In this document: positions 1 through 64,000 of the stretch, piece after piece
How positions within the stretch are numbered: position 1 is the stretch's first letter
How the letters are laid out: each line of letters starts with the position of its first letter
Origin: a virus
IMG/VR virus record: IMGVR_UViG_3300025164_000635
Span: 1 to 64,000 of that record
Strand: one strand, 5' to 3'
Length of the DNA stretch: 64,000 bases
Notes under the pieces: model-generated
Told to the model about the DNA's origin: nothing
Databases searched by the model: none
Seen by the model: the letters and a program-made list of their open reading frames with translations, nothing else
Position numbers and translations under genes: made by a program

Positions 1-312
1 ATCCACCACAGCCCCGAACGCCGCTGCTACCGTTTCTACCAAGGTTGCGCCGGCCTTGACCGAGAATGGTGGAGGCGAGAGCGAGCAGCACAACAAGGGG
101 ATGCCCAGCGCCAATCCGCCTGGCCTGGAAGAGGTGCTGGCTGAGTTGGTGCCTGCGATCTTCCCGGACCGCCTGGCACTTGTTTCTGCCTTCAACAATC
201 TCAGGGTGAAGTGGGACTCGGCAAAGAGAGAGCCGATCGTTGAATCGTTGACTCGATATGCTGAGTCCCAAAAGAGGCTGACTGCCGGCAGATCCAGGCA
301 AGGAGAAAAGAA

Positions 313-759
313 GTGATGGAAACCTTCCCACAATTCGATGTCGGCACGCAGGAAGAAGTTGTCTTTGGGCCTCCTATCCCATTTCGCGCACCGGTGGTGG
401 TGGAGCTGATGGGGCACGTCCTGATGGCTGGCTATGGCCAGGAAGTGGAGTTCGCCGGTCAGAGCCAATTACAGGTCACGATCCCTGAGATGGACAGTTG
501 GCCGGACGATTTGCGCGGCCCATTCTACATTCCCGGCCAGAGCATGTATCGCACGAGTATCGTCTCCGAAAGCCTGATGTTGGAGGTTGCCGCACGGATG
601 GAGCTCCCGGACTGGTATGAGCGTATCGCCAGAGAGCGGATGGAGGACTACTACGATGGCGAGAGCGGCGTCCTGGACCGGGAAGAGGAAGAGCCTGGCG
701 ATGACGATCGTACCCAGGCTGTCGATCGAGACCAGATGGAGATGGGAAAGGAACTCTAA
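313..759 (+). CDS. hypothetical phage protein, acidic C-terminus
   Basis: 148-aa ORF overlapping the stop of upstream ORF 56..316, with a GGAG RBS; no recognisable motif. Confidence 0.6.
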   Translation: MMETFPQFDVGTQEEVVFGPPIPFRAPVVVELMGHVLMAGYGQEVEFAGQSQLQVTIPEMDSWPDDLRGPFYIPGQSMYRTSIVSESLMLEVAARMELPDWYERIARERMEDYYDGESGVLDREEEEPGDDDRTQAVDRDQMEMGKEL

Positions 760-815
760 CTCTAACCAGGAAGGGGAGGGCGGAGCCGCTCTCCCTCTTC
801 CCGGAGGAGATACTC

Positions 816-1226
816 ATGGATATTGGCGCTTTCGATGAACGACAGTTCCAGCGTCTGTTGTCCTTGCTGTTAAGCCACTCAGAACACTTGGATGAGACCT
901 CTCCGGGAGAAACCTACGATTCTGAGATTTGTAGGTTTGTGAATATGATCTTCAGGACGGCCTGGGACAACCTTGGAATTGCTGCAATCCAGGGAGGCGA
1001 AACCCTGACGGATGAGGATCACCTCATTCGGGTGGCCCACAAGGCTCTTCACCTGGCCTACGACCTGGGGCGGGTGATGCAAGCGGCCAAGGTCCGCATT
1101 TGTCCAACAGACGAGTGGAAGCCTGGCGATCCATCCCGATCGGACCGGGAGATTGAAGATCTACGAAGAAAGTCGAACCATTTAACCGACTCTGATTTCG
1201 ATTGGCTGCTCAGGGGAATGAAGTGA
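816..1226 (+). CDS. hypothetical phage protein
   Basis: GGAGGAG RBS before ATG; 136 aa. Confidence 0.65.
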   Translation: MDIGAFDERQFQRLLSLLLSHSEHLDETSPGETYDSEICRFVNMIFRTAWDNLGIAAIQGGETLTDEDHLIRVAHKALHLAYDLGRVMQAAKVRICPTDEWKPGDPSRSDREIEDLRRKSNHLTDSDFDWLLRGMK

Positions 1227-1762
1227 ACATCTTCGATGTGACGACCAATCTGACGATTGACCTAGATGATGAGCACACGCTTCACAGCATTTGGCCGTTT
1301 GGACGGTACCCGGGTGCCCAGAGATTCACTGTCCAGAGAGTCTGGATGCCCGACCCCAATGGCCTTTCTGCTCCCCAGATAAACGTCACTCTGGATTCAG
1401 TTTTGATGGATGTGGACTGGGTGGAGAAGTGGAATCGGGGTCTGGAGGTGTCGGTCACTTTGGCGCGCGCCGAGCAGCAGGCGCTCGGCCAGGAAGTGGA
1501 CGGCGATGCCATCTACCACTTCAGCACAGCCGACTGTCGCCGGGCCTTCGAGCGTGTCAAGGGAGTCTTCTACGACGAGATTGAGCGGTTGGCGGATCCC
1601 AAACTGACTCTTAGTCTCCGTGATCTCGTCGGGAGTGCGCTGATCGCCTTTGTAGGCGCTCTGCACGATGCCAAGATGCACGAGCTAGGACTGACAGGAC
1701 TATGGCCCGAAATAGCTACCCACAGGACCGAGAAGCCGGATCCAGAATCGCCTGGTTCCTGA
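1223..1762 (+). CDS. hypothetical phage protein (start probably GTG 1223)
   Basis: ORF 1202..1762; GTGA overlap with the upstream stop. Confidence 0.55.
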   Translation: MNIFDVTTNLTIDLDDEHTLHSIWPFGRYPGAQRFTVQRVWMPDPNGLSAPQINVTLDSVLMDVDWVEKWNRGLEVSVTLARAEQQALGQEVDGDAIYHFSTADCRRAFERVKGVFYDEIERLADPKLTLSLRDLVGSALIAFVGALHDAKMHELGLTGLWPEIATHRTEKPDPESPGS

Positions 1763-1908
1763 ACAACATTTACCACGACAACATGCTCATCGTGGCAGGC
1801 GGCCATTTTCAGCCGTATGCCGATCAGCTTGTCCGGGAAGGGGTCATCGAGATGGAGACGCTGGACAATGGCCTGGTGCGCCTCAGCCTGGTTCTTCCCG
1901 GAGAAGAA

Positions 1909-2212
1909 GACCAAACCCCACCTTGGGACGAAATCACAGAGGAGGCATACTGATGGAACTCAACGACGCTATCAGAGCATCGATCTCCAAAGCCGTGAGA
2001 GAGGGAATCGAGGAAGGGATCACCCGATATGCCTGGTGGAAGGACGGCCAGCAGTTCGTTGGCACGGGGACGTATTCTCTCGCTGTTGCGTTGCGAGCGG
2101 CGCAGGACGACCCGACTATCCCACATATCGCACAGCGCATCATTGATGATCTGTTGAAGCAATGACCAGACCCCACCCTGGGACGAAGTTGTAGAGGAGC
2201 CTTACTAATGGA
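1909..2212 (+). repeat. 49-bp imperfect direct repeat pair (1909-1957, 2164-2212)
   Basis: GACCAAACCCCACCTTGGGACGAAATCACAGAGGAGGCATACTGATGGA vs GACCAGACCCCACCCTGGGACGAAGTTGTAGAGGAGCCTTACTAATGGA. Confidence 0.85.
1953..2165 (+). CDS. small hypothetical protein flanked by 49-bp imperfect direct repeats
   Basis: GAGGAGG RBS, TGATG coupling; repeats at 1909-1957 and 2164-2212. Confidence 0.6.
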   Translation: MELNDAIRASISKAVREGIEEGITRYAWWKDGQQFVGTGTYSLAVALRAAQDDPTIPHIAQRIIDDLLKQ

Positions 2213-2684
2213 GACTCATAGTAGAATCAACAGGCGACTGAGGCTTGCCGAGATTGTGGAGGATACCAACGACTGGGCTGCCAAATACCTAGAGGATGTC
2301 GATGCATTGCGCGCCGAAATCAAGCGCTTGAGCGCCGCTGTCAGCGCACAGCCGGCGCTACTCAGAGCATGTCAGTACGCACTGAGTACCCTATCGTTCA
2401 ACGATTTTATCTATAAGGACGGAGAAACACACGTGATCCTCCAGGCCGCCGTGGATGCCACACAATGCAAGGGCGATTATCTTCGAGAGAAGCATGGCGA
2501 TGTGGCAGAAGCTATCGAGAATGTCATCCGCGATGCTGAACTGGACGCCGCCGAGCGCGCAGCACGGGAGATGCAACAGGAAGCCGCAGACATGGCGGCC
2601 GCATCTCGCTATGGAGAGATAAAGATTGCGATCTTGGAACTCGATCCTGTAACCGTCGCGCGACGGGCATTGGAAAGGAATTGA
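2208..2684 (+). CDS. hypothetical protein; C-terminal half paralogous to 2880..3152
   Basis: shared VIRDAEL(D/A)AAE(R/H)AA and L(D/N)P-x-x-(V/I)AR segments. Confidence 0.65.
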   Translation: METHSRINRRLRLAEIVEDTNDWAAKYLEDVDALRAEIKRLSAAVSAQPALLRACQYALSTLSFNDFIYKDGETHVILQAAVDATQCKGDYLREKHGDVAEAIENVIRDAELDAAERAAREMQQEAADMAAASRYGEIKIAILELDPVTVARRALERN

Positions 2685-2685
2685 T

Positions 2686-2883
2686 ATGGCTACATATCGT
2701 GTCATCCTCAACGATGAGGTCTTATCGAAATGCGAGGAGATACTTGCTAATCCAGGCAAGAGAAAGAAACGCAGGAAAAGTTTCTCATTTGATATTCCTA
2801 GTGATTTCGGTTCACGGCGGATAAAACGAATCATAATCACGCTTGAGGTAGAGGCCGCTCTCGCCGTCCAGGAGCAAACATGA
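2686..2883 (+). CDS. small basic hypothetical protein (AT-richer)
   Basis: 65 aa, KRKKRRK stretch, GGAAAGGA RBS. Confidence 0.5.
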   Translation: MATYRVILNDEVLSKCEEILANPGKRKKRRKSFSFDIPSDFGSRRIKRIIITLEVEAALAVQEQT

Positions 2884-3152
2884 ATCCAAATCCAGTGGAT
2901 CGCGCCAATAAACTTGTCTCTAGCCTGGTTGAAGCTGGATGGATCGAAGATGGTGTAAAGGCTGCCGCATTGATCGCTGCCATTGCGCCAGTCATCCGTG
3001 ACGCTGAACTCGCCGCTGCCGAGCACGCAGCGAAGAAGATGCGAGTGGCCGCGATGGCTGCGCTGTACGATGCAGGAAGCGATGACCACCTCATCGTAAG
3101 GACGCTCAATCCTGAAGTCATTGCACGGCAGACGGTGGAAGAAGATGCCTGA
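2880..3152 (+). CDS. hypothetical protein, partial paralog of 2208..2684
   Basis: ATGA overlap, GGAG RBS, shared motif. Confidence 0.6.
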   Translation: MNPNPVDRANKLVSSLVEAGWIEDGVKAAALIAAIAPVIRDAELAAAEHAAKKMRVAAMAALYDAGSDDHLIVRTLNPEVIARQTVEEDA

Positions 3153-5037
3153 ATTTGTTCCAGTTGATCTGAATACGGCAACACCCTACTGGTGGAAGGT
3201 GTTTGAGCCGAGCGCCAGTCGTGCGTTTGAGGCAGCCGACCTGTACTGTGGCTGTGGCGGCGGGACGCAGGCCATCATCGAGTCGGTCATGAGGCGCGGC
3301 GGCCACATCCGAAAGATGATCGCCGTCAATCATTGGGATGCCGCCATCCAGGTACACAGCGCCAACTATCCCCAGGTGGCCCACTTCCTCAACAGTGTCG
3401 AGAACGTGGAGCCGAAGCTGGCTGTGCCTAACGGTCACCTGGACATCCTGACAGCGGGCATCAAGTGCACGCACCACTCACGAGCGGCCGGGGGCGTGCC
3501 GAGAAGTGAGCAGGAACGCATGGACGCCTTCCAGGTCTTGCGCTGGCTGCACGATCTGGACGTGAGCCGGCTCGTCATTGAAAATGTTCCAGAATTTCTG
3601 GAGTGGGGACCTCTTAACCAAGAAGGGCGGCCTATTGAGCGCTTGAAAGGGAAGCTGTTCGTCCAGTGGATCGGGATGCTGGAAGCACTCAACTACAAGG
3701 TGCAGTGGAAGGTTCTCACAGCCTGCTGGTATGGAGACCCGACGAGCCGGGAACGATTCTGGCTGATCGCCAAGAAGGGCAACCGGAAGGTCTTCTTCCC
3801 GGAAGCCACTCATCGAGATCCAAATCAGCCCGCCACGGTGGATATGTTCAGGCCCGAGTTACCGCCCTGGCCTGTGGCGCGAGACATCATTGACTTTGAG
3901 CTGCCGACTCGCAGCATCTTTGGTAGTGACCTGGTGCCGAACACGCTATCGAGAATCCTGGCCGGCTTGCACCGATTCGCCGGCATCCGTCTGAAAGTAG
4001 CCGAGCTTCCCGGCTGTCCTGAGTTCAAGGCCAGGAAGACCGGGAAGGGTGAGAAGATTCGTGTCTCGCCCTACGCCGTAGATGCCCATCGACTACACTA
4101 CCTCAACCTGGCGATCCGAGCCGCACAGGATCATCCCATCGCCGTCAAGAATCGGCGCTACGTCACCAAGGTTAATCCGAAGGCGGTCGATATGGTTCGC
4201 CGTCTCCAGCAGGCCGGTCCACCCAATGAAGAAACAGCGGCCGCCTACATGATCAAGATGTACGGAGAATCCCACTCAGCCTCAATAGATGAGGCCCTGC
4301 CTACGGTCGTCGGCGGATCTCACCTGGGATTCGTCTTGGTCAACCGGGGTGGCCAGGATGGGTACGATCGAAATCATAGCCTGGATGAAACCATGCCCAC
4401 CCTGACAACCGAGAATCCCATCGGTGTCGTGGACTTCCTGCTCCAGCAGCAGAGTGGGGGAGTAGCCCGGTCGGTTGAGCAGCCTGTTCCGGCTCTGGCT
4501 ACGGATGGCGCGGTCCGGCTGGTGAATGTGATCATGCCGTCCGAGGGGTACTACCGCGGCAATGGCGCCCGGCCGGACGATCAGCCTCTACCGAGCCTCA
4601 CCCGGCGAGGAGCAGGGCTGGTGAGCTATCTGGTCAGTGGCCATCACTACAACGGTCGAGATCGGATCGCCTCCAGTGAGGTCGCCATGCCGACCTTGAC
4701 CACAAGACCAGACTGGTCGGTCATCAACACCTTCCTGGCTATCCAGCACGGCACTAACTACGGGACAGAGCGAGACGGGCAGGGGGTAGATGAGGCACTC
4801 CGCACGGTGACCGGGAAGGATCGCTTCATGCTCGTTCTTCCCGGTCTGGGCTTCCTGGACATTCGCTACCGGATGCTGGCCTTGAAGGAACTGGCGAAGG
4901 CTCATTCGGTGCCGGCTGGCTTCACATTCGAGGGAGTGACGAACGAAGCCGGGAAGAAGATGATCGGTAATATGTGGCCGATCCGCATGGGCACGGCGGT
5001 TGTAGACGCTGCCCTGACCGAGAGAGGGGAGAAATGA
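3145..5037 (+). CDS. dcm: DNA (cytosine-5)-methyltransferase
   Basis: motif I DLYCGCGGG, motif IV GIKCTHHS (KC for PC), motif VI ENV, motif VIII PTSRERF, motif X GNMWP; long variable region with repeated PTL/PTV units. Confidence 0.9.
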   Translation: MPEFVPVDLNTATPYWWKVFEPSASRAFEAADLYCGCGGGTQAIIESVMRRGGHIRKMIAVNHWDAAIQVHSANYPQVAHFLNSVENVEPKLAVPNGHLDILTAGIKCTHHSRAAGGVPRSEQERMDAFQVLRWLHDLDVSRLVIENVPEFLEWGPLNQEGRPIERLKGKLFVQWIGMLEALNYKVQWKVLTACWYGDPTSRERFWLIAKKGNRKVFFPEATHRDPNQPATVDMFRPELPPWPVARDIIDFELPTRSIFGSDLVPNTLSRILAGLHRFAGIRLKVAELPGCPEFKARKTGKGEKIRVSPYAVDAHRLHYLNLAIRAAQDHPIAVKNRRYVTKVNPKAVDMVRRLQQAGPPNEETAAAYMIKMYGESHSASIDEALPTVVGGSHLGFVLVNRGGQDGYDRNHSLDETMPTLTTENPIGVVDFLLQQQSGGVARSVEQPVPALATDGAVRLVNVIMPSEGYYRGNGARPDDQPLPSLTRRGAGLVSYLVSGHHYNGRDRIASSEVAMPTLTTRPDWSVINTFLAIQHGTNYGTERDGQGVDEALRTVTGKDRFMLVLPGLGFLDIRYRMLALKELAKAHSVPAGFTFEGVTNEAGKKMIGNMWPIRMGTAVVDAALTERGEK

Positions 5038-5041
5038 CTCA

Positions 5042-5524
5042 TTGTGTGAGAGGCGATTTGCTATGTATCTCAAAATAAAGTTTAGATGTATTAACTGCAA
5101 CAAGGCAGTGAGAGGATATACGTTGAGGAGGAAGTTTTGTTCGGCTCTCTGTGAACGTGAATACACAGCCATGAAACAGAGAGAGCACATTGATTATCCA
5201 GAGGAATTGCATGTATCGAAGTCGGCGCTCGGTGCTGCGTCTGAACTTGATGTCTGCTCTGACTTGCTCAGAAGAGGTTATGAAGTTTTTAGATCGGTAA
5301 ACTCGTCCTGTTCTTGCGATCTAATTGCCATGAAGGACAAGAAGATACTACGTATTGAGGTGAAGACTGGTTGGCGGCACAAACAATCTGGCAAGTTGAT
5401 CTACCCCAAGCCCAGTAGCCATAACTATGATATGTTGGCTGTAGCTGTCCTGGGTAGAGGAATTGAATTCGTGCCTAAATTGGGCATCGTGGATGCCGCG
5501 CTTACCGAGAAGATAGGAGAATGA
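5042..5524 (+). CDS. PD-(D/E)xK endonuclease with N-terminal Zn finger (homing-endonuclease-like)
   Basis: CINC...FCSALC Zn motif; GAASE...CDLIA...IEVKT nuclease motif; AT-richer than neighbours. Confidence 0.8.
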   Translation: MCERRFAMYLKIKFRCINCNKAVRGYTLRRKFCSALCEREYTAMKQREHIDYPEELHVSKSALGAASELDVCSDLLRRGYEVFRSVNSSCSCDLIAMKDKKILRIEVKTGWRHKQSGKLIYPKPSSHNYDMLAVAVLGRGIEFVPKLGIVDAALTEKIGE

Positions 5525-5817
5525 TGGACTACTCTTTCCAGGCTCCCTGTGACTTTGCAGTGTGGGCCCGAACACAAATCCGAGAAGGAAACACTGCGGT
5601 CTACGAGCTGTCTGAGAATGGGGGCTACATCCTGGAAGGAGTGGTCGGTGGTCGGATGCAGCACGTCCGCCTGCCTTTCTGGTTGGGCTACCGCCTGACC
5701 GAGAAGTGGCGCCGGGAAAGGCAACTGCATCGCGTCGGCGCTCAGACCATCGCCCAGATCGTCAGGATGGCCCAACAGGTCTTCTACGATCCTGTTCTCA
5801 AGAGGATTGAGACATGA
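5521..5817 (+). CDS. hypothetical protein
   Basis: AGGAGA RBS, coupled to upstream gene. Confidence 0.55.
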   Translation: MMDYSFQAPCDFAVWARTQIREGNTAVYELSENGGYILEGVVGGRMQHVRLPFWLGYRLTEKWRRERQLHRVGAQTIAQIVRMAQQVFYDPVLKRIET

Positions 5818-6361
5818 GAATATCAGACCTTCATCCAGAACCACATAGGAAGTACATCGTTCTCAGAGACGGATTGCTGTTCACGGCAACCCCATGCTAC
5901 GGTATGCACTCACCATGGTGGGTGGTGAAAACGATGGGGCACAGCTCAGGAGATGAGGCTCCGCCAGAAGACATGCAGCCGAATGATGAGTGGTGGTACC
6001 TGGACGAATTTCTGAATAGCACCGTAGATATTGGGAAGGATTGAGACATGATCATCAAGAGACAGTCCGGCTGGCGGAAGTTCCTGACGCTCGTCTACTG
6101 GCGTATCCAGATTGCCGCGCTTCTGGGGTGTGGTCGGCCACTCGAGATCCTGGAGACTTTCACCTTCCAGGAACAGGAACCAAGTCTTGAAGAGGATGAT
6201 TACTCTCAATATGGGCTGAGTGGTGAGCCTGAGCACTCAACCGACCAGGGAGCCTTTTGCTGGTGTGGGCCGCGAGTTCAGGGCGACGTGATCATCCACA
6301 GGGATCTCCCAAGAATAATCAGAGAGGCCATTGAGCAGCAGGCTAAAGGATTGAGACATGA
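5803..6361 (+). repeat. identical 15-mer AGGATTGAGACATGA at three consecutive gene junctions (5803, 6037, 6347)
   Basis: exact matches that each include the RBS and ATG of ORFs 5814, 6048 and 6358. Confidence 0.9.
5814..6044 (+). CDS. hypothetical protein
   Basis: starts at the repeated junction 15-mer. Confidence 0.55.
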   Translation: MRISDLHPEPHRKYIVLRDGLLFTATPCYGMHSPWWVVKTMGHSSGDEAPPEDMQPNDEWWYLDEFLNSTVDIGKD

Positions 6362-6389
6362 ACCCCAGAACTATCCAAGTAACCTTTGA
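6048..6389 (+). CDS. hypothetical protein (H...CWC-x-P...H motif)
   Basis: starts at the repeated junction; EH...FCWCGP...IIH possible metal site. Confidence 0.55.
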   Translation: MIIKRQSGWRKFLTLVYWRIQIAALLGCGRPLEILETFTFQEQEPSLEEDDYSQYGLSGEPEHSTDQGAFCWCGPRVQGDVIIHRDLPRIIREAIEQQAKGLRHEPQNYPSNL

Positions 6390-6540
6390 TCCAAACATCC
6401 TACCCCAATGGGCCAAGGAAGATCCGAAGGTCATGTCGCTCTGCCGGCGTGATCTGGCCTACCGGGCGGATGTCTTGCGTGCTGCTACTGAGCAGATGAA
6501 GCTACATCTCAAAGACCTGGCGCGGAGGCTGGTGAGGTGA
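6358..6540 (+). CDS. hypothetical protein
   Basis: starts at the repeated junction. Confidence 0.55.
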   Translation: MNPRTIQVTFDPNILPQWAKEDPKVMSLCRRDLAYRADVLRAATEQMKLHLKDLARRLVR

Positions 6541-6749
6541 GAGCCCGAAATCCGACTGTCGTCCAGTTGCCTGTCACGTTCTATGCCGAGAAGGATCATG
6601 TGGCGGCTATCTTCTACGTGGGGGAATCCACCCTGGGGATTCGCTTCGAGTCGCCTGAGCAAATGCTGGAGTTCTTCTCACGCATGATGGATCAGGCCGT
6701 CAAGGTGTGGCCTGACAACTCGTGGATCAAAGAGTATCTGTCAGACTGA
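6537..6749 (+). CDS. hypothetical protein, tandem paralog A
   Basis: LPV.F...GIRFES.E..L.FF......A.KVWPD.SWIKEYLSD shared with the next gene. Confidence 0.7.
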   Translation: MRARNPTVVQLPVTFYAEKDHVAAIFYVGESTLGIRFESPEQMLEFFSRMMDQAVKVWPDNSWIKEYLSD

Positions 6750-6758
6750 GAGAAAGAC

Positions 6759-6962
6759 ATGACAAATGTCATAGCCCATCTACCGGTTTCCTTCGTGGCC
6801 GGGTCAGACTATGTGGGGGCGGTCTTCCACACAGGTGGCACTGACGTAGGGATTCGCTTTGAATCCACTGAGGAATTGCTGTCGTTCTTTGAACAGTTGA
6901 TTGAGCGGGCCACTAAGGTATGGCCCGATGACTCGTGGATCAAAGAGTATCTATCAGATTGA
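6759..6962 (+). CDS. hypothetical protein, tandem paralog B
   Basis: paralog of 6537..6749; near-identical 3' end and downstream spacer. Confidence 0.7.
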   Translation: MTNVIAHLPVSFVAGSDYVGAVFHTGGTDVGIRFESTEELLSFFEQLIERATKVWPDDSWIKEYLSD

Positions 6963-6971
6963 GAGAAAGAC

Positions 6972-7196
6972 ATGACACCCTATCAGCAGAAAGTCCTGGA
7001 AGCCCTGGATAGCCAACCTCGAACGATTCTGGACGTTCACGACCGCGTCTACCCTGGTCTCTCGTGGCGAGGGCGATCAGGTGCCGGCCGCCGAGGTCAG
7101 GTTAAGAGCGCCTTGTATCAGTTGGTCAACGACGGCCTGGCCGTCAAGAAACACAATCCAAGTGGATACTACGACTGGTTCACCAAGAAGGGTTAG
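6972..7196 (+). CDS. putative winged-helix DNA-binding protein
   Basis: MTPYQQKVLEAL...PRTILDV...VKSALYQLVNDGLAVK pattern. Confidence 0.55.
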   Translation: MTPYQQKVLEALDSQPRTILDVHDRVYPGLSWRGRSGAGRRGQVKSALYQLVNDGLAVKKHNPSGYYDWFTKKG

Positions 7197-7198
7197 AC

Positions 7199-7729
7199 AT
7201 GGCACGCAAAGGCTACCACGACTCCACAACCAAGGATGGGCTGCGCGATCTATGGCGCACGCCTCTGCCCATCTACACGTGGCTAAACTCCATGTACCAT
7301 TTCGATGTCGATCTGTCTGCCGTGGACAGTCGGCTGTGTGAACGATTCATCGATCCGGGAAAGGATGCACTATCCGGGCTTACTTCCTGGACGCTGTACG
7401 GTCGATCAGGCTTCAACAATCCGCCCTACAGCAACATCGAGCCGTGGTTTGAGAAGGCCATCACCGAGGCTTCCTTTGACTTTCGGAGTGTCCACCTGGT
7501 CCCAACGCCGAATGGTGAGTATCGCTACCGGGCTCTGGAAGATGCGCGCTGCCACGGGATCACCTTCATTCACGGTCGGCTAGGTTTCCTCCATCCTCAT
7601 TTCATACAGCCCATGGCCGGCAATCTGAGAGGGTCGTGCGTCATTGTGTTCGGGCCTGGCGCGAGAACCAGTCCCTTATCGGTCTCTTTTATTGATCGGG
7701 ATGACATCTTCCGCAAGTGGGATGGATAA
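7199..7729 (+). CDS. phage DNA N6-adenine methyltransferase (phage Dam family)
   Basis: WRTP, FDVDL, catalytic NPPY, GRL-x-F. Confidence 0.85.
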   Translation: MARKGYHDSTTKDGLRDLWRTPLPIYTWLNSMYHFDVDLSAVDSRLCERFIDPGKDALSGLTSWTLYGRSGFNNPPYSNIEPWFEKAITEASFDFRSVHLVPTPNGEYRYRALEDARCHGITFIHGRLGFLHPHFIQPMAGNLRGSCVIVFGPGARTSPLSVSFIDRDDIFRKWDG

Positions 7730-7734
7730 AGGAA

Positions 7735-8025
7735 ATGATGGGACCCCCTCCGCGTGAGAAGTGGCTTTACCGGATTGTGAATCACGTCGGCTACCTGGTC
7801 CGGGTTGAGGCCATGCTGCCTCCTGAGTGGTCTCCCTGGAAGCACGACGTTGAGGTGTTGACTACTCCCGATCTCGGTATTGCCGCCGAGATTGCCAAGA
7901 TCGTCATTCGCCGCGGACTCCAATGCTGGATTGAGCCGGAGAAGGTTAAGCAGGTACATGCCTGCCGCGACAAAACAGGCTGGTCCTCCTCCTTGAATCC
8001 TCCCAGAGAGGAAGAATTGTGGTAA
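7735..8025 (+). CDS. hypothetical protein
   Basis: ORF 7717..8025 with AAGGA upstream of an internal ATG. Confidence 0.45.
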   Translation: MMGPPPREKWLYRIVNHVGYLVRVEAMLPPEWSPWKHDVEVLTTPDLGIAAEIAKIVIRRGLQCWIEPEKVKQVHACRDKTGWSSSLNPPREEELW

Positions 8026-8369
8026 AGAGACCCCCTTCCCGGAAGACACTCCTGGTTCTCCAGTTCATTGTCATGCGGCTTGACGTACTAGGCTATCCGC
8101 CGACCATGCGAGAGCTCATGTCTGAGTTTGGCTGGCACTCGACGAGCGTGGCTCGTCACCATTTGGAAAGACTGAACATGTATGGGCTGATCAAGCTGGA
8201 GCCGGGAAGGGCACGTGGCATTACCGTAGACGGGGAGTGGAAGCCATCCCAACGTATCCTGGAAGTCCTGGAGAGGGAAGGGCTGTGGCCCTGGAACGTT
8301 TCGCCGCGAAACGATGGTGAAGAGGAGAAAGAGAAATGGCCCGAGACAAGAGAAAATGTGTCGGGATGA
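8019..8369 (+). CDS. LexA-type DNA-binding domain protein (no peptidase domain)
   Basis: GYPPTMREL...G..STS.ARHHL..L...GLI...PGRARGI is the LexA N-terminal wHTH signature; only 116 aa. Confidence 0.85.
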   Translation: MVKRPPSRKTLLVLQFIVMRLDVLGYPPTMRELMSEFGWHSTSVARHHLERLNMYGLIKLEPGRARGITVDGEWKPSQRILEVLEREGLWPWNVSPRNDGEEEKEKWPETRENVSG

Positions 8370-8593
8370 TCAATGGCGTCCCGCTCTTCCAGGACGACAT
8401 CAACTTCACGCGGAAGAAGATCAGGGACTACCGGGAAGAGGTCAAGCGCTACGCTCGGATGGCAAGGAAGGCTCGCCCTGAGCAGCGTGGCGGCTACATG
8501 GCCCGGGTCAATCGCGCCGAGAGGGACATACAGCGCATGAAGGACTCCCTAGCGATCTTGCGTGCTAGGGTAGGGAAGTGGGACCTGGACTAA
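8336..8593 (+). CDS. basic coiled-coil hypothetical protein
   Basis: GAGGAG upstream; R/K-rich helical sequence. Confidence 0.55.
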   Translation: MARDKRKCVGMINGVPLFQDDINFTRKKIRDYREEVKRYARMARKARPEQRGGYMARVNRAERDIQRMKDSLAILRARVGKWDLD

Positions 8594-8636
8594 AACACAA
8601 CCACCCCCTCACGGCGTCCCGTGAGTGGAGTGGTTG
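8592..8636 (-). terminator. Rho-independent terminator-like hairpin on the minus strand
   Basis: minus strand CAACCACTCC-A-CTCACGG-GACG-CCGTGAG-GGGGTGGTTG-TGTTTT; the G-U pair works only on the minus strand. Confidence 0.65.
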
Positions 8637-8648
8637 CGCCCTTCCTTG

Positions 8649-8677
8649 TTTATACATGAACCAAGAAGGGATGTCAA
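8649..8677 (-). promoter_or_regulatory. sigma70-type promoter, leftward
   Basis: minus strand TTGACA (8677-8672), 17-nt spacer, TATAAA (8654-8649). Confidence 0.7.
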
Positions 8678-8759
8678 GCCCCTCTCTCCAATAGTCTCAA
8701 GCGAGATGCTCAAGAAATTGGTTTAACTCAAGAACACAAGCCCTAGAAGGAGTGGAGGA

Positions 8760-9131
8760 ATGTTCAACAAAGAAAAAGCAGGCAGAATCGCACGTGGTCG
8801 CAGAATTGTCAAAGATCTGGACGATCTGATCCTGATCGTCGAGACCGATACGGCCTTTGGTCCTGATGAGTTCAGGGAGGTGCAACCCTTGATGGACAAT
8901 CTCGTCAAGGCGCGTATGTGTGCCTCCAACATCCTGCTACGCCTGGGCGATCAGACGGCTTTCCAGACTTCACCGACGATCCGAACCTTTGTTGTTCCCG
9001 GTTACGACCCAAATACCGGGGCGACCTGTCCCGATTGCGGGAAGAGAATGTTTCTCGTCCGATCCACGGCTAGTGAAGACGGGTCGAGGATTTTCAGTTG
9101 TACAGCCTGTAATAAGGAGCACATCCTATGA
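8760..9131 (+). CDS. hypothetical protein with C-terminal Zn ribbon
   Basis: CPDC...CTAC; GGAGG RBS. Confidence 0.7.
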   Translation: MFNKEKAGRIARGRRIVKDLDDLILIVETDTAFGPDEFREVQPLMDNLVKARMCASNILLRLGDQTAFQTSPTIRTFVVPGYDPNTGATCPDCGKRMFLVRSTASEDGSRIFSCTACNKEHIL

Positions 9132-9241
9132 AGCGCCTCTTACTGATCCTGCTCATCGTCTTCTTGGCTGGTTGTGGGGGCGGTGGGACAGTAGACGACA
9201 GTCCTGTTCCTGCGGGGTCGCAACTTGCCGCCGCCAAGTAG
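9128..9241 (+). CDS. small lipoprotein (37 aa; not in ORF track)
   Basis: MKRLLLILLIVFLAGC lipobox; AAGGAG RBS; ATGA overlap. Confidence 0.65.
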   Translation: MKRLLLILLIVFLAGCGGGGTVDDSPVPAGSQLAAAK

Positions 9242-10046
9242 ACCCCCCTTACGATACCACGGCGGGAAGTGGCGAATTGCATCCTGGATCATTGAATCCT
9301 TCCCGGATCATGACATCTATGTCGAGCCCTTCGGCGGCGGGATGAGTGTCTTGCTGCAAAAGACACCCTCCCGCCTGGAGGTTTACAACGACCTGGATGG
9401 GGACGTTGTGAACTTCTTCCGGGTACTCCGGGAAGATACGAGCGAGTTGCTGCGTTTGCTGCAGCTCACACCCTTCTCGCGTGCCGAGCTAGATTTGTCC
9501 TATCAGCCCTCTGCCGACCCACTGGAGAGGGCCCGGCGTTTCTACGTCCGGGCCCACCAGTCTTTCTCAGGCCCCTCGGCCCAAGTGCGATCGGGCTGGC
9601 GTTTCCAGAGAGAGAACGATTCTTGGTCAAGTATCGTTTATTTGTGGAGAGATGTCGAGCATCTTGTCGAAACTACGGGCCGCCTGAAGGATGTAGGTCT
9701 GGAGAACGATGAGGCTACGAAAGTCATCCAGCGATACGATACGCCCGATACCCTGTTCTACTGTGATCCTCCTTACCCGGCCGGTGTTCGCAGTGCCCGA
9801 TGGGGGAAAAAGGCATACCAGCACGAGATGACCAGGAAGGATCACATCCTACTGGCCGAGCTCCTGAACGATATTCAGGGCATGGCGATCGTGAGTAGCT
9901 ATCCTTCCCGGCTGTACGATCGGTTGTATGTGGGCTGGTCACTGGTGACTCATCCGGCTCGCTCCAATGGCAACCGAAACATGCTAGAGCAACTATGGAT
10001 TTCTCCAAACACACGGAAGCGGTCAAAACAGCAGCGGCTGTTCTAG
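9225..10046 (+). CDS. dam: DNA adenine methyltransferase, D12/Dam class
   Basis: PLRYHGGK, YVEPFGGG, YND, catalytic DPPY. Confidence 0.9.
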   Translation: MPPPSRPPLRYHGGKWRIASWIIESFPDHDIYVEPFGGGMSVLLQKTPSRLEVYNDLDGDVVNFFRVLREDTSELLRLLQLTPFSRAELDLSYQPSADPLERARRFYVRAHQSFSGPSAQVRSGWRFQRENDSWSSIVYLWRDVEHLVETTGRLKDVGLENDEATKVIQRYDTPDTLFYCDPPYPAGVRSARWGKKAYQHEMTRKDHILLAELLNDIQGMAIVSSYPSRLYDRLYVGWSLVTHPARSNGNRNMLEQLWISPNTRKRSKQQRLF

Positions 10047-10852
10047 CTTTCTTGGTTCTCGTCGGGATAGGTGCTCTCATTTCACCTACAGCCATAGACA
10101 TTGACCGGTTCTTCAGGCCGGCAGTCCAGGCCGTTTTTTCGGGTATTGACCCCTACCAGGTCGAGGGTTTCTTCAGTCCACCCTGGCTCATCCCGTTCCT
10201 GACCCCTCTCTTGTTACCGGATAGCCTTGGGCGTGGTCTCTTCCTGGCCCTAACCATCCTGGTGACCGTATGGGCACTTCGATGCCTGGAAGCGGACCTC
10301 CTCCCGGCAGCTCTGTTTCTCACCACGCCCTTTTGGGTGATTGAGATGATGTCCGGGAATGTGGACTGGCTCCCGCTTCTCGGTATCTCTTTGCCATTAC
10401 CCATGGGTCTACCACTGATGCTACTCAAGCCACAGTTTGCCATTGGGGTGATCTTTTTTCGCCTATGGCAGACCTGGAAGGAAGGGCAGGGCAGGGGGGT
10501 TGTCAGGGCTGTATGGCCGACTGTCCTCGTCATGGGTATATCATTTTTGATATATCCCCATTGGTTACAGTCCTTGACAGGCGCTATGTCCCCGGCCGCC
10601 CAGGCTTACGGGCTCAGGTTTTTCCCCTGGAGTGTCCCCATCGGTTTTTTCGCCTTGATTTATTCAGTCCGGGAAGGGCGCATTAAGGCTGCTTATCCGG
10701 TGGGCGTGCTTGTCAGCCCTCATGTGTCACCCTACACTTGGAATGTACTCCTCCTGAGCCTACTCCATAATCGGTTCTACATGATCGTGGCCTGGGCGCT
10801 TTCCTGGCTGTTTTGGATTGGTCTCATCCTAGTCTATGGGGGTGTTCTATGA
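9995..10852 (+). CDS. multi-pass membrane glycosyltransferase, GT87/DUF2029-like (GT-C)
   Basis: multiple hydrophobic helices; DPY...FFSPPW, GNVD, LLKPQ, SPH..PY motifs. Confidence 0.7.
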   Translation: MDFSKHTEAVKTAAAVLAFLVLVGIGALISPTAIDIDRFFRPAVQAVFSGIDPYQVEGFFSPPWLIPFLTPLLLPDSLGRGLFLALTILVTVWALRCLEADLLPAALFLTTPFWVIEMMSGNVDWLPLLGISLPLPMGLPLMLLKPQFAIGVIFFRLWQTWKEGQGRGVVRAVWPTVLVMGISFLIYPHWLQSLTGAMSPAAQAYGLRFFPWSVPIGFFALIYSVREGRIKAAYPVGVLVSPHVSPYTWNVLLLSLLHNRFYMIVAWALSWLFWIGLILVYGGVL

Positions 10853-10864
10853 GTTCGGTCTGTT

Positions 10865-10898
10865 AAAAAGAGGGTGATCATTCGATCACCCTCTTTTT
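10865..10898. terminator. bidirectional intrinsic terminator between convergent modules
   Basis: AAAAAGAGGGTGATC-ATTC-GATCACCCTCTTTTT. Confidence 0.9.
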
Positions 10899-10967
10899 CG
10901 CATATGTAAGTAAGCAGGCCGGGCTATCTAGGAGACGGCGGCATAGGGGGACCTGCCGCTGGCGGCA

Positions 10968-11423
10968 TCACCCTTTTGGGCCGGCTGCCCTCGCCTTGGC
11001 TTTGCGTACCGCGCTTGCTTCGGGAGTAATGCTGTGGACACCCTGGTTAGCGATCAGGGCAGCGATGAGTACCGTGACCACCCTGACAGCGCCGGTCGCC
11101 GAGCACTCCACAATCACAAGCCCCAAAACCGGTGTACAAGCCAGGCCGAGTATCCCGACAGAAGCAAGCACCAGAAGGCCGAGCATGATGAGTTGCTTCT
11201 GTTCCCGGTTCAGACCTGCATATCCCACATTGAGGCCCGGGATGTAACTCAGGGCCAGCGAGAGTGCCGTGCCGGCGATGGTTGCCAGGAGCTCTGGTGA
11301 GAGTTCCGGGAGTGGCGGCGGCTCGACTGGTGATTGGAAAGTCATCGGTGAGGCCATGACTCCAGAGGCGACCACACCGAGAAGAGTGACGAGCACAACG
11401 AATAGCAGGATGCGTTTCTTCAT
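10968..11423 (-). CDS. holin-like membrane protein
   Basis: start probably MKKR at 11423; about 4 hydrophobic segments, basic C-terminus; last gene of the late module. Confidence 0.55.
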   Translation of the reverse strand: MKKRILLFVVLVTLLGVVASGVMASPMTFQSPVEPPPLPELSPELLATIAGTALSLALSYIPGLNVGYAGLNREQKQLIMLGLLVLASVGILGLACTPVLGLVIVECSATGAVRVVTVLIAALIANQGVHSITPEASAVRKAKARAAGPKG

Positions 11424-11530
11424 GACAGATCTCCATGGGGGTAGGGCGAAACCGTCACCCAGGCGGACGAGAGTTTTGAACGAAATCCTTTTTATGTTTG
11501 ATGCTTGCTTAGCCGTTGATAGTATAAGGA

Positions 11531-11980
11531 TCACCCCCCTCCTTCGTCGGGTAAACTGGGGCCTGTATAGGGAAAAGCGTCCTCCCGGTCGGCATAGGGA
11601 TTGAACTCCGGTTCAAGACTCAGGGCTGGTTGTGGTGTCTCGTGAAGTGCCTGCTCCAGCAATTGGAGGACAGTCTCATCGTCTCCTTCCAGGCTTCTGA
11701 ATGTGATCACTCCCGAGTACTGGGTGTCGAACCAGTTCTGATTGATGGCCGGGGCCGGGAAGGAGCTGGCGAGCACCGCAATCACGGCTCGGCGTCCCAC
11801 GCCGGCATCGTGCGGGTTCCAGGTGAGAAGTGCTTTGTAGTTGCCCCGCACGACTGCCTTCATCACACGCAGCGACAGGCTCAGACTGACACCCGGTCCG
11901 AGAAGAACGGCGATGGGGCTCCCCGGATCTACCCGTGTATCGACGGTACCTCTTTTCTTCATGTGTTTCCTCCGCTTCAT
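11531..11980 (-). CDS. hypothetical protein
   Basis: coupled to upstream gene; 149 aa. Confidence 0.55.
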   Translation of the reverse strand: MKRRKHMKKRGTVDTRVDPGSPIAVLLGPGVSLSLSLRVMKAVVRGNYKALLTWNPHDAGVGRRAVIAVLASSFPAPAINQNWFDTQYSGVITFRSLEGDDETVLQLLEQALHETPQPALSLEPEFNPYADREDAFPYTGPSLPDEGGG

Positions 11981-12585
11981 GGATTTCCTCTTTTGATGAG
12001 TTCAATCACAACCGAGACGATGCCGGCCACTATACTACTGCCGAGAAGAGTCAGCAAGGCCACTTGGACATTAGCACGTGAGAGAATACGTGTCTTGGTG
12101 ATCTCTGTCTCGTCAGATCGGCCCTTCTGCTTTTCGACTTCTAGCCTGTCCAGCCGAAGTTTCTGGCTATCGACCAGAACCATGATCTCCCCTCTTGTGG
12201 AAGCCTGCCGTTCATCGAAATCGTCCTGAACAGCCGTTAAGGATTGCTGATAGCGAGCAATCCCATCGGCTGCTACCCTTTCGGCTCGTTCGCCCACTCG
12301 GACAGCATTGGTGAGCTGAGCCTCAATCATGGGACGTAGCTCGCCCAGAGATTTGCTGATCGTCTCAACCATTGGAGAGAGCTTTCCTAGTGCCTTCTCG
12401 ACTTCCTCAATTCGATCTCCGTGGCCATTGAACCTCTCAATGTTCTGCTCATTATAGGCACCCAAGCGATCACGTAGGTCATCCAGGCGACGTGCCAGAT
12501 CCAGGATTTGGGCGCCCGTGACTTGGTACTGTGACGTGAGTACCTTGAGCACGTGGCTCAGAGATGCATCGTCAGGTGGCATCAT
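11977..12585 (-). CDS. coiled-coil protein with a C-terminal transmembrane helix (lysis-module-like)
   Basis: heptad-rich body and a single C-terminal TM helix VALLTLLGSSIVAGIVSVVI. Confidence 0.6.
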   Translation of the reverse strand: MMPPDDASLSHVLKVLTSQYQVTGAQILDLARRLDDLRDRLGAYNEQNIERFNGHGDRIEEVEKALGKLSPMVETISKSLGELRPMIEAQLTNAVRVGERAERVAADGIARYQQSLTAVQDDFDERQASTRGEIMVLVDSQKLRLDRLEVEKQKGRSDETEITKTRILSRANVQVALLTLLGSSIVAGIVSVVIELIKRGNP

Positions 12586-13511
12586 CCCAGGTCTATCTCT
12601 GGAAGCCAGAATGCGAAAACACTTCCCTTTCCCGGCCAGCTTTTGACTTCCAACCGGCCACCGTGAATCTCAATCAAGCCCTTGACAATAGCCAGGCCAA
12701 GGCCGATCCCCTGTTGCTCACGCTTCTCACGGTCGATCTGCTCAAATGGAGTAAAGATGATCTCTATGTACTCCTGTGACAGACCTATACCGGTGTCCAC
12801 GACCTCACACCTTACACCTCGGTCTATCTCGAAGACCGAGATCTGGATCATACCCGCTTCTGTAAACTTGATTGCGTTTCCGAGAAGATGGCTGATGGCC
12901 TGTTCAATCTGCAGGCTGAATGCACAGACAGCGGGCAAATCGCTCGCAATACGAATCAAGAGTTTCAACCCTTTCCTTTCCAGAAGAGTCTGATGCTTTG
13001 GCAGGACATGATCGATAGCCACCTGCCACTCCCGAAATTCTTCTCGGTGTGCGGCATAGGCTAATTTCGCATCGCTGTATAGAATGTCGTTGAGTGATAG
13101 AAACTCATCGATCAACAACATCAATCGATCGATGCCCAGTGAGAGCTTGCCAATAAGCATCTTTCTATCAGAGCCAGTGATAGATGGATCCCGGAGAAGA
13201 TGGACGCCTCCCACCAGGAAGGTAGCGGGGGTGCGAAATTCGTGGTGAAGCATTGTAAGCGTGGATTTTCGTATTCTGTCTCGCTCCTTGCGTACTATGA
13301 TTCCTGATCGCAATCGTATCAGCAGTGTCAGGAAGAACGCGCCGATCGCAAACTGGGTAAGGTTCAGTGCCCACAGGACAAGACTCTCCTGTGCGGCACT
13401 CATGGCATAGATAATTGTTGTAGCTATCGTAAACGGAAGTGCGGCCATAACGAGGAGAGCTATGATAGTCTGGACAACCTGGATCGCACCTTCGTATGAA
13501 TATCTTCTCAT
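12582..13511 (-). CDS. membrane sensor histidine kinase (HisKA + HATPase_c)
   Basis: 2 N-terminal TM helices; H-box HEFRTP, N-box LLGNAIKF, G1 DTGIG, F-box IFTPF, G2 GIGLGLAIV, final G.GS.F. Confidence 0.92.
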   Translation of the reverse strand: MRRYSYEGAIQVVQTIIALLVMAALPFTIATTIIYAMSAAQESLVLWALNLTQFAIGAFFLTLLIRLRSGIIVRKERDRIRKSTLTMLHHEFRTPATFLVGGVHLLRDPSITGSDRKMLIGKLSLGIDRLMLLIDEFLSLNDILYSDAKLAYAAHREEFREWQVAIDHVLPKHQTLLERKGLKLLIRIASDLPAVCAFSLQIEQAISHLLGNAIKFTEAGMIQISVFEIDRGVRCEVVDTGIGLSQEYIEIIFTPFEQIDREKREQQGIGLGLAIVKGLIEIHGGRLEVKSWPGKGSVFAFWLPEIDLG

Positions 13512-13530
13512 CTCTTCCTGTCTTCCCGTT

Positions 13531-13737
13531 TCAGCCCATCATTTGAACAGCGGGTCCGTATTTCCGTCCCACGCTTTCCCCTGGCGGAGAGAGTTCTATC
13601 ATGATGAACAACTGTGTCACCTTGCGTAAGGCGGGCTGCTGATACTCAACCTGTGTGAGCAACTGCGTCACCTTACGCAAGGCGGGCTGCTGGTATTCAA
13701 TACTGGCATCGAGCTGAGTGATCCGTCGTGTGCTCAT
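13531..13737 (-). CDS. small 17-aa-repeat protein (paralog of 43743..44072)
   Basis: MSTRRITQ start; EYQQPALRKVTQL present twice. Confidence 0.65.
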   Translation of the reverse strand: MSTRRITQLDASIEYQQPALRKVTQLLTQVEYQQPALRKVTQLFIMIELSPPGESVGRKYGPAVQMMG

Positions 13738-13738
13738 G

Positions 13739-14725
13739 TCATGCTACTTTGACACCTGCCTGGAGCGCATCCAGACCGCCCTGTGTCCAGGCGGCTGCCG
13801 TGTTAGGGTCGGTCTTGAGATCGTCCCCGACGTAGCGGGCGTAAGACGTTCCGATCGGGCGTGTGGCCGAGAAGGATTCGGTCGCGCCCGACTTGACCCC
13901 AAGCTGAATCCCATCTCCGGCCGCAGTCAGTTCCCTTGCGCGTGCCTCAACCCACAAACGCAAGACAGTTTGGCCGCTTTCCAGCGTATATGTCGTCATG
14001 CCGTACAAATCCTTCTCGGTTGCCGTAGCTGACTCAACGTAGGTCGTGTCGCTGTCAGAGGGGATTTCATCCACGAGAAGGTAATTGTCTACACTATTGC
14101 CGTCATTCCCGACGAGCTGTGATGAGTCTCCGTTACCATTTGGAGTAAGCATGACCACCTTGCCGTCCCCTGGGTAGCCATCATCGACTCCGCCCGCCGT
14201 GTCGTTCAGCGCGAAATCATCTATGCGCCACACACTTGCGCCCGTGTGGAGGATGTAGATGAGATTGAATGTCGTGTCCGCTCCCGGCTTTGTATCGCCA
14301 GAGAACGTGGCGTCCACCGTTCCATCCACTTTCACTTCCAAAACACCTCCAGCGTCAGCGATCTTGATTCTCACCTCGACGAGATACCAAGTATTGAGCT
14401 GGATCGCAACGCTTCCCGTCGCGACCAGAGTTCCCGTGCTCGTGTAAAGCTGAAGATTTCCTGCGGAACTCAGACGCAGGGAGCCAAGCTCAGTGCCGCT
14501 AGCGTACCATCTCATTATTACCTGGGCTGCGATCCCGGTTGCAAAAAGCCCAAGGCGGACGTAGCCCTCGGAGATCGCCGATATACTCTTTTGTGCAGCA
14601 GTACCACCTGACTGCCAGCATCGTGATCCGCTCCGGGGCGTTGTCGTCGAGACACTCCCATTCCCGGCGACGCCCCAGAATAATGTGTCTCCTGCCTCAA
14701 AGCCTTCTGTGAAAATGCGCGTCAT
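13739..14725 (-). CDS. tail-associated beta-sandwich (LamG/ConA-like) protein
   Basis: FTEGFE start, NTWYLVEV...LEVKVDG, IDD motif; located in the tail fibre cluster. Confidence 0.6.
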   Translation of the reverse strand: MTRIFTEGFEAGDTLFWGVAGNGSVSTTTPRSGSRCWQSGGTAAQKSISAISEGYVRLGLFATGIAAQVIMRWYASGTELGSLRLSSAGNLQLYTSTGTLVATGSVAIQLNTWYLVEVRIKIADAGGVLEVKVDGTVDATFSGDTKPGADTTFNLIYILHTGASVWRIDDFALNDTAGGVDDGYPGDGKVVMLTPNGNGDSSQLVGNDGNSVDNYLLVDEIPSDSDTTYVESATATEKDLYGMTTYTLESGQTVLRLWVEARARELTAAGDGIQLGVKSGATESFSATRPIGTSYARYVGDDLKTDPNTAAAWTQGGLDALQAGVKVA

Positions 14726-14735
14726 GACAAGCCTC

Positions 14736-15890
14736 CTAGCTATAGATAACATGCACAGTCAGGTCTGAGCCTGCCGTGCTCGAGCCGATTTGATCGACAT
14801 CCACCGTCAGGTAGTCTCCATCTGCCCAGGAAGGTACCTCGATGGTCGTGCTCTCACCCTCATTCGCAGCCGCAGCAATCTGCGGCCGGTTCGATTGAGT
14901 CGTGAAAACAGTCACTCCGTTCTTATGAACGTCCACGATGATTGCAGCCCCCACAGGAGCTGTATCTACGGCCAACTTGACCTTGCTGATAGTCAGCGTT
15001 CGCCCCGTCTCGTTGTAGAAGCGCAACTTCCCGGTTGTGACGACAAGCACTCCTTCGATTGAAGACAGGAGTTGCGAGTTGAGTTTCGGTAGGTTACCGA
15101 TTTGCACTCGCTTTTTCGCGTTTGAGGCGGCGCTATCTTCAATGAGGAACAGATCCGCCGCAACCGGTGTTGTCTTCTCGGTGATCGCGGCAATCTCGCC
15201 CGCAGTGTCATCGTGAATGGCTGCTGCGTCTGTACCTCCGGGAAGGTTACCGATCTGCACTCGTTTCTTGGCGTTTGAGGCGGCGCTGTCCTCAATGAGT
15301 AACAAGTCTCCTGAAACGGGAGATGCCTTCTCGGTAATCGCGGCGATCTCACCGGCCGCGTCGTCATGGATGGCGGTTGTATCCGAGCCTCCACCGCCCG
15401 AAAATTGTGTGAATGAGAGAGCCGTTGTACCCAATGTGATAGGCGCATTAGTCGTCAGGACGAAGCCCTGATCACCATTGACTGTGCCTTCCTCGACGAA
15501 CACAAACATTCCAGGCGTAACTTCGGCGCTGGTATTGGCATCGATCGCCCGACTCCATGCTCCAGACGCAGCCACATAGATACCATTCTCTGCGCCTGCG
15601 CTTTGATCTTTGACCAGCACCCGATCCACGGCTACCACGGAAACACCATCAATTGTCTGCTCACCGGACAGTGTGATGTTAGCTGTCGTCGCGGCCCGCA
15701 CGGAGTCTTTTACGTCGGCCAATGAGAATGAGCCGGGTGCCGGCTCGCAGTCCTCCCAGGAAGAGCCGGTATCGCGCTGCCATTTCTCGTTTGTCGTATC
15801 GTAGAAAATCCGCCCTGGCGTGCCTGCCGCAGGCCGGTTCGCCGCCGTATCACGCAAGATGAGATCTTCCAGGTTGGCTGAGGTGGGCAT
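14736..15890 (-). CDS. tail fibre protein
   Basis: VKDSVRAATTANITLSG.QTIDGV...DRVLVKDQ...ENGIY fibre motif; two ~50-aa internal repeats (AIHDD.AGEIAAITEK...KKRVQIGNLP). Confidence 0.75.
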   Translation of the reverse strand: MPTSANLEDLILRDTAANRPAAGTPGRIFYDTTNEKWQRDTGSSWEDCEPAPGSFSLADVKDSVRAATTANITLSGEQTIDGVSVVAVDRVLVKDQSAGAENGIYVAASGAWSRAIDANTSAEVTPGMFVFVEEGTVNGDQGFVLTTNAPITLGTTALSFTQFSGGGGSDTTAIHDDAAGEIAAITEKASPVSGDLLLIEDSAASNAKKRVQIGNLPGGTDAAAIHDDTAGEIAAITEKTTPVAADLFLIEDSAASNAKKRVQIGNLPKLNSQLLSSIEGVLVVTTGKLRFYNETGRTLTISKVKLAVDTAPVGAAIIVDVHKNGVTVFTTQSNRPQIAAAANEGESTTIEVPSWADGDYLTVDVDQIGSSTAGSDLTVHVIYS

Positions 15891-15892
15891 AG

Positions 15893-18385
15893 TTACTCCA
15901 AGTCCATGAGAACGAATATAGGCGTTCCGTCATCGAGCTTCACGAATTGAAAGTCGTTACCACTGACGGTATACACAAATTGGCGGTATTTGCCCCCCAC
16001 TGCCCCACCAGGAATGTCGGCAGCCACCAATGATCGAAAGGTGGGCTTGGCCGATCCGCCACTGGACGGGCCAGCCAGGACAAGATTAGCAGTCTGCAGG
16101 TCAAGGTCAAGTTGCTGCCCGTTGAGCGCCATCAGTGAAGATTCTAAATCACCATGCAGTATCACCGGTGCATGATGTGGGCTGCTGTCTCCGATCGCTG
16201 TATGTTCTGCAGGTGTCATATAGCCGGGATGGGGATCCGCGGCCGCTTCGTGGTCATCCAGTTCGTCCTGTGTAGCGACATCAGTCGGCACCCATTTCGT
16301 GCCATCCCAGGAAGGTACATGTCCGGTGACTGTGGCAGTGGGCAGATGTCGAACTAGTATCCCATCCGAGATGTCCTTGGCGTGTCTTCCTGGATAAGCA
16401 CTGGTGTTCCAAGCCGACCGATCTCCGTGAATCGGGTTGATAAGCCCCAATCCTGTATATCGACTAAATTGGGATCCCAGGACTCTGGCCTCAGAGTCCT
16501 CGTCGACTTCCAGGTCAATGCCGTCTGTGTCTGCGACCATCCGGGACTGCATGAGGTAGGCTACCCCAGTCACCCGTATACCACGGGCGCCAAGCCCTTC
16601 TGCCGATATATGGTGACAGTTCACGACGTAGCTGGGTCCACCTGTAGGTTCCCAGGGTGGCTCTTGCCCACCAGGCGGCTCGCCCTCCCCGCCCCCGTCA
16701 CCCCCGCCCGCGACGGTCTTGGCCGATAGGACATTTGAGTAGTCCGAGAACCCGTAAACGGGATCGTAGGCAGATACCCGATACCAATAGGTTGTGTTGG
16801 GGTTGCACGTCAAATCTCGATACGTCCGCACATTGGAATCGACTGTGTTCAGCCAGTTGAAGTCGTTTCCATCTGTGCTGCGTTCTACCTGGAAGTAGTC
16901 CTCATTGAAGGTGTTGTCCTGCCAGTACAAGTCAATCCGATTGGAATCTGTGATGTGCGCCAGCGCGGTAATGAGTACGGGCGCTTGTGGCACAGGGCCA
17001 ATGTTGGAATAGGCCGATGACCCGACTGCATTGCGTGCCTTCACCCGATAATACCAATACAGCCCTCCCAGGGCACTATCTGTGAACTGGGTGACGTTGG
17101 CACTCACCGTTGCATAGAGTTCCCAGTCACCGGCCGCCGTTCGTCTCTCGATGGCAAAATCGACTTCGTTATTGGCGTTATCTGTCCAGGTCAAACGCCG
17201 GGTAGTCGATAGAATCTCGACATTCAGATTCGTGGGAACTGCCGGCAAGCCTATGGCGACCGTGATCGAAAGGGCCTGGTCGTCCGTCTGGGGCGTGTCC
17301 ATGGAGTCTGTGGCGCGGACCGTGAAGTTGGATGTTCCTGGGCTGCCCGTGGGTGTGCCCGAGATCTCGCCTGTTGCCTGTGTCAGGTTTAGGCCAGTGG
17401 GCAAAGAGCCTACCACGATACTCCAAGAGATCGGTTCCTTTCCGCCTGCATAGGCTAATGTTTGGCTGTAGGCTTCGTTCTGCTCAGCATCTCCCAGGGA
17501 GTCCGTCGTGACGATCAGATCGCCATAGATGGTGATCGAAAGAGCCTGATCATCGTAGAGGCCGCCTGTGGCTGTGCAGCGAACCGTGAAATAGGAGATG
17601 CGAGGGCCGGTCGTGGGTGTTCCCGAAATTTCGCCTGTGGATGAGTTCAGGTTGAGTCCGCCAGGAAGAGTACCCGCCGAGATGGACCAGGTGTAGGGTG
17701 TGACGCCGCCCGTCGCTTGAACGGTCTGACTGTAGGCCGTTTCAACGATACCATCTTCCAGGCTGGTTGTGGTGATGGTGGGCGGGGAACCTCCTAGCGT
17801 TCCTCCACCAAAATTATCAAGACGAAGATCGGGTCCACCTTGGCTGATGTAAAGAAGGAGATAGCCAGCGTTGTCGTATGTTGGATCTGTGTAGTTGAAG
17901 ACTTCAGCCCAGGACCCAGCTGGGGGCTTGTGATAAACCCTAATGAGATCTCCTATGACAGATAGTCCAACAGAGCTACCTGAAGTCAGGCCCGCAACTT
18001 GAACGTGAGTGAGATAATCAACACCACTGGGGGTGTAGCTCCAGAGACCAATGCTATCGTTGGGACTAGAGTTCCAAGCAAGGATGAAGTAGCCACTTGA
18101 AGTGGTGCCTGCATCTGGAGCAGAGGCCCGGAAGTACAGACGGAAATACTCCGTGTGGCCACCGATGCCATCCCAAGCCAGTGTGGGGACATCAACATAA
18201 GCCTCCAGATCGGGCCCATATTGAGTGTTCCAAACTGCCTGTCCGCCCGGTCCATCCTCTCCAACTTGACCGGAGATAACCTTGATGCCAGGCGCTCCGC
18301 TTGGTGTAGCCCATGAGGAACTCGGTGGTGGGCCCTCATTCGCCCGATTGAAATCATCCAGGATGGGAGTTTCCGGGAAGGCCAT
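15893..18385 (-). CDS. tail protein with two putative Ig (He_PIG-like) and two FN3 domains
   Basis: GG..PYTWS...G.LP.GL.L...TGEISGTPT twice; LTW.DN..NE..F.IER...Y.YRV.A twice; start probably MAFPET at 18385. Confidence 0.8.
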   Translation of the reverse strand: MAFPETPILDDFNRANEGPPPSSSWATPSGAPGIKVISGQVGEDGPGGQAVWNTQYGPDLEAYVDVPTLAWDGIGGHTEYFRLYFRASAPDAGTTSSGYFILAWNSSPNDSIGLWSYTPSGVDYLTHVQVAGLTSGSSVGLSVIGDLIRVYHKPPAGSWAEVFNYTDPTYDNAGYLLLYISQGGPDLRLDNFGGGTLGGSPPTITTTSLEDGIVETAYSQTVQATGGVTPYTWSISAGTLPGGLNLNSSTGEISGTPTTGPRISYFTVRCTATGGLYDDQALSITIYGDLIVTTDSLGDAEQNEAYSQTLAYAGGKEPISWSIVVGSLPTGLNLTQATGEISGTPTGSPGTSNFTVRATDSMDTPQTDDQALSITVAIGLPAVPTNLNVEILSTTRRLTWTDNANNEVDFAIERRTAAGDWELYATVSANVTQFTDSALGGLYWYYRVKARNAVGSSAYSNIGPVPQAPVLITALAHITDSNRIDLYWQDNTFNEDYFQVERSTDGNDFNWLNTVDSNVRTYRDLTCNPNTTYWYRVSAYDPVYGFSDYSNVLSAKTVAGGGDGGGEGEPPGGQEPPWEPTGGPSYVVNCHHISAEGLGARGIRVTGVAYLMQSRMVADTDGIDLEVDEDSEARVLGSQFSRYTGLGLINPIHGDRSAWNTSAYPGRHAKDISDGILVRHLPTATVTGHVPSWDGTKWVPTDVATQDELDDHEAAADPHPGYMTPAEHTAIGDSSPHHAPVILHGDLESSLMALNGQQLDLDLQTANLVLAGPSSGGSAKPTFRSLVAADIPGGAVGGKYRQFVYTVSGNDFQFVKLDDGTPIFVLMDLE

Positions 18386-19260
18386 CAGTCCTCTCCCGTC
18401 CAGATGCCATGATTCAGCACGGTGCCGCCCTTGACGCTTACTGGACAATCTGAGATGAGCGTACCAGGATAGTGACCGTTAATTCCGATGGCGTTTGCGC
18501 CGTTCGATACGAACTTCACCGAGAAGCCATGACAAACTGCGTCCAGCGCCATTGTGATGGCCGTCCCATTGAAGCCGGAGAAGTTCAGGTAAGCCTTCTT
18601 GGATAACCCGGTCAGGGCAACTCCTTCAGGGACGGTAATGCCGGCCGTCATTGTGATTTCCCTGGAAGGAAGCCGCACGGCGCTGCGTGGCAAAGCAGCC
18701 GCCAGGGCCGCCACCAGGCCCGCCTGGGTCGCATCGTAGCCCGTTCGAGTGCCGTCTTTGAACAGGACAATGTTATTTCGGGCAATCCCAGCCGCCATCT
18801 CGGAGATGTCCACTCCGTCGATTGTGATGCCTGGATCGACTCCCAGGTTTCCTTCCAGGTCACGACTACCGTCAATTTTAAGGAACTGGGGAGCTTGAGC
18901 ATCATGTAGTTGGCCCAGGTGATAGATGCTATCCAGTTCGTGCGGCTCCAAGCCCATCGCCACAGAGCCAGCCGGAACGACCGCTTGTGCTTGTGCATCG
19001 GCAGCCACACCGCTGTTTGAGACGACCAACATATTGCTTCCCGGAATCCGCTCAACAAACACCTCTGAGTTGTAGGCCACACTCACGCCAATCGGGACCC
19101 GGGCCCGCTCAACCGAGCCACCTGACACCCGTACCAAGCATGTCCCATCGATCGTATTAGCATCCAGGACACGTGCTCGCCAGGTACGGGTTTGCGATTG
19201 ATTCTCAATCGCACCCGAGAAGGCTGCTTTAGTGTCTGAGTGAGGCTGTCCGAGTGGCAT
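18385..19260 (-). CDS. minor tail protein (N-terminal OB-like, C-terminal beta-helix start)
   Basis: position between tail tip and fibre genes; FLKIDGSR, TIDGVDIS, ITVPEGVALTG patterns. Confidence 0.6.
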   Translation of the reverse strand: MPLGQPHSDTKAAFSGAIENQSQTRTWRARVLDANTIDGTCLVRVSGGSVERARVPIGVSVAYNSEVFVERIPGSNMLVVSNSGVAADAQAQAVVPAGSVAMGLEPHELDSIYHLGQLHDAQAPQFLKIDGSRDLEGNLGVDPGITIDGVDISEMAAGIARNNIVLFKDGTRTGYDATQAGLVAALAAALPRSAVRLPSREITMTAGITVPEGVALTGLSKKAYLNFSGFNGTAITMALDAVCHGFSVKFVSNGANAIGINGHYPGTLISDCPVSVKGGTVLNHGIWTGED

Positions 19261-19262
19261 CT

Positions 19263-22200
19263 TTAGATCTCGTGAACCGTGATGGTGCTGCCGGACACCA
19301 CGCTATCGTTGGCGGCCTTGTTGATTGTCCATTCGACTGCTTCGACTTGCCAGTTCCGGCCGTCGTAAGAGATTGAGTCCCCCATTTCCAAGAGCGGGTG
19401 GAACTGGGTTGAGATGCCCATGCGGGAGCGGGCGGCAATCAAATCCCGCAGCACATAGGCTTCCTCGGCGGCAATTTCCGGGTCGGTCATCAGATTCGGA
19501 TCATCCTTCTTGACGAAGAAGTGTCTCCACGTCCGATGTAGCCCAACGCTGTCGAATACATCCCGCTCTGTCCAGGCTCCCACCAGCCGATAGTGAGAGG
19601 GAACGAGCATATCGTTTTTGATATTAGACTTTCGGCCTCGGCCAAGAGGGATTGCCCAGTCTGGTGTCCAGCCGCCACCACTCGGGTCCTCAATAGGGAT
19701 TCGGCCAATCAGCACATGATCATTGAACCGGGCCAGGGGTACGCTCCGGGAAGCACCCACAATGCGGCCCAGGCCAGCCCCTACCCTCTCGCCTGGATCG
19801 ACCGAGAAGTAGGGCACCAGCCGGTGAAGTTCATCCACCCAGATGTTGTCCAGGGTGATCGCGTTGGCCCCATTGCCCGCGAAGCAAACCTTGTAGGCGG
19901 ACGATGCGGCATTGAAAAGAGGGGCCGAGCCGCACAGCACAAGGGTATCGTTCATGTAGACGGCCACGGTCAGCCAGTCAAGGACGTTGGCGGCATCCTT
20001 GTCCTTGGCAAACGATAGCCCTTCGTACCGTCGAGTGGTGACTGCAACCTTCAGTAGCCCGCGTCCCAACCCGTGCGGGACTTCCCGGACGAATGTGCCG
20101 GCTCCTGTATTGACCGCCAGATGAGTCTCGGTATCTGTCCACTTGACCTCAATAGGCCAAGCGCTGGCGGGATCACCGGCCGTCAGGCCGACCCGCCCAA
20201 AGTCTGAGAAGATTTCAGCCTGGAAGATGATTGGCAGCGGGAATGTGAGAATCGAGGCGATGGTGCCCGTGCCGGTATACTGGCCCAGAACCTCGGTCAT
20301 CGGGTTGATCACCGTCCATTTCGTGGTATCTACATCGGCAGTACACCGATCCTCCAGGGCTGCACGCCGATCCACAAGATGTTGGCCGGAGAAAGCGTAC
20401 AGCGCGTGAATGGCATCCTGGGCACTGTACACTGGCTGGCCGTCCGAGAAGTCCGCGTTGCCGAAGTAGATTCGCGGTGGGGTGACCTCTTTGGAAATGG
20501 AAACGTCGTCCACATAGTAGACCGTAGGAAGATCGGTTAACCAGAAGCCTCTCTTGTCCATAAACCAGACTTCACAATAGCTAATGTTCTTGGCCTGGTC
20601 TGTCTCAACGTTCCAAACCCACTCTTCCCACTGTGCCCGTGACTTAAACGTCGTCGTTGAGGACTTGACCTTTGAGCCATCTGTGTAGAACAGTCGTACT
20701 CGGACTTCAACCTGGGCGTCATCAGAAGTGTCCTCGTCGCCCGACTCGATCCAGACGTAGGCTTTGATCTGGAGTTTCAACCCCTGCCCTGTCAGGCCCG
20801 TCATCAGGTAATGAACGCCTGAGTTGTTTGAGTCGGGGTCAGTCGTCACCTTAATGCAGCGGGGTGACCGTCCTTCAGGGACCGCGGCTGTATTGATCAC
20901 GGTGGCGTTATTGTCGCTCAGCCAATTGGTCGTTGTCCCATCCTCGGCATCCCCGTTCACAGCTATGTCTAGCCTGTCGGACAAAGCAGAGTAGGCTAGG
21001 AAGCCGGCTGCCCCAATCGTGAAGGGACGCCCCATAGTGCCCCCTTCCATGGTGACACTGCGTGGGTTGTCTCCATCCATAAAATCATTGTCACCCATCC
21101 CGTAAGCCTCGGCCTCGAATAGTTGCTCAGGGGCACCGGCTTGTGTTGGGTCGGTCATCCAGAACACCTTAATGAGACTGTACTTCCAGACGATGATCAG
21201 CCGGGAAGAATAGTATTTGGGGTATGAGTTGTTGACGTTCCGAGTCGTGGTCGCTACGACTGTCTCGATGTTCGTCGTGACACCTTTGGTGCGTTTGACC
21301 AGCTCAAACGTAAAGATGTTGTTTGGCGGGGCAGCCGTCTCCTTTCCCGGCTTGTAACGAACAAACCACAGATTATCGTTGTCCTGGATACGAAAGCCCA
21401 AACCTGCATACTCTGTCCCAGAAGCAACCTGGGTTGGCTGTATCCCCAGGACACTCATGTTGACCTGGTTGATGGACTTATAGAATGAAATCTCAGCCGT
21501 CAGTGTCCCTAGGAAGGCACGGCTGATGAATGTAGTATAGGCAGCCCCTTCTTTCCCATTTGCTTCCATCGACAGGCCGCCAGTACTGCCCGTCCAGGAT
21601 CCGCCATGCAAGGCCGTATGCCCCAAGCCCGAGGCACCCAGAGTATCGTCTGTCGTCCTGGGAGCATAGTTGTCACCCCCGAAGGCCAAGCCTGGCCACT
21701 CAGTCGCGTCCGATGTACCGACCAAGCCGGGAAGATTGCTGGAGTCCCGCACCGCAATCGGAAGTCGGATGACGGGCAGGGAATGATCTTCATCGACACT
21801 GATGACATCCCCTTCCAGGACAGAAACCAAGCACTCCCCCACACTGGTCCAGAAGCCGGCCTTTATCTCAGCGCGTAACGCTCTCAGCGGAGAAGAGCCG
21901 AGAAGACGGCTCGGTTGGGTCAATACCTCCTCTGGATTGGAGAGGACGAGACTGATCTGACGAGAGGCCGTGATCTGGCCGCCCAGGCTCAGGACGTAAG
22001 GCGTCACATCTTCCACCAACTGATCGTCCGGGTCCGGGATAAAGGAGGTCGCGTTTGCTCTCTTGACACCCATCCCAGAACTATCAGCTTGGTACTCACC
22101 ACCGACGAGATACATGAATCGCCCGTTCCGCACGATCGGCATCGGGAAACAGGCATCCACATTCGCCTTAGTGCCGATGTCCATGTAAAAGATGGGGTTC

Positions 22201-23177
22201 TCCCAGTTGACCCCATCCAGACTTTTCGTGATGGCCTGCCCCACTACCCCACCGTACTCTTTGGCGTAAGTCATGAACACCTCGTCCCCATCGACATATC
22301 GGGACAGTTTCACGTTCTCGCGCACGATAGCTTTCTTGTTGTCGGCCACGTCAAACAGTCGGTGATCCGACCAGGTTTTGTTCACGTAATCGAACTTAAA
22401 CAGGACAATGCCCTGCACCCTCTGCTCAACGGCAACCATCTTGGTGCCGCTCACGGTGTAGTCTGTGATCGGCGGCAAGTCGGTCACCATCGCAATGATG
22501 TCGTACCCCTTACTGGGTAACCGCACGGCGTCAAAGCTGCGTACCTGGTATGGCCAAAGAATCTCGCTCCACGACCAGATGTACTCGTTGGTCCCACCGG
22601 TCGAGTCTACATACCCCAGACGCCAATTCCCATTGTTTGTGACAGCAATCACGTGCATCTGGTGATCGTCCACAACGGCAGTCTTCTTGAGCATGCCCGT
22701 ATAGGGCGTCATGCCCTGAACGATGTCGGTTGTGGAAGAGATGAGGGAGCCGTTCTGGAAGCGCTTGACGTAGAGAAATGCGCCCGCCACTTCTGTATGC
22801 ACAATGTCCGTGATGGCGGGCGAAGCGAGACTCTGTGCTGCGGACACGCCAAACACGCCAAACGACTCGGTGTACGAGCCAGCATTTTGCCAAGTCTGAT
22901 CGCCTGAATCTTCCAGGCTCAGCCGGCGCAATCTCAGAATGGTGTTGTCGGTCGGGTCTGCAAATGCGGCAACGATGTTGCTCACCCCCGAGTACAGCCC
23001 AATCGCGGCATCGAAATCAGATAAAGAGGTCGTGTAGAAGTGGGGCCGGTTGCTCCAGTTGGGCGCGTAAGGCTTCAGGGTGACTTTCAGGGATGGGGCT
23101 GCGTGCGCGTCATCCACCGCCGCAAGCAATGCAGTGTACTGGGCAGCCGTCAATCCGCTTTCCGCCTGCGAGATCAT
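19263..23177 (-). CDS. large tail tip/baseplate-hub-like protein with a carbohydrate-binding insert
   Basis: 1304 aa downstream of the tape measure and distal-tail-like genes; NGDAEDG...W and YYVDDVSI (CBM-like); C-terminal HPLLEMGD. Confidence 0.65.
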   Translation of the reverse strand: MISQAESGLTAAQYTALLAAVDDAHAAPSLKVTLKPYAPNWSNRPHFYTTSLSDFDAAIGLYSGVSNIVAAFADPTDNTILRLRRLSLEDSGDQTWQNAGSYTESFGVFGVSAAQSLASPAITDIVHTEVAGAFLYVKRFQNGSLISSTTDIVQGMTPYTGMLKKTAVVDDHQMHVIAVTNNGNWRLGYVDSTGGTNEYIWSWSEILWPYQVRSFDAVRLPSKGYDIIAMVTDLPPITDYTVSGTKMVAVEQRVQGIVLFKFDYVNKTWSDHRLFDVADNKKAIVRENVKLSRYVDGDEVFMTYAKEYGGVVGQAITKSLDGVNWENPIFYMDIGTKANVDACFPMPIVRNGRFMYLVGGEYQADSSGMGVKRANATSFIPDPDDQLVEDVTPYVLSLGGQITASRQISLVLSNPEEVLTQPSRLLGSSPLRALRAEIKAGFWTSVGECLVSVLEGDVISVDEDHSLPVIRLPIAVRDSSNLPGLVGTSDATEWPGLAFGGDNYAPRTTDDTLGASGLGHTALHGGSWTGSTGGLSMEANGKEGAAYTTFISRAFLGTLTAEISFYKSINQVNMSVLGIQPTQVASGTEYAGLGFRIQDNDNLWFVRYKPGKETAAPPNNIFTFELVKRTKGVTTNIETVVATTTRNVNNSYPKYYSSRLIIVWKYSLIKVFWMTDPTQAGAPEQLFEAEAYGMGDNDFMDGDNPRSVTMEGGTMGRPFTIGAAGFLAYSALSDRLDIAVNGDAEDGTTTNWLSDNNATVINTAAVPEGRSPRCIKVTTDPDSNNSGVHYLMTGLTGQGLKLQIKAYVWIESGDEDTSDDAQVEVRVRLFYTDGSKVKSSTTTFKSRAQWEEWVWNVETDQAKNISYCEVWFMDKRGFWLTDLPTVYYVDDVSISKEVTPPRIYFGNADFSDGQPVYSAQDAIHALYAFSGQHLVDRRAALEDRCTADVDTTKWTVINPMTEVLGQYTGTGTIASILTFPLPIIFQAEIFSDFGRVGLTAGDPASAWPIEVKWTDTETHLAVNTGAGTFVREVPHGLGRGLLKVAVTTRRYEGLSFAKDKDAANVLDWLTVAVYMNDTLVLCGSAPLFNAASSAYKVCFAGNGANAITLDNIWVDELHRLVPYFSVDPGERVGAGLGRIVGASRSVPLARFNDHVLIGRIPIEDPSGGGWTPDWAIPLGRGRKSNIKNDMLVPSHYRLVGAWTERDVFDSVGLHRTWRHFFVKKDDPNLMTDPEIAAEEAYVLRDLIAARSRMGISTQFHPLLEMGDSISYDGRNWQVEAVEWTINKAANDSVVSGSTITVHEI

Positions 23178-23611
23178 GTAAGGGTGTCCTCCATGACCCG
23201 GATCGTGACTGTCCAGTATTCCTGGGCCGGGGTGAGTTGTCGAATAGGAGGCTCAATGACCATCAGACACCGGTAGCCATTCCCGGCATCTCGATTGACC
23301 GGGAAAGTGGGAGCGTCGTCGTGCAGGATGGGCATGTAGTAGCAGGTCTCGCCGGACAGGGCAATCAAGGCGTCCTTCTCGGCGGGCGTGGCAGTCACCT
23401 GCATGATGGCATCCCGGAACGTTACAATGTCTCCAGCGTTCCTCAAGCGATGGACATGCAATGCACCCGTCAGACTGCGTTCCTGGGAGACGGCTGCGGT
23501 CAAGCGTTCCTCGGGTCCGGGCTGGGCCACATGGTACATCGTTGAGTCATGTACCGGTTCATCGTCACTGTCCAGGAAGAGGTGTATGTGGTTGTGGATG
23601 ATACTAGCCAC
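23174..23611 (-). CDS. distal tail protein-like
   Basis: small gene directly after the tape measure gene; synteny only. Confidence 0.45.
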   Translation of the reverse strand: MASIIHNHIHLFLDSDDEPVHDSTMYHVAQPGPEERLTAAVSQERSLTGALHVHRLRNAGDIVTFRDAIMQVTATPAEKDALIALSGETCYYMPILHDDAPTFPVNRDAGNGYRCLMVIEPPIRQLTPAQEYWTVTIRVMEDTLT

Positions 23612-26600
23612 TCGTCAACTCCTGAACAGCCCGATTTACATTTGCGACGACCGCCTCAGTCAATCGCTCGAAGGCACGGAAAACAGTATCGTGTCCCTTG
23701 AAGTAGGGCTGGTGGGCGCTGCCCAGCGCCCCACTGATGTCTAGCACGATCGCGTTCAGTGAGTTTGCCAGCTTCCCGTTCGGGTCCTTGATGTCTTCTG
23801 AGAAACGATCGAACCGATAGCTCATGGCCGAGGTCAGGACGCCTATCTGATCCTGAAGGCGAATGACTTCCGCTGTGTGCAGCATGGTCTTGATCAGCGA
23901 GACGGCCTGGGCTGCACTCTCAATCTCGAACTGCTTCTTCCGGTCCTCGAAGGCTTTGACCTGCAGGCCATTGGTGATGCTAAAGTGCTTGACCGATTCG
24001 TCATGGCGAAGTTTCGCCATCTTCTGGTCTTCCTCAAACTGCTTGGCGCGTAAGCCGAACTGCTCTTCGTCCAGCTTGCCCTGCTCAAGCAATCGTTCCA
24101 AGGCACGCGCCAGATCCTCTTCAGCCCATTCCCGGCGTGTGTCGATACGATCCTTCTCTTTGCCGAAGTCCTCTTCGGCCCAGCCCCGACGTTCTTCGAG
24201 CCGGTTGCGTTCCCGGTTGAAATCTTCTTGGGCCCACTGCTGTCGTTCTTCTAAGCGTTCCCCTTCCCGGCCCAACTGCTCAACCTGCATCCCATATCCA
24301 ACGACGCCGCGTTCCCGCTGTCGGGACAACTGCCTTCTTTCCCGGCCCGTGGCGTAGCGCATGGCCGTGTCAATGTCCTCCATCTGCCAGCCGAAGGAGA
24401 GAGCTTGCTGCGACCCCTGGAAGGCCAGGTTCTCACGCTGCCATCCAAATTGAGTCTGTCCACGTTGGAAGTTGGTCGTCAGGTCTTGCAAGCTCTGGGT
24501 GAAGCGCGTCATGCTGCGCTCGAAATTCACCGTCAGATCCTGCTCCTGCCAGCCCAACCCAGTCATCTGCCGCTGGTACTGCCGTTGAACGTCCTCTTCG
24601 GTGCGGCCCCGCTGTATGCCGGATACTCTCCTCTGCTGCTCCAAATTCTCGTAGAACTGCCGATAGCCCAGGCCAGCGGCTCCCATGCGTTCCAGGTCAG
24701 CATACTCACCGCCCATCCCCTGGAAGGCATCGGCGCCCCGGCCCAGCCAGCCGTAGTTCATCGTCCCGGCCTGCAACTGGAATTGGCGTCTCTGCGCCCG
24801 GGCGCCTTCCCCAAGTTGCGCCTGCTCAATGTTGAAGCCGCCTGTGAAGTCGTAGCCGCCGATCTGACCGCCCAGCTGGTAGACCTGTTGCCGCCCCAGT
24901 TGCGCCAACTGTTGCTGGTACTGGAACTGCTGATAGGCGCGGTCGGCCATGCGTGCCTGTGATTGCGCCTGAACCAGATTCATGCCCGTGTCGATAGGGG
25001 CTGTCGTCCGGCCGTACAGCCGTTGGCCCATTGCCCAATCGGACGGGGCGAACATGGAGACATCCGTCGTCCCGGCCCTCTGAAGCGTTTCCGGCTCAAC
25101 CTGAATCAGTGATCGGAAGTCTGGTTGCGTAGTCGGGATGGCTCTCTGGATGACCTGCTGTACCTGTCCCATTTGGGCAGCGATGGCTTGCCCGGCCCCG
25201 AAGATGCCTCTTTGCCCACCGACCGCTGCGGCCCGGATGGCTGTTTCCGGGAAGAGGAAGCTCGCCCCTTGCTGCATGAGAGAGCGATCCCTATCTCTCT
25301 GCTCTCTTGCCTCCTGAGTAATGTTCTGCTGCGCCAGTGTCATGTCCTGCATCCGGGTTGCTTCGGCTCGAAGGTTCTGGGCAAACTGGGCCTGCTGCAA
25401 CTGCGGCTGCATCCCCTGAAGGCGGGTCGCTTCCCGGCTGATGGCAACCGGGTCGAGCGATCCAACCCGGGTGAGCATGGTTCTCTGCTCAGGAGACAGG
25501 TTGGTGATCAGGTCGGGTGTCAGGGCTGGCAGTTGGACGCCATACTGCTGCGCTAAGCCGCCGATAGGACTGATCTGGCCGAGATTGAACTGGGCCCTGA
25601 GTTGCTGTTGTGGGGTGAGCGAAATCGCCTGCTGAATTGTTCCAGCAAAGCCGGCCCCGCCCCATTCCATGCCGGCCGCTCTTGCCATGCCCACGCCGAG
25701 CCCCATGCGCTGCTGTTGGAGCTCAGGCGGCAAGAGCATCAATTGCTGCATCGCCTTGATGGACTCAGGCCGCATCATCGTCTGCAAGTCCATCCCAGTT
25801 GCCTGAGCCAGCAAGGCGCCCACCTTGACACCTGTGCCCGCTTCCATCGGCTGCCGGATCGCTTCCATGCGGGCTTCAAGTTCTTTGCCGAACCGGGAGT
25901 AGTCGGCAAATTTCTTCATCTGCTCGGCAGCTTCCTGAGTGGCCTTGGACCCTTCTCGGCTCGACCCTTCGGCCCGTTCTGCCCACATCGCGCCCGTGCG
26001 TTGTGCATCCTTCCAGACATCTGCGCTTTGTGAGAGACTTGCCACCAGGAGACGTGCACCCGTGTCGATTCCACCGAGAAGCTGGTTGACGATCTGACCA
26101 GCGGTTATCCCCTGTTGCCGGCCAATCGTCTCATCGTAGATGGCGCCACCGAGCGCAATCCCACCTGTCAGAGGCCCTGTAATAGCGCCTCCACCGGCAA
26201 GACGAGCGCCGAGAAGAGCACGGGTGCCCAGGATGCCGGCTCCCGTCCCAGCAACTCGCCCTATGGAAGCGCCCGTCTCGCCTCCTTGTGCCTCTCCAAT
26301 GTTTGCTCCAGCCTCTCCCAAGAGCTCGCCGCCCAGCAGTCCTATGCCAAGGGCACCTCCCACAAGGCCACCCCCTACACCAGCCCCCCGTAGCGCCAAT
26401 CGCCCCAGGGCACGTCCTTCCAGGGCATACATTCCTCTCAGGGCCGCTGTCTCACCAAGTCCACGCACACCACGTGCCAAGCCGCCTGCACGACCCACCA
26501 CCCCACCTGCGATATTCTCGGCCAGGCCCGTCATGGGCCGACCCAAAACACCAAGACCCGCCATACTTGCAAGGCGACCGCCACCGGCCAGAGCAAAAAG

Positions 26601-29600
26601 ACTACCCAGTCCTAAGCCACCAGCGGCCAGGGCGTAAGAGCCCAGTGAGGGCTGATCAGGATCTTCCATTCCAAGAACGCCCGAGGTGGCCTCCATGACG
26701 GGTCCCATGATGTCCCATCCAGCCCGACCGACCGACAGACCAAACCTTTGAGCCGCAACCTGCCCACGTCTGACGGTTCCGGCTGGCCCAAAGAAGCCAG
26801 CGGGTCCGCCCATCATAGCAACGTCCTGCTGTTGGCCACCTAGGAACTTGGCGTAATCGTCCATGCGCCCTGTAATCTGGCCGCCTGTCATACGCCAGGC
26901 ACGTTGCAGGTTCCAGGCGGCAAAGGCGATCTGACTGACATCGCCCTCACCAAAGATACGACCCATGGCGCTGCGCGCCGATCGTTGGAGAGCGGCCCTG
27001 GATAGCGGGTCTTGATCCTCGGCGCCCGCTTCCCGGAGTTGGACGATTTGTTGTCCAACCGCTCTTCTCTGCTCAGGCGTGAATCCCAATTCCTGGAAGA
27101 GGCCCCGCAGGCTGCGTGCGGCCTGTATGTCCCCCTGCGGGCCGGCCGCGGCCATCATCTCCTGTGCCCATTTCCGTTCAGCAGGAGCCTCCCTACCCTG
27201 CTGGATGCGCTTCAGGACATCCCCGAAATCCTCAGTGTGTCGGCGTGCCGTTTGAAGGGTCTCTCCGAAATCTTTGAGATACTTGTTCGTCTCCTTCTGT
27301 TGGATCGCGGCGGCCGCAATCTGCCGGAAGTTCTCGGCGGTCGACTCGGGCCCCACTGCCCCACCACCGAGTGTCTTCATTTCCGCGAATCGTTCTGCAA
27401 TGAACTTCTCGGTCACCCGGCCCGATTCGAGACGGCGGAACGTCTCGGCCGCGGCCGGAGTCATCTTGCCTTGGAACATCTGCTCAAGTACACCGCCTTC
27501 GTATCTTTCTCCTCCTTCAGTTGTGCCAGGCGGGAATGTTTCTGCCATGGCCTGGCCGAAAGTCTGTCCCTCTTTGATGCGCTGTCTGATGATCGACAAC
27601 TGCTCCTGAAAGCGCTCACCCCCGTACTTATAACCAAGATTCTTTGGACGTCCCTGGTACATAAGAACCCGACCGATGGCTCTCCCAACATCTCCCCCTT
27701 CCTCGGTGAGGAGCTTGACGAAATCACCCATCGACTGTGCGGCAATGTCGGCTGGAACCTGGCCCGGCTCTTTGTAGCCGGTCGTCGTCGAGGCTTCCCG
27801 TTCGGCTTTTGCTTGTGCTCGCCGACGAGCAACAAATTCAGCCGTCTCAATCCCGCTTCCTTCCTGGAAGATGCCGGCTGCGCGAGCCGATTCTCCAGGG
27901 GTAACCCCACCTGGTGTCTGGGGCGTGAGCCTCGGCTCGGGTGGTGTCTCAGGCTCAGGTGGTATTGCCATCACAGGCGGTCTTCTACTGGGTGGCTTGC
28001 GTCCACCGCCTCCCTGGGCACGAGGAGTTGGCGCTGGGGCAGTCGGATCGAAACGAGCTGCTAGTTCTTCAGGGCTCAACTCACCAGACACACGAGCCTT
28101 CATGGCCGCGTCCAGCCGATCCCGTTCCTCCTTGGCTATCTTCCGCCGCGCCTCTAGTAGCTCGCGTTCTTCGTCGTTTATGTTGGCTAGGTTCCCAGAA
28201 GAACCTGGATTGTCATACTCATCGAGGCTTGGAACTCCCACTCCCAGACGGATACGCTGCATCGCCTCCCAGGATTTCTGGCGGAACGCTTCCAGGCCAC
28301 GGGAGACTGTCTCAGTCACGTAAGTCGGAAGCAGGCCAGCGGAAGCCAGGTCGGACAATAGTCCACGAGCTCTCTCTTCCTCGTCCTCAGACTTTTCGCC
28401 TGTCACCCAAGGCGCGATATTGCCGCTTTCCAGACGTTGGGCGGCTAGCATCGGGGTTGCTAGGCGCTCGAAGAAGCCGAATCCACCGGTCGGCTGCCGT
28501 CCCTTAGCGGTCTGCTGGAAGTTGGTGTACTGTGGATTGTTGATGACATCTCGCATGATGCCACGCAGCCAGGGCGCTTTACTCTGAACACCCCGGTTGG
28601 TGATACGAGTGCCAATCACGGCTGTCAGAGGGCCTGCCTCTTTCCAGAAGCCCTGCTCACCGCCCATCCCCTGAATTAGGTCGTTGACCAGCTCTTCGGT
28701 CACGTCGTCACGGGTGACCCCCTCAAGCCTCTTGGCAATTCCTGTTCTCGTCTCAGGATTGGACGAAAGGAGGGTTGCCACGTCCCGATGCCAGGCTTTG
28801 TTGAGCTGTTCTTTAGTGGGGTCGGCAAAGCCACGGAACTCCTCGGCTTCCAGGACAGCCCGGATGATCTCCTTGGGGAGGGCCTGGAAGTCAACTTCTC
28901 GCTCGGGCGGCTTGCCCATTGTGGGATCGAGGGTTTCCCGAATCTTGCCGCGTACCCGACCTCGGCTGGTCGGGTCGTCTTCCCCGCCCGTCCTCAACGA
29001 ATAGGAGTTCATGATGCCCATCAGGGTTCTCATGCCGGACGAGACCGGCTCGTCCAGAGAAGCTTGATAGGCGAAATAGGAGGTACGCGCCAGAGTATCC
29101 TGTTCGCTCTGGGTGTTCATACCCATCGACTTCATCGCGATGGACAGGTTCCTTACAAACGGGTTGAACACATCGCCCCGCTGCTTCTGGGCAATCTGCT
29201 CGACGAGGTATGCCTGACGAGCGTCCTTGGTGGTGACCGAGGCGTTCATCTGCTCCAGGCTACCAAAGAACTCATCGGCCGTCTTGGGCGCCTTGCCGAC
29301 ATTCTGCATCCACTTGGCGAGTTCGGATGCCTTCATGCCGGTTCGTCTGACCAGATCATCCTCAACCGTCAAGTAGTTCTCCCAAGTGCGCTGACCGTGT
29401 ACCTGCTCACCGGTCACCAGCTCCAGGAACCGGAACTGCCGTTCCAGGAACTCTTCCTCTGTGGATCTCCTGGCGGCCTCGCCCGGCGTGGTGATGGACT
29501 TGCCAATCTTGAACACGGTGGCCAGGAAGAGAGCCACCTGGTCCCCATCTGCGTCCCCTTGGAAGCGGTTGGCGATCATCTGGGAGAAAGCCATCCCCTG

Positions 29601-32600
29601 GAAGTTCCGAGGAACGGGGATTCCCAAGCGGCCCGCCTCGGCGGTCGTCACGATCCGGAAGCCCGGCATGGACGTTACGCCTTGTAGCACGTCTGGTCGC
29701 CTCTGGCCCAAGGCGGTCATACCTGTCTCAACGTACCGATCCAGTGCCTCCTGGCTCATATCCCCTGAAGGCATACCGGTCAGTTCCCGCAACGCTTTTT
29801 CACCAACGATGACTTCCATAGGACGGGCGCCGGGAATGAAGGCATACGTCCCTTCTGTCCCCATGCGACCTGTCACATCTGAGGAGACCAACCCTTTCGC
29901 CACGGCCTTTGTGCCCATCAGTCGATTCATCCGATCACGTACCTGGCCGAAGGCACGCGCCTCTTCATTTGAGCCGGCCCGGGCTTTGACGAGCGTCTCG
30001 TAATAGTGGATGATCGCGTTATGTTCCTCTTGGGGGAACACGTCCTTCTCGGTGCCGGGAATGGGGTTGACCATTCCCGTGACTTCACTCGGAACGCTCA
30101 TGATCGACATCTGCGGCAATGGCGGAGTGATCACTCCGCCCCCAATGTCAACATACCGGCCTGGCGTAACCTGAGCCATCTTCTCAACAAACGAGAGCTC
30201 AGATGGTAGCTTGGCGATCTCTTCTCGGAGGTCTGCTAGGCTGACGACATTCATGTCCTCGCGAGTGGTTGGGTCCCGTGAGGCAGTAGCCGATTTCAGC
30301 AGACTCTCGTAATACTGGCGCTGGTGCCCTCCTTCCCGGAGTGCCCTTTCGGCCATACGAGGCGGCATGGCCTGCAACTCACCGAGCGTGGCCTGAGCCC
30401 GGCCCGTCCAGAGTTTCTCCATCTGGAACATGCGGCCGCCGACCGGCATCGCCCCCTGGAAGGTGACTTCCCGACGCTCGTTCCGATTCTGCCGCCAGTC
30501 ATCCCAGTCGATCTGGCCCAACGACTCCCGCCCATGAACACGGGCGTAGGTTTCGGCCTCCTCGTAGCTGACCGGGATACTCATGCGGACGTTCTGCTTC
30601 ACCATCTGCTGCTGAATGGCTCGTCCGATTTGGATGATGTAGGGGTCTAGTTTTTCGCCCCAGATCAGGCGTTTGCCGGTGATGGCCGCCTTGCTCTTCC
30701 GGGCCCACTCCCGTTCTTCGGGATCATAGTCCTCGACCAATCCTTCTTTGTAAGGGTCAAGACCCATCGACTGAAGCGTTTTAGTTAACAGCTCAAAGCC
30801 GCGTTTCTTGGTAGCGTAATAGTCACTCACCAGCGAGAAAAGTTCCTGACGAGGCGCTTGTGCAACTGGCATCAGCGCTTCAATGTTCAGGGCACCCCCC
30901 TCAACCCGTTTATTCAAGTCCTCGTAGGCCATGCCAACCGCTTTGTTTCCGAGCCAGGACTTGATCAACTCCTGCTCACCGCTAACCTTCCCCACGCCCT
31001 CCACCCGCAGCATGGACTCGCCACTCTCATAATGCTGGAAGGCGCGATTGACTGCAAACTGCATGAACTGCTTGGCCTTGAACGCTATCTCCCGGGCGTG
31101 CCCCAGCCGCCCCAGGGGGATTGAGCCACCGGTCTGCCGGCGATAGGCTTCCTCGTCCGGTGTAAAGTCCACACCCGAAGGAAGAGGGATGTCTTCCTGG
31201 TGGGGAAGGACAAAGCCGCCCTGGGCATCCATCTGCCGCATGGTTGCGGCGTCCATCAACATCATGCCTTCTGGCAAGTTCGGGGTGTACCCCACATTGA
31301 AGTGGATGCCTCGCTCAGAACGAGGAGCTCCTTCCATGCGGAACGGGGAGATGATGTTCCGACCCGTTTCAGGGGCCGCCGAGAGCATGTAGTCCCGGCG
31401 TGCAGCCATCGACACCCGTTTGCGGATCTTGGCAATCTGCTCCAGCAGAAGACCCGCTCTGATTCTTCCCGGCGTAGAAACATGGCCGGGAAGAGCCTTG
31501 TTGAGTTGCTCAATGTCATAGCCCAAGCTTGGATCACGTCCACGTGCCACCAGGCCGCCCGACTTCTCGTACCATCTCTGGACGGTCATCGGGTCGCCAG
31601 ACTCGCGTTCCTGACCTACTTGGTTGATCTTCACAGCCAACTGGTTCAGGGCTTCTCCGGCCGCGGTCGACGTCTCGCCAAAGACAGGCCCGACTCTGGG
31701 CATCCCTTCCATGAGCTTGCGGCGTCTCTCGTTCACGAGACGCATGGCCGCCCGGGGAGTCATCCCCTCTCCAATGGATTTACGCCACACGTGCATCAAC
31801 TCCGAGAAGATCTCGGGCTGGACGGGCCTCATGCCGGCTTCAAACTGGACGGGCGTGACAAGCACATCATCGATCGTCGGCTGGCCACGGAACTCACCCA
31901 ATCGCCCTTCCTGGACGACCGGCATCTCCCCCGTTTCCTTCTCGGAGGCAATGTCGGGCAGAATGAAGCGGCCGCCCTGGGTGAGAATGGACTTGGCTCC
32001 CAGAATCTCTTTGACGCGGCCGTAGGCCACACGTGCAAAGCCCAGAGGGGATGTTTCGGCAACTGGCTCGGTTGGCTTTTCGGCAGCCCTCTGCGGGAGA
32101 CGGGTCGGATCAAAGCTACTGACCCCGATCTCTTGCATATGAGATTGAAGCTCTTTGATAGCCTCTTCTTCCGAGAAGTCTCCCTTCCGGGCGCCCTTCG
32201 CCAGCATGCCGGCGATCTCGTACAGCGCCCGCATATCTCGCCGCCAAGCAAACGGGATGACAGGCGAGCCGGGTTCGCCAGTGCCTCTCTCGAACTCACT
32301 CAGTCGATGGGGGTGAAATCCAGTCCACTTCTCAATGAGACCTGCCTCATCAGAGGCGGCACGGATGGGGGTATAGAGAGTGCCGCCGGGCTGAAACTCT
32401 TTGGCCTCGGCCACAGGCCGCTCAGAATAGGTGATGTTCTTAACCGGTACTAGCTCCGAGGAAAGATGAGGGATTTCCTCGACGTTCTGACCCGTCATAC
32501 GCCTCATGATCTGGCGGGCGTACTCAACCCGGTTCTCTTCGTTCAGGCCGTGCCAAGCGACGATGATGTCTGTCGCAATGGTCTTGGGAGCAAAGAACAG

Positions 32601-33065
32601 GCTGGCCTTTGCTCCTGGGGCAAGGCTTTCTCGGAGTGCGTGGGCATACATTTGGGGCTGGAGAAAATAGCCCTCTTCCTTCGGGGTGCCGGTGTATTTC
32701 TCAGGCTGGAAGTGGACCTTCTCGGTGGGCGTGGAGACCTTAACGTCTGAGACGTTGATGATCTTATCGCCACCGTTCCAGAGCACGACGTCAGGCCGTC
32801 CCTTATAGGGAATATCGTAAGCTCTGCCGGTCAGCCCCTTGATCTGAGTGGAGATACGCGCAACGCCCGTCCCGGAAAGAGTCTCAGGATGGGCTTTTAC
32901 GAAGGGGATCAGTGTGTCTGAGACAAACTGATCGAACTCTTCACCGTGCTTGATGTCTTCAGATGACCAGAAACCCTGCTTGGGATCGCTGGAGAGGTAG
33001 GGCCAGCCTTTAGCGGAATAAGCGGCCGCGCTCGGTCTGACTTCGGGACGATCAGGAGGAGGCAT
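23604..33065 (-). CDS. giant tape-measure protein fused to a putative two-barrel RNA polymerase and an N-terminal PD-(D/E)xK domain
   Basis: tape-measure position after tail tube and chaperones; C-terminal Gly/Ala hydrophobic and Q/E/R helical repeats; QRRP and RFQGDADGDQVALF (aa ~1121, ~1171); KSWLGNKA..EDL (aa ~700); GRPD..DVK..QPQMY (aa ~92-140). Confidence 0.8.
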   Translation of the reverse strand: MPPPDRPEVRPSAAAYSAKGWPYLSSDPKQGFWSSEDIKHGEEFDQFVSDTLIPFVKAHPETLSGTGVARISTQIKGLTGRAYDIPYKGRPDVVLWNGGDKIINVSDVKVSTPTEKVHFQPEKYTGTPKEEGYFLQPQMYAHALRESLAPGAKASLFFAPKTIATDIIVAWHGLNEENRVEYARQIMRRMTGQNVEEIPHLSSELVPVKNITYSERPVAEAKEFQPGGTLYTPIRAASDEAGLIEKWTGFHPHRLSEFERGTGEPGSPVIPFAWRRDMRALYEIAGMLAKGARKGDFSEEEAIKELQSHMQEIGVSSFDPTRLPQRAAEKPTEPVAETSPLGFARVAYGRVKEILGAKSILTQGGRFILPDIASEKETGEMPVVQEGRLGEFRGQPTIDDVLVTPVQFEAGMRPVQPEIFSELMHVWRKSIGEGMTPRAAMRLVNERRRKLMEGMPRVGPVFGETSTAAGEALNQLAVKINQVGQERESGDPMTVQRWYEKSGGLVARGRDPSLGYDIEQLNKALPGHVSTPGRIRAGLLLEQIAKIRKRVSMAARRDYMLSAAPETGRNIISPFRMEGAPRSERGIHFNVGYTPNLPEGMMLMDAATMRQMDAQGGFVLPHQEDIPLPSGVDFTPDEEAYRRQTGGSIPLGRLGHAREIAFKAKQFMQFAVNRAFQHYESGESMLRVEGVGKVSGEQELIKSWLGNKAVGMAYEDLNKRVEGGALNIEALMPVAQAPRQELFSLVSDYYATKKRGFELLTKTLQSMGLDPYKEGLVEDYDPEEREWARKSKAAITGKRLIWGEKLDPYIIQIGRAIQQQMVKQNVRMSIPVSYEEAETYARVHGRESLGQIDWDDWRQNRNERREVTFQGAMPVGGRMFQMEKLWTGRAQATLGELQAMPPRMAERALREGGHQRQYYESLLKSATASRDPTTREDMNVVSLADLREEIAKLPSELSFVEKMAQVTPGRYVDIGGGVITPPLPQMSIMSVPSEVTGMVNPIPGTEKDVFPQEEHNAIIHYYETLVKARAGSNEEARAFGQVRDRMNRLMGTKAVAKGLVSSDVTGRMGTEGTYAFIPGARPMEVIVGEKALRELTGMPSGDMSQEALDRYVETGMTALGQRRPDVLQGVTSMPGFRIVTTAEAGRLGIPVPRNFQGMAFSQMIANRFQGDADGDQVALFLATVFKIGKSITTPGEAARRSTEEEFLERQFRFLELVTGEQVHGQRTWENYLTVEDDLVRRTGMKASELAKWMQNVGKAPKTADEFFGSLEQMNASVTTKDARQAYLVEQIAQKQRGDVFNPFVRNLSIAMKSMGMNTQSEQDTLARTSYFAYQASLDEPVSSGMRTLMGIMNSYSLRTGGEDDPTSRGRVRGKIRETLDPTMGKPPEREVDFQALPKEIIRAVLEAEEFRGFADPTKEQLNKAWHRDVATLLSSNPETRTGIAKRLEGVTRDDVTEELVNDLIQGMGGEQGFWKEAGPLTAVIGTRITNRGVQSKAPWLRGIMRDVINNPQYTNFQQTAKGRQPTGGFGFFERLATPMLAAQRLESGNIAPWVTGEKSEDEEERARGLLSDLASAGLLPTYVTETVSRGLEAFRQKSWEAMQRIRLGVGVPSLDEYDNPGSSGNLANINDEERELLEARRKIAKEERDRLDAAMKARVSGELSPEELAARFDPTAPAPTPRAQGGGGRKPPSRRPPVMAIPPEPETPPEPRLTPQTPGGVTPGESARAAGIFQEGSGIETAEFVARRRAQAKAEREASTTTGYKEPGQVPADIAAQSMGDFVKLLTEEGGDVGRAIGRVLMYQGRPKNLGYKYGGERFQEQLSIIRQRIKEGQTFGQAMAETFPPGTTEGGERYEGGVLEQMFQGKMTPAAAETFRRLESGRVTEKFIAERFAEMKTLGGGAVGPESTAENFRQIAAAAIQQKETNKYLKDFGETLQTARRHTEDFGDVLKRIQQGREAPAERKWAQEMMAAAGPQGDIQAARSLRGLFQELGFTPEQRRAVGQQIVQLREAGAEDQDPLSRAALQRSARSAMGRIFGEGDVSQIAFAAWNLQRAWRMTGGQITGRMDDYAKFLGGQQQDVAMMGGPAGFFGPAGTVRRGQVAAQRFGLSVGRAGWDIMGPVMEATSGVLGMEDPDQPSLGSYALAAGGLGLGSLFALAGGGRLASMAGLGVLGRPMTGLAENIAGGVVGRAGGLARGVRGLGETAALRGMYALEGRALGRLALRGAGVGGGLVGGALGIGLLGGELLGEAGANIGEAQGGETGASIGRVAGTGAGILGTRALLGARLAGGGAITGPLTGGIALGGAIYDETIGRQQGITAGQIVNQLLGGIDTGARLLVASLSQSADVWKDAQRTGAMWAERAEGSSREGSKATQEAAEQMKKFADYSRFGKELEARMEAIRQPMEAGTGVKVGALLAQATGMDLQTMMRPESIKAMQQLMLLPPELQQQRMGLGVGMARAAGMEWGGAGFAGTIQQAISLTPQQQLRAQFNLGQISPIGGLAQQYGVQLPALTPDLITNLSPEQRTMLTRVGSLDPVAISREATRLQGMQPQLQQAQFAQNLRAEATRMQDMTLAQQNITQEAREQRDRDRSLMQQGASFLFPETAIRAAAVGGQRGIFGAGQAIAAQMGQVQQVIQRAIPTTQPDFRSLIQVEPETLQRAGTTDVSMFAPSDWAMGQRLYGRTTAPIDTGMNLVQAQSQARMADRAYQQFQYQQQLAQLGRQQVYQLGGQIGGYDFTGGFNIEQAQLGEGARAQRRQFQLQAGTMNYGWLGRGADAFQGMGGEYADLERMGAAGLGYRQFYENLEQQRRVSGIQRGRTEEDVQRQYQRQMTGLGWQEQDLTVNFERSMTRFTQSLQDLTTNFQRGQTQFGWQRENLAFQGSQQALSFGWQMEDIDTAMRYATGRERRQLSRQRERGVVGYGMQVEQLGREGERLEERQQWAQEDFNRERNRLEERRGWAEEDFGKEKDRIDTRREWAEEDLARALERLLEQGKLDEEQFGLRAKQFEEDQKMAKLRHDESVKHFSITNGLQVKAFEDRKKQFEIESAAQAVSLIKTMLHTAEVIRLQDQIGVLTSAMSYRFDRFSEDIKDPNGKLANSLNAIVLDISGALGSAHQPYFKGHDTVFRAFERLTEAVVANVNRAVQELTSG

Positions 33066-33067
33066 CG

Positions 33068-33430
33068 CTAGGTCCGGTTGAAGAGGTTTTGAAGATCATT
33101 CTTGCCGTTCCCTTGTTGGAACTTCTGCTCCAGGACTTGATCCATCCACTCTCGGAAGTCGGACTCGCCCGAGGCGCACGCCTCGAACTCGTTCATCAGG
33201 ATGTGTGGCTGTGAGGCAACACCACCTGGCCACCACAGGCTGTTCCAGGTTCGGCACTTGCGATAGAGCCAGTAGACCTCTGGCATCTTCTGAACTCCCT
33301 CCGGGAAGAGGGCTGACTCAGGCACCATGGAGAAGGTGTTGCCGAACTTGAGGCGTTCGGCTTGGTAATACTCGTACTTGAGTGCACCCGCTACCGCCTC
33401 CTGAATCTGGCGATAGTGGGCGCTCATCAT
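33068..33430 (-). CDS. tail assembly chaperone (gpT-like)
   Basis: between chaperone and tape measure; LWWPGG...QP motif; overlaps the upstream ORF in the -1 frame. Confidence 0.55.
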   Translation of the reverse strand: MMSAHYRQIQEAVAGALKYEYYQAERLKFGNTFSMVPESALFPEGVQKMPEVYWLYRKCRTWNSLWWPGGVASQPHILMNEFEACASGESDFREWMDQVLEQKFQQGNGKNDLQNLFNRT

Positions 33431-33903
33431 TTTGCTTGCTGCCAGTCCCAGTCTGGATTGAACTGACGAACCGCCCGATGGATGGTCTGGGCAACCAACG
33501 GGTGGAGCTTGCCCCATATCGAGGTGAACTCCTCCCACTTCATGATGTTGGCCGGCATCTTGGGGAAGACCGGCTTTCCGTTGCGTTCCAGGTTGCCCAC
33601 GTCTTGCAGAGTCCAGTAGGCTTCGTGCTGGATCCGCTCACGCCAGTTATCATCAATCACTTCAGACACGGCCAATCCGCTTTCGTCGGCCCCGGTGTAT
33701 CGTACCTCTCGTTTCGACTGCAAATCCGTTCTCCGGATCTGATCTTCTTCGGTCGCCTGCCGGACAACGACCCACACCCGTTTGGCGTCCCGTTCCTCGT
33801 CAGGAAGGCCGTCCAACTGTTGGTCTTCCAGGGACTTGAAAGCTGGCGAGATGTCGGCCAATTTGATCGGCTCACTGATGGTCGGATAGAGTGCGAGATC
33901 CAT
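33427..33903 (-). CDS. tail assembly chaperone (gpG-like)
   Basis: directly after the tail tube gene; AGGAG RBS; C-terminal NPDW. Confidence 0.6.
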   Translation of the reverse strand: MDLALYPTISEPIKLADISPAFKSLEDQQLDGLPDEERDAKRVWVVVRQATEEDQIRRTDLQSKREVRYTGADESGLAVSEVIDDNWRERIQHEAYWTLQDVGNLERNGKPVFPKMPANIMKWEEFTSIWGKLHPLVAQTIHRAVRQFNPDWDWQQAK

Positions 33904-33949
33904 GGTATCTCCTGGTGGGTAGGGGGATTGCTCCCCCTACCCGGCTCGA

Positions 33950-35296
33950 TTAGCTGGTCGGTATGGCATACGCTGCGCTGACGGTATTCTGGAAGCGCAC
34001 CTCGGCGTAAGGGGGGCTCACCGGCTTCTGGACGGTGCCGAGAAGAGTGATGATCACTGGCTGTCCAGCCGTGAACGGCAGAGCACCCTGCAACGCCCAG
34101 GACACATTCCCCTGGGTGGTGCGAACATTCAGGGCGAACTGCCGTGCGCCCGATAGGTAAGTCAGGGGACTGTAAGCCCGGAAGTCCACGTCTCCCGTGA
34201 AGGGAGAGGCCGAGAATCGCTTCCCGGTCGTCGAGTTGGTGATCAGAGCCCGATATAGATCGTAGTTGCTGATCAGGGCTGTCGCCCGGAACGTGATCTG
34301 GCGTGTGATGTTCGGGAAGTCTAGAGGACTGTACTCCCCGATGATCATGGCCTGCTCGACCGGCAGCAGAGAGTTCGTGATGGTCACCGTCAGACCCGAA
34401 CACTGCAACTGCTCGCCCTCAATGATGACCTGCGACTTCGGATCGGCTGCGATTGAAAACGCATCGTCGGAGTCGTAAGCATCGGTGAGCCAGTTGATGT
34501 TCACACTATGGCCAGCGCCGGCGATCTCGGTTGTCAGGGCCTCGGCCACCGTGATCTTGGCCGTCGTCGCCGTGACGACGGTGAACGTGCCATTGTTACC
34601 CGCTTCCGTGAAGCCCGACGTGACGATGGAGTCGCCCGGCTCGAAGCGCTGGAAACCGGATGCCGAGTCGTTGAAGCTGTCGTCTGTGGCACTCACAGAG
34701 ATCGTGGCCGCCGTGTAGCGTTTCGGGACGAACAGGTCTTCGTCTTCCGGCGAGCGTGCCATCAAGTCCATGGTGGCCGAGAGCACGCCCATCGACGGCA
34801 GGTTGAGCTCTAGGCTGCCGATACGAGCGTCCTGCATCTGCTCGCCCAGAGCATCTACGCCCGTGGCCGTCACCCCTTCCAGGAAGCGCCGCACAGACAT
34901 ATACGGCGTGTAGTTGGTCTGGGCCGAGTCGTGGGTGAAGGTGTGGATGTACGAGCCGGTCTCGGCTGAGTCGGCGCCGCCGCCGTCGATGTTGAAGGCG
35001 AAGTTGTCTGTGACAGTATCCTTGCCCATGGCCGCCAGGAGTATATGACCGATGTCATCCTGGAGACGAGGCAGGAAGGCGAGTTGGCCGGCTCCCCAGA
35101 CACCGGTCTTGTACATACCGCGTGGCGTGATGTCCGAGCCCGCTTCTAGGGGTAGGTTCCGGGAAGGCTGTGTGGGGCCGAACGGCGCTGCGGTAAAGGG
35201 AAACTTTCGCCAGGCGGGTGTCGCACTCATGAGGTTGTGGTCCCTCTGAATGGCAAGACCGAACTGGGATGCTGCTGCGATGTGAATTTGTCCCAT
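33950..35296 (-). CDS. major tail (tube) protein with an inserted beta domain
   Basis: position; HILLAAMG, YIHTFT, LTVTITNSL patterns; insert GDSIVTSGF...NNGTFTV. Confidence 0.75.
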   Translation of the reverse strand: MGQIHIAAASQFGLAIQRDHNLMSATPAWRKFPFTAAPFGPTQPSRNLPLEAGSDITPRGMYKTGVWGAGQLAFLPRLQDDIGHILLAAMGKDTVTDNFAFNIDGGGADSAETGSYIHTFTHDSAQTNYTPYMSVRRFLEGVTATGVDALGEQMQDARIGSLELNLPSMGVLSATMDLMARSPEDEDLFVPKRYTAATISVSATDDSFNDSASGFQRFEPGDSIVTSGFTEAGNNGTFTVVTATTAKITVAEALTTEIAGAGHSVNINWLTDAYDSDDAFSIAADPKSQVIIEGEQLQCSGLTVTITNSLLPVEQAMIIGEYSPLDFPNITRQITFRATALISNYDLYRALITNSTTGKRFSASPFTGDVDFRAYSPLTYLSGARQFALNVRTTQGNVSWALQGALPFTAGQPVIITLLGTVQKPVSPPYAEVRFQNTVSAAYAIPTS

Positions 35297-35328
35297 TGGG
35301 ATTCTCCTGTTGACGACTTAGGTTGCGA

Positions 35329-35898
35329 TCACGACAAGGGGATGCCGGTGGGATAAGGCTTTGGCCCAGTCGTGGTGAGCGCAGACCAGCGAAGGAAGAA
35401 GCGGGTGGTATTCGCCGTCTTCGCTCCAGAGTCGTACTCCACCACACCTGCGACCAGGAAGAGGTGTACTCTCTCCCCGTACTCATCCACCAAGTCCCGT
35501 ATATCCATATTTCTGAGAGCAAACTTAGCACGCGCCAGTGCTTCCTGGATCACGGCGTCCGCCTCAACGGGGTCCTCACGAGATCGGGTGAGGAGCCCGA
35601 CCGCCTCGACGACCCCCCGGATGAACTCGGAGGTATCACCGCCGATTATGGCCGGTGGCATGTGGAGACCGAGCGTGTTGGCCCTCCGGTCTGCCAGTGT
35701 GCCGTCCGTCCAGGCTGTATCCAGGATGGGATCGAAGTTGAGCAACACGAGTGCGATCCGATCCTTTCCAGGATTTCCCTGCGTTCTGAGGTATACCCCG
35801 TCCACCCGCGTCGTATTGTTAGCCGACAGGTCGGTCATGCAGACCTTTTTCAGGGTGTCCAGGATTCGCACATTCAGCAGGTGCTTGATGGCCGACAT
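35329..35898 (-). CDS. tail completion/terminator protein (putative)
   Basis: synteny between connector and tail tube. Confidence 0.5.
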   Translation of the reverse strand: MSAIKHLLNVRILDTLKKVCMTDLSANNTTRVDGVYLRTQGNPGKDRIALVLLNFDPILDTAWTDGTLADRRANTLGLHMPPAIIGGDTSEFIRGVVEAVGLLTRSREDPVEADAVIQEALARAKFALRNMDIRDLVDEYGERVHLFLVAGVVEYDSGAKTANTTRFFLRWSALTTTGPKPYPTGIPLS

Positions 35899-35901
35899 AC
35901 C

Positions 35902-36567
35902 CTACCTCGTCTGAGGAGGATGGAGTGCGATCAGGTTCTTATACCAGTTCCACATCTCGCGGGCCTGGGCCGCCCGTGAGTTGTCCACAGGCGTCCCGGA
36001 GTCAAGCTTGATGTTGTACTCTCGATTCATGGACGAGGCGACCGCCTGCGGCTGCAGGATGAACGCCCCGGCCAGGAAGGAAAGCGGGTGCTCGGCCCAC
36101 ATGGGAATGTAGATCTCAGGCTGCACCACGAGAACATTCCCATCCCCGTCCAGGCGATACTCTATCGCTGGCCAGGTAGCGTAGTAGTGCAGAACCAGTT
36201 CCCGATTGCTCGATGGCGTCTCCAGGTGTAGAACATTTCCCCACACCCAGAAGGCCAACTCCTGATCGGTCTCGCTTCGGTAACCGTCTTCTTGGAAGCG
36301 TCTCTTTGCCCATATCTTCGAGTTGGCGGGATCGTAGATCATGCCCATCTCGAAGAAGTCGACGGGTAGGTCGGCCAGCCGGCCTCCTTCCCGGATAACC
36401 AGGCTTTGCTCTCGTTCGCGGGCGGTATGGGCGCAGAAAGCATCCTGCGCCCAGTTCCAGGCCGCAATCCTCATTGGAGTGACGTGTTGCGGCGTGACAT
36501 CGGTCACAGTCACGTCATCCAGGAAGTAACTGAGCTTATCGTTGATCGTGCCCCAGGTCGTGCTCAT
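35902..36567 (-). CDS. head-tail adaptor protein (putative)
   Basis: follows the major capsid gene; N.AQ..F, LP.DF, L.YYA.P, IP..AEH.L patterns. Confidence 0.6.
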   Translation of the reverse strand: MSTTWGTINDKLSYFLDDVTVTDVTPQHVTPMRIAAWNWAQDAFCAHTAREREQSLVIREGGRLADLPVDFFEMGMIYDPANSKIWAKRRFQEDGYRSETDQELAFWVWGNVLHLETPSSNRELVLHYYATWPAIEYRLDGDGNVLVVQPEIYIPMWAEHPLSFLAGAFILQPQAVASSMNREYNIKLDSGTPVDNSRAAQAREMWNWYKNLIALHPPQTR

Positions 36568-36571
36568 GAAA

Positions 36572-37996
36572 TTACTGGATGCTCACTGCACCACGATTGG
36601 CGAATGACCCTTCACAGAAGAGGACCTCGTACACGTCCGGGTTCTGCTGATTCATTTCGCCGCGCTCCTGCCAGGTGACGCGCTCGATCGAGGGGAAGTC
36701 GGCGTTCTCGTCCGTTGGACGATTCCAAACGATCTTCTCGCGTCCTGCCCAGACCACCATCCCACGAGCGCCGACTGCGTACACGGGGTACACATGCTGC
36801 GCCTTGGTGACGTAGCCGTACACGCCCGCGGTGACCGCCTCGTTGAACTCTTCGGTGATCGGATAGCGGAACACCAGTCGATTATTGGTTGTATCCACAG
36901 CCTGAACTTCCATGATGATCGTCTTGCCGTCCAGGAAGTTCACGCCGTTCGTGATTCCCCAATCACTGGTTCGGGACGCATGCAGCGCCACGAAGTCACC
37001 GACCGCAAAGTCACCATCTGAGAAGTCGGAACACTGGACGTAGTGGGTGACGGCTGTGCCGCCCTGACCGGTGAGCCAGATGCCGTCGACCGAGCCGGTC
37101 TCGGGATCGGGGGCGCCATCGCCCCAGTTCACCGGGCTGGTGATGTTCACCTGTTTGTCGATCTTGCCGGCACACCACAAGGACATCCCGACCCCGTAGT
37201 CCTGGATCGTGATGTTGCGGTACTGGATGACCCCACCATTGATGATGCGCTGATCGTTCAACTGCCGTAGGTCAATCATCCAGTCACGCGCCGGTGAGTT
37301 CCATAGATCCCAGTAAACTGAAGTCGGGACCGAGATCAGGACGTTGCTGCGGAAGTCCTGGCCGGGAACCGGGTTGGCGTAATCACCGTGTTGCTTCAGT
37401 GTATCCTTGCTGCGGATCGCCATACGCAGCGACATCTCTTCCAGGTACTGGATGTCGAACTTGTACGTGCCCGACCTGTCCAGTGTCCCGAAGTCGTTGG
37501 CCGATGACCAGACTGCGCCGTTGCCCAGGAACTTGTACATAGCGTTGTTGAGCACGGCATCTCGGGCGATCTTCTCGTGTACCTCAACGACATTGTTGAG
37601 AAGCTGCGCGTTCATGGCCGCCCGGATGAAGGCGTCCGTGTCGTTTCCGAAACGGGTGACCAACTCGTCGGCCTTGTCCCATTGCGCCTTGCCGCCGTAG
37701 CGGAACCGGGAACGCAGGCGCCGCTCACGGGTGTCAACGTAGATACCAGACGTGTAGCGCTGGTACCAGCCAATCGGGTTGTGATTGGCGTGCGATGGGA
37801 TCAGCTCACGACCCGTGTAGAAGAAGTTGTTCAGGCCGACCCCTACGGGAACCTGGACGTAATCCGCCCAGGGTGTGAACATCACGTCGGCTTGGTGGAA
37901 CCGCGTGTCCACCGATGCGTCTCGTTCATCCCACGTACCACGGTTCCAGGCCGCCATGGGGTGAATGTCGAGATATTGTGCTAGTTCGAGTGCCAC
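36572..37996 (-). CDS. major capsid protein
   Basis: 474 aa after the scaffold-like gene, strong AGGAGG RBS; HK97-like layout (YGG...; V.TSVYWDL; G.I.Y.NI.I). Confidence 0.7.
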   Translation of the reverse strand: MALELAQYLDIHPMAAWNRGTWDERDASVDTRFHQADVMFTPWADYVQVPVGVGLNNFFYTGRELIPSHANHNPIGWYQRYTSGIYVDTRERRLRSRFRYGGKAQWDKADELVTRFGNDTDAFIRAAMNAQLLNNVVEVHEKIARDAVLNNAMYKFLGNGAVWSSANDFGTLDRSGTYKFDIQYLEEMSLRMAIRSKDTLKQHGDYANPVPGQDFRSNVLISVPTSVYWDLWNSPARDWMIDLRQLNDQRIINGGVIQYRNITIQDYGVGMSLWCAGKIDKQVNITSPVNWGDGAPDPETGSVDGIWLTGQGGTAVTHYVQCSDFSDGDFAVGDFVALHASRTSDWGITNGVNFLDGKTIIMEVQAVDTTNNRLVFRYPITEEFNEAVTAGVYGYVTKAQHVYPVYAVGARGMVVWAGREKIVWNRPTDENADFPSIERVTWQERGEMNQQNPDVYEVLFCEGSFANRGAVSIQ

Positions 37997-38017
37997 TGTG
38001 GCCTCCTAAGTTTGAGA

Positions 38018-38803
38018 TTACTGCTTGCCGACCAATGCAGTCCTTTTGAGCTCCCAATTCTTTCTCTCTTCTTCCTGGAGTGCCTTGTCTTTCATGCCGC
38101 CTGCAATCCAGGACTCGTGCGCGGCCATCGCCTTCTGGTGATAGAACTCCGGTGTCCCCTCTCCAACGGATTGCTCGGGAGGAGGGGGAACGGTGCCGGG
38201 AAGAACGACCGAGGGAGACACCTGCTGCAGAGTGGCCGCAAGGGCCACGGCCTTCGTCTCAAGTTCCTCGGCGGTCATCTTGGAGTTCATGATCAAGTCG
38301 AGGATCGGATTCGATTCCGTTCCATCCTCGGCCTTCACTGTGGCGGACAGAAGTTTTGGGTGCTTCATCAGGACAGCTTGGCGAGCAACCTGCCCTTGCA
38401 GTTGGGCTATCTGTGCGTTTGCGGCTTCCAGAGCTTGCTGTGTGGTGACCAGAGTGGCCGCCTGGGCACGCACGGCCTCCAGGTCGGTAGTTATTCGGGC
38501 AATCTGGTCATCTCGGGCACGAACCTCCATCTGGCCCGCTTCGATCTGGCCAGTCATCTTCCTCCAGCGTTCCTGGGCAGCGCCGATGACACCGTCGTAC
38601 TTGGCACGCCAGTATTCAGGGGAAGTATCACCAGGCTCAGTCTCACCGGCCTGTCTCAACTGTCGGGACGAGGCAAAGGGAGGCGGTTCCGCCTGACCAA
38701 AGACTTGTGGCTGAGGGGCAGGCACTGCGGGCGGCGGCGCGGCCGGTGTAGCAGGCAGCGTGGTCACTCCAGGGTCTGTTGCAGTCGTTCCATCGGGTGG
38801 CAT
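38018..38803 (-). CDS. capsid scaffolding protein
   Basis: Pro/Ala-rich N-terminus, YWRAKYDG, long coiled coil; directly upstream of the capsid gene. Confidence 0.7.
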   Translation of the reverse strand: MPPDGTTATDPGVTTLPATPAAPPPAVPAPQPQVFGQAEPPPFASSRQLRQAGETEPGDTSPEYWRAKYDGVIGAAQERWRKMTGQIEAGQMEVRARDDQIARITTDLEAVRAQAATLVTTQQALEAANAQIAQLQGQVARQAVLMKHPKLLSATVKAEDGTESNPILDLIMNSKMTAEELETKAVALAATLQQVSPSVVLPGTVPPPPEQSVGEGTPEFYHQKAMAAHESWIAGGMKDKALQEEERKNWELKRTALVGKQ

Positions 38804-38825
38804 TTCTCAAGCTCCTTGATGTGGA

Positions 38826-39371
38826 TTAGTCCTCAAAGTAGCTGAGAACTTTCAGGTACAGCCGGCTCTTCCCGGCTGTGTAGACTTTGGTGGCCGCGCC
38901 GGCGAAATACACGATCAGTTCTTGCGGGGTCGCGTAAATCTTGGGCGGGATGGGTGTGGCCGCGGCTGCGAGATCCACGAAGCCAGCCGCAGCCGTGATG
39001 TCGGCGTCGGCCAGAAGTGCATCTGAGCCGAGAAAGACGCCGTCGATCTCTTCGCTGGCCGCGTCGTTGACCCAGGCGGTCACTGTTTCCAGGTAGCCGC
39101 CGAGAAGACGCAGCTTCTTGGGTAGCTCACCTAGGCTGACTTTCGTTCCGGCGCCGCCGCTGACGCCACCGGTACCCGTGCAGGCCGGCAGGTCGTTGAA
39201 GTCGAACTCGGCGCTGATGTAGTATTCCATCAGATGCTTCCCGGAATACTCATCGCGTGTTCGCTCAACCTGGACCCAAGCTGTCTGGGGCCGCTCCGGT
39301 GTTGAGACCGGGATCAGGCCCGTGTCAACGGTACCGCGCTTAGGAACTAACAGAGTCGTTGGAGTAGGCAT
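38826..39371 (-). CDS. virion structural protein (head decoration-like)
   Basis: LGELP...L.G....VTAW...AGK..L pattern. Confidence 0.5.
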   Translation of the reverse strand: MPTPTTLLVPKRGTVDTGLIPVSTPERPQTAWVQVERTRDEYSGKHLMEYYISAEFDFNDLPACTGTGGVSGGAGTKVSLGELPKKLRLLGGYLETVTAWVNDAASEEIDGVFLGSDALLADADITAAAGFVDLAAAATPIPPKIYATPQELIVYFAGAATKVYTAGKSRLYLKVLSYFED

Positions 39372-39385
39372 GTTCTATAGCCTCC

Positions 39386-39991
39386 TTAGAGTGATGTATC
39401 CTTCATGAGCGCGAACAGGACGGTGATGTCGATAATGGCAGCCGCCGTCTTGTCCGACAAAGTCGCCACAATCGTCCGCACGCGGTCGGTGGTCACGGGT
39501 GAACCGGGCATCACCAACTGCTGCGCGCCGACCGCTTCGGTGATCGTGACAGTCTCGCCGGCAGCGTCATCGACCAGGGTGGCATCCACTATGATCTTGG
39601 AGGGCGTGGCCGAGACGACTACCTTCGTGCCGTTGTTGCTCACGTCTCCTGTGAAGCCCGCCACGACGATGGAGTCCCCCTGTGAAATCCAGGTCGGGAA
39701 GGCAGCCGCCGAATCGTTGTAGGAGTTATCGGTCTCAGCCGCCGAGATCGTGGCCGCGCTGTACTTCCTGGCGCCGACGACAGCGGCATTGACCAGTTCC
39801 GTTTCCGTCCCGCCCTTGTAGCCGACCTTGAGAGTGGCGTTCTCGGCCGGCGCGTCCTGCACGCCCAACAGCGTTCCGACCACCATGGCGTCCCGTGGTA
39901 GCTCAAAGAGTTCCACGTCGTCAACATCGGCATCGGTCACAGTAGCCGTCAGGCGTCTCAGCCCGGTATTAGCTTGAAATCGGGTTTTCAT
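39386..39991 (-). CDS. virion structural protein (decoration-like) with the same insert as the tail tube
   Basis: LFELP.DA.V; insert GDSIVVAGF...NNGTKVV. Confidence 0.55.
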   Translation of the reverse strand: MKTRFQANTGLRRLTATVTDADVDDVELFELPRDAMVVGTLLGVQDAPAENATLKVGYKGGTETELVNAAVVGARKYSAATISAAETDNSYNDSAAAFPTWISQGDSIVVAGFTGDVSNNGTKVVVSATPSKIIVDATLVDDAAGETVTITEAVGAQQLVMPGSPVTTDRVRTIVATLSDKTAAAIIDITVLFALMKDTSL

Positions 39992-40232
39992 GCATTCGCC
40001 TCCTTCCGTTTCGCCGCGAAACGGATCGATTATCCACAGCAGACATCACAATTTGCCCACTATGGCCTAAGCCAAGCGTGTTTCGCCAGGCGACGTGAAT
40101 CAACGGAGTGCGAGTGATGACGCGAATGGTTTTCGTCGAGCCACACTTGCAAACGACCGGCGAAGAATCCTCCATCATCCTCTGTACCTCGAACACGTCC
40201 TGACACGCCTGACACTCGTAGTCGTACCTCAC
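39969..40232 (-). CDS. FmdB-family zinc-ribbon protein
   Basis: YDYECQAC...FEV...CKCGS...RVI. Confidence 0.8.
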   Translation of the reverse strand: MRYDYECQACQDVFEVQRMMEDSSPVVCKCGSTKTIRVITRTPLIHVAWRNTLGLGHSGQIVMSAVDNRSVSRRNGRRRMHENPISS

Positions 40233-40582
40233 GTCAAATCTGTCCTTTCCCGGATCGGGGCTTCTGTCCTTGCCAATAGTCGCTGGTTTCGGGCAGGTCC
40301 CTGGAGAAATAGTTTGAATCGCCCGGTTCGGTTAGTGTGCTGTCCAAAACCGACCCGCACGGGCATGTCTCCATCCACCTCGTCATCCCATAGCTCGCCA
40401 GGCCCTTCTGCCCAGACCGAGAAGGTGGGTTGGTCGAGATGCCGGTCGATGACGTGATAGATGGCGCCTCCTGCCGAGGACTCATAGTCAAACTGAGCAG
40501 GTCGGCCATTCTTTTCCCATAAGCCGAAGACGAAATCGTATTCATCGTCACCGGACTTAATCTGGCGTGGTTCGTCAGCCAT
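40229..40582 (-). CDS. hypothetical protein
   Basis: coupled within the late operon. Confidence 0.55.
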   Translation of the reverse strand: MADEPRQIKSGDDEYDFVFGLWEKNGRPAQFDYESSAGGAIYHVIDRHLDQPTFSVWAEGPGELWDDEVDGDMPVRVGFGQHTNRTGRFKLFLQGPARNQRLLARTEAPIRERTDLT

Positions 40583-40820
40583 TTTGCCTCATCTGGATCA
40601 GGGGCCCTGAGTGTGGCTGTCTCTTCTGCCGGATCTCGCCCAGAAATTGAGCACCTTCTGCAGTGGTGATCTTCTGAAAAGTCCGAAGGGTTTCGACCTG
40701 CCTCTTCAAGGAGTTCAGGTAGAGGCCGCGTTGAATGGGCGGGACCGCATTCACTTTCTTGAGGGCCTCCACGATGTCTTCTCGGCCCCTGACCAGTCCT
40801 GGATAGAGAACCATGCTCAT
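40575..40820 (-). CDS. hypothetical protein
   Basis: GAGGAG RBS before MSMVLYPG. Confidence 0.5.
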   Translation of the reverse strand: MSMVLYPGLVRGREDIVEALKKVNAVPPIQRGLYLNSLKRQVETLRTFQKITTAEGAQFLGEIRQKRQPHSGPLIQMRQNG

Positions 40821-41017
40821 CTCCTCTTGTGAGACCACTTCCGGGCGTTGGATGCAAAATTCGCCTTCTTGCGAATGGCCGTACTCTTGGCCCTCTTCCC
40901 GGCAGCGATACAGGCGGACGTCACACCGCCGTACCCTTGCCGCTTGCACCAAGCCGTGAAGCTGCCCTCACGCGACTTCTTGATGTGGATACCGCTCCTG
41001 CGTTTTCGCTTAGCCAT
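40817..41017 (-). CDS. small basic protein (IHIK...G.FT...KKANFA.NARKW motif)
   Basis: GAGGAGGAGG RBS; highly basic; motif recalled from phage virion-associated proteins. Confidence 0.65.
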   Translation of the reverse strand: MAKRKRRSGIHIKKSREGSFTAWCKRQGYGGVTSACIAAGKRAKSTAIRKKANFASNARKWSHKRR

Positions 41018-41342
41018 CGTCCTCCTCCTCATCCCACTCACCAGGTGGTCTGCCTCTAAAAAGAACCGGTTGGAACTCCAGGTCGTCCCGGGCATGGAAA
41101 TCGGCCTGGACGTCTAGATCGACGACATGCACGGTCAGTCGGGCGACCACGGGGCCGGTCACCGGGATGAAGACGGAGGCATCGACCACGGCCAGCTCAA
41201 TCTCGGCTTGCCCTGATTCTCCCAAGACGTAGATGTGGGTCTCGTGCCCTGTACCTTGAGACATAATGCGTAGTCGCCCAATACGCTCGGCCTTTTTCTG
41301 TACTTCTTCCCGGCTTTCCAGTCCCACGGACTGTGTGCTCAT
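41010..41342 (-). CDS. hypothetical protein
   Basis: AAGGA RBS; acidic tail. Confidence 0.55.
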   Translation of the reverse strand: MSTQSVGLESREEVQKKAERIGRLRIMSQGTGHETHIYVLGESGQAEIELAVVDASVFIPVTGPVVARLTVHVVDLDVQADFHARDDLEFQPVLFRGRPPGEWDEEEDDG

Positions 41343-41514
41343 GATCAGGTCGATCCTTTCATTCGCATACGGCCCATGCTCTTTGGCATCTTCATATGTC
41401 TTCCTCTGGTCATCATTGAGTTGCTACTACTCTTCCGGCCACTATAGAAAGAGCCACGAGACCGGGAAGACGAGCGAGAACGATTCTTGGTGTATCGGTG
41501 TCCTGCCATAGGAA

Positions 41515-41847
41515 TCACCTCTTTCCTCTCACCTCGTACCAGGCGGATAAGGTGTTACCGTCCATGTTGAAAATCCAATAAATACGATAGTCCTTGTTGT
41601 GTGCCAGGCTCTTGACGAGAGGAGTCGTGAGTAATCGTCCTACGGCACTCCCACTCCCCTGCGTGCTGGCCGTCGTCACATCTTTGAATCCGCCACCCGT
41701 CACATCGTAGACTTTTGCGACAAATGAGGTGGGGTCCTCAAGACCCCAGGAGGCTGGGATGGTGATGGCATAGGCCACCTTGGCCTCGACGCCATGTACC
41801 CGTTTGTCTTCGACAACCTTTCGATAGTCGATGATGGCGGTGGCCAT
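41515..41847 (-). CDS. hypothetical virion protein
   Basis: coupled in the late operon; beta-rich. Confidence 0.55.
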   Translation of the reverse strand: MATAIIDYRKVVEDKRVHGVEAKVAYAITIPASWGLEDPTSFVAKVYDVTGGGFKDVTTASTQGSGSAVGRLLTTPLVKSLAHNKDYRIYWIFNMDGNTLSAWYEVRGKR

Positions 41848-42074
41848 TAGTGTTCCTCTCCTGGTCCGCCCGGCTCTTCTTCCAGAGTGAGCACGGGAAC
41901 ATTTTCCAGGGTCAGGCCAGGAAGACTAAGTAGAGTCAAAGAAAAGGTCAGACTGGCTAGGGTTAGTGTCGGCATGTCGTCCAGGGTCAAGAAAACTGTC
42001 TCGTTGAACTCACTGCCCGGTGGAAAATAGCCATTCGGAAAATAACTGGCTGGAAATAACAGATCGGGAAACAT
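41847..42074 (-). CDS. small protein (F.xYF..GYFP N-terminus)
   Basis: follows the repeat fibre gene. Confidence 0.55.
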   Translation of the reverse strand: MFPDLLFPASYFPNGYFPPGSEFNETVFLTLDDMPTLTLASLTFSLTLLSLPGLTLENVPVLTLEEEPGGPGEEH

Positions 42075-42077
42075 GGG

Positions 42078-43739
42078 TCACGTGAGATCATAGGTAATGG
42101 TCAGGCGATTCCCGTCCGCGTCCACGGTGGCCGAGATACGATTCTTGCTATCGGCCACCGCATTGCGGAAGATGGGACTGAGACCTGGTAGGCCGGAGAG
42201 CTTCCCGGCCAGGGCTGCGGCCATGATCGCCACAGCCTGTCGAAACGTCAGGCCCACCTCAATTGCATCTACCCGATCCAGCAGGGCGTCTGCGACCGCG
42301 TTCCTCTCTGCGACCGTCAGGGCAACTCCATCGGTTCCGGTATCGGCCAAGATAGATTGCGCGGTACTCTCCAGTGCTGCGGCCCCGGCCGATAGGTTAT
42401 CGAGATAGCCGGCTCGTAAGGCAGTCAGCCTTCCTTCCAGGTCGTCCACCTTTGATTCAATATCGGCCAGGTCTGCCGAAACAGAAGCACCGGTCGGCGT
42501 CCCTACCTTAGTCTGGAGATCGTCTGTGTCGGCCAAAACGGATTGAGCGGTGCTTTCCAGAGCTGTAGCGCCCGCTGACAAGTTGTCCAGATAGCCGGCA
42601 CGTAGTTCAGTGAGTCGGCCCTCCAGGTCATCTACCTTGCTCTCGATGTCAGCCAGGTCCGCCGAGAAGGATGTCCCAACTGGCGTCCCGAGCTTTGTCT
42701 GAAGATCATCGGTGTCGGCCTGGATACTCACGGCGGTACTCTCCAGGGCGACTGCACCGCCCGACAGATTGTCCAGGTAGCCGGCCCGCAAGTCAGTTAA
42801 TCGCCCTTCCAGGTCATCGACTTTCGACTCGATGTCGGCTAAGTCTGCCGAGAAGGAAATGCCCGTTGGCGTCCCTAGCTTGGTCTGAAGATCGTCCGTG
42901 TCGGCCAGAATTTCTGTGGCGGTACTTTGTAGCGCCACAGCACCACCTGACAGGTTATCCAAGTAAGCCGCGCGCACGGCGGTCAATCGTCCCTCCAGAT
43001 CATCGGTCGCCGTCACGATAGACTGAGCCGTAGCTTCCAGTGCGACTGCCCCGGCTGATAGATTATCCAGGTAGCCAGCGCGCAGTGTGGTCAACCGTCC
43101 TTCCAGGTCATCTACTTTTGATTCGATGTCGGCTAAGTCTGCCGAGAAGGAACCTCCTGTGGGCGTTCCGATCTTGGCCTGGATGTCGTCCGTGTCGGCC
43201 AAGATGGATTGAGCGGTGCTCTCCAGGGTCACTGCGCCCGCCGAGAGGTTATCCAGGTAGCCAGCGCGAGTGTCCGTAAGCCTCCCTTCCAGGTCATCGA
43301 CTTTGCCCTCGACGTCTGCAATGTCGGCGGCCACAGAAACGCCCGTGGGCGTGCCAATCTTGGTCTGGAGATCGTCTGTGTCAGCTTGCACAGTAGCGAG
43401 TGCCGCGGCTGTGGAGAGAGCATCGATCTGATTGGTGCTCGTCTGAATGTTGACGCTTAGATCACACCATTCATTCCCAGCTACATCACTGAATGTGATA
43501 TTTATGTTGTCGGCGTTCATCTCTGAGGCCGACAACGTGACCTTGACCATCGTTCCGCTCGCGGGGGTAACGACTGGTAGTGTGGCTAGGTTGTTAAAGG
43601 GCCCTCCATCCAGGCTTACCTTGACATCGCCCGCCGCCAAGGTTGGATTCACCTGGAAGAGCTTCGTGTTAAATTGGCTAGTGAGACCAATGTAAAAGAT
43701 GAACTCTGTATTCTTCTTGGGCGGCAAATAGGAGGCCAT
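42078..43739 (-). CDS. fibre-like virion protein with 62-aa tandem repeats
   Basis: 5 full and 1 partial DTDDLQTK.GTP...DDLEGRLT..RAGYLDNLS repeats; C-terminal RISATVDADGNR. Confidence 0.75.
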   Translation of the reverse strand: MASYLPPKKNTEFIFYIGLTSQFNTKLFQVNPTLAAGDVKVSLDGGPFNNLATLPVVTPASGTMVKVTLSASEMNADNINITFSDVAGNEWCDLSVNIQTSTNQIDALSTAAALATVQADTDDLQTKIGTPTGVSVAADIADVEGKVDDLEGRLTDTRAGYLDNLSAGAVTLESTAQSILADTDDIQAKIGTPTGGSFSADLADIESKVDDLEGRLTTLRAGYLDNLSAGAVALEATAQSIVTATDDLEGRLTAVRAAYLDNLSGGAVALQSTATEILADTDDLQTKLGTPTGISFSADLADIESKVDDLEGRLTDLRAGYLDNLSGGAVALESTAVSIQADTDDLQTKLGTPVGTSFSADLADIESKVDDLEGRLTELRAGYLDNLSAGATALESTAQSVLADTDDLQTKVGTPTGASVSADLADIESKVDDLEGRLTALRAGYLDNLSAGAAALESTAQSILADTGTDGVALTVAERNAVADALLDRVDAIEVGLTFRQAVAIMAAALAGKLSGLPGLSPIFRNAVADSKNRISATVDADGNRLTITYDLT

Positions 43740-43742
43740 CGA

Positions 43743-44072
43743 TCATCCTGGTTGATAGATCGTAATGGAGTCGTTCACATTCATGAGGTCAGCCCCGCCT
43801 GGGCCAACCTTTTTCTTGCCGCCTCCTCCACTGCCTCCCTTGTCCTTCGTCTTCTTGCCCTGCCCCATCGGGCCTAATTCAAGCATGACCATTAGAGTTG
43901 ACAGTTGTCGTTTTCGGGGCTCTTGAATCTCGACATTGACACCGGTCTGGGTAGTACGCCGACTGGCGGGCTCTTGAATCTCGACATTGACACCGGTCTG
44001 GGTAGTACGCCGACTGGCGGGCTCTTGAACCTCAACATCGACATCAACTTGGGTAATACGTCTCGTGCTCAT
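43743..44072 (-). CDS. 17-aa-repeat protein, paralog of 13531..13737
   Basis: MSTRRITQ; EIQEPASRRTTQTGVNV repeats. Confidence 0.7.
   Translation of the reverse strand: MSTRRITQVDVDVEVQEPASRRTTQTGVNVEIQEPASRRTTQTGVNVEIQEPRKRQLSTLMVMLELGPMGQGKKTKDKGGSGGGGKKKVGPGGADLMNVNDSITIYQPG
43917..44029. repeat. exact 51-bp tandem repeat (2 copies plus a partial copy), coding
   Basis: GGGCTCTTGAATCTCGACATTGACACCGGTCTGGGTAGTACGCCGACTGGC at 43917 and 43968. Confidence 0.95.
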
Positions 44073-44075
44073 AGA

Positions 44076-44435
44076 TTAGGGCCATTGGCGCACGATCATA
44101 TTGACGAGCCGAGCTTCTTCTTGTTCAACAGGCGTAGCCGCCGTGCCACTCCTGACCTGGAGAAACTTGACGCCTGCAAATCGTAACGGATTGGCGAGGG
44201 TGATGTAGCGATCCTCTGCGGCCTGTACCGTAACCTCATTGTCATCGTCTCCGTAGAGATCCCGAACGACATCCGGGACGGAGCCCGCCAGGAAGGTAAA
44301 ATCGGCGGCCGTCCACTCTGCCGGCATCTCAATCCCGACAAGCAGCAGACCATTCAGAGAGACTGCCTCGGACAGTGTGCCTGCCGCGGCGAAATGAACA
44401 GGAAGTACGAACAGTCTTGACATGCTTTGGCTCAT
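44076..44435 (-). CDS. virion protein (jelly-roll-like)
   Basis: LSEAV.L....LVGI.MP..WTAA..TF...VRSGT...PV.Q pattern typical of phage head-region proteins. Confidence 0.55.
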   Translation of the reverse strand: MSQSMSRLFVLPVHFAAAGTLSEAVSLNGLLLVGIEMPAEWTAADFTFLAGSVPDVVRDLYGDDDNEVTVQAAEDRYITLANPLRFAGVKFLQVRSGTAATPVEQEEARLVNMIVRQWP

Positions 44436-44764
44436 TCGAGTACCCCCAGAAGTACAATCTTGAGTGTGGCTCCCAGGGGAGCCACCACGGAAACGCCGGT
44501 CAAGGTAGCGCCTCCTAGGTAAGCGACCGTGCAGTCATACCCTGAGACAGCCCCGTTCAGCCGGAGCTCAATCACTTCGTCACTCGACAGGAAAAGAGAG
44601 GTGACGCTTGACAGAGGGGCCGGGAAGAGATCGACTGCGCTGGCCGAGGCTGGCAGCTCCATCTCGTATTGCATCATCTCAGCATCCCCGGTCAGGAGGT
44701 TCTCAAACAGGGGTGAAATGCGATCACCGTTTGTGTCCAGCACCGATAGGAAGACCTGCTTCAT
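44432..44764 (-). CDS. hypothetical virion protein
   Basis: coupled to the portal gene. Confidence 0.5.
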   Translation of the reverse strand: MKQVFLSVLDTNGDRISPLFENLLTGDAEMMQYEMELPASASAVDLFPAPLSSVTSLFLSSDEVIELRLNGAVSGYDCTVAYLGGATLTGVSVVAPLGATLKIVLLGVLE

Positions 44765-46377
44765 TTGGGTACTCCTGCAGGAACAGGTACGGGCGCGTTC
44801 TGCCCATTCCCGGACGGCTGGCCACCCCCGAAGGGAGCCGGCTTCGATTCCGCGATCGCCGTAGCCCGTTTGATCTCAAGCTCGTTCTCAAATTCCATGT
44901 CGGCCCGGATGCGGTCCTGCTCTGCTTCGGGATCGTGGACGCCAATCTCGGTCAGGTAGCTCAGGAGACTGATACCGCCCTTCGTGAGGCGGTTATTGAG
45001 CATGTCGGCTCGTTCGCTTACTTCCAGGGGGATTTGAGGATTCCAGATCAATAGTTGATTGAGGCGAAGATGGTCTTCCGAGAGGTTGACTGGCAAAGTA
45101 ACGCCGGCCTGGGTCAATGCATTTCCATAGCCCATCAGGCCGGCCAAGATGATGCGATTTAAGTGCCGCATGGCGGTCGAGAAGTCGATGCGCTCAGCTT
45201 GTGTGTGCGCCATCGTCGGCCACATCCGGTAAGCCGTCACCGGGCCCGTGATCCGGCCGCCCGACACATCATCGTCACCCAGAGCGACGGCTGCAATGTC
45301 GGCCTGCCGGCGGATCTCGTTCCAAAGCTCAGCATCGTAATTGGCAAGACTGGCTGGCACTTCGGGATAGCGCAGGAAGTCGGCCTTGGGATCGCCTGAG
45401 TTGGGAGCTGCTCTCTTCACGCCCAAATTGAGAGCAGTCGATACTTCCCGGCCATGCTCATCGAGAACGGGCTGCATCTTCAGACCCTTCTCAACATTGG
45501 CAACAGTCATGATCGGATGGGTGACTTCCCGGACGGCATCCCCTTTGTCAGCCGATCTGAAATTCTTCTCTCGCGTCAATCCTACCAGGTCGGGAATGTG
45601 ACTATTGCCCCAGAATCCATCGTCTCGAATGTGGGGGATATAGACGATGGGCACTCTCTTGAATGGGTGTGGCCCTTCCAGGATACCGTATCCTTCAACT
45701 TGGGCCACTTTGCCGTTCACCCGAATGACATAGCTGTCCGGCGTCCAGTGCTCCATGTAGAGGGCATCTTCATTCTCATCAACCTTGACCCCGTAGCGTG
45801 CGGCATCCACAGATGAGATCAGATAGCCAATGTAGCACTCCCGCAGGTTCCACCATTGGCCCTTGTCGTAAACGGGTAGCAGCGTTCCTGGTGTGACCGG
45901 GAAGATACGCAGGCGGGTCGCTAACTCAGTATCTTGGGGTTGCCACAGGACTTGCAGGCCATACCCGCCGAACACCTGGGTCATCAAGCCCACCCTCTGA
46001 ATGAGCGCAGTCGCTTCTGAGTCATCCCAAGTGGAGCGTAAGAGGTCCTGAATAGAGGTCGCCTCAGCTCGTGAGGTGCTACTATCACCGCCCGGTTTCA
46101 CGACGATCTGGACAGGGTTTGAGAGGACATTGTGAGGCTGAATCCCGATCAGTACGTCACGGTGGACGCGACACACTTTCCCGATCGGGTTCAGGGCAAG
46201 GGGATAGAGCTTGGGGCGATCTCCGGTCGCCGGATCGGAGATACTAGACTCAGGATCACGAATGGAGTCCCCGCGAAACCACGACAGATAATCCGCGTAG
46301 GCGGTTCGCCGGGCAGCCCACTCGTCTGAATTGTAGAGTTCTTCGTCTGGATTCTTGACCAGGCCAAAGCGTGCCAA
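44761..46377 (-). CDS. portal protein
   Basis: 538 aa after terminase; HPF.RVPIVYIP....FWG.S.I.DL SPP1-type pattern; SG..ITG. Confidence 0.85.
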   Translation of the reverse strand: MARFGLVKNPDEELYNSDEWAARRTAYADYLSWFRGDSIRDPESSISDPATGDRPKLYPLALNPIGKVCRVHRDVLIGIQPHNVLSNPVQIVVKPGGDSSTSRAEATSIQDLLRSTWDDSEATALIQRVGLMTQVFGGYGLQVLWQPQDTELATRLRIFPVTPGTLLPVYDKGQWWNLRECYIGYLISSVDAARYGVKVDENEDALYMEHWTPDSYVIRVNGKVAQVEGYGILEGPHPFKRVPIVYIPHIRDDGFWGNSHIPDLVGLTREKNFRSADKGDAVREVTHPIMTVANVEKGLKMQPVLDEHGREVSTALNLGVKRAAPNSGDPKADFLRYPEVPASLANYDAELWNEIRRQADIAAVALGDDDVSGGRITGPVTAYRMWPTMAHTQAERIDFSTAMRHLNRIILAGLMGYGNALTQAGVTLPVNLSEDHLRLNQLLIWNPQIPLEVSERADMLNNRLTKGGISLLSYLTEIGVHDPEAEQDRIRADMEFENELEIKRATAIAESKPAPFGGGQPSGNGQNAPVPVPAGVPK

Positions 46378-46675
46378 AAGCCGAACCTCAGTAGCGCCTT
46401 CCTGCGCTCTGATTTCTCGGCTTCTCTAAAGCCCTGGCCTAACTTGTGGTCGTGGTGGGGGAAGGAATCGGGTAACGATCGACTTGAACCGAATTGCACT
46501 CAGGACAGTTCAACTCAATCATCACTATGCCTTGTTCCATGTCGAAGGTCAGGTTGTAGAGGAATCTTGGTTTCTTTCCTCGGTCGGTCAGCCTGTTCAC
46601 ACATGGTCTGCTTTTACACTCTGCCCGATAGGAGCCGTTCGGCATCCATCGCCCTCAACCCAATTGTGGAACATC

Positions 46676-46903
46676 TTACAAGAATCTCTGTCGTTTGTCA
46701 ATATGGCGTCTCGTGACCACGCGCCTGAACCTTCCGCTTGCTCTAACCGACCGCAGACCGCCTCGGCTTCTCGGCTCGACCTGAATCTGAGGATTTGCAG
46801 TGTCTTCGATGAGCTGGGCCTGCCAGCGTATAACAATCTGCAACATTCGGCGTAACATTGACTGAACCTTGTCCAGTGACCAAAGTCCCATACGTTTGAT
46901 CAT
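46676..46903 (-). CDS. hypothetical protein
   Basis: ATGA-coupled to the terminase stop. Confidence 0.45.
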   Translation of the reverse strand: MIKRMGLWSLDKVQSMLRRMLQIVIRWQAQLIEDTANPQIQVEPRSRGGLRSVRASGRFRRVVTRRHIDKRQRFL

Positions 46904-48759
46904 CGCCGATCCCTCCGGGTCTGTGTTCGTGCTCCTCGATAGGAGCTTCTCGGCAGCCTCACCATCTCTTCGTCATCACTGGCCGGCATGGGTTTCAGAT
47001 CTTCGTTGATCCTGAACTTATCGACCACCCTACTCCAAAGAGTCCCTTCGTACCTGACCGCCAAGCAGTATACAAACAAAGAGGCAATCACGTCATCGGA
47101 CAACTTATCGTGCCCCGGCCCCTTTTCCCGGTAAACGCCGCCTTGATACCAAAGAGCGGTCAGCTTCGGCCAGGCAAAATGACTATCTTGCGCCAAGAGC
47201 GTAAATAGAGACCGAGCCCAGGCTTTGTTGTTACCGGCAAACGTGACCGGCACAGTCTGATAGCTAGCGAAAACACCACTGTCCTCGAACCCGGTCAGTC
47301 CCAGATTGGTCGCGTCGTAATAGCCCATGGCTGCGTAATCATCCATGCACTGCTTGAACGCGCTCAGCCACGGATCGTAAGTCCCATCCCCATCCAGCAT
47401 CCCAAAATAGACTAACGGGATTGGTTTCACCATGAAGGTCGTCAAATCAAGCGCCAATACGGTCGGCACATTCTGGTCACTCAGCTGGGCCGGATACGAC
47501 TTTCCCGGATCGCCCACCACAATGTAGCTATGTCGCGCAATTGGCGGCACTCGATACCGGATGACGCCCATTTCCCCTCGACTCTCAGACGGGATCCGCT
47601 CGGCCAGTAAGTCCTTATCCATCTCTTCATCGTGGCACCGATTGAAAAGCACTTCTGGCAATAGCCGATTCAGGCTCGAGGAGTTCGTATCCCCACCCAA
47701 CCAACGCCTCTGCTCGGCCTCAGATAGCAAGGCCCCATGAAATGCCTTCTGCCGATCGGTGATGTAGACGTTCGCGTCTCGGTGAATCCCCTCCACGTAG
47801 CGTGCCTTCACCAAAGGATCGTTCTTCTCGGCCAGCGTCCTGATGCGTCCTTTGAGCACTTCCAACTCAGGATTCAACATCCCGTCTTCGGGTGGGTTCG
47901 TCAGCATGGTCAGTTTCGACCACATATCCTCACCATTCGCCCGTTGTCCGCGCGAACGGGTCATGAGTGTTCCCAAAGCGGCCACAATACCCATGAGGTA
48001 CTGCACCTCGTCCACATTCAGCCAATCCACATTCTTCCCGGTAATGTTCTGCGCTGTGCCATCTCGCCCAATCGTTTGACACACAAACCGGCTCTCATAT
48101 TGCGGCCCAAAGGGACTCCGAATCACCACGGTCGGGTGTGGCTTTGAGACAAACAACTCGCCCCCACGAGTCATCTCTACAAATTTCGTGAAGGGCGTAT
48201 CGGTGCACCACTTTGTCAACTCTTCCACCATCAATACGGCCTGATTCTCGGTGGGCGCCACGTTCAGGAACCGGAAGCCCGGATACAACGCACAGCACCC
48301 CAGGCCCGCCACGGCTACCGCACTCGTCTTGCTCGTCCCGGTCCCCGTGATGGCCAGCACGACCGCCACACTCGGATCGATCAACCCATTCTGTATCACC
48401 CACGGCAAAAAGAGATACCCATGCGGATACAAGAAGTCTGGCTCAGCCAGCTCTGTCCAGCGCGTCTCAATACGCATGAGGCCAAACCCCTCGACCTCCA
48501 GTTTCATCTCCTGCTCCGGCCGGCCCGCCTGCACCCACATCTCGTGCAACTGACCGTACTCAAAAAGAGACCGGTAATGGCCAGTCTCACCCCCTTCCGC
48601 CCGCCAGCGAGTCCCCCCGCCTGGCAAGCGCATGTAGTAGTTCGTCAGCACATTCAGGTCACCGTCGCGTGCCTCCTTCAATACCCGCATGTCTGACGGC
48701 TCCGCCAGCGACTCAAATCGCTTCATCCACCTCGATAACGCCCTCTCGTCCGCCCTCAT
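46900..48759 (-). CDS. terL: terminase large subunit
   Basis: Walker A GTGTSKT, Walker B WLNVDE, motif III LTNP, nuclease VVGDPG...YDAT...SDD. Confidence 0.85.
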   Translation of the reverse strand: MRADERALSRWMKRFESLAEPSDMRVLKEARDGDLNVLTNYYMRLPGGGTRWRAEGGETGHYRSLFEYGQLHEMWVQAGRPEQEMKLEVEGFGLMRIETRWTELAEPDFLYPHGYLFLPWVIQNGLIDPSVAVVLAITGTGTSKTSAVAVAGLGCCALYPGFRFLNVAPTENQAVLMVEELTKWCTDTPFTKFVEMTRGGELFVSKPHPTVVIRSPFGPQYESRFVCQTIGRDGTAQNITGKNVDWLNVDEVQYLMGIVAALGTLMTRSRGQRANGEDMWSKLTMLTNPPEDGMLNPELEVLKGRIRTLAEKNDPLVKARYVEGIHRDANVYITDRQKAFHGALLSEAEQRRWLGGDTNSSSLNRLLPEVLFNRCHDEEMDKDLLAERIPSESRGEMGVIRYRVPPIARHSYIVVGDPGKSYPAQLSDQNVPTVLALDLTTFMVKPIPLVYFGMLDGDGTYDPWLSAFKQCMDDYAAMGYYDATNLGLTGFEDSGVFASYQTVPVTFAGNNKAWARSLFTLLAQDSHFAWPKLTALWYQGGVYREKGPGHDKLSDDVIASLFVYCLAVRYEGTLWSRVVDKFRINEDLKPMPASDDEEMVRLPRSSYRGARTQTRRDRR

Positions 48760-48944
48760 CCATCCCCCTTCCCTACAGGTGGAGTCTTGCCCCACCATTC
48801 CGTGCGTCTGGAGACCGCCTCATCAAAGGCGTCCAGACAGCTAATTAGAAACTGCGCCAGGATGAAGTCCGGCGTGTCCGACCGATTCTCCATGCTGTTC
48901 TCGTTCAGCAACACCGTCAGCTTGTCCCGAAATCCGTCACTCAT
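48756..48944 (-). CDS. small phage protein
   Basis: LLN.NS.EN.SDTPDFILA.FL..CL.AF pattern; coupled to neighbours. Confidence 0.65.
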   Translation of the reverse strand: MSDGFRDKLTVLLNENSMENRSDTPDFILAQFLISCLDAFDEAVSRRTEWWGKTPPVGKGDG

Positions 48945-49210
48945 ACCTCGAGAGCCTCCGTTATACTCTCAACCTGCCTTACCAACTCCTCCAGGCGCGT
49001 GACCCGTTCCTGAAACTGGTTTGCCAACGCCACATACACCCCATTCGACTGCTCCCTGAGCGTCGGCGCCTCCATCATCGGCCGCATGACGCCCGACAGC
49101 CGCCCCTCCAGTCTCCCCAGACCCTTCTGGAGTTGCTCCAGGCTCACATCCAGCTTAACCAGTACCTCCTGCATGTGTGTCTGTTTAGCCATCTGGTCAT
49201 GCTGCTGCAT
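48941..49210 (-). CDS. coiled-coil hypothetical protein
   Basis: GGAGGGG RBS; heptad pattern. Confidence 0.55.
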   Translation of the reverse strand: MQQHDQMAKQTHMQEVLVKLDVSLEQLQKGLGRLEGRLSGVMRPMMEAPTLREQSNGVYVALANQFQERVTRLEELVRQVESITEALEV

Positions 49211-49469
49211 CTTGCCCCTCCTTGAGATATTCTCGACTTGCCTGAATGTACGCAGGCGGCTGTGTCCAGCCCGACAACAGTGCTAACCACACCCGCCCAA
49301 ATACTAGAGCCGATAGCCTTTCTCGCAAACTCAGCCGCCAGCAGGATACGCACTGCTCCCCATCTGACCATACTGCCAGCGGCACCACTCCCCCTACCCT
49401 CTCCGAGTAACTGTGACTGCTTGGAAACAAGACCTTGTTCGCTAACCCAAAAGCCACTGGCCTCATCCC
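49197..49469 (-). CDS. hypothetical protein (MRPV.F...LP.W.DG..CVSCW.L...ER...L..GR.WL.L....QPP)
   Basis: C-terminal part of ORF 49197..49649, start probably MRPVAF. Confidence 0.55.
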   Translation of the reverse strand, partial: GMRPVAFGLANKVLFPSSHSYSERVGGVVPLAVWSDGEQCVSCWRLSLRERLSALVFGRVWLALLSGWTQPPAYIQASREYLKEGQDAAA

Positions 49470-49811
49470 CCACCCCACCCCACCTGCTCCATCAGGGCTA
49501 CCAACGCTTCCGTCACCCGTATCCACTCGTCCCACTGCGCCACCAGACGCCTTGGCGCGTTCGCTCTCATCATCGACGCCCTCTCTATCAGCGCCCTCAA
49601 CTCCCCCACCCCCAACGGCCTCAAACTCTCTTCGGTCACCATCCCTCACACCTCCTCTTACAGAGTCCCCCTATTCTACCACTCCCCACCCTTCTCGGCC
49701 TCACCCACGCATACAACTTGGCCGCCGGAAAAGGGAGAAATATATAAGAACAGATGGCCTTTTAGTGAAGTATAGGGCTTTCTGTCCACATCCAGGAAAG
49801 GAGAAAGTGTC

Positions 49812-49919
49812 ATGTCACAGGTTGGTTCGTTCATTCTGTTGGTCGTGGCCGCCGTGTTCATTCTGGCTGGTGGTGGCGCAGGCGTCATCATCGGGCAACT
49901 GTTCACGATGGGCTTCTAA
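49812..49919 (+). CDS. 35-aa membrane peptide, first gene of the rightward early cluster (not in ORF track)
   Basis: AGGAAAGGAGA RBS; MSQVGSFILLVVAAVFILAGGGAGVIIGQLFTMGF. Confidence 0.6.
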   Translation: MSQVGSFILLVVAAVFILAGGGAGVIIGQLFTMGF

Positions 49920-50019
49920 CTGAATAGCAGAGGCAGAGGGGCAACCGAAAGGTTGTGTCCCTCGCCCTCTGGGATTCAGCCGAAAGGCTATACCAAGAAT
50001 CCTGGAAAGGAGAACAGCC

Positions 50020-50265
50020 ATGTTGCAGATCAACCATGTCGAGATCAGGACAATCGAGGCCGCGAAACTGATGGACTTCGTGGGCAAGGCGCAACCGTCT
50101 GCTTGGGGTATCGGTCGGTATGCCCTGCAGGCAGGGCAGCCCACCATCCAGGTTGAGCAGCGGGTGTGCCATGCCGCCGCTCTTGAACTGCGCCAGTTGG
50201 CCGCAGAGAAGGACATCGCCAACCCGGCGCTGTTCGCTATTGCGGCCTATCTCGGCAATCTGTAA
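50020..50265 (+). CDS. early hypothetical protein
   Basis: AAGGAGA RBS. Confidence 0.65.
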   Translation: MLQINHVEIRTIEAAKLMDFVGKAQPSAWGIGRYALQAGQPTIQVEQRVCHAAALELRQLAAEKDIANPALFAIAAYLGNL

Positions 50266-50369
50266 AACAACTGAATATCGCAGAGAGGGGCTAGGCCATA
50301 GGCTTAGCTCTAATGCGGCATACCGGTCTCAAGCCCGGTAAACCCATGTCGCATAAAGGAGAAAGAGTC

Positions 50370-50561
50370 ATGCGTACAGTTATCCAGGACCGGGTAGCTT
50401 CAGAAGCTACTCGGAGAGCATACGAACGTATGATGGAGAGCAACCCAAGACCCAGCTACCAGCCTCAGTCTGAGGCCGAAGCCTGGAGACAGGCGTGGAT
50501 CTCAGGCAAGGTCAGCCTAGGGGATGTCCCGGCTCGCTATCGCTCCCTCGTTGCTCGCTAA
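50370..50561 (+). CDS. early hypothetical protein
   Basis: AAGGAGA RBS before MRTVIQ. Confidence 0.6.
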   Translation: MRTVIQDRVASEATRRAYERMMESNPRPSYQPQSEAEAWRQAWISGKVSLGDVPARYRSLVAR

Positions 50562-50676
50562 CAATCGAATATCTGCCTTCTTCCAGGAAGGCAGAGCAGG
50601 CTCATTCTCTCGGAGGAGGATGGGCCTGCTCTGCTTTCTGGGACTAGAGCCCAGAGCAGAGAAAAGGAGAATCACC

Positions 50677-50871
50677 ATGACGTACCCGAAAGGCTACACC
50701 AACGACTACGCTACCATCTGGGAGCAACGCATGAGCAAGGCCATCGGCCTGCACCTACACTGGCTGACTGAGGCATGCTACCAGGCCGCTCTTTACAGCG
50801 ACCGCCTCACCATCCAGGCTCAGGTCAAGCTGGGCAAGCTCTACATGGCTGCCAGCAAGGGCGGCAAGTAG
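50677..50871 (+). CDS. early hypothetical protein
   Basis: AAGGAGA RBS before MTYPKG. Confidence 0.65.
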   Translation: MTYPKGYTNDYATIWEQRMSKAIGLHLHWLTEACYQAALYSDRLTIQAQVKLGKLYMAASKGGK

Positions 50872-50982
50872 TCGTCAATCTACTTCTGTCTTCCCCTCCG
50901 GGAAGGCAGAGGCTTGGGTATCACGGTATCCAAGCCTCTGCCTTTCGGGACTAGAGCCCGAAGCAGAGAAAAGGAGAAACCC

Positions 50983-51252
50983 ATGTCTCACAAGATCATC
51001 TTCGTGCTGGTGCTGGTCGGGCTGATGCTGGCCTTCACGGCCTGTGATGCCTCGAAAGAGGCAGGCTGGACGACCTCCTGTATCCGGGAGTACAAGGCCG
51101 CCAACGATGGGGCTGATCCGGATGCGGACACACTCAAGGCGTGCGTTGAGGCCAAGAGAGATGCTGCTGAGTCTCTCAACAAGACACTCAATCAGGGCAA
51201 GCAGCAGGCCGAAGCCCTGGTTGCTACACCCGTCCCTGACCCCAATAAGTAG
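50983..51252 (+). CDS. lipoprotein (possible superinfection exclusion)
   Basis: MSHKIIFVLVLVGLMLAFTAC lipobox; RBS. Confidence 0.7.
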   Translation: MSHKIIFVLVLVGLMLAFTACDASKEAGWTTSCIREYKAANDGADPDADTLKACVEAKRDAAESLNKTLNQGKQQAEALVATPVPDPNK

Positions 51253-51384
51253 CAAGCTATAGACAACCAAATATCGCTTCACCCCTGCTCCCTCATGGGA
51301 GCAGACCAGAGCCACTCTCCTGCGAGGGCGGCTCTGGTCTGCTTCTGGGACTAGAGCCCAGGCAAACAGAAAGGAGTAGTAGCC

Positions 51385-51879
51385 ATGTTACACAATCCGT
51401 TGTTCTGGTTCTGTGTTGCAGCTCTGCTTGTTGCTATCCATGAGCTGATCGTCCGCAATCGCAACCCCTTCTACGAGCTGGACTTGCGGGAGTATTACGA
51501 GCCGAGCTCCCAGGAAGGGGATGAGTGCCCCATCTGCGGTGTCATGGGCGGGCACGATGCCGAGATATGCACGGGTGATGAGTATGCCGGCGTGTGCCGT
51601 GAGGACTTCTATGTCCAATTCGGCAACACCCCAGAAGTTCGGGAGCTGTATCACATCTGGGTCTCTGAGGCTAATGTGGAGTTCCGCTGGATGGTCATGG
51701 ATATGTGCGGCATGTACGGTGCCTCCGAGACCTTGGGCCGCCTCCGGGAAGCCATCAACGAGGAGCGGCCTCTCGACTTGCCATCCAGCAAAGAGATGCA
51801 CCGCCGCATCCTCCGGGCTTGCCCCGATCCCGACCTCGCCCGCGGTATGGGTGAGGAGACCCTCTACAGAGTGCGATAG
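51385..51879 (+). CDS. membrane-anchored protein with a CPIC...H...C motif
   Basis: N-terminal TM helix; AAGGAG RBS. Confidence 0.6.
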   Translation: MLHNPLFWFCVAALLVAIHELIVRNRNPFYELDLREYYEPSSQEGDECPICGVMGGHDAEICTGDEYAGVCREDFYVQFGNTPEVRELYHIWVSEANVEFRWMVMDMCGMYGASETLGRLREAINEERPLDLPSSKEMHRRILRACPDPDLARGMGEETLYRVR

Positions 51880-51887
51880 GAGGAACA

Positions 51888-52307
51888 GTGGATAAGTATG
51901 TACGGGTCCGTCTGACGAGCGCTAGCCTCTTGGCGCAGTCAGATCCCTTCCCAGTGTTGTTGTGGTACGACGCCAGGAAGCGGGCCGTCCACCTGAAGGT
52001 CATCTCCAGCGCGGGTGGGCGGTATGACGTGCACCTTCGGTTCCAGGTGCACGAGGGCAAGGCTTACCTCATGGATCGGATGTGCTTCTGTGAGGACTTC
52101 GAGTCCTCGATGAAGCACTTCGACATGCTCCAGGAGCTCGGGATGCCGGTTGAGGGGAGTGCCTTGCCTCTCTATCGGGGCCTGCCCATCTGCAAGCACA
52201 TCCTGCTCGGCGGTCTGAAGGTGATCGCCGAGAACTGGGTGGCCCTCTTCCTGGATGGGCAGCCGCAGGCTAAAGCCTTCCAGGAAGATGAAGTCCTGCC
52301 GTTCTAG
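51888..52307 (+). CDS. SWIM zinc-finger protein
   Basis: SS..G.Y.V...CFCEDF...ICKHI. Confidence 0.75.
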   Translation: MDKYVRVRLTSASLLAQSDPFPVLLWYDARKRAVHLKVISSAGGRYDVHLRFQVHEGKAYLMDRMCFCEDFESSMKHFDMLQELGMPVEGSALPLYRGLPICKHILLGGLKVIAENWVALFLDGQPQAKAFQEDEVLPF

Positions 52308-52476
52308 CACGAGCAAAACAACACACGTGCCTCTTGTGCACTCCAATGACGCCACTGGTGTCTGGACATGCAAGAGAGGCATGTGCCATATCATGCCGAA
52401 AGGCAGCGCTTGGCCGCGTTACAGCCGATTGAACGACCTGATAGGCAGGAATCAACCTACATAAAGGAGAACAGCC

Positions 52477-54879
52477 ATGTCGTTCACGTCATTTCGCTCT
52501 ACCCGTAAGGTGGTTGTGGTGGACCGCTTCGGGCGACCCACCGGAGAGGAAAGGATTCTCTCTAACAGCCCGATCGACGCCCTGTTCCCTGACGAGAAGA
52601 TCGTCATGGTGAACTGGAAGTACGAGGGCGCGAAGGCGCCCACCGCTGAAGAGTTGCGCCGGCCGATCCGCCACGGCGGCAACGAGTACCGTGGTGACTG
52701 GGCCTGGGGCAGCAGCGTCAAGCGCGGATACACTGTGGGCCTGACCCGTGACCTGCTGGTGGACACGGGATTGCTGAACTGCTGTGAGGACGCCCACCGA
52801 TTCGGTCGGGCGTTCCTTGCCAACGGCCTGTATGGGGCCGGGAAGGGTGAGCTGCACATCAAGTTCGTGCCCGAAGGGACTCAGACCCTGGCCGGCCCGG
52901 TGGCGGACGGCTTCGGGTATGTGAGACGCTCGGTGGCCGAGAAGATGAATGCCGGACACGACAAGATCAAGTTCGGCACCGCGCGCGACTCGTCGCACTG
53001 GTGGCAGCGCATTCCCTGGACATCCGAGATCCAGGAAGAGCTGGAGCCGCTTCTGCGTGACAACCTGGTGGAGGCTGGTGACCCCGGGTTGTGGATGTTG
53101 AGGCAGTTAGGCGACCGCGATCAGGGTCGCCGCCACCTGGTCGAAGCCGAGCCGTTGATGGCTGAGCACCCGTATGTGGCGAACATGCTCATGAGGGTGT
53201 CCTCAGACATCCTGGCCCGGGCGGCCACGACGGTCCCCCTGAATCACGCGGTGAAGGTTACTGTGCCCGCGAACGTCCCCAACATCGCTGTGGACGGGAA
53301 AACACTGAGCACGCGCTACCCGATCGATGCCAAGAACTCCATCCGGGCGAACAACAACACGCTCAACACCGTGGAAGCCGAGATGGAGCGGATTGCCGAG
53401 ATGGAGCGGATTGCCCAGATGGAGGTCATTCAGTATGGCATGACCTCCATGGGTGACCATCCCTTCTCGGCTAAAGGCTGCGCCGGGATCGTTGACGATG
53501 ATCTCCTCGATGCCGACTTCGTGTTGTGCACGAAGGACATCAAGATGGGTGACAAGAAGTTGGTGGACATCAAGGCGGAGATCGTGGTCTCGGTGACCCA
53601 GTGGTTTGCCCAGGGCGAGGCGGTCGGTGTGAATACGAAGTTCTGGGCCGACCAGGGCGGTGATTGCGACGGCGATCTGGCGTTGATCGCCGATTGCAGT
53701 GAGTTGCCCCGCCTGTGGGAGGCGGTTAGCGGGTTTGGGCTCCAGCCCACGCCCAAGCTCATCAAGACTCACACGAAGCTGGAGGACGAGGACATCCGGG
53801 GTGAGTTGGCTGAGAAATCCATGCTGAATGTGGTCGGCATGGCAGTCAACCTCATGGCTGCGACGTTTGTCACGGCCAACCGGGAAGAGATGGCCCACCG
53901 CCTGGGCTATGCGAGTGAGGCTGCCCTGGATAACGCCCTGAATTACTGGGTGAAAGCAGGCACGGATCTCTTCAAGGTGTCTGTCGACACCAAGCAGCTC
54001 ATGCAAGATCTCTCTCGGTTCCAGAGCAAGCTGGTCAATGTGCTCGGTACGCTGCCGCCGTGGGTGAGCTGGCCCAACGACTGGGCCTTCACGCACGGCG
54101 TCCCGTCCTTCTGGAACGAGGACGAGATGGGTCACCTGAAGAGCGACGATCCTGTTCGGAAGAATGCCGTTCCTACCAATTCCTGGTACGACGGGACCAT
54201 CGTCCAGATCATGAGGCTGACCCTGCTCGCCCTCAGCGCGATGCTGAGCCATACCCTGGCTGTGCGGCCGCTGCATGACTTCCAGAGATGGGCCCTGGTT
54301 GTGCCGGACAGTGTTCTGGGGCCCGCGATCGGTCTCCAGAAGATGTTCGTAGCCGAGTCCCAGCGCGTCAACTGGGAGTGGCCCCAGGATGTCGTCCGCT
54401 TCAGCCAGTGGTGGGCCGAGAAGGTCGCCACCTGGAAGAACGAGATGGGCCTGGATGACACCCTAGCCTGCGCTGCTATCTGGCGCGCGGCCCATGACAT
54501 GCGGAGCAAATACGCCGGGGCGTCGTCTGTGTTCATGGCCTTCCCGGAAGAAGTACTGGATATTCTCCGGGATAAGCCCGGCCTCTCCAAGTTGGTGTCT
54601 GGTGTCATCCTCGGCCTGCCCGAAGTGACCGAGGAGACGGTCATCCAGGGCACCGTTCGGGAGTTCAAACGCAAGGACTCACAGTCCGGCCGGACCGTCA
54701 TCCGCAAGTGCTTGGTGGACGGTAACTCGGGCCTACCCCATATGCCCGACATCAACTACCCGGGCGCGATTGCCGTCTTTGCTTCGGATCACCCGTCGCC
54801 CGAGAATGGGCTGAAGGTGACCGTCAAGGTCACCCGGCGCACCAAGAAGTCCTGGTTCGCTGATTGCATCTGCCAGTAG
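52477..54879 (+). CDS. single-subunit two-barrel RNA polymerase (YonO / cellular-RdRP-like)
   Basis: ADGFGYV, TRYP, QY...SAKGC...DFVL..KDIK, catalytic GGDCDGD (53662-53676), G...N...AGTDLFK. Confidence 0.8.
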   Translation: MSFTSFRSTRKVVVVDRFGRPTGEERILSNSPIDALFPDEKIVMVNWKYEGAKAPTAEELRRPIRHGGNEYRGDWAWGSSVKRGYTVGLTRDLLVDTGLLNCCEDAHRFGRAFLANGLYGAGKGELHIKFVPEGTQTLAGPVADGFGYVRRSVAEKMNAGHDKIKFGTARDSSHWWQRIPWTSEIQEELEPLLRDNLVEAGDPGLWMLRQLGDRDQGRRHLVEAEPLMAEHPYVANMLMRVSSDILARAATTVPLNHAVKVTVPANVPNIAVDGKTLSTRYPIDAKNSIRANNNTLNTVEAEMERIAEMERIAQMEVIQYGMTSMGDHPFSAKGCAGIVDDDLLDADFVLCTKDIKMGDKKLVDIKAEIVVSVTQWFAQGEAVGVNTKFWADQGGDCDGDLALIADCSELPRLWEAVSGFGLQPTPKLIKTHTKLEDEDIRGELAEKSMLNVVGMAVNLMAATFVTANREEMAHRLGYASEAALDNALNYWVKAGTDLFKVSVDTKQLMQDLSRFQSKLVNVLGTLPPWVSWPNDWAFTHGVPSFWNEDEMGHLKSDDPVRKNAVPTNSWYDGTIVQIMRLTLLALSAMLSHTLAVRPLHDFQRWALVVPDSVLGPAIGLQKMFVAESQRVNWEWPQDVVRFSQWWAEKVATWKNEMGLDDTLACAAIWRAAHDMRSKYAGASSVFMAFPEEVLDILRDKPGLSKLVSGVILGLPEVTEETVIQGTVREFKRKDSQSGRTVIRKCLVDGNSGLPHMPDINYPGAIAVFASDHPSPENGLKVTVKVTRRTKKSWFADCICQ

Positions 54880-54887
54880 CATAGGTT

Positions 54888-54917
54888 CCGAGGCCGATCT
54901 TCGGATCGGCTCTCGGC
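54888..54917 (+). other. hairpin with C(UUCG)G tetraloop right after the RNAP gene
   Basis: CCGAGGCCGATC-TTCG-GATCGGCTCTCGG. Confidence 0.6.
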
Positions 54918-55106
54918 TTCTGGGTAGGTGAAAGCCCATCCAGAAGCCGGGAAGGAACTTACCTTCTCTAGCGTGGAGTCTCACCACACTCTCCCTCCCA
55001 CGGGGCACGGCAGCCTACTTCCGGGCTACCGCCGTCTTCCCCCTGGGGCTAACGCCGCACTAAAGCTCCGAGAGGAAGCAAACTCCTATAGGAAAGGTGG
55101 TGTAGC

Positions 55107-55430
55107 ATGTCCAAGTTCCTGAACCGTGACGTTGACCTGAAGGCGAAGGTCGCTGGCAAGCCCGGTACCGGTACGCCCGGCCCGCGGCAGCCCGTAGCCA
55201 CGACCGACATCAACGTGACGCAGCTCGAGGCGTTCGCGGCCAAGCTGGAAGCGACGTACCCCAAGCTGGAGCCCAACGACCGCGCCATCGCCAACAGCAT
55301 GAACCCGGCGACGGGCAAGGCCAATATCCTCCTGGCCGGCATCAGTCGCGCCCGGGGTGACAAGGCCAGCGTGACCGTGTACAGCACCGGCCGCGTTGTC
55401 TGGGCGGGCGTCCCCGCGTTCACTCTGTAG
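55107..55430 (+). CDS. hypothetical protein
   Basis: AGGAAAGGTGG RBS; strongly biased codons. Confidence 0.65.
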   Translation: MSKFLNRDVDLKAKVAGKPGTGTPGPRQPVATTDINVTQLEAFAAKLEATYPKLEPNDRAIANSMNPATGKANILLAGISRARGDKASVTVYSTGRVVWAGVPAFTL

Positions 55431-55495
55431 CCCACAGTGGAGGGGTCCGACATAGGGCCCCTCCCCCCCCACCCTTTCCTGGAAGGAATCGAACC

Positions 55496-55606
55496 ATGAA
55501 ACTCAGCCTGTCCGAACTCATCCTACTGGCCGCTGGGTTGCTTGCAACGGCTACATCTGGCTATCACTCCAGCCCTGGGTCACTGGTGATAGCCATCATC
55601 CCCTAA
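55496..55606 (+). CDS. 36-aa hydrophobic peptide (not in ORF track)
   Basis: GGAAGGA RBS; MKLSLSELILLAAGLLATA... Confidence 0.45.
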   Translation: MKLSLSELILLAAGLLATATSGYHSSPGSLVIAIIP

Positions 55607-55618
55607 CAACATGGCTAT

Positions 55619-55657
55619 GGAGCCGGTGCCCGCGGCGGGTGCCGGCTCCCCTCTTTT
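55619..55657 (+). terminator. intrinsic terminator
   Basis: GGAGCCGG...CCGGCTCC GC-rich stem followed by CTCTTTT. Confidence 0.6.
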
Positions 55658-55659
55658 GA

Positions 55660-56650
55660 ACAGGTGCCCTGAGAGCAGCCCCAGATGACGGGCGGGGTAT
55701 TAAAGCAGGCCAAAACCCTCACCCCGATGACCGTTCCAAATATCATCCCAGGCTGCTCTTAGGGAATCTGTCCTTAAAAAGGCAACAGGCTCTCGCATGA
55801 GGGTCACCCAGGGGCACACCAGGGGCCCTGAAGGGGTGCAATCCCTGTGGCCCGTTGGAACTTCCGGGAAGTACACGGTGGTAGAACGGGCGTTCTATTG
55901 AGGCGGGACTGAGTAGGCGTCGGCAGATTATGAGGGGAGTCACCCTGGAGCGGGCTCTCACGAGTCGTGACGTGAGTGGTGCCGTGCGGACTGAACGTGA
56001 GGTGGCCCGTGCGGACTGCCCTCATAGTCTGCCGAGGCGGACACAGTTCTGCCACGGTGGGGTGGAAGGCCCTGCGGGGCGTGCATGCGCTTGAATCATG
56101 CAGCCGGCAAGTAATGGCTAGAGTAGCCTCTGGTCCCGTGATCACTATGCGGGGAAAGGCAGGCTTGAGCAGGGAATGCGTGCACGCGCCCTGTCAAGGG
56201 AGTTCTGCCGGGCGTGTCTCTAACCCTGGGCACGCAGCACAATCCTAAGCCGGACTTTGAGGGCCGTGATGGATGGTGGGGGAGAGGCCGGGAAGAGTCT
56301 ATGACCGCCGGTGTTTCGGCACCAGGGCGACGGGCTCTTCCTGGCTGGCTCCCATGACCTGTTTCTCTCATGTGTCCGATGGCCGAGAAGGGCTTCAAGG
56401 CAGGCAGTGGAGGCGTGTGGACGATAATTCCTACGCTGGAAACTGCCGTCACAGTTAGGTTCGTGTGACTACGTGGCCGGCTGTGGCCGAGTGGACTGGT
56501 CATCCACTCGTAATGTGCGGGTTCGACTCCCGCCAGCACGCTTTCATGAGCAGTATAGACGCTTTTTGGTTTGAGGCTATCGGGCATTCATACTGGCCTC
56601 AAACCCAAACGGGCGATCTATCCTATTGTTTCGGCAATGGGATAGTGAGA
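55660..56650 (+). ncRNA. candidate large structured ncRNA region
   Basis: about 1 kb without a convincing RBS-led ORF; long stems 55667-55680/55751-55764 and 55920-55936/56019-56035, each with a + strand G-U pair; T-loop GGTTCGACTCC at ~56520. Confidence 0.5.
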
Positions 56651-56683
56651 TAAGGAACACATTGCCTGGAAGGGAGGCAACCG

Positions 56684-56896
56684 ATGAAGAGACGTGTCGT
56701 CATCAGAGGGCAGCCTATGAAGTACATCGTGAAGTACATCAAAGACCCAGTAAGGGACAGGCGAGGGGAGCCGCCCTACCGAGCCCTCATTGACGGGGAA
56801 GAATGTGGCGAGTGGAAGCGAACCGCCATACAAGCGAGCACTGAACACGATCGGATTGTGGCCGAGAAGGCTGCAACCAAGATAAAGGAGGCATGA
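56684..56896 (+). CDS. hypothetical protein
   Basis: GGGAGG RBS. Confidence 0.6.
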   Translation: MKRRVVIRGQPMKYIVKYIKDPVRDRRGEPPYRALIDGEECGEWKRTAIQASTEHDRIVAEKAATKIKEA

Positions 56897-57138
56897 TGTA
56901 CACCACAACGACATTTCCACCCATCTTTCAGCACGGCCCAGTGTCCTCGACCATGCAGTTGCACGTGCCTACCAGCGGCTATGGCCGGAGTGTCGCCATC
57001 GTCCGAACACTGCACAACGGATCGGTCACCCACGAGTATCTGCCGGAATTCCTGGCCGAGCTGGTCGTCGCCATGATCCCGTTCGACGAGCCACTGGTCG
57101 CGTCGGTGAGGATCGCCTACTCGGAGATGGGACAATGA
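56893..57138 (+). CDS. hypothetical protein
   Basis: AAGGAGG RBS; ATGA coupling. Confidence 0.6.
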   Translation: MMYTTTTFPPIFQHGPVSSTMQLHVPTSGYGRSVAIVRTLHNGSVTHEYLPEFLAELVVAMIPFDEPLVASVRIAYSEMGQ

Positions 57139-57365
57139 TCATCCTCAACGTCCTGTACCCCTATGCCGATCCGACAACCGAAGTGCTGCACGTGAACGCG
57201 GCCACCCTAGAGAATGCCGAGACATACGCCATCCGCCGACTTGTGGAGGAAGCGGTCAATACTCTGAACGCCTCGGCCGGCTCCAAAAGCATGAGCCGTA
57301 CCTACCACGGGCACGAGCTTTGGTGGTGGAAGAATCTGGCGACCAAGCTGGAGATCCCGCGATGA
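57135..57365 (+). CDS. hypothetical protein
   Basis: ATGA coupling. Confidence 0.55.
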   Translation: MIILNVLYPYADPTTEVLHVNAATLENAETYAIRRLVEEAVNTLNASAGSKSMSRTYHGHELWWWKNLATKLEIPR

Positions 57366-57571
57366 CCGTCAGCGAAGCCTACGAGCAAACCAATGCCTTT
57401 GGTCGGCCCAGATACGCTATGTTCCTGAGAGATGGAGCCGGCCATCTGCATCAGATTCATCGCATCAATAGGCTCGATGACAACTACCTCCTTGATACTG
57501 AGCACGGCTCTTTCCCCAGATTGGGGATGGAACAGTGCATCACAGCAGAGCAGAGTGAACATTACCGCTGA
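57362..57571 (+). CDS. hypothetical protein
   Basis: ATGA coupling at MTVSEA. Confidence 0.55.
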   Translation: MTVSEAYEQTNAFGRPRYAMFLRDGAGHLHQIHRINRLDDNYLLDTEHGSFPRLGMEQCITAEQSEHYR

Positions 57572-57686
57572 ATGGCCGGGAAGATGACCTTCCCTGGGGG
57601 TGAGCGGATTGGACTCCCTAAGCCATTGAAGGTTGGCTGCGGCCAGCCGGACGAGGGTTCGACTCCCAAGCGGTAACTCCCCACCA
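57562..57686 (+). ncRNA. tRNA-like structured RNA (T-loop, 3' ACCA); not a canonical tRNA
   Basis: TTACCGCT/AGCGGTAA and AATGGC/GCCATT helices, GGGTTCGACTCCC T-arm, ends CCCCACCA. Confidence 0.45.
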
Positions 57687-57783
57687 AGCGGACGTCCCGT
57701 GGCGGTGTACGGCCCATGACGTGGCCGTGAAGACCGGACAATCGGGACGTTCGCTTTGTGGGCATTTTCTTCCGAGGTGAAAC

Positions 57784-58095
57784 GTGGAAGTCTCTACCTA
57801 TAACGGTACCATTCGGATCCAATTCAGTGAGGGCAGCAAACGACACCAATGTATCCTCACCATCATGCTTGAGGACGGGAAACCCATTGTCACCAGTGGC
57901 CGAGGAGTGTGGCCGGGAAAGGAACGCCTGGCGGCCATTGATAACAGTGAATTGCAGGACTTCCTGGACAAGCTACAGGCCAGCACCGAGAAGACACTCA
58001 AGATGGCCGACCTGCGCCAGATACTGGCCAAAAGCGAACCGTTCTTCCAGGTCCAGGAGTCCAGGTCGTCCGCGAACCGTGCCAATCGCTTCTAG
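57784..58095 (+). CDS. hypothetical protein
   Basis: GAGGTGA RBS before GTG. Confidence 0.6.
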   Translation: MEVSTYNGTIRIQFSEGSKRHQCILTIMLEDGKPIVTSGRGVWPGKERLAAIDNSELQDFLDKLQASTEKTLKMADLRQILAKSEPFFQVQESRSSANRANRF

Positions 58096-58140
58096 GCGGA
58101 AGGGGCTGCGGCCCTGAAAGCAGTAGGTTACCCGAACCTG

Positions 58141-58179
58141 CGTCTTCTAAACGTTTCGCCGCGAAACGTTTAGAAGACG
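58141..58179. repeat. 39-bp palindrome (19-bp perfect arms, 1-nt centre)
   Basis: CGTCTTCTAAACGTTTCGC-C-GCGAAACGTTTAGAAGACG. Confidence 0.95.
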
Positions 58180-58427
58180 AAACGAGTGAAGTAGGGAAGC
58201 TGAACCTGTAAAGAGCCCTGAGTGGCTGCCGCCGATGAAGGAAGGGGGATGGAGAAATCCATTCCCCTTTGCCTTTTGTATGAGGTGAGACATGAAATTG
58301 GACATTCCCGAGAAGATCGCCATCTGGGGTTTTGTGCTATCCATGGCAGCCCTGATCGTGCGTATCGTCACCAGTTTGTGAAACCCCGATGCCAGCGGAC
58401 AATCTGGCAGAGACGAAAGGAGACAGA

Positions 58428-59219
58428 GTGAACATCGGAATCTGGGCACAGCCGGCATTCTTCCCGGCCACGCCCCCCGCTCCCCGTGACTTTGAGGCAG
58501 TCACGGAAACGGGTGAAGAGGTCGAGCCTCAGCGTGAGAATCGCTACCGTTTCCATAATGGGAGCGTAGGCGATTGGATTGAGATCGAGAACGTAAGTGA
58601 ATCCAGTGAGTACAACGACGAGCTATTCGACCGCCTGGAGGCACTGCGCCAGGCCGATCGCAATGCTTGGAGTGCTACCCTGGACGAACTGGACAGCGAC
58701 ACCTACCGGCAGTACATGATCGACCGTACTTCCCGGTGGCACATGGAGAAGGCCCGGCCCGCTCTGAAATGTGAACGGGAAGGGCTGGAAGCCGCGGTCA
58801 AGGCCATGCGTGACTGCACCCGGGCGGAAGCCTATGACCGGAAAGGGCAGTCGATGAAGTTGGCTCAGTCCATCCGGGAGCGGGCCACTCAGGCCAAGTC
58901 ACTCGATGACCTGTGCAAGCTGGCCGATGAGGCCGACGCCTTTGACAATCGGACGCAGCAACTCGTCAGTGTGAAGGCGCTGTTGCCGAAGTACATCCCG
59001 GATACCATCTGGAACTACATCGAAGGCGCCATTGAGAGGGCGCACGAACGCATCAAGGCTGAGAAGAATCGCCACATTCGCTCCTGCCCACCCGAAGTGG
59101 ATGCCTGGATCAGGGCGAACGGCTCCAAGGTCGTTGAGTACAGAGGCGTCCAGCGACCCATGAGGATCCTACCACGCCACGTTCAGGTGAATGTGGCGAC
59201 CCAGGAGATAAGACGATGA
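58428..59219 (+). CDS. hypothetical helical protein
   Basis: AAGGAGA RBS before GTG 58428. Confidence 0.65.
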   Translation: MNIGIWAQPAFFPATPPAPRDFEAVTETGEEVEPQRENRYRFHNGSVGDWIEIENVSESSEYNDELFDRLEALRQADRNAWSATLDELDSDTYRQYMIDRTSRWHMEKARPALKCEREGLEAAVKAMRDCTRAEAYDRKGQSMKLAQSIRERATQAKSLDDLCKLADEADAFDNRTQQLVSVKALLPKYIPDTIWNYIEGAIERAHERIKAEKNRHIRSCPPEVDAWIRANGSKVVEYRGVQRPMRILPRHVQVNVATQEIRR

Positions 59220-59419
59220 AGCAAACTCGTATCAAAATCAATGCCCGGCCCAATGTGCCGGCAGTCCTCATCGTAGGCACCAGCGACGAGATGGTCATGA
59301 ACTTGATGCTGAATGGCTACCTCGGTATGTTCCCCCTGATAGGGGATGAGAGAGTGACCTTCCAGGTCTCCGAGGAAGAGACGGTATACTCACCCCTCGC
59401 CATGCTGACCATTCTGTAA
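59216..59419 (+). CDS. hypothetical protein
   Basis: AGGAGA RBS. Confidence 0.55.
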   Translation: MKQTRIKINARPNVPAVLIVGTSDEMVMNLMLNGYLGMFPLIGDERVTFQVSEEETVYSPLAMLTIL

Positions 59420-59607
59420 CGGGCGCCACGCCGGTCGGGGTTGCAGCCCCGATCAGTACCGGTTAATCCGTCCAGAACCCTCCAAAGAAGCCTTTTACCT
59501 GTGTCGTGTGTCACGCCAGGCATTTCAGCTTCCCGGACACCCTCTGAGACGGTGTAAAAACCGGTTGATCGTACCCGACGAGAATCCCGGCCGGCGTATT
59601 TTCCCCC

Positions 59608-59639
59608 TTGACAAACTCTTGATTGGGTGTATAATCAAG
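59608..59639 (+). promoter_or_regulatory. consensus sigma70 promoter overlapped by an inverted repeat
   Basis: TTGACA (59608-13), 16-nt spacer, TATAAT (59630-35); CTTGATT-N8-AATCAAG (59618-59639). Confidence 0.8.
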
Positions 59640-59809
59640 TCCAAGAATGGGGAAGGGGAGAAGCAAGCCGACTGGGGATACCTTCGTATTGACTCCCCTA
59701 CCCTCTTCCTGGCTGAGGATTGAATGTGCGAGTGTTCTCTCATCCTTCTTACCCACGTGTGGACATTGCGCTCCGTTTCGATTCTCCCCTGTCCGAGAAG
59801 GAATAGGTC

Positions 59810-60136
59810 ATGAATTGCGTCATCAACTTCTCACATCCGCTGACCGAATATCAGTACAAGGATCTCTCAGAGCAGCTTGGCCACTTCACCGAAGTATATA
59901 AGCCTGTCCAGTTCGATATGGTCACGGGCAACCTGCGCCGAGAAGTGGAGACCCTGCTGAATGACACCGTGCAAGACATCTCGGAGATTGTCGCCATTAT
60001 CCCGCCAAAGTTGAGCGTGGCGGCCTATTGGATGGCGCTCGAGATGGAAGCGCTGGGATGGCACAATGTACCAGCCGTCTACTTTATTCATGACTCCAGC
60101 GTCCCCCCTCAGTTTGTCGTGGGCGGTGTAGAGTGA
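59810..60136 (+). CDS. Csx15-like protein (type III CRISPR ancillary family), candidate cOA ring nuclease/sponge
   Basis: INFSHPLT, PVQFD, PP.LS.AA, SVPPQF.V match the recalled Csx15 pattern. Confidence 0.7.
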   Translation: MNCVINFSHPLTEYQYKDLSEQLGHFTEVYKPVQFDMVTGNLRREVETLLNDTVQDISEIVAIIPPKLSVAAYWMALEMEALGWHNVPAVYFIHDSSVPPQFVVGGVE

Positions 60137-60301
60137 TCTGGCTATTCTTCGCACTCATCATGTTTCTGGTCATCGACTACCATCGCTTGCGAAGGGCCTG
60201 GAAGGGACCCGGGCCTTTCGATGGACAAGGCTATCCCAGCTCAACGCTGCGGCTTCTGATCGTAGCAACGGTAGTCGCCATACTCCTGCTGAGGTGAAAT
60301 C

Positions 60302-60559
60302 ATGAAAGTCTATCGACAAACATTCCAAGTCACCGGGTTAGGCTCCTTCCCACTCGACATGCTCCGATATGATGAGTGCTATCCGCGCACAGAGCGAGAT
60401 ACAGCTCTGATCGATCAGTCTTTCCAGGAAGCCAACGTGCAATACATTGGCCTTGAGCGCATCCTCACCGATGAGGCGAAAGACCCCACATTCGATCGCT
60501 GGAAGTCATTCCTGTGGGCAGTTGTGAAGAATAGCATCGTGACAGAGCAAATCAAATGA
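60302..60559 (+). CDS. phage hypothetical protein (G.G.FP.DMLRYD.C.P...PT..RW.SF.W)
   Basis: GAGGTGA RBS; distinctive motif. Confidence 0.65.
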   Translation: MKVYRQTFQVTGLGSFPLDMLRYDECYPRTERDTALIDQSFQEANVQYIGLERILTDEAKDPTFDRWKSFLWAVVKNSIVTEQIK

Positions 60560-60792
60560 GCTCCGATCTCAGACCCGAGAAGGTCATATTGCAATTTGTC
60601 CAGGAAGCCGAAGAGCAGGGCCGGACACTGGCCGAGATTGCCAAGCACACCGGTCTCTTCCAGGCGCAGGCCGCTGTCATGCTCCAGACCTGGGAGAACG
60701 AGGGCTACCTTGTCCGGCACATTAACACCTATGGGGCACCGGGAAAGGAAAGGACGGTCGCGCGCTGGTACGCGACCCCCAAGAAGGACTGA
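60556..60792 (+). CDS. winged-helix DNA-binding protein
   Basis: G.TLAEIAKHTGL...L..WE.EGYL.R. Confidence 0.65.
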   Translation: MSSDLRPEKVILQFVQEAEEQGRTLAEIAKHTGLFQAQAAVMLQTWENEGYLVRHINTYGAPGKERTVARWYATPKKD

Positions 60793-60824
60793 AGAACCCA
60801 CAGTGCAAAGGAGACCACACCACC

Positions 60825-61151
60825 ATGGATCCCTCTTCAACAACCATCTTTCTATCCATCATGACCCTCATCACGCTCATGCTGGGCGGCCTGATCGCCG
60901 TAGACTATTACGATCGGTCCATCGCCCGATCGCGTGACTACGAGGTGAGGAAGCTCATCGTCGCTCCAGACGAAGTGGAGTTCACTGTTTACTTCCAGCG
61001 CCGGGCAGGATTTCGGTGTATCTCTCACACCGAAACCCTACGCGGGAAGAGGGAACTCCTCTTCGAGACGGGCAATATCCCAGAATGGGCCTTTGCTCGG
61101 GTGTCCACCATGCAGAGATACACGACACGACCCAGGAGTGCCCATGCCTGA
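60825..61151 (+). CDS. membrane-anchored hypothetical protein
   Basis: N-terminal TM helix; AAGGAG RBS. Confidence 0.6.
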   Translation: MDPSSTTIFLSIMTLITLMLGGLIAVDYYDRSIARSRDYEVRKLIVAPDEVEFTVYFQRRAGFRCISHTETLRGKRELLFETGNIPEWAFARVSTMQRYTTRPRSAHA

Positions 61152-61863
61152 TGAAGGACAATTGTCCTTCGTAGTTCAAGATGGAACCCACACTGAAAAA
61201 CCTAAAAGAGTAATCCGAGAAGTCATTGCCCGAGAGAACGTGACCTGGCGAGCCGATAACATAGGCGTGAAGTCGTTATCAACCCTGGAGCTCTTGTCCC
61301 TCGTCACGGGCGACGCCGAAGCTGCTGCAAACCTACTGGCCAGCAATGACATTGCCGACATGATGAAGATGAGTTGCGCCGAGATGACCAAGACCAAGGG
61401 AATCGGGAGGAAGCGTTCCTACCAGATATTGGCCGCTCTGGAACTGGGACGACGTTCCCTCACCACAGCGCCTATTGAGAGGACACAGATCCGCGCACCC
61501 GCCGATGCCGGCGACATCTTCATGGCCGACATGCAGAATCTGACCCAGGAAGAACTGCGTGTGATGGTGTTGGACACACGCAATCGAATCCTGGCAGTAC
61601 CCACCATCTACAAGGGATCTCTGAACACAACCTGGATTCGCACAGCCGAAGTATTCAAGCCGTGCATCTCCAGAGACGGGGCCGCCATCATTGTCGCGCA
61701 CAATCATCCAAGCGGTGATCCATCTCCTTCCTCAGAGGACATCAGCCTCACGAAGGAGATCATCAACGCCGGGAAGTTGCTGGACATCGAGGTACTCGAT
61801 CATCTCATCATCGGCCATCAGCGTTTCATCTCACTCAGGGAACGCGGCCTGGCCTTTGAATAA
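61144..61863 (+). CDS. radC: RadC family JAB/MPN domain protein
   Basis: LS..ELL, KGIG HhH, QEE..V..LDTRN, HNHPSGDPSPS.ED, LDHLIIG. Confidence 0.92.
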   Translation: MPDEGQLSFVVQDGTHTEKPKRVIREVIARENVTWRADNIGVKSLSTLELLSLVTGDAEAAANLLASNDIADMMKMSCAEMTKTKGIGRKRSYQILAALELGRRSLTTAPIERTQIRAPADAGDIFMADMQNLTQEELRVMVLDTRNRILAVPTIYKGSLNTTWIRTAEVFKPCISRDGAAIIVAHNHPSGDPSPSSEDISLTKEIINAGKLLDIEVLDHLIIGHQRFISLRERGLAFE

Positions 61864-61877
61864 AGGAGAACATAGCG

Positions 61878-62285
61878 ATGAACCACCTAAGCGCCTCTGA
61901 AGCATGTGAAGCGCACCGAAAGAGAATCACTGATAGGTTCGCTTCCATCCTGCGACAGCGATTCGAGGACCTCGACGAGGGTCATACCCTGCAAGCTGCA
62001 GAGCACGCGGCCTCTGCCTACATCGGATACCCTGAAGATTGGATCCGCAGACCCGAGACGGCCTTACTGAATTATCCCAAGCTGGTCGTCTGTGAATGCG
62101 GCAAACGATCGGTCGCGGAGTATCACTACGGAATCGGCTGGACACCGGTGGATCCCGAGTGGAAGATGCACCTGGGCTTTGAGCCGATGGTTTCTTACTG
62201 GTCATGTGGTCAGCCAAACCATAAGGCGACTGTTTGGCAGGAGTTGTTCATCCTGGAAGACATCCAGCAGGTGACCGAGCCATGA
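61878..62285 (+). CDS. hypothetical protein with Cys/His cluster
   Basis: AAGGAGA RBS; CECG...C...H. Confidence 0.6.
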   Translation: MNHLSASEACEAHRKRITDRFASILRQRFEDLDEGHTLQAAEHAASAYIGYPEDWIRRPETALLNYPKLVVCECGKRSVAEYHYGIGWTPVDPEWKMHLGFEPMVSYWSCGQPNHKATVWQELFILEDIQQVTEP

Positions 62286-62794
62286 TAAGGTTCAAGCTCA
62301 TCATCTACACCGATGGCTGTTGCTTCCCGGTGCCTAACTCAGCCGGGACAGGTGGCTATGCCGCCGTCCTACGCTATGGAGAGAGCACCAAAGAGATTGT
62401 CGGCGGTTTCCTGATGACCAATGCGCCTCGGATGGAACTCTACGGGGCACTCACGGCCCTGGAAGCACTCAAGAGGCCATGTCATGTCATCATCAGGAGT
62501 GACAGCAAGTACCTGGTCAATATGTTCGGGCAAGGGTGGGCCAGGAAGTGGAAGGCACAAGGATGGTACCTTGATCCCAGGGCCACCGTCCCACAGTTGG
62601 CCAAGAACGTTGACCTTGTGAGCCGGCTCCTGAACATGATTGATTCACACTTCTCGGTCAGGTTTGAGTGGGTGAGGGGCCACAACGGGGACCCCGATAA
62701 CGAGCGGTGTGACAAGCTGGCCCAGCAAGGAGCCGAAGAGGCTTACGAGCCGGACCCAGGCTACCAACCCAGACAGGAGGAGAGTGATGGGTAG
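62282..62794 (+). CDS. rnhA: ribonuclease HI
   Basis: YTDG, TN..RMEL, SDSKY, KNVDL, WVRGHNG.P.NERCDKLA. Confidence 0.93.
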   Translation: MIRFKLIIYTDGCCFPVPNSAGTGGYAAVLRYGESTKEIVGGFLMTNAPRMELYGALTALEALKRPCHVIIRSDSKYLVNMFGQGWARKWKAQGWYLDPRATVPQLAKNVDLVSRLLNMIDSHFSVRFEWVRGHNGDPDNERCDKLAQQGAEEAYEPDPGYQPRQEESDG

Positions 62795-63065
62795 CCAACC
62801 CAAGTACCGAGTCTGGTATGATGAGATGTCCGACCTCCTTCAGGAACCACTCACTCCTCGTGAGCAAGAAGTGGCGACCCTGGTTGTAGCCGGCCTGCGA
62901 AACAAAGAGATTGCTAACCGGCTCTGCATCAGTGTAGAGACGGTCAGGACGCATGTTGCCAATATCCTTGCCAAGCAGGGCATTTTAAGCCGGAAAGACA
63001 TCCGGTTGGGCGACTTGCAACCTGCCCCTTCCCTTGGCGTTCAAGCGGGAGAAAGCAAACCATGA
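62787..63065 (+). CDS. stand-alone LuxR-type HTH protein
   Basis: LTPREQEV..LV..GL.NKEIA.RL.IS.ETV.THV.NIL.K; no receiver domain. Confidence 0.9.
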   Translation: MGSQPKYRVWYDEMSDLLQEPLTPREQEVATLVVAGLRNKEIANRLCISVETVRTHVANILAKQGILSRKDIRLGDLQPAPSLGVQAGESKP

Positions 63066-63802
63066 AGACTAACCTTCTCGGATTCCACATCGAAGTCACG
63101 CATAACAGGCTCGCTAGTCTCAACATTCACCATGTCGATCGGCGCGCAGCATTGGAATACCCTGAGTTCACCACTACTAGCCCCACTCGGGTAAAGCTCA
63201 TGCGGATTAAGGCGGTGCTTCAGCTTCAGCCAGGAACATCAATGGCGGACGCCAAAGCTTGGGTCGAAGCCCAGAACTGGGGAGACCAAGTGCCTTCTGA
63301 GCAGGACGACAGCGATAGCAGGTCTGAGTATTACGGTTCACGCCAGGAAGAAAGGTGGGGCCTGGATGAGCCTCCAGATGAGAAGAGAGAGGCTGAGATC
63401 GCGCTGGTCAACAGACTCAGGGCCAGGCATCAGTGCCCCATCTGGCGCGGGAAGGACGGCTCACTCCATCCCATCTCACTCATGTCTCCCGGGCATCTCA
63501 CCAATGCCTTACGCCAACTCTATCGGAGACTGGCCAAGATCGCATCGGCCAGGATGTTCTACCACGATCCCTTCTGGGGCCCTCACGGTGATGGAGCCCA
63601 GGATGCAGCAGAACGGGCCATGGATGAGGCAGACGAGATCGAGTACCAGGTAGGGCTTTGGGCTACTGCCCTGGAAGGTGAGCTCGAGAGACGTGGCCTG
63701 CCCCTACCGGAGAGAGTGAAGGCCGAGCCGCCGCCCCGGGTCAAGAATGTCTGGGTTGAGGGAGCCTTCACCATTGCGGAGATCGATCGTGAAAAAGAGT
63801 AG
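63062..63802 (+). CDS. hypothetical protein (W...DG....I..M...HL.N motif)
   Basis: ATGA coupling; 246 aa. Confidence 0.6.
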   Translation: MKTNLLGFHIEVTHNRLASLNIHHVDRRAALEYPEFTTTSPTRVKLMRIKAVLQLQPGTSMADAKAWVEAQNWGDQVPSEQDDSDSRSEYYGSRQEERWGLDEPPDEKREAEIALVNRLRARHQCPIWRGKDGSLHPISLMSPGHLTNALRQLYRRLAKIASARMFYHDPFWGPHGDGAQDAAERAMDEADEIEYQVGLWATALEGELERRGLPLPERVKAEPPPRVKNVWVEGAFTIAEIDREKE

Positions 63803-64000
63803 AGAGAAGCGTTTCCAGTGGGTCTCCCGCTGGCACTTCTCGCCCAAGAAGTGACGCTAGGTGACACACCTTTCGGATAGGATGAAGACATGAGCCTGGA
63901 AGACATCCTCAGAGACTACGCCCACCAGTTCGGCATCGATGATTCGTTCATTGAGGCGAGTGACCACCCCTACACCTGCGGCTGTAGCAAATGTAAGAAT

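Follow-up and report, generated by a model that had tools for sequence, protein, structure and literature searches.

Single-chain two-barrel RNA polymerases (RNAPs) connect cellular transcription enzymes with the eukaryotic RNAi polymerases. YonO of the Bacillus prophage SPbeta is one that has been characterized experimentally. The literature consulted names few others with experimental characterization, namely QDE-1, RDR2, gp66 of a crAss-like phage, and gp64 and gp96 of phage P23-45 (PMC10770324, PMC9508822). In QDE-1, D709 of barrel 1 together with D1007, D1009, and D1011 of barrel 2 binds two metal ions, product and NTP are held by Q736, R738, K743, and K767, and the bridge helix and trigger loop come next (PMC9508822). 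The gp64-like enzymes are non-virion RNAPs: they are not found in virions, and they transcribe early and middle genes from a promoter motif of their own (PMC10770324). The two-barrel families have little in common outside the DxDxD region (Chaban et al. 2024, PMC10770324).

The window analyzed here is the first 64 kb (64,000 nucleotides) of a 95,304-bp IMG/VR viral contig from an uncultured phage, which CheckV rates as complete. One of its genes encodes an 800-aa protein that, judged by its structural model, is very probably a one-chain RNAP with the catalytic fold of cellular RNAPs and RNAi polymerases. The protein is likely to be a single-chain, two-barrel, Mg-dependent RNAP that is made in the infected cell and acts as a phage transcriptase. 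It is the position of the gene that suggests a non-virion enzyme and early expression.

The polymerase gene and its operon

The genome consists of two blocks. The minus-strand block (~11-49 kb) is structural and contains terminase, portal, and tail-fibre-like genes. The plus-strand block runs from ~49.8 kb to the contig end, continues over 1-10.8 kb, and contains genes for a DnaB-like helicase, a DnaG-type primase, ParB, methyltransferases, and RadC. The large ORFs of the 95-kb genome yielded no recognizable DNA polymerase and no further RNAP family. The operon of the polymerase gene is punctuated by hairpins and runs divergently from the terminase/portal/capsid block. In two loci from related phages (L004 and L027), the homolog is likewise directed away from such a block, and gene 64 of P23-45 has the same placement relative to the structural block. 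The features of the operon are as follows.

49812..55430, plus strand: nine-gene operon, each gene led by an RBS, with ORF starts at 49812, 50020, 50370, 50677, 50983, 51385, 51888, 52477, and 55107; the polymerase gene is the eighth
50279..50338, plus strand: Type-P5 twister ribozyme between operon genes 2 and 3 (Rfam RF02684, 50 bits against a gathering threshold of 37.6, E 3e-8)
50582-50671, 50897-50978, and 51300-51378, plus strand: three leader modules before consecutive small early ORFs
52324..52385, plus strand: long leader hairpin 5' of the polymerase gene (dG -37.8 kcal/mol, z -5.8, 0 of 200 shuffles as stable)
52463..52469, plus strand: RBS AAAGGAG, 7 nt 5' of the ATG, read from the sequence
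52477..54879, plus strand: polymerase gene (P0001) for the predicted 800-aa single-chain two-barrel RNAP (ORF and translation, homolog family, fold model and its matches)
53377..53430, plus strand: 18-nt tandem repeat in three copies (D6), encoding AEMERI-AEMERI-AQMEVI
54888..54916, plus strand: UUCG-loop hairpin after the stop codon (loop 54900-54903, dG -23.5, z -3.1)
54911..54952, plus strand: alternative, stronger hairpin overlapping the UUCG hairpin (dG -31.3)
55619..55649, plus strand: intrinsic-terminator-like hairpin of 14 pairs, followed by CCTCTTTTGA

The polymerase frame starts with ATG and stays open over 800 codons, and the antisense ORFs within it (53203-54276 and 54132-54755) found no support. 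The 18-nt stretch from its RBS to its start is identical to that at 50006-50023 (repeat D5). A first-pass annotation of the sequence had described a structured leader before the gene and a UUCG hairpin after it, and folding analysis bore out both. Similar leader hairpins precede the homologs at five of seven loci, although their sequence is not conserved. A U-tract is absent from both hairpins that follow the stop codon, and the likely end of the operon is the terminator-like hairpin at 55619-55649. The three leader modules share one layout, in which a hairpin with 20-28-bp arms is followed by an invariant GGGACTAGAGCCC, AAAGGAG, and the start codon. Their stems are mutually unrelated in sequence, and Rfam returned only spurious miRNA matches for them. 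The AEMERI repeat of the polymerase sits in a helix (residues 299-313) inserted relative to the homologs and thus looks like a recent in-frame expansion.

The 600-bp divergent region between late and early genes (49211-49811) has a strong excess of C on the plus strand, with a GC skew down to -0.59 and runs like CCCCACCCCACC, and it closes with an AT-rich patch, AAATATATAAGAAC, just 5' of the first early gene. The ~1 kb past the operon terminator (55650-56680, plus strand) has a positive GC skew, no RBS-led ORF, and long imperfect inverted repeats (e.g. 55902-55941 with 56014-56053) without a match to an Rfam family.

Sequence family and predicted fold

The 800-aa protein had no meaningful match in Pfam, PHROGs, NCBIfam, or PDB sequences (phmmer), and tblastn against phage and plasmid collections returned none. 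A word-indexed search found nine homologs with 33-41% identity, and phmmer run exhaustively over 1.84 billion representatives gave ~140 clusters (50% identity), 74 of them with E < 1e-30. The members of this family are mostly 780-950 aa in length, come from metagenomes only, and carry no database annotation. All seven peptides quoted in the first-pass annotation are present in the ORF (ADGFGYV at residue 143, TRYP at 279, SAKGC at 331, DFVLCTKDIK at 347, DQGGDCDGD at 392, VGMAVN at 453, and AGTDLFK at 494). Across 80 full-length homologs, K82, G145, P282, D396, D398, and D400 are invariant, and D144, R280, K333, K356, G399, K427, K430, G454, D497, and K500 are at least 90% conserved. The invariance of the DxDGD loop in these homologs points to strong selection on the loop, which is thus no chance motif. 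The DCDGD version found here aligns with DFDGD of P23-45 gp96, DYDGD of gp64, and DNDGD of YonO, and also with the catalytic loop of jumbo-phage beta-prime.

To which family does the protein belong? The first-pass annotation had called it a YonO/RdRP-like single-subunit RNAP. Its predicted two-barrel fold and its DxDGD loop agree with this description, but sequence membership in either family does not. PF05183, the Pfam RdRP family of eukaryotic cellular RdRPs, gave no match at E<=10, and a profile of the 80 homologs retrieved no RdRP chain from PDB sequences. In hhalign, YonO aligned only at the loop, across 31 columns (E 0.25, probability 0.2%), and BLASTP found nothing. The family profile aligned with gp64 at the catalytic loop only (28 columns, E 1.2e-3, probability 19%) and with gp96 over 60 columns (probability 16.5%). 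These results agree with the above statement of Chaban et al. on two-barrel families. Signature peptides of the protein were not found in the supplements of that paper other than Supplementary Data 3 (23 family alignments). The protein's family is distinct in sequence, shares the fold of the single-chain clade, and belongs to neither the YonO family nor PF05183.

The fold was predicted from an alignment of 80 sequences (pLDDT 93.2, pTM 0.90); a model from 10 sequences was poor (pLDDT 60) and was discarded. In a Foldseek search of the PDB, all 21 matches at E<=1e-3 were QDE-1 or RDR2 chains (best E 5e-8, probability 1.00), and P74-26 gp62, P23-45 gp64, and gp96 ranked after them. The fold matches in BFVD were uncultured-phage proteins auto-named 'RNA dependent RNA polymerase', together with gp64. 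The reference structures were PDB 2J7N, 7Y7P-T, 7W82/7W84, and 7ROZ for QDE-1/RDR2, 6VR4 for gp66 of phi14:2, 8H2M/8H2N for gp96 of P23-45, and 8F72 and 8F5M for gp64/gp62 (Chaban et al. 2024, PMC10770324). The first-pass annotation had conceded that its reading would fail in the absence of a two-barrel fold; the matches to QDE-1, RDR2, gp62, gp64, and gp96 speak otherwise. The comparison it had suggested with QDE-1 and YonO gave a clear fold match to the former and the loop-only profile alignment to the latter.

The structural alignments begin at model residues 5-9. A sequential alignment to RDR2 covered 551 residues between 9 and 705, and whole-chain alignments to RDR2, QDE-1, and gp62 span residues ~5-705 in sequential order. 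DPBB domains of beta-prime/Rpb1 align to residues ~250-425, the barrel that carries the DxDGD loop. Helices 441-465 and 481-523, where a bridge helix and a trigger loop would be expected, lie inside beta-prime alignments that reach ~524-582. The predicted domains, all encoded on the plus strand, are as follows.

52477..52830, plus strand: N-terminal beta-rich domain, residues 1-118, with an invariant WGSxxK (G78, K82), from conservation and model secondary structure
52831..53226, plus strand: putative first barrel region (DPBB-B/DPBB1) and helices, residues 119-250, from conservation, model, and fold alignments
53227..53751, plus strand: catalytic barrel (DPBB-A/DPBB2), residues 251-425, with R280-x-P282, K333, and K356, from DPBB alignments and conserved residues
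53662..53676, plus strand: codons of D396-C-D398-G399-D400, the predicted metal-binding loop, invariant in 80 homologs
53797..54051, plus strand: bridge-helix-like helices (SMxNxVGxAxN, 448-458) and helical hairpin GTDxFK (D497, K500), residues 441-525
54052..54591, plus strand: helical C-terminal part (clamp/head-like), residues 526-705, with W669, H673, and F686, from RDR2, QDE-1, and gp62 alignments that reach ~701-705
54592..54876, plus strand: C-terminal beta domain, residues 706-800, from the model; all polymerase alignments stop by residue 705

The model suggests that residues 1-118 are the counterpart of the QDE-1 slab domain and DPBB1 auxiliary helix, and that the GTDxFK hairpin is the trigger-loop region. 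D144-G145 would supply a candidate fourth catalytic Asp. D144-G145, Q177-R178, D396/D398/D400, helices 441-465, and the GTDxFK hairpin follow one another as in QDE-1; the equivalences of individual residues to QDE-1, including that of Q177-R178 to Q736/R738, are proposals drawn by analogy.

Proposed role, targets, and alternatives

How would such an enzyme work? D396, D398, and D400 of the catalytic barrel, probably with D144 of the other barrel, would bind two metal ions. The basic residues K82, R178, K333, K356, K427, and K430 would grip the incoming NTP and the 3' end of the RNA, with helices 441-465 in the part of the bridge helix and the GTDxFK hairpin (D497, K500) in that of the trigger loop. 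The enzyme would transcribe phage DNA, the template we infer, into RNA without the host polymerase. Its most likely targets would be phage genes without host-type promoters, namely those of the 38-kb structural block and, possibly, of its own operon, and the host RNAP would transcribe the replication/accessory block (59.6 kb onward) via near-perfect sigma-70 promoters.

Five sigma-70 sites scoring at least 11/12 are present genome-wide against 0.45 expected, an approximately eleven-fold excess (maximum of two in 100 shuffles). Four of the five were located, all of them downstream of the polymerase operon; two score 12/12 and two 11/12.

Genome 59608-59635, plus strand: near-perfect sigma-70 promoter, the one of the four that lies inside the window
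Genome 75299-75327, plus strand: near-perfect sigma-70 promoter
Genome 79082-79109, plus strand: near-perfect sigma-70 promoter
Genome 86602-86630, plus strand: near-perfect sigma-70 promoter

No sigma-70-like site was found within 48.8-56 kb (searched 48800-56000), and none of at least 11/12 quality in the structural block. The simplest reading is that replication and accessory genes are left to the host RNAP, and that both the early operon and the late block depend on a different polymerase. For the late block at least, the 800-aa enzyme is, as a guess, the candidate. The scoring used the E. coli consensus, from which promoters of a Chloroflexota-type host may depart, and this weakens the argument from missing host promoters. 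The targets of the enzyme are a guess because no phage-specific promoter motif was found; a genome-wide k-mer survey gave only a parS-like palindrome, GTTTCGCSGCGAAAC. The motif TGGGAC recurs in gaps of the late block, but it showed no intergenic enrichment and was rejected as a promoter motif.

The palindrome is present in seven copies.

Window 8298, 40008, and 58153: GTTTCGCSGCGAAAC, with the arms of the last copy extended to a perfect 19 nt (58141-58179)
Genome 67947, 75508, 85827, and 90519: GTTTCGCSGCGAAAC

These copies and a ParB-like gene at genome 84992-85933 suggest a partition system and, possibly, a plasmid-like prophage lifestyle.

The first alternative to a phage transcriptase is that the enzyme is mainly RNA-templated, or makes primers or dsRNA like QDE-1/RDR2; it is judged unlikely. 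The fold does not settle the template preference because the best structural matches are RNA-dependent enzymes. Unlike QDE-1/RDR2, this protein has a phage setting, and a DNA template is expected. Slightly less probable still is that the protein is packaged in the virion and injected with the DNA, like crAss-like gp66 or N4 vRNAP. Its gene is not part of the structural block but sits on the other strand amid small early-type ORFs, and its 800 aa compare with ~2170 residues for the gp66 chain and 5,002 for gp96. Moreover, a giant protein of the virion module is a better candidate for the injected role.

23604..33065, minus strand: 3153-aa virion-module protein with GDADGDQVALF at residues 1169-1179 (DADGD codons 29541-29555), identified from the sequence

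A Pro-rich linker lies near its residue 1700, and it also has Gly-rich hydrophobic segments and a C-terminal coiled coil. Its GDADGDQVALF resembles the active-site sequence of bacterial beta-prime, and this motif is what makes the protein a tentative candidate for a fused, injected RNAP, a role judged somewhat less likely than not. The same logic identified gp96 of P23-45. The giant protein had no match in Pfam, PHROGs, or the PDB (phmmer), aligned with the polymerase family profile over only 19 columns in hhalign, and gave nothing in BLASTP against gp96. Homolog searches found only a 96%-identical fragment, the ESM Atlas gave no usable match, and the three records that carry polymerase homologs contain no relative of it. 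The adjoining gene weakly resembles the adaptor of podovirus SU10, so the giant protein may be an ejection protein instead of a tape measure.

The weakest alternative, a catalytically different two-barrel enzyme such as a PolD-like DNA polymerase or a non-enzymatic relic, is very improbable: no DNA polymerase was recognized in the 95-kb genome and PolD shares the two-barrel core (PMC10770324), but no PolD chain is among the matches listed, where RNAPs hold the top ranks, and the invariance of all catalytic-loop residues across ~80 diverse homologs argues that the protein is not a relic.

With a phage transcriptase as the preferred reading, which host would it act in? Three of the four genome-collection matches to the polymerase are in Chloroflexota MAGs. 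In a Chloroflexia MAG, a 286-kb contig (G001:C6) contains a ~20-kb low-GC island (~260-280 kb, L033-L037) with a terminase-like gene and an 809-aa polymerase homolog with a DHDGD loop. There is no gene for a giant virion protein in this island, which may therefore be a phage remnant or a satellite-like element. Of 201 genomes sampled from the class, the MAG itself was the one in which the family profile turned up, and the 200 others lacked it. A mesophilic member of the Chloroflexota is the probable host, and the host signal is weak.

One possibility is that an unrelated lineage, which probably infects Chloroflexota, has arrived at a two-polymerase cascade of the P23-45 style. In it, an injected RNAP formed by the first ~1700 residues of the 3153-aa protein would transcribe the early operon, which lacks sigma-70 sites and is punctuated by a ribozyme and hairpins, including the gene for the 800-aa RNAP, and the 800-aa enzyme would then take the late genes. 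The 800-aa enzyme would also be the structurally closest phage relative of the eukaryotic RNAi polymerases among those compared. The odds are against all of these parts holding jointly, and the cascade is put forward as speculation.

Comparison with known polymerases

The predicted fold of the 800-aa protein lies equally near RDR2/QDE-1 and the phage enzymes, and it is thus relevant to the proposal that eukaryotic RdRPs originated in phages. The genome is also a tidy test bed, with an early operon without host promoters, a separate sigma-70 block, and a candidate injected polymerase; interest would be higher if the two-polymerase cascade were true. A small orthogonal RNAP from a mesophilic phage is a possible tool if its promoter can be defined.

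Compared with the giant, virion-packaged gp66 of crAss-like phi14:2 and gp96 of P23-45, the 800-aa protein is free-standing and encoded outside the structural module. QDE-1 and RDR2 share 11-13% identity with it and have an N-terminal extension and a dimerising C-tail, whereas the 800-aa protein has neither. YonO is likewise a single chain of similar length (839 aa against 800 aa) with a DxDGD-type loop (DNDGD), but its sequence relationship to the 800-aa protein is undetectable beyond the loop, and no YonO structure is among the matches. Furthermore, yonO shares its strand with the SPbeta structural genes and lies directly 5' of them, whereas the 800-aa gene is on the opposite strand from its structural genes. 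With gp64 of the Thermus phage P23-45 and gp62 of P74-26, the fold match is strong, and the likeness in sequence amounts to just the 28 columns at the catalytic loop. These enzymes are 616 aa long, whereas the protein described here has 800 aa and an extra C-terminal beta domain (706-800), and their host is Thermus instead of a probably mesophilic member of the Chloroflexota. The 800-aa enzyme joins the phage single-chain two-barrel RNAPs, a kind already known, and what is new is its sequence family.

What the first reader, a model, noticed from the sequence alone, without database searches (positions are those of the whole stretch)
59608..60136. Phage-encoded Csx15-like protein behind a consensus host promoter: candidate anti-type III CRISPR factor
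Seen: a 108-aa protein with INFSHPLT...PVQFD...IIPPKLSVAA...SVPPQFVV, the first gene downstream of TTGACA-16-TATAAT and a ~170-nt leader; no cas genes or array are in the window. Established, from memory: NF(S/T)HPLT is the Csx15 signature, a type III CRISPR ancillary family linked to cyclic oligoadenylate turnover, and viral ring nucleases (AcrIII-1) neutralise type III immunity. Inference: a host-derived ring nuclease or cOA sponge repurposed as an anti-CRISPR.
Basis: partly seen in the sequence, partly recalled or inferred. Interest (0 to 1): 0.75.

Follow-up and report, generated by a model that had tools for sequence, protein, structure and literature searches.

The report
Phage Csx15 relative lacking tail face
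A complete 95-kb uncultured phage carries, behind a perfect host-type promoter, a small relative of Csx15 (a bacterial protein that binds or cuts the cyclic-adenylate alarm of type III CRISPR). It keeps only one of the two ligand-binding faces, so it more likely traps the alarm than destroys it; this is untested, and the general idea of viral Csx15 is already in print.

Summary
Observation confirmed. The 108-aa ORF lies at 59810-60136, about 168 nt behind the only perfect TTGACA-16-TATAAT in the window. The record is a complete 95-kb phage with no Cas10 and no CRISPR array.

Interpretation partly supported. The protein is a real Csx15 homologue: hhalign 99.8% against canonical Csx15, profile E 1e-5 to PDB 9tet, TM 0.84 to Csx15 models, AF2 pLDDT 95. 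On its own it fails NCBIfam's Csx15 cut-off (22 vs 35 bits).

It belongs to a deep, separate "tail-less" clade of about 70 clusters that ends just before the C-terminal Arg helix. The clade also lacks the second conserved His, and published work shows this tail face is needed for filament formation and cleavage. The head face is kept (N6, S8, H9, P10, Q34, D36, L68, F102), and a homodimer is predicted.

So a cA4 sponge is more likely than a canonical ring nuclease. This copy is also odd within its own clade (Q45E, K93I, R94H).

Of the six independent relatives with readable neighbours, one tail-bearing, five lie beside phage or mobile-element genes. In one Anaerolineales MAG the canonical Csx15 lies near Csm1, while the tail-less copy lies on a ParB/methylase contig.

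Viral Csx15 ("AcrIII-3") was proposed in an October 2026 preprint, and this scan has noted similar genes on other DNA. Host and activity are unknown.

The parts
59608..59635 (+). Sigma-70-type promoter, TTGACA-16 nt-TATAAT (12/12)
   Evidence: the only perfect match in 64 kb, 0 of 100 shuffles; one of four sites with at least 11/12 in the whole 95-kb genome, all on the + strand.
59618..59639 (.). Perfect inverted repeat CTTGATT-N8-AATCAAG overlapping the spacer and the -10 hexamer; candidate operator
   Evidence: the same palindrome with 1 mismatch sits at the same place in the promoter at 75299. About 0.8 sites with up to 2 mismatches are expected per shuffled genome. Function is inferred.
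59642..59809 (+). Predicted 5' leader of about 168 nt
   Evidence: Follows from the promoter position. No Rfam family. Fold z-score -1.7, with 12 of 200 shuffles folding as well. No evidence of a regulatory RNA.
59797..59803 (+). Ribosome-binding site GAAGGAA, 6 nt before the ATG
   Evidence: Read directly from the sequence.
59810..60136 (+). 108-aa tail-less Csx15-family protein
   Evidence: NF040560 Csx15 22.1 bits, E 1.4e-4, cut-off 35. PADLOC Csx15/20 model 8e-6. Family profile vs PDB 9tet Csx15 E 1.1e-5 and the CbCash Csx15 domain 1.9e-4. hhalign vs canonical Csx15 99.8%, E 2.7e-30. AF2 pLDDT 95.4. ESM Atlas TM 0.84 to Csx15 clusters. Predicted homodimer ipSAE 0.85 vs best control 0.01.
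60133..60297 (+). 54-aa ORF with two hydrophobic segments; its GTG start overlaps the Csx15-like stop (GTGA), so it may be translationally coupled
   Evidence: No Pfam or PHROG match. Not conserved next to the relatives' genes. Whether it is a real gene is uncertain.

Best explanation
The gene encodes a phage-borne, tail-less member of the Csx15 (CARF/SAVED-like) family.

Proposed mechanism: host RNA polymerase transcribes it from a consensus sigma-70 promoter. A palindrome overlapping the -10 hexamer may gate that promoter. The protein forms a symmetric homodimer whose two motif-I loops (N6-F7-S8-H9-P10) meet at the two-fold axis. This conserved 'head' face (H9 and F102 stacking on adenines, plus L68, Q34 and D36) binds cyclic tetra-adenylate or a related cyclic oligonucleotide made by the host's type III CRISPR Cas10.

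The protein lacks the 'tail' face: the alpha-5 Arg triad and the second conserved His. It therefore cannot build the head-to-tail filament with the composite active site that canonical Csx15 uses to cut cA4. It would act mainly by sequestering the signal (a sponge), lowering activation of cA4-dependent effectors during infection.

Shown here: homology, fold, which residues are present or absent, phage location, promoter sequence. Inferred: ligand binding, sponge action, anti-CRISPR role, timing of expression.
For: Homology and fold:
- hhalign of the tail-less alignment against the canonical alignment gives 99.8%, E 2.7e-30 over 112 columns.
- The family profile hits PDB Csx15 9tet at E 1.1e-5 and the Csx15 domain of CbCash 9ylu at 1.9e-4.
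- All 18 close relatives hit NF040560.
- AF2 pLDDT is 95.4. ESM Atlas gives TM 0.84 to 125-aa Csx15 clusters. The VIA search is topped by SAVED and CARF domains, Z 5.8-7.0.

Head face kept:
- N6, H9, P10, D36 and P66 are invariant in close relatives.
- H9 is present in 73 of 77 tail-less sequences and F/Y/W102 in 76 of 77.
- In HaCsx15, H8 and F106 stack on adenines A2/A4, and L71 lines the A1/A3 pocket (10.64898/2026.10.26.761840).
- In CbCash, a single Csx15-domain dimer binds cA4 through F241, F275 and R204 without a second dimer (PMC13462974). By the alignment these correspond to L68, F102 and Q34 here.

Tail face absent:
- All tail-less sequences stop just before the NLQxxRxxARxRR helix that every canonical member carries.
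- The canonical invariant His at column 80 (58/58) is E here. Canonical R91 and R101 are also missing.
- Published mutants: HaCsx15 R125A abolishes cleavage, R118A abolishes filaments, and CliCsx15 H90A loses oligomerisation.

Dimer: ipSAE 0.85 against a best control of 0.01; runs agree in at least 91% of contacts; partner pLDDT at least 89. The mark was reached by 20 of 30 solved homodimers and 1 of 23 monomers. The interface is helix 65-77 plus residues 89-93, with S8 at the axis. This may partly reflect likeness to solved CARF dimers.

Mobile-element context of relatives:
- L009: head scaffold and major head protein immediately downstream.
- L005: primase-like PHROG.
- L006: phrog_1818.
- L002: ParB and a C5 methylase.
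- In MAG G001 the canonical Csx15 lies about 8 kb from Csm1 (634 bits), while the tail-less copy is on another contig.
- Among the 31 best Csx15-type loci in 401 Chloroflexota genomes, 30 are tail-bearing.

Precedent: PfCsx15 acts as a cA4 sponge, and CliCsx15 relieves cA4-mediated immunity in vivo (PMC13148439).
Against: - No biochemical data exist for any tail-less or viral Csx15.
- This copy departs from its own clade at positions conserved in both clades or in the tail-less clade. Q45 (75/77 tail-less, 57/58 canonical) is E here. The basic pair K/R93-K/R94 is I-H, and W91 is Y. It is strongly acidic, net charge -9. Ligand binding may be weakened or altered.
- In PfCsx15 the tail arginines and H82 contribute to binding, so a head-only site may bind weakly.
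- The host is unknown, so no type III system is tied to this phage.
- The largest tail-less subgroup gave no hit in IMG/VR and its genomic context could not be examined. The clade as a whole is therefore not shown to be viral.
- The near-invariant H9 would also fit a catalytic role.
Confidence: 0.45

Rival explanations
1. It is an active ring nuclease after all. H9 acts with other residues, or a different stacking geometry lets the tail-less dimer cleave cA4 or other cyclic oligonucleotides. That would make it a true AcrIII-3-type enzyme.
For: H9, the catalytic motif-I histidine of HaCsx15, CsCsx15 and CliCsx15, is kept in 73 of 77 tail-less sequences. CARF ring nucleases such as Crn1 cleave on a single dimer face (PMC13148439). 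The tail-less clade has its own conserved basic pair at columns 93-94.
Against: HaCsx15 R125A (tail) abolishes cleavage although binding and filaments persist, and H8 alone is insufficient (10.64898/2026.10.26.761840). This protein has no tail helix and no column-80 His. It also lacks the clade's own K93/R94 pair, having I93/H94 instead.
Confidence: 0.15
2. It is a nucleotide sensor or regulator used by the phage for its own programme, or it binds a ligand other than cOA. On this reading it is not an immune antagonist.
For: Csx15 domains serve as cA4 sensors in Cash effectors, where motif-I His is Q (PMC13462974). The gene heads an operon with a winged-HTH protein, a LuxR-type HTH protein, a RadC-like JAB protein and RNase H. 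Its stop overlaps the start of a possible small membrane ORF. Q45E and the loss of the basic pair suggest altered specificity.
Against: There is no fused or conserved partner domain. Neighbours differ in every related locus. Stand-alone CARF/SAVED-like proteins on phages characterised so far (AcrIII-1, AcrIII-2) are antagonists.
Confidence: 0.15
3. It is a one-faced cap. The dimer presents a head but no tail. It joins the end of cA4-induced head-to-tail filaments of host Csx15- or SAVED-type proteins and stops their growth, blocking effector activation.
For: Canonical Csx15, CalpL and AcrIII-2 work through head-to-tail stacks held mainly by ligand contacts from both faces (10.64898/2026.10.26.761840; PMC13148439). 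The clade has cleanly lost one face and kept the other.
Against: Purely inferential. Capping the host's own ring nuclease would help the host, not the phage. In CbCash filaments cA4 does not bridge dimers (PMC13462974). The simpler sponge model explains the same residues.
Confidence: 0.08
4. It is a decaying or neutral passenger gene with no current function in this phage.
For: This copy alone carries E at the near-universal Q45 and has lost the clade's W91, K93 and R94. There are no close relatives in IMG/VR, GenBank phages or plasmids.
Against: The frame is intact with a good RBS and sits as first gene behind the strongest promoter type. The AF2 model is very confident. All head-face residues are intact. 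The identical protein is seen on 27 contigs, and the stretch is held by about 20 soil, sediment and groundwater runs.
Confidence: 0.1

Closest known systems
Canonical CRISPR-associated Csx15 (NCBIfam NF040560): HaCsx15 and CsCsx15 (bioRxiv 10.64898/2026.10.26.761840); CliCsx15 and PfCsx15 (PMC13148439; PDB 9tet and 9teu)
   Same: Same fold and same family at profile level. It shares the NFSHPLT motif-I loop with the catalytic/stacking His, the QxD motif, the PPxL motif, the stacking Phe at column 102, and dimerisation through the helix after PPxL.
   Different: It ends 13-16 residues early, so the alpha-5 helix with the three conserved arginines is missing (Ha R118/R122/R125; Pf R116/R120/R123). 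The invariant His-Gly at columns 80-81 (Pf H82, Cli H90) and canonical R91 and R101 are also missing. It scores 22 bits against a cut-off of 35. It is encoded by a phage with no cas genes, whereas canonical members sit near cas10 (the preprint).
'AcrIII-3' / vCsx15: viral Csx15 homologues proposed from Lokiarchaeota virus Skoll and more than 20 metagenomic viral sequences (bioRxiv 10.64898/2026.10.26.761840, section 'Csx15 homologs in viruses')
   Same: A Csx15 homologue carried by an uncultured virus from IMG/VR, proposed to counter type III signalling. It is untested, as those are.
   Different: The preprint describes vCsx15 as structurally close to HaCsx15 and expects ring-nuclease activity. 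Its main text mentions no tail-less form, and its profiles were built after removing truncated sequences. I could not see its Figure S8, so I cannot say whether this sequence or its clade is among the 20.
PfCsx15 as a cA4 sponge (PMC13148439), and phage cyclic-nucleotide sponges in general
   Same: Proposed mode of action: stoichiometric sequestration of cA4 by a Csx15 dimer with no or negligible turnover.
   Different: PfCsx15 still has both faces and sequesters cA4 by stacking into filaments. The protein here could only use one face.
Csx15 domain of CbCash (PDB 9ylu; PMC13462974)
   Same: The profile match covers the whole domain (E 1.9e-4). cA4 is bound by one dimer only, through residues that align with L68, F102 and Q34 here. 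This is a precedent for head-only binding.
   Different: CbCash is a fusion to a Schlafen tRNase and acts as an effector's sensor. Its motif-I His is Gln, and it retains 17 residues beyond the point where this protein ends.
AcrIII-2 / viral SAVED ring nuclease (PDB 9r8s) and AcrIII-1 (Crn2/DUF1874)
   Same: Viral proteins that remove cA4. AcrIII-2 is a structural neighbour (Z 5.8, rmsd 2.7 A over 89 residues) and has a catalytic His at the equivalent motif-I position (PMC13148439).
   Different: AcrIII-2 is a two-lobed SAVED monomer of about 240 aa that stacks head to tail. AcrIII-1 has an unrelated fold. There is no sequence-level match to either.

Membership tests
Csx15 (NCBIfam NF040560, equivalog) | Whole-protein score at or above the curated cut-off (35 bits) | tested here: not met
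   22.1 bits, E 1.4e-4, covering model positions 2-78 of 125. Ten relatives score 21-36.5 bits, and only P0009 and P0011 pass.
Csx15 (NCBIfam NF040560, equivalog) | Homology to canonical Csx15 over the whole domain | tested here: met
   hhalign A4 vs A6: 99.8%, E 2.7e-30, 112 columns. Profile vs PDB 9tet E 1.1e-5. All 18 relatives hit NF040560.
Csx15 (NCBIfam NF040560, equivalog) | CARF/SAVED-like Rossmann-type fold (five-stranded sheet flanked by helices) | tested here: met
   AF2 pLDDT 95.4, with elements in the order strand, helix, strand, helix, strand, helix, strand, strand. ESM Atlas TM 0.84 over 106 residues to 'CRISPR-associated protein Csx15' clusters. The best VIA rows are SAVED and CARF domains, Z up to 7.0 at rmsd 3.0-3.5 A over 96-99 residues, which alone is only middling.
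Csx15 (NCBIfam NF040560, equivalog) | Motif-I histidine (Ha/Cs H8, Pf H11, Cli H13) | tested here: met
   H9 within NFSHPLT.
Csx15 (NCBIfam NF040560, equivalog) | Stacking aromatic residue (Ha/Pf F106, Cli Y113) | tested here: met
   F102. The column is F/Y in 58 of 58 canonical sequences and F/W/Y in 76 of 77 tail-less sequences.
Csx15 (NCBIfam NF040560, equivalog) | Second conserved histidine (Pf H82, Cli H90) | tested here: not met
   Column 80 is H in 58 of 58 canonical sequences, E in this protein, and L/S/A in the tail-less clade.
Csx15 (NCBIfam NF040560, equivalog) | C-terminal alpha-5 helix with three conserved arginines (Ha R118/R122/R125; Pf R116/R120/R123) | tested here: not met
   The protein ends at ...GGVE. 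All canonical members continue with NLQxxRxxARxRR. The next ORF is in another frame and starts with a hydrophobic segment.
Csx15 (NCBIfam NF040560, equivalog) | Homodimer | tested here: met
   Prediction only: ipSAE 0.85 against a best control of 0.01, contacts agree in at least 91%, partner pLDDT at least 89. The mark was reached by 20 of 30 solved homodimers and 1 of 23 monomers. It may reflect likeness to solved CARF dimers.
Csx15 (NCBIfam NF040560, equivalog) | Genomic association with type III CRISPR (cas10) | tested here: not met
   No Csm1 match in the 95-kb phage and no array in the window.
Csx15 (NCBIfam NF040560, equivalog) | cA4 binding, ligand-induced filament formation, cA4 cleavage | not testable with these tools
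   Needs purified protein.
AcrIII-3 (proposed viral Csx15, bioRxiv 10.64898/2026.10.26.761840) | Csx15 homologue encoded by a virus | tested here: met
AcrIII-3 (proposed viral Csx15, bioRxiv 10.64898/2026.10.26.761840) | Ring-nuclease activity that neutralises type III immunity | not testable with these tools
   Untested for any viral member. The residue pattern here argues against the canonical mechanism.
Csx20 (NCBIfam NF040559) | Score at or above the cut-off (70 bits) | tested here: not met
   14.4 bits, E 0.037. PADLOC Csx20 models give E 0.0017-0.0032 over the N-terminal half only.
AcrIII-1 / Crn2 (DUF1874) | Pfam-level match to the family | tested here: not met
   No Pfam family at E up to 10.

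The most novel reading that the evidence does not exclude
The tail-less Csx15 clade is a natural 'half-site' protein. It counters cyclic-nucleotide defence by capping rather than by removing the signal. A dimer with a ligand-binding head but no tail joins the growing end of cA4-induced head-to-tail assemblies of host SAVED- or Csx15-type effectors and terminates them. This would be a new anti-defence principle: filament poisoning of cOA-activated effectors.
Probability: 0.08. Interest if true: 0.75.

Novelty: new variant of a known kind. Interest (0 to 1): 0.45.

Why it matters
Csx15 was shown only in 2026 to be a filament-forming ring nuclease or sponge whose active site is built from two faces of stacked dimers. 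A natural clade that keeps the head face and has cleanly lost the tail face is a ready-made separation-of-function test of that model. It asks whether one face alone binds cA4 and whether that is enough to blunt immunity.

If the phage-borne members work as sponges, they would be the first functional evidence for viral Csx15 ('AcrIII-3'). They would also add a third structural solution, after AcrIII-1 and AcrIII-2, by which viruses silence type III signalling.

The gain is incremental. The concept is in print, no activity is shown, and this copy is an outlier within its own clade.

Tried and rejected
- IMG/VR scans with P0001, P0002, P0003 and alignments A2 and A5 found no relatives. Alignments A1 and A3 were too divergent for pattern scans.
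- No tblastn hit in GenBank phages or PLSDB plasmids.
- Single-sequence phmmer against PDB gave nothing meaningful.
- Foldseek against PDB gave no match at E <= 0.001. The fold-search libraries listed no solved Csx15 entry, so no direct structural superposition on 9tet or 9teu was possible.
- Pfam and PHROGs gave nothing for the protein itself. An ESM Atlas feature hit to Pam3_gp32 (0.89, below the 0.9 line) has no Pfam support and is dismissed.
- Leader RNA: no Rfam family and no significant structure.
- Expression: no RNA holder listed among the sequencing runs.
- Host search: a 20-kb phage segment against 401 Chloroflexota genomes matched mainly the conserved RadC domain. The few short high-identity hits, six of which I checked, are not in CRISPR arrays. 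No host link was found.
- A frameshifted or displaced Arg tail was considered and rejected. About 70 clusters end at the same GGIE position.
- A recent host-to-phage transfer was rejected on the tree.
- L003/L012 (Methanosarcinales) turned out to be tail-bearing, so it is not a member of this clade.

Full report
**1. The observation**

The ORF at 59810-60136 (+) is real. It is 108 aa, starts at ATG and has a GAAGGAA ribosome-binding site 6 nt upstream.

TTGACA-16 nt-TATAAT sits at 59608-59635. It is the only perfect match in the 64-kb window, and none arose in 100 dinucleotide shuffles. Across the whole 95-kb genome only four sites reach 11/12 or better. All four are on the + strand: 59608, 75299, 79082 and 86602.

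The implied leader is about 168 nt. It matches no Rfam family and does not fold better than shuffles (z -1.7).

**2. The setting**

The window is part of an IMG/VR virus record of 95,304 bp that CheckV rates 100% complete. It encodes a large terminase, a portal, a head protease and a DNA methyltransferase by PHROGs.

No Csm1/Cas10 match exists in the phage, and the window holds no CRISPR-like array.

Downstream on the same strand lie these ORFs:
- a 54-aa hydrophobic ORF whose GTG start overlaps the stop codon;
- an 85-aa member of phrog_11674;
- a winged-HTH protein;
- a RadC-like JAB protein;
- RNase H;
- a LuxR-type HTH protein.

The same DNA is held by about 20 soil, sediment and groundwater metagenome runs from 2015-16.

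**3. What the protein is**

- On its own it gives a sub-threshold match to NCBIfam Csx15: NF040560, 22.1 bits, E 1.4e-4, cut-off 35, model positions 2-78 of 125.
- It matches PADLOC's Csx15/20 model at 8e-6 and no Pfam family.
- An exhaustive phmmer search of 1.8 billion representatives found only 18 relatives, of 97-156 aa. N6, H9, P10, D36 and P66 are invariant among them, and all 18 hit NF040560.
- Their profile matches solved Csx15 (PDB 9tet, E 1.1e-5) and the Csx15 domain of the Schlafen effector CbCash (9ylu, E 1.9e-4).
- AlphaFold2 on this alignment gives pLDDT 95.4.
- The ESM Atlas model of the same sequence superposes on 125-aa 'CRISPR-associated protein Csx15' clusters at TM 0.84 over 106 residues.
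- An exhaustive PDB fold search is headed by SAVED and CARF domains (Cap5, Cap14, TIR-SAVED, CalpL, Card1, Csx1-Crn2, Csa3, viral SAVED AcrIII-2). Z is 5.8-7.0, which is middling but matches what is published for Csx15 (PMC12409355).

**4. A distinct tail-less clade**

A profile search returned 164 proteins that fall into two length classes. In a joint alignment, 58 canonical sequences of about 126-130 aa carry a C-terminal NLQxxRxxARxRR helix. Seventy-seven sequences, this one included, end immediately before it at ...GGIE.

Column statistics:
- Canonical Csx15 has invariant or near-invariant H80-G81, R91, R93 and R101 plus the Arg triad. The tail-less group has none of these.
- The tail-less group keeps N6, S/A8, H9, P10, Q34, D36, Q45, P65-P66, L68 and F102. 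It also has its own W91-L92-K93-R/K94 motif.

The two groups align at 99.8% probability (E 2.7e-30). A long branch with SH-aLRT 100 separates them in a quick maximum-likelihood tree. For that tree I left out eleven fragmentary, fused or duplicate rows. The careful search did not finish, so only this deep split is used. This protein groups with P0002 and the L005 homologue (support 89).

**5. What the missing parts do in characterised Csx15**

- In HaCsx15 and CsCsx15, cA4 is sandwiched between the head of one dimer and the tail of the next.
- H8 and F106 on the head stack on adenines A2 and A4, and L71 lines the A1/A3 pocket.
- R118, R122 and R125 of helix alpha-5 on the tail contact the phosphates and adenines.
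- R125A abolishes cleavage and R118A abolishes filaments. Filaments are held mainly by protein-ligand contacts (10.64898/2026.10.26.761840).
- In CliCsx15, H13A abolishes ring-nuclease activity. H90A leaves only very low activity and abolishes cA4-induced oligomerisation. PfCsx15, which has all these residues, is nevertheless a sponge (PMC13148439).
- In CbCash, one Csx15-domain dimer binds cA4 with no contribution from another dimer, through F241, F275 and R204 (PMC13462974). By the alignment these correspond to L68, F102 and Q34 here.

The protein therefore retains the head site and lacks the whole tail site.

A homodimer is predicted with ipSAE 0.85 against a best control of 0.01. Contacts agree in at least 91% of cases and partner pLDDT is at least 89. 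The mark was reached by 20 of 30 solved homodimers and 1 of 23 monomers. The interface runs through helix 65-77, with S8 of both chains at the axis, as expected for a CARF-type head site. This pass may owe something to solved CARF dimers.

**6. Where the relatives live**

None were found in IMG/VR beyond the own record, nor in GenBank phages or plasmids.

Genome and metagenome scans gave nine loci. L004, L006 and L008, and probably the fragments L007 and L010, are copies of the P0002-type element. Six independent settings had readable neighbours, and the neighbours I could name are phage or mobile-element genes in five of them:
- L009: head scaffold and major head protein directly downstream;
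- L005: a primase-like PHROG;
- L006: phrog_1818;
- L002: ParB and a C5 methylase, on an Anaerolineales MAG contig;
- L003: portal and Mu-F, on a Methanosarcinales MAG contig. That copy proved to be tail-bearing.

In the Anaerolineales MAG (G001) the canonical Csx15 lies about 8 kb from Csm1 (634 bits) on one contig. The tail-less copy lies on the ParB/methylase contig.

In a sample of 401 Chloroflexota genomes, 73 have a Csx15-type match. Of the 31 best loci, 30 are tail-bearing.

This supports a mobile-element habit for this protein's sub-branch.

**7. Peculiarities of this copy**

It is the only one of the 77 tail-less sequences with E at Q45, a position near-invariant in both clades. It also has Y91, I93 and H94 where its clade has W, K/R and K/R. 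Its net charge is -9. This lowers confidence that it binds the ligand as its relatives would.

**8. Mechanism and rivals**

- Best reading (0.45): a head-only Csx15 dimer, made from a host-type promoter, that sequesters cA4 or a related signal.
- An unconventional nuclease (0.15).
- A sensor, or a binder of a different ligand (0.15).
- A decaying passenger gene (0.10).
- A filament cap (0.08).

**9. Comparison with what is known, and novelty**

Viral Csx15 was proposed as 'AcrIII-3' in October 2026 from a Lokiarchaeota virus and more than 20 metagenomic viral sequences, without any assay. An earlier survey of 28,114 phage genomes listed no Csx15 among the ring nucleases it found (PMC12409355), which agrees.

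The preprint's main text does not mention a tail-less form. This scan has already reported similar phage Csx15 relatives on other DNA, including a tail-less phage-borne branch.

The finding is a new variant of a known kind. It is of moderate interest as a natural half-site test of the composite-site model.

**10. Host**

The host is unresolved. A 20-kb segment searched against 401 Chloroflexota genomes hit mainly the conserved RadC domain. The six short high-identity matches I checked are not in arrays. Csx15 is common in Chloroflexota, and the nearest genome-borne tail-less copy is in an Anaerolineales MAG. That is only a weak hint.

Noticed in passing
window 59618-59639; also genome 75310-75331 (beyond the window) and window 8645-8665: A perfect inverted repeat CTTGATT-N8-AATCAAG overlaps the spacer and -10 hexamer of the promoter at 59608. 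The same palindrome with 1 mismatch sits at the same position in the 11/12 promoter at 75299, and a weaker version (2 mismatches, spacing 7) lies at 8645. It looks like a shared operator. The winged-HTH gene at 60556-60792 in the same operon is a candidate repressor.
   Followed up: partly
whole genome G000: 59608, 75299, 79082, 86602 (all + strand): Only four sigma-70-like sites reach 11/12 or better in 95 kb, all on the + strand in the right-hand third of the genome. The one at 79082 carries a direct repeat ATCTGTGATA x2 instead of the palindrome.
   Followed up: partly
L003 / L012 (Methanosarcinales MAG contig), match at L003:10001-10219: A tail-bearing (canonical-type) Csx15 homologue ending ...RIRQDGRMKR lies a few kb from a portal protein and a Mu-F-like head protein. 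It is probably an archaeal virus or provirus carrying a full-length Csx15.
   Followed up: partly
G001 (Anaerolineales MAG): C494:3861-4193 and C494:11890-14301 against C210:17991-18305: One genome holds both forms. The canonical Csx15 lies about 8 kb from Csm1/Cas10. The tail-less copy lies on a separate contig with ParB and a C5 cytosine methylase.
   Followed up: partly
L007:124-360 and L007:861-1169: This metagenome contig carries a truncated 78-aa copy and, 500 nt downstream, a full copy of the P0002-type tail-less Csx15. It is a partial tandem duplication or an assembly variant.
   Followed up: no
window 60133-60297: A 54-aa ORF with two hydrophobic segments starts at a GTG that overlaps the Csx15-like stop codon (GTGA). 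It has no family match and is not conserved beside the relatives.
   Followed up: partly
window 61093-61863, 62234-62794, 62709-63065: A RadC-like JAB protein (Pfam 6.5e-40), RNase H (8.9e-30) and a LuxR/sigma-like HTH protein follow in the same + strand block. The RadC core is about 70% identical in DNA to genes in many Chloroflexota genomes.
   Followed up: no
window 23604-33065 (-) and 52477-54879 (+): A 3,153-aa ORF sits in the structural module, and an 800-aa ORF has no PHROG match. Earlier notes of this scan read RNA-polymerase motifs in both. I did not test that.
   Followed up: no
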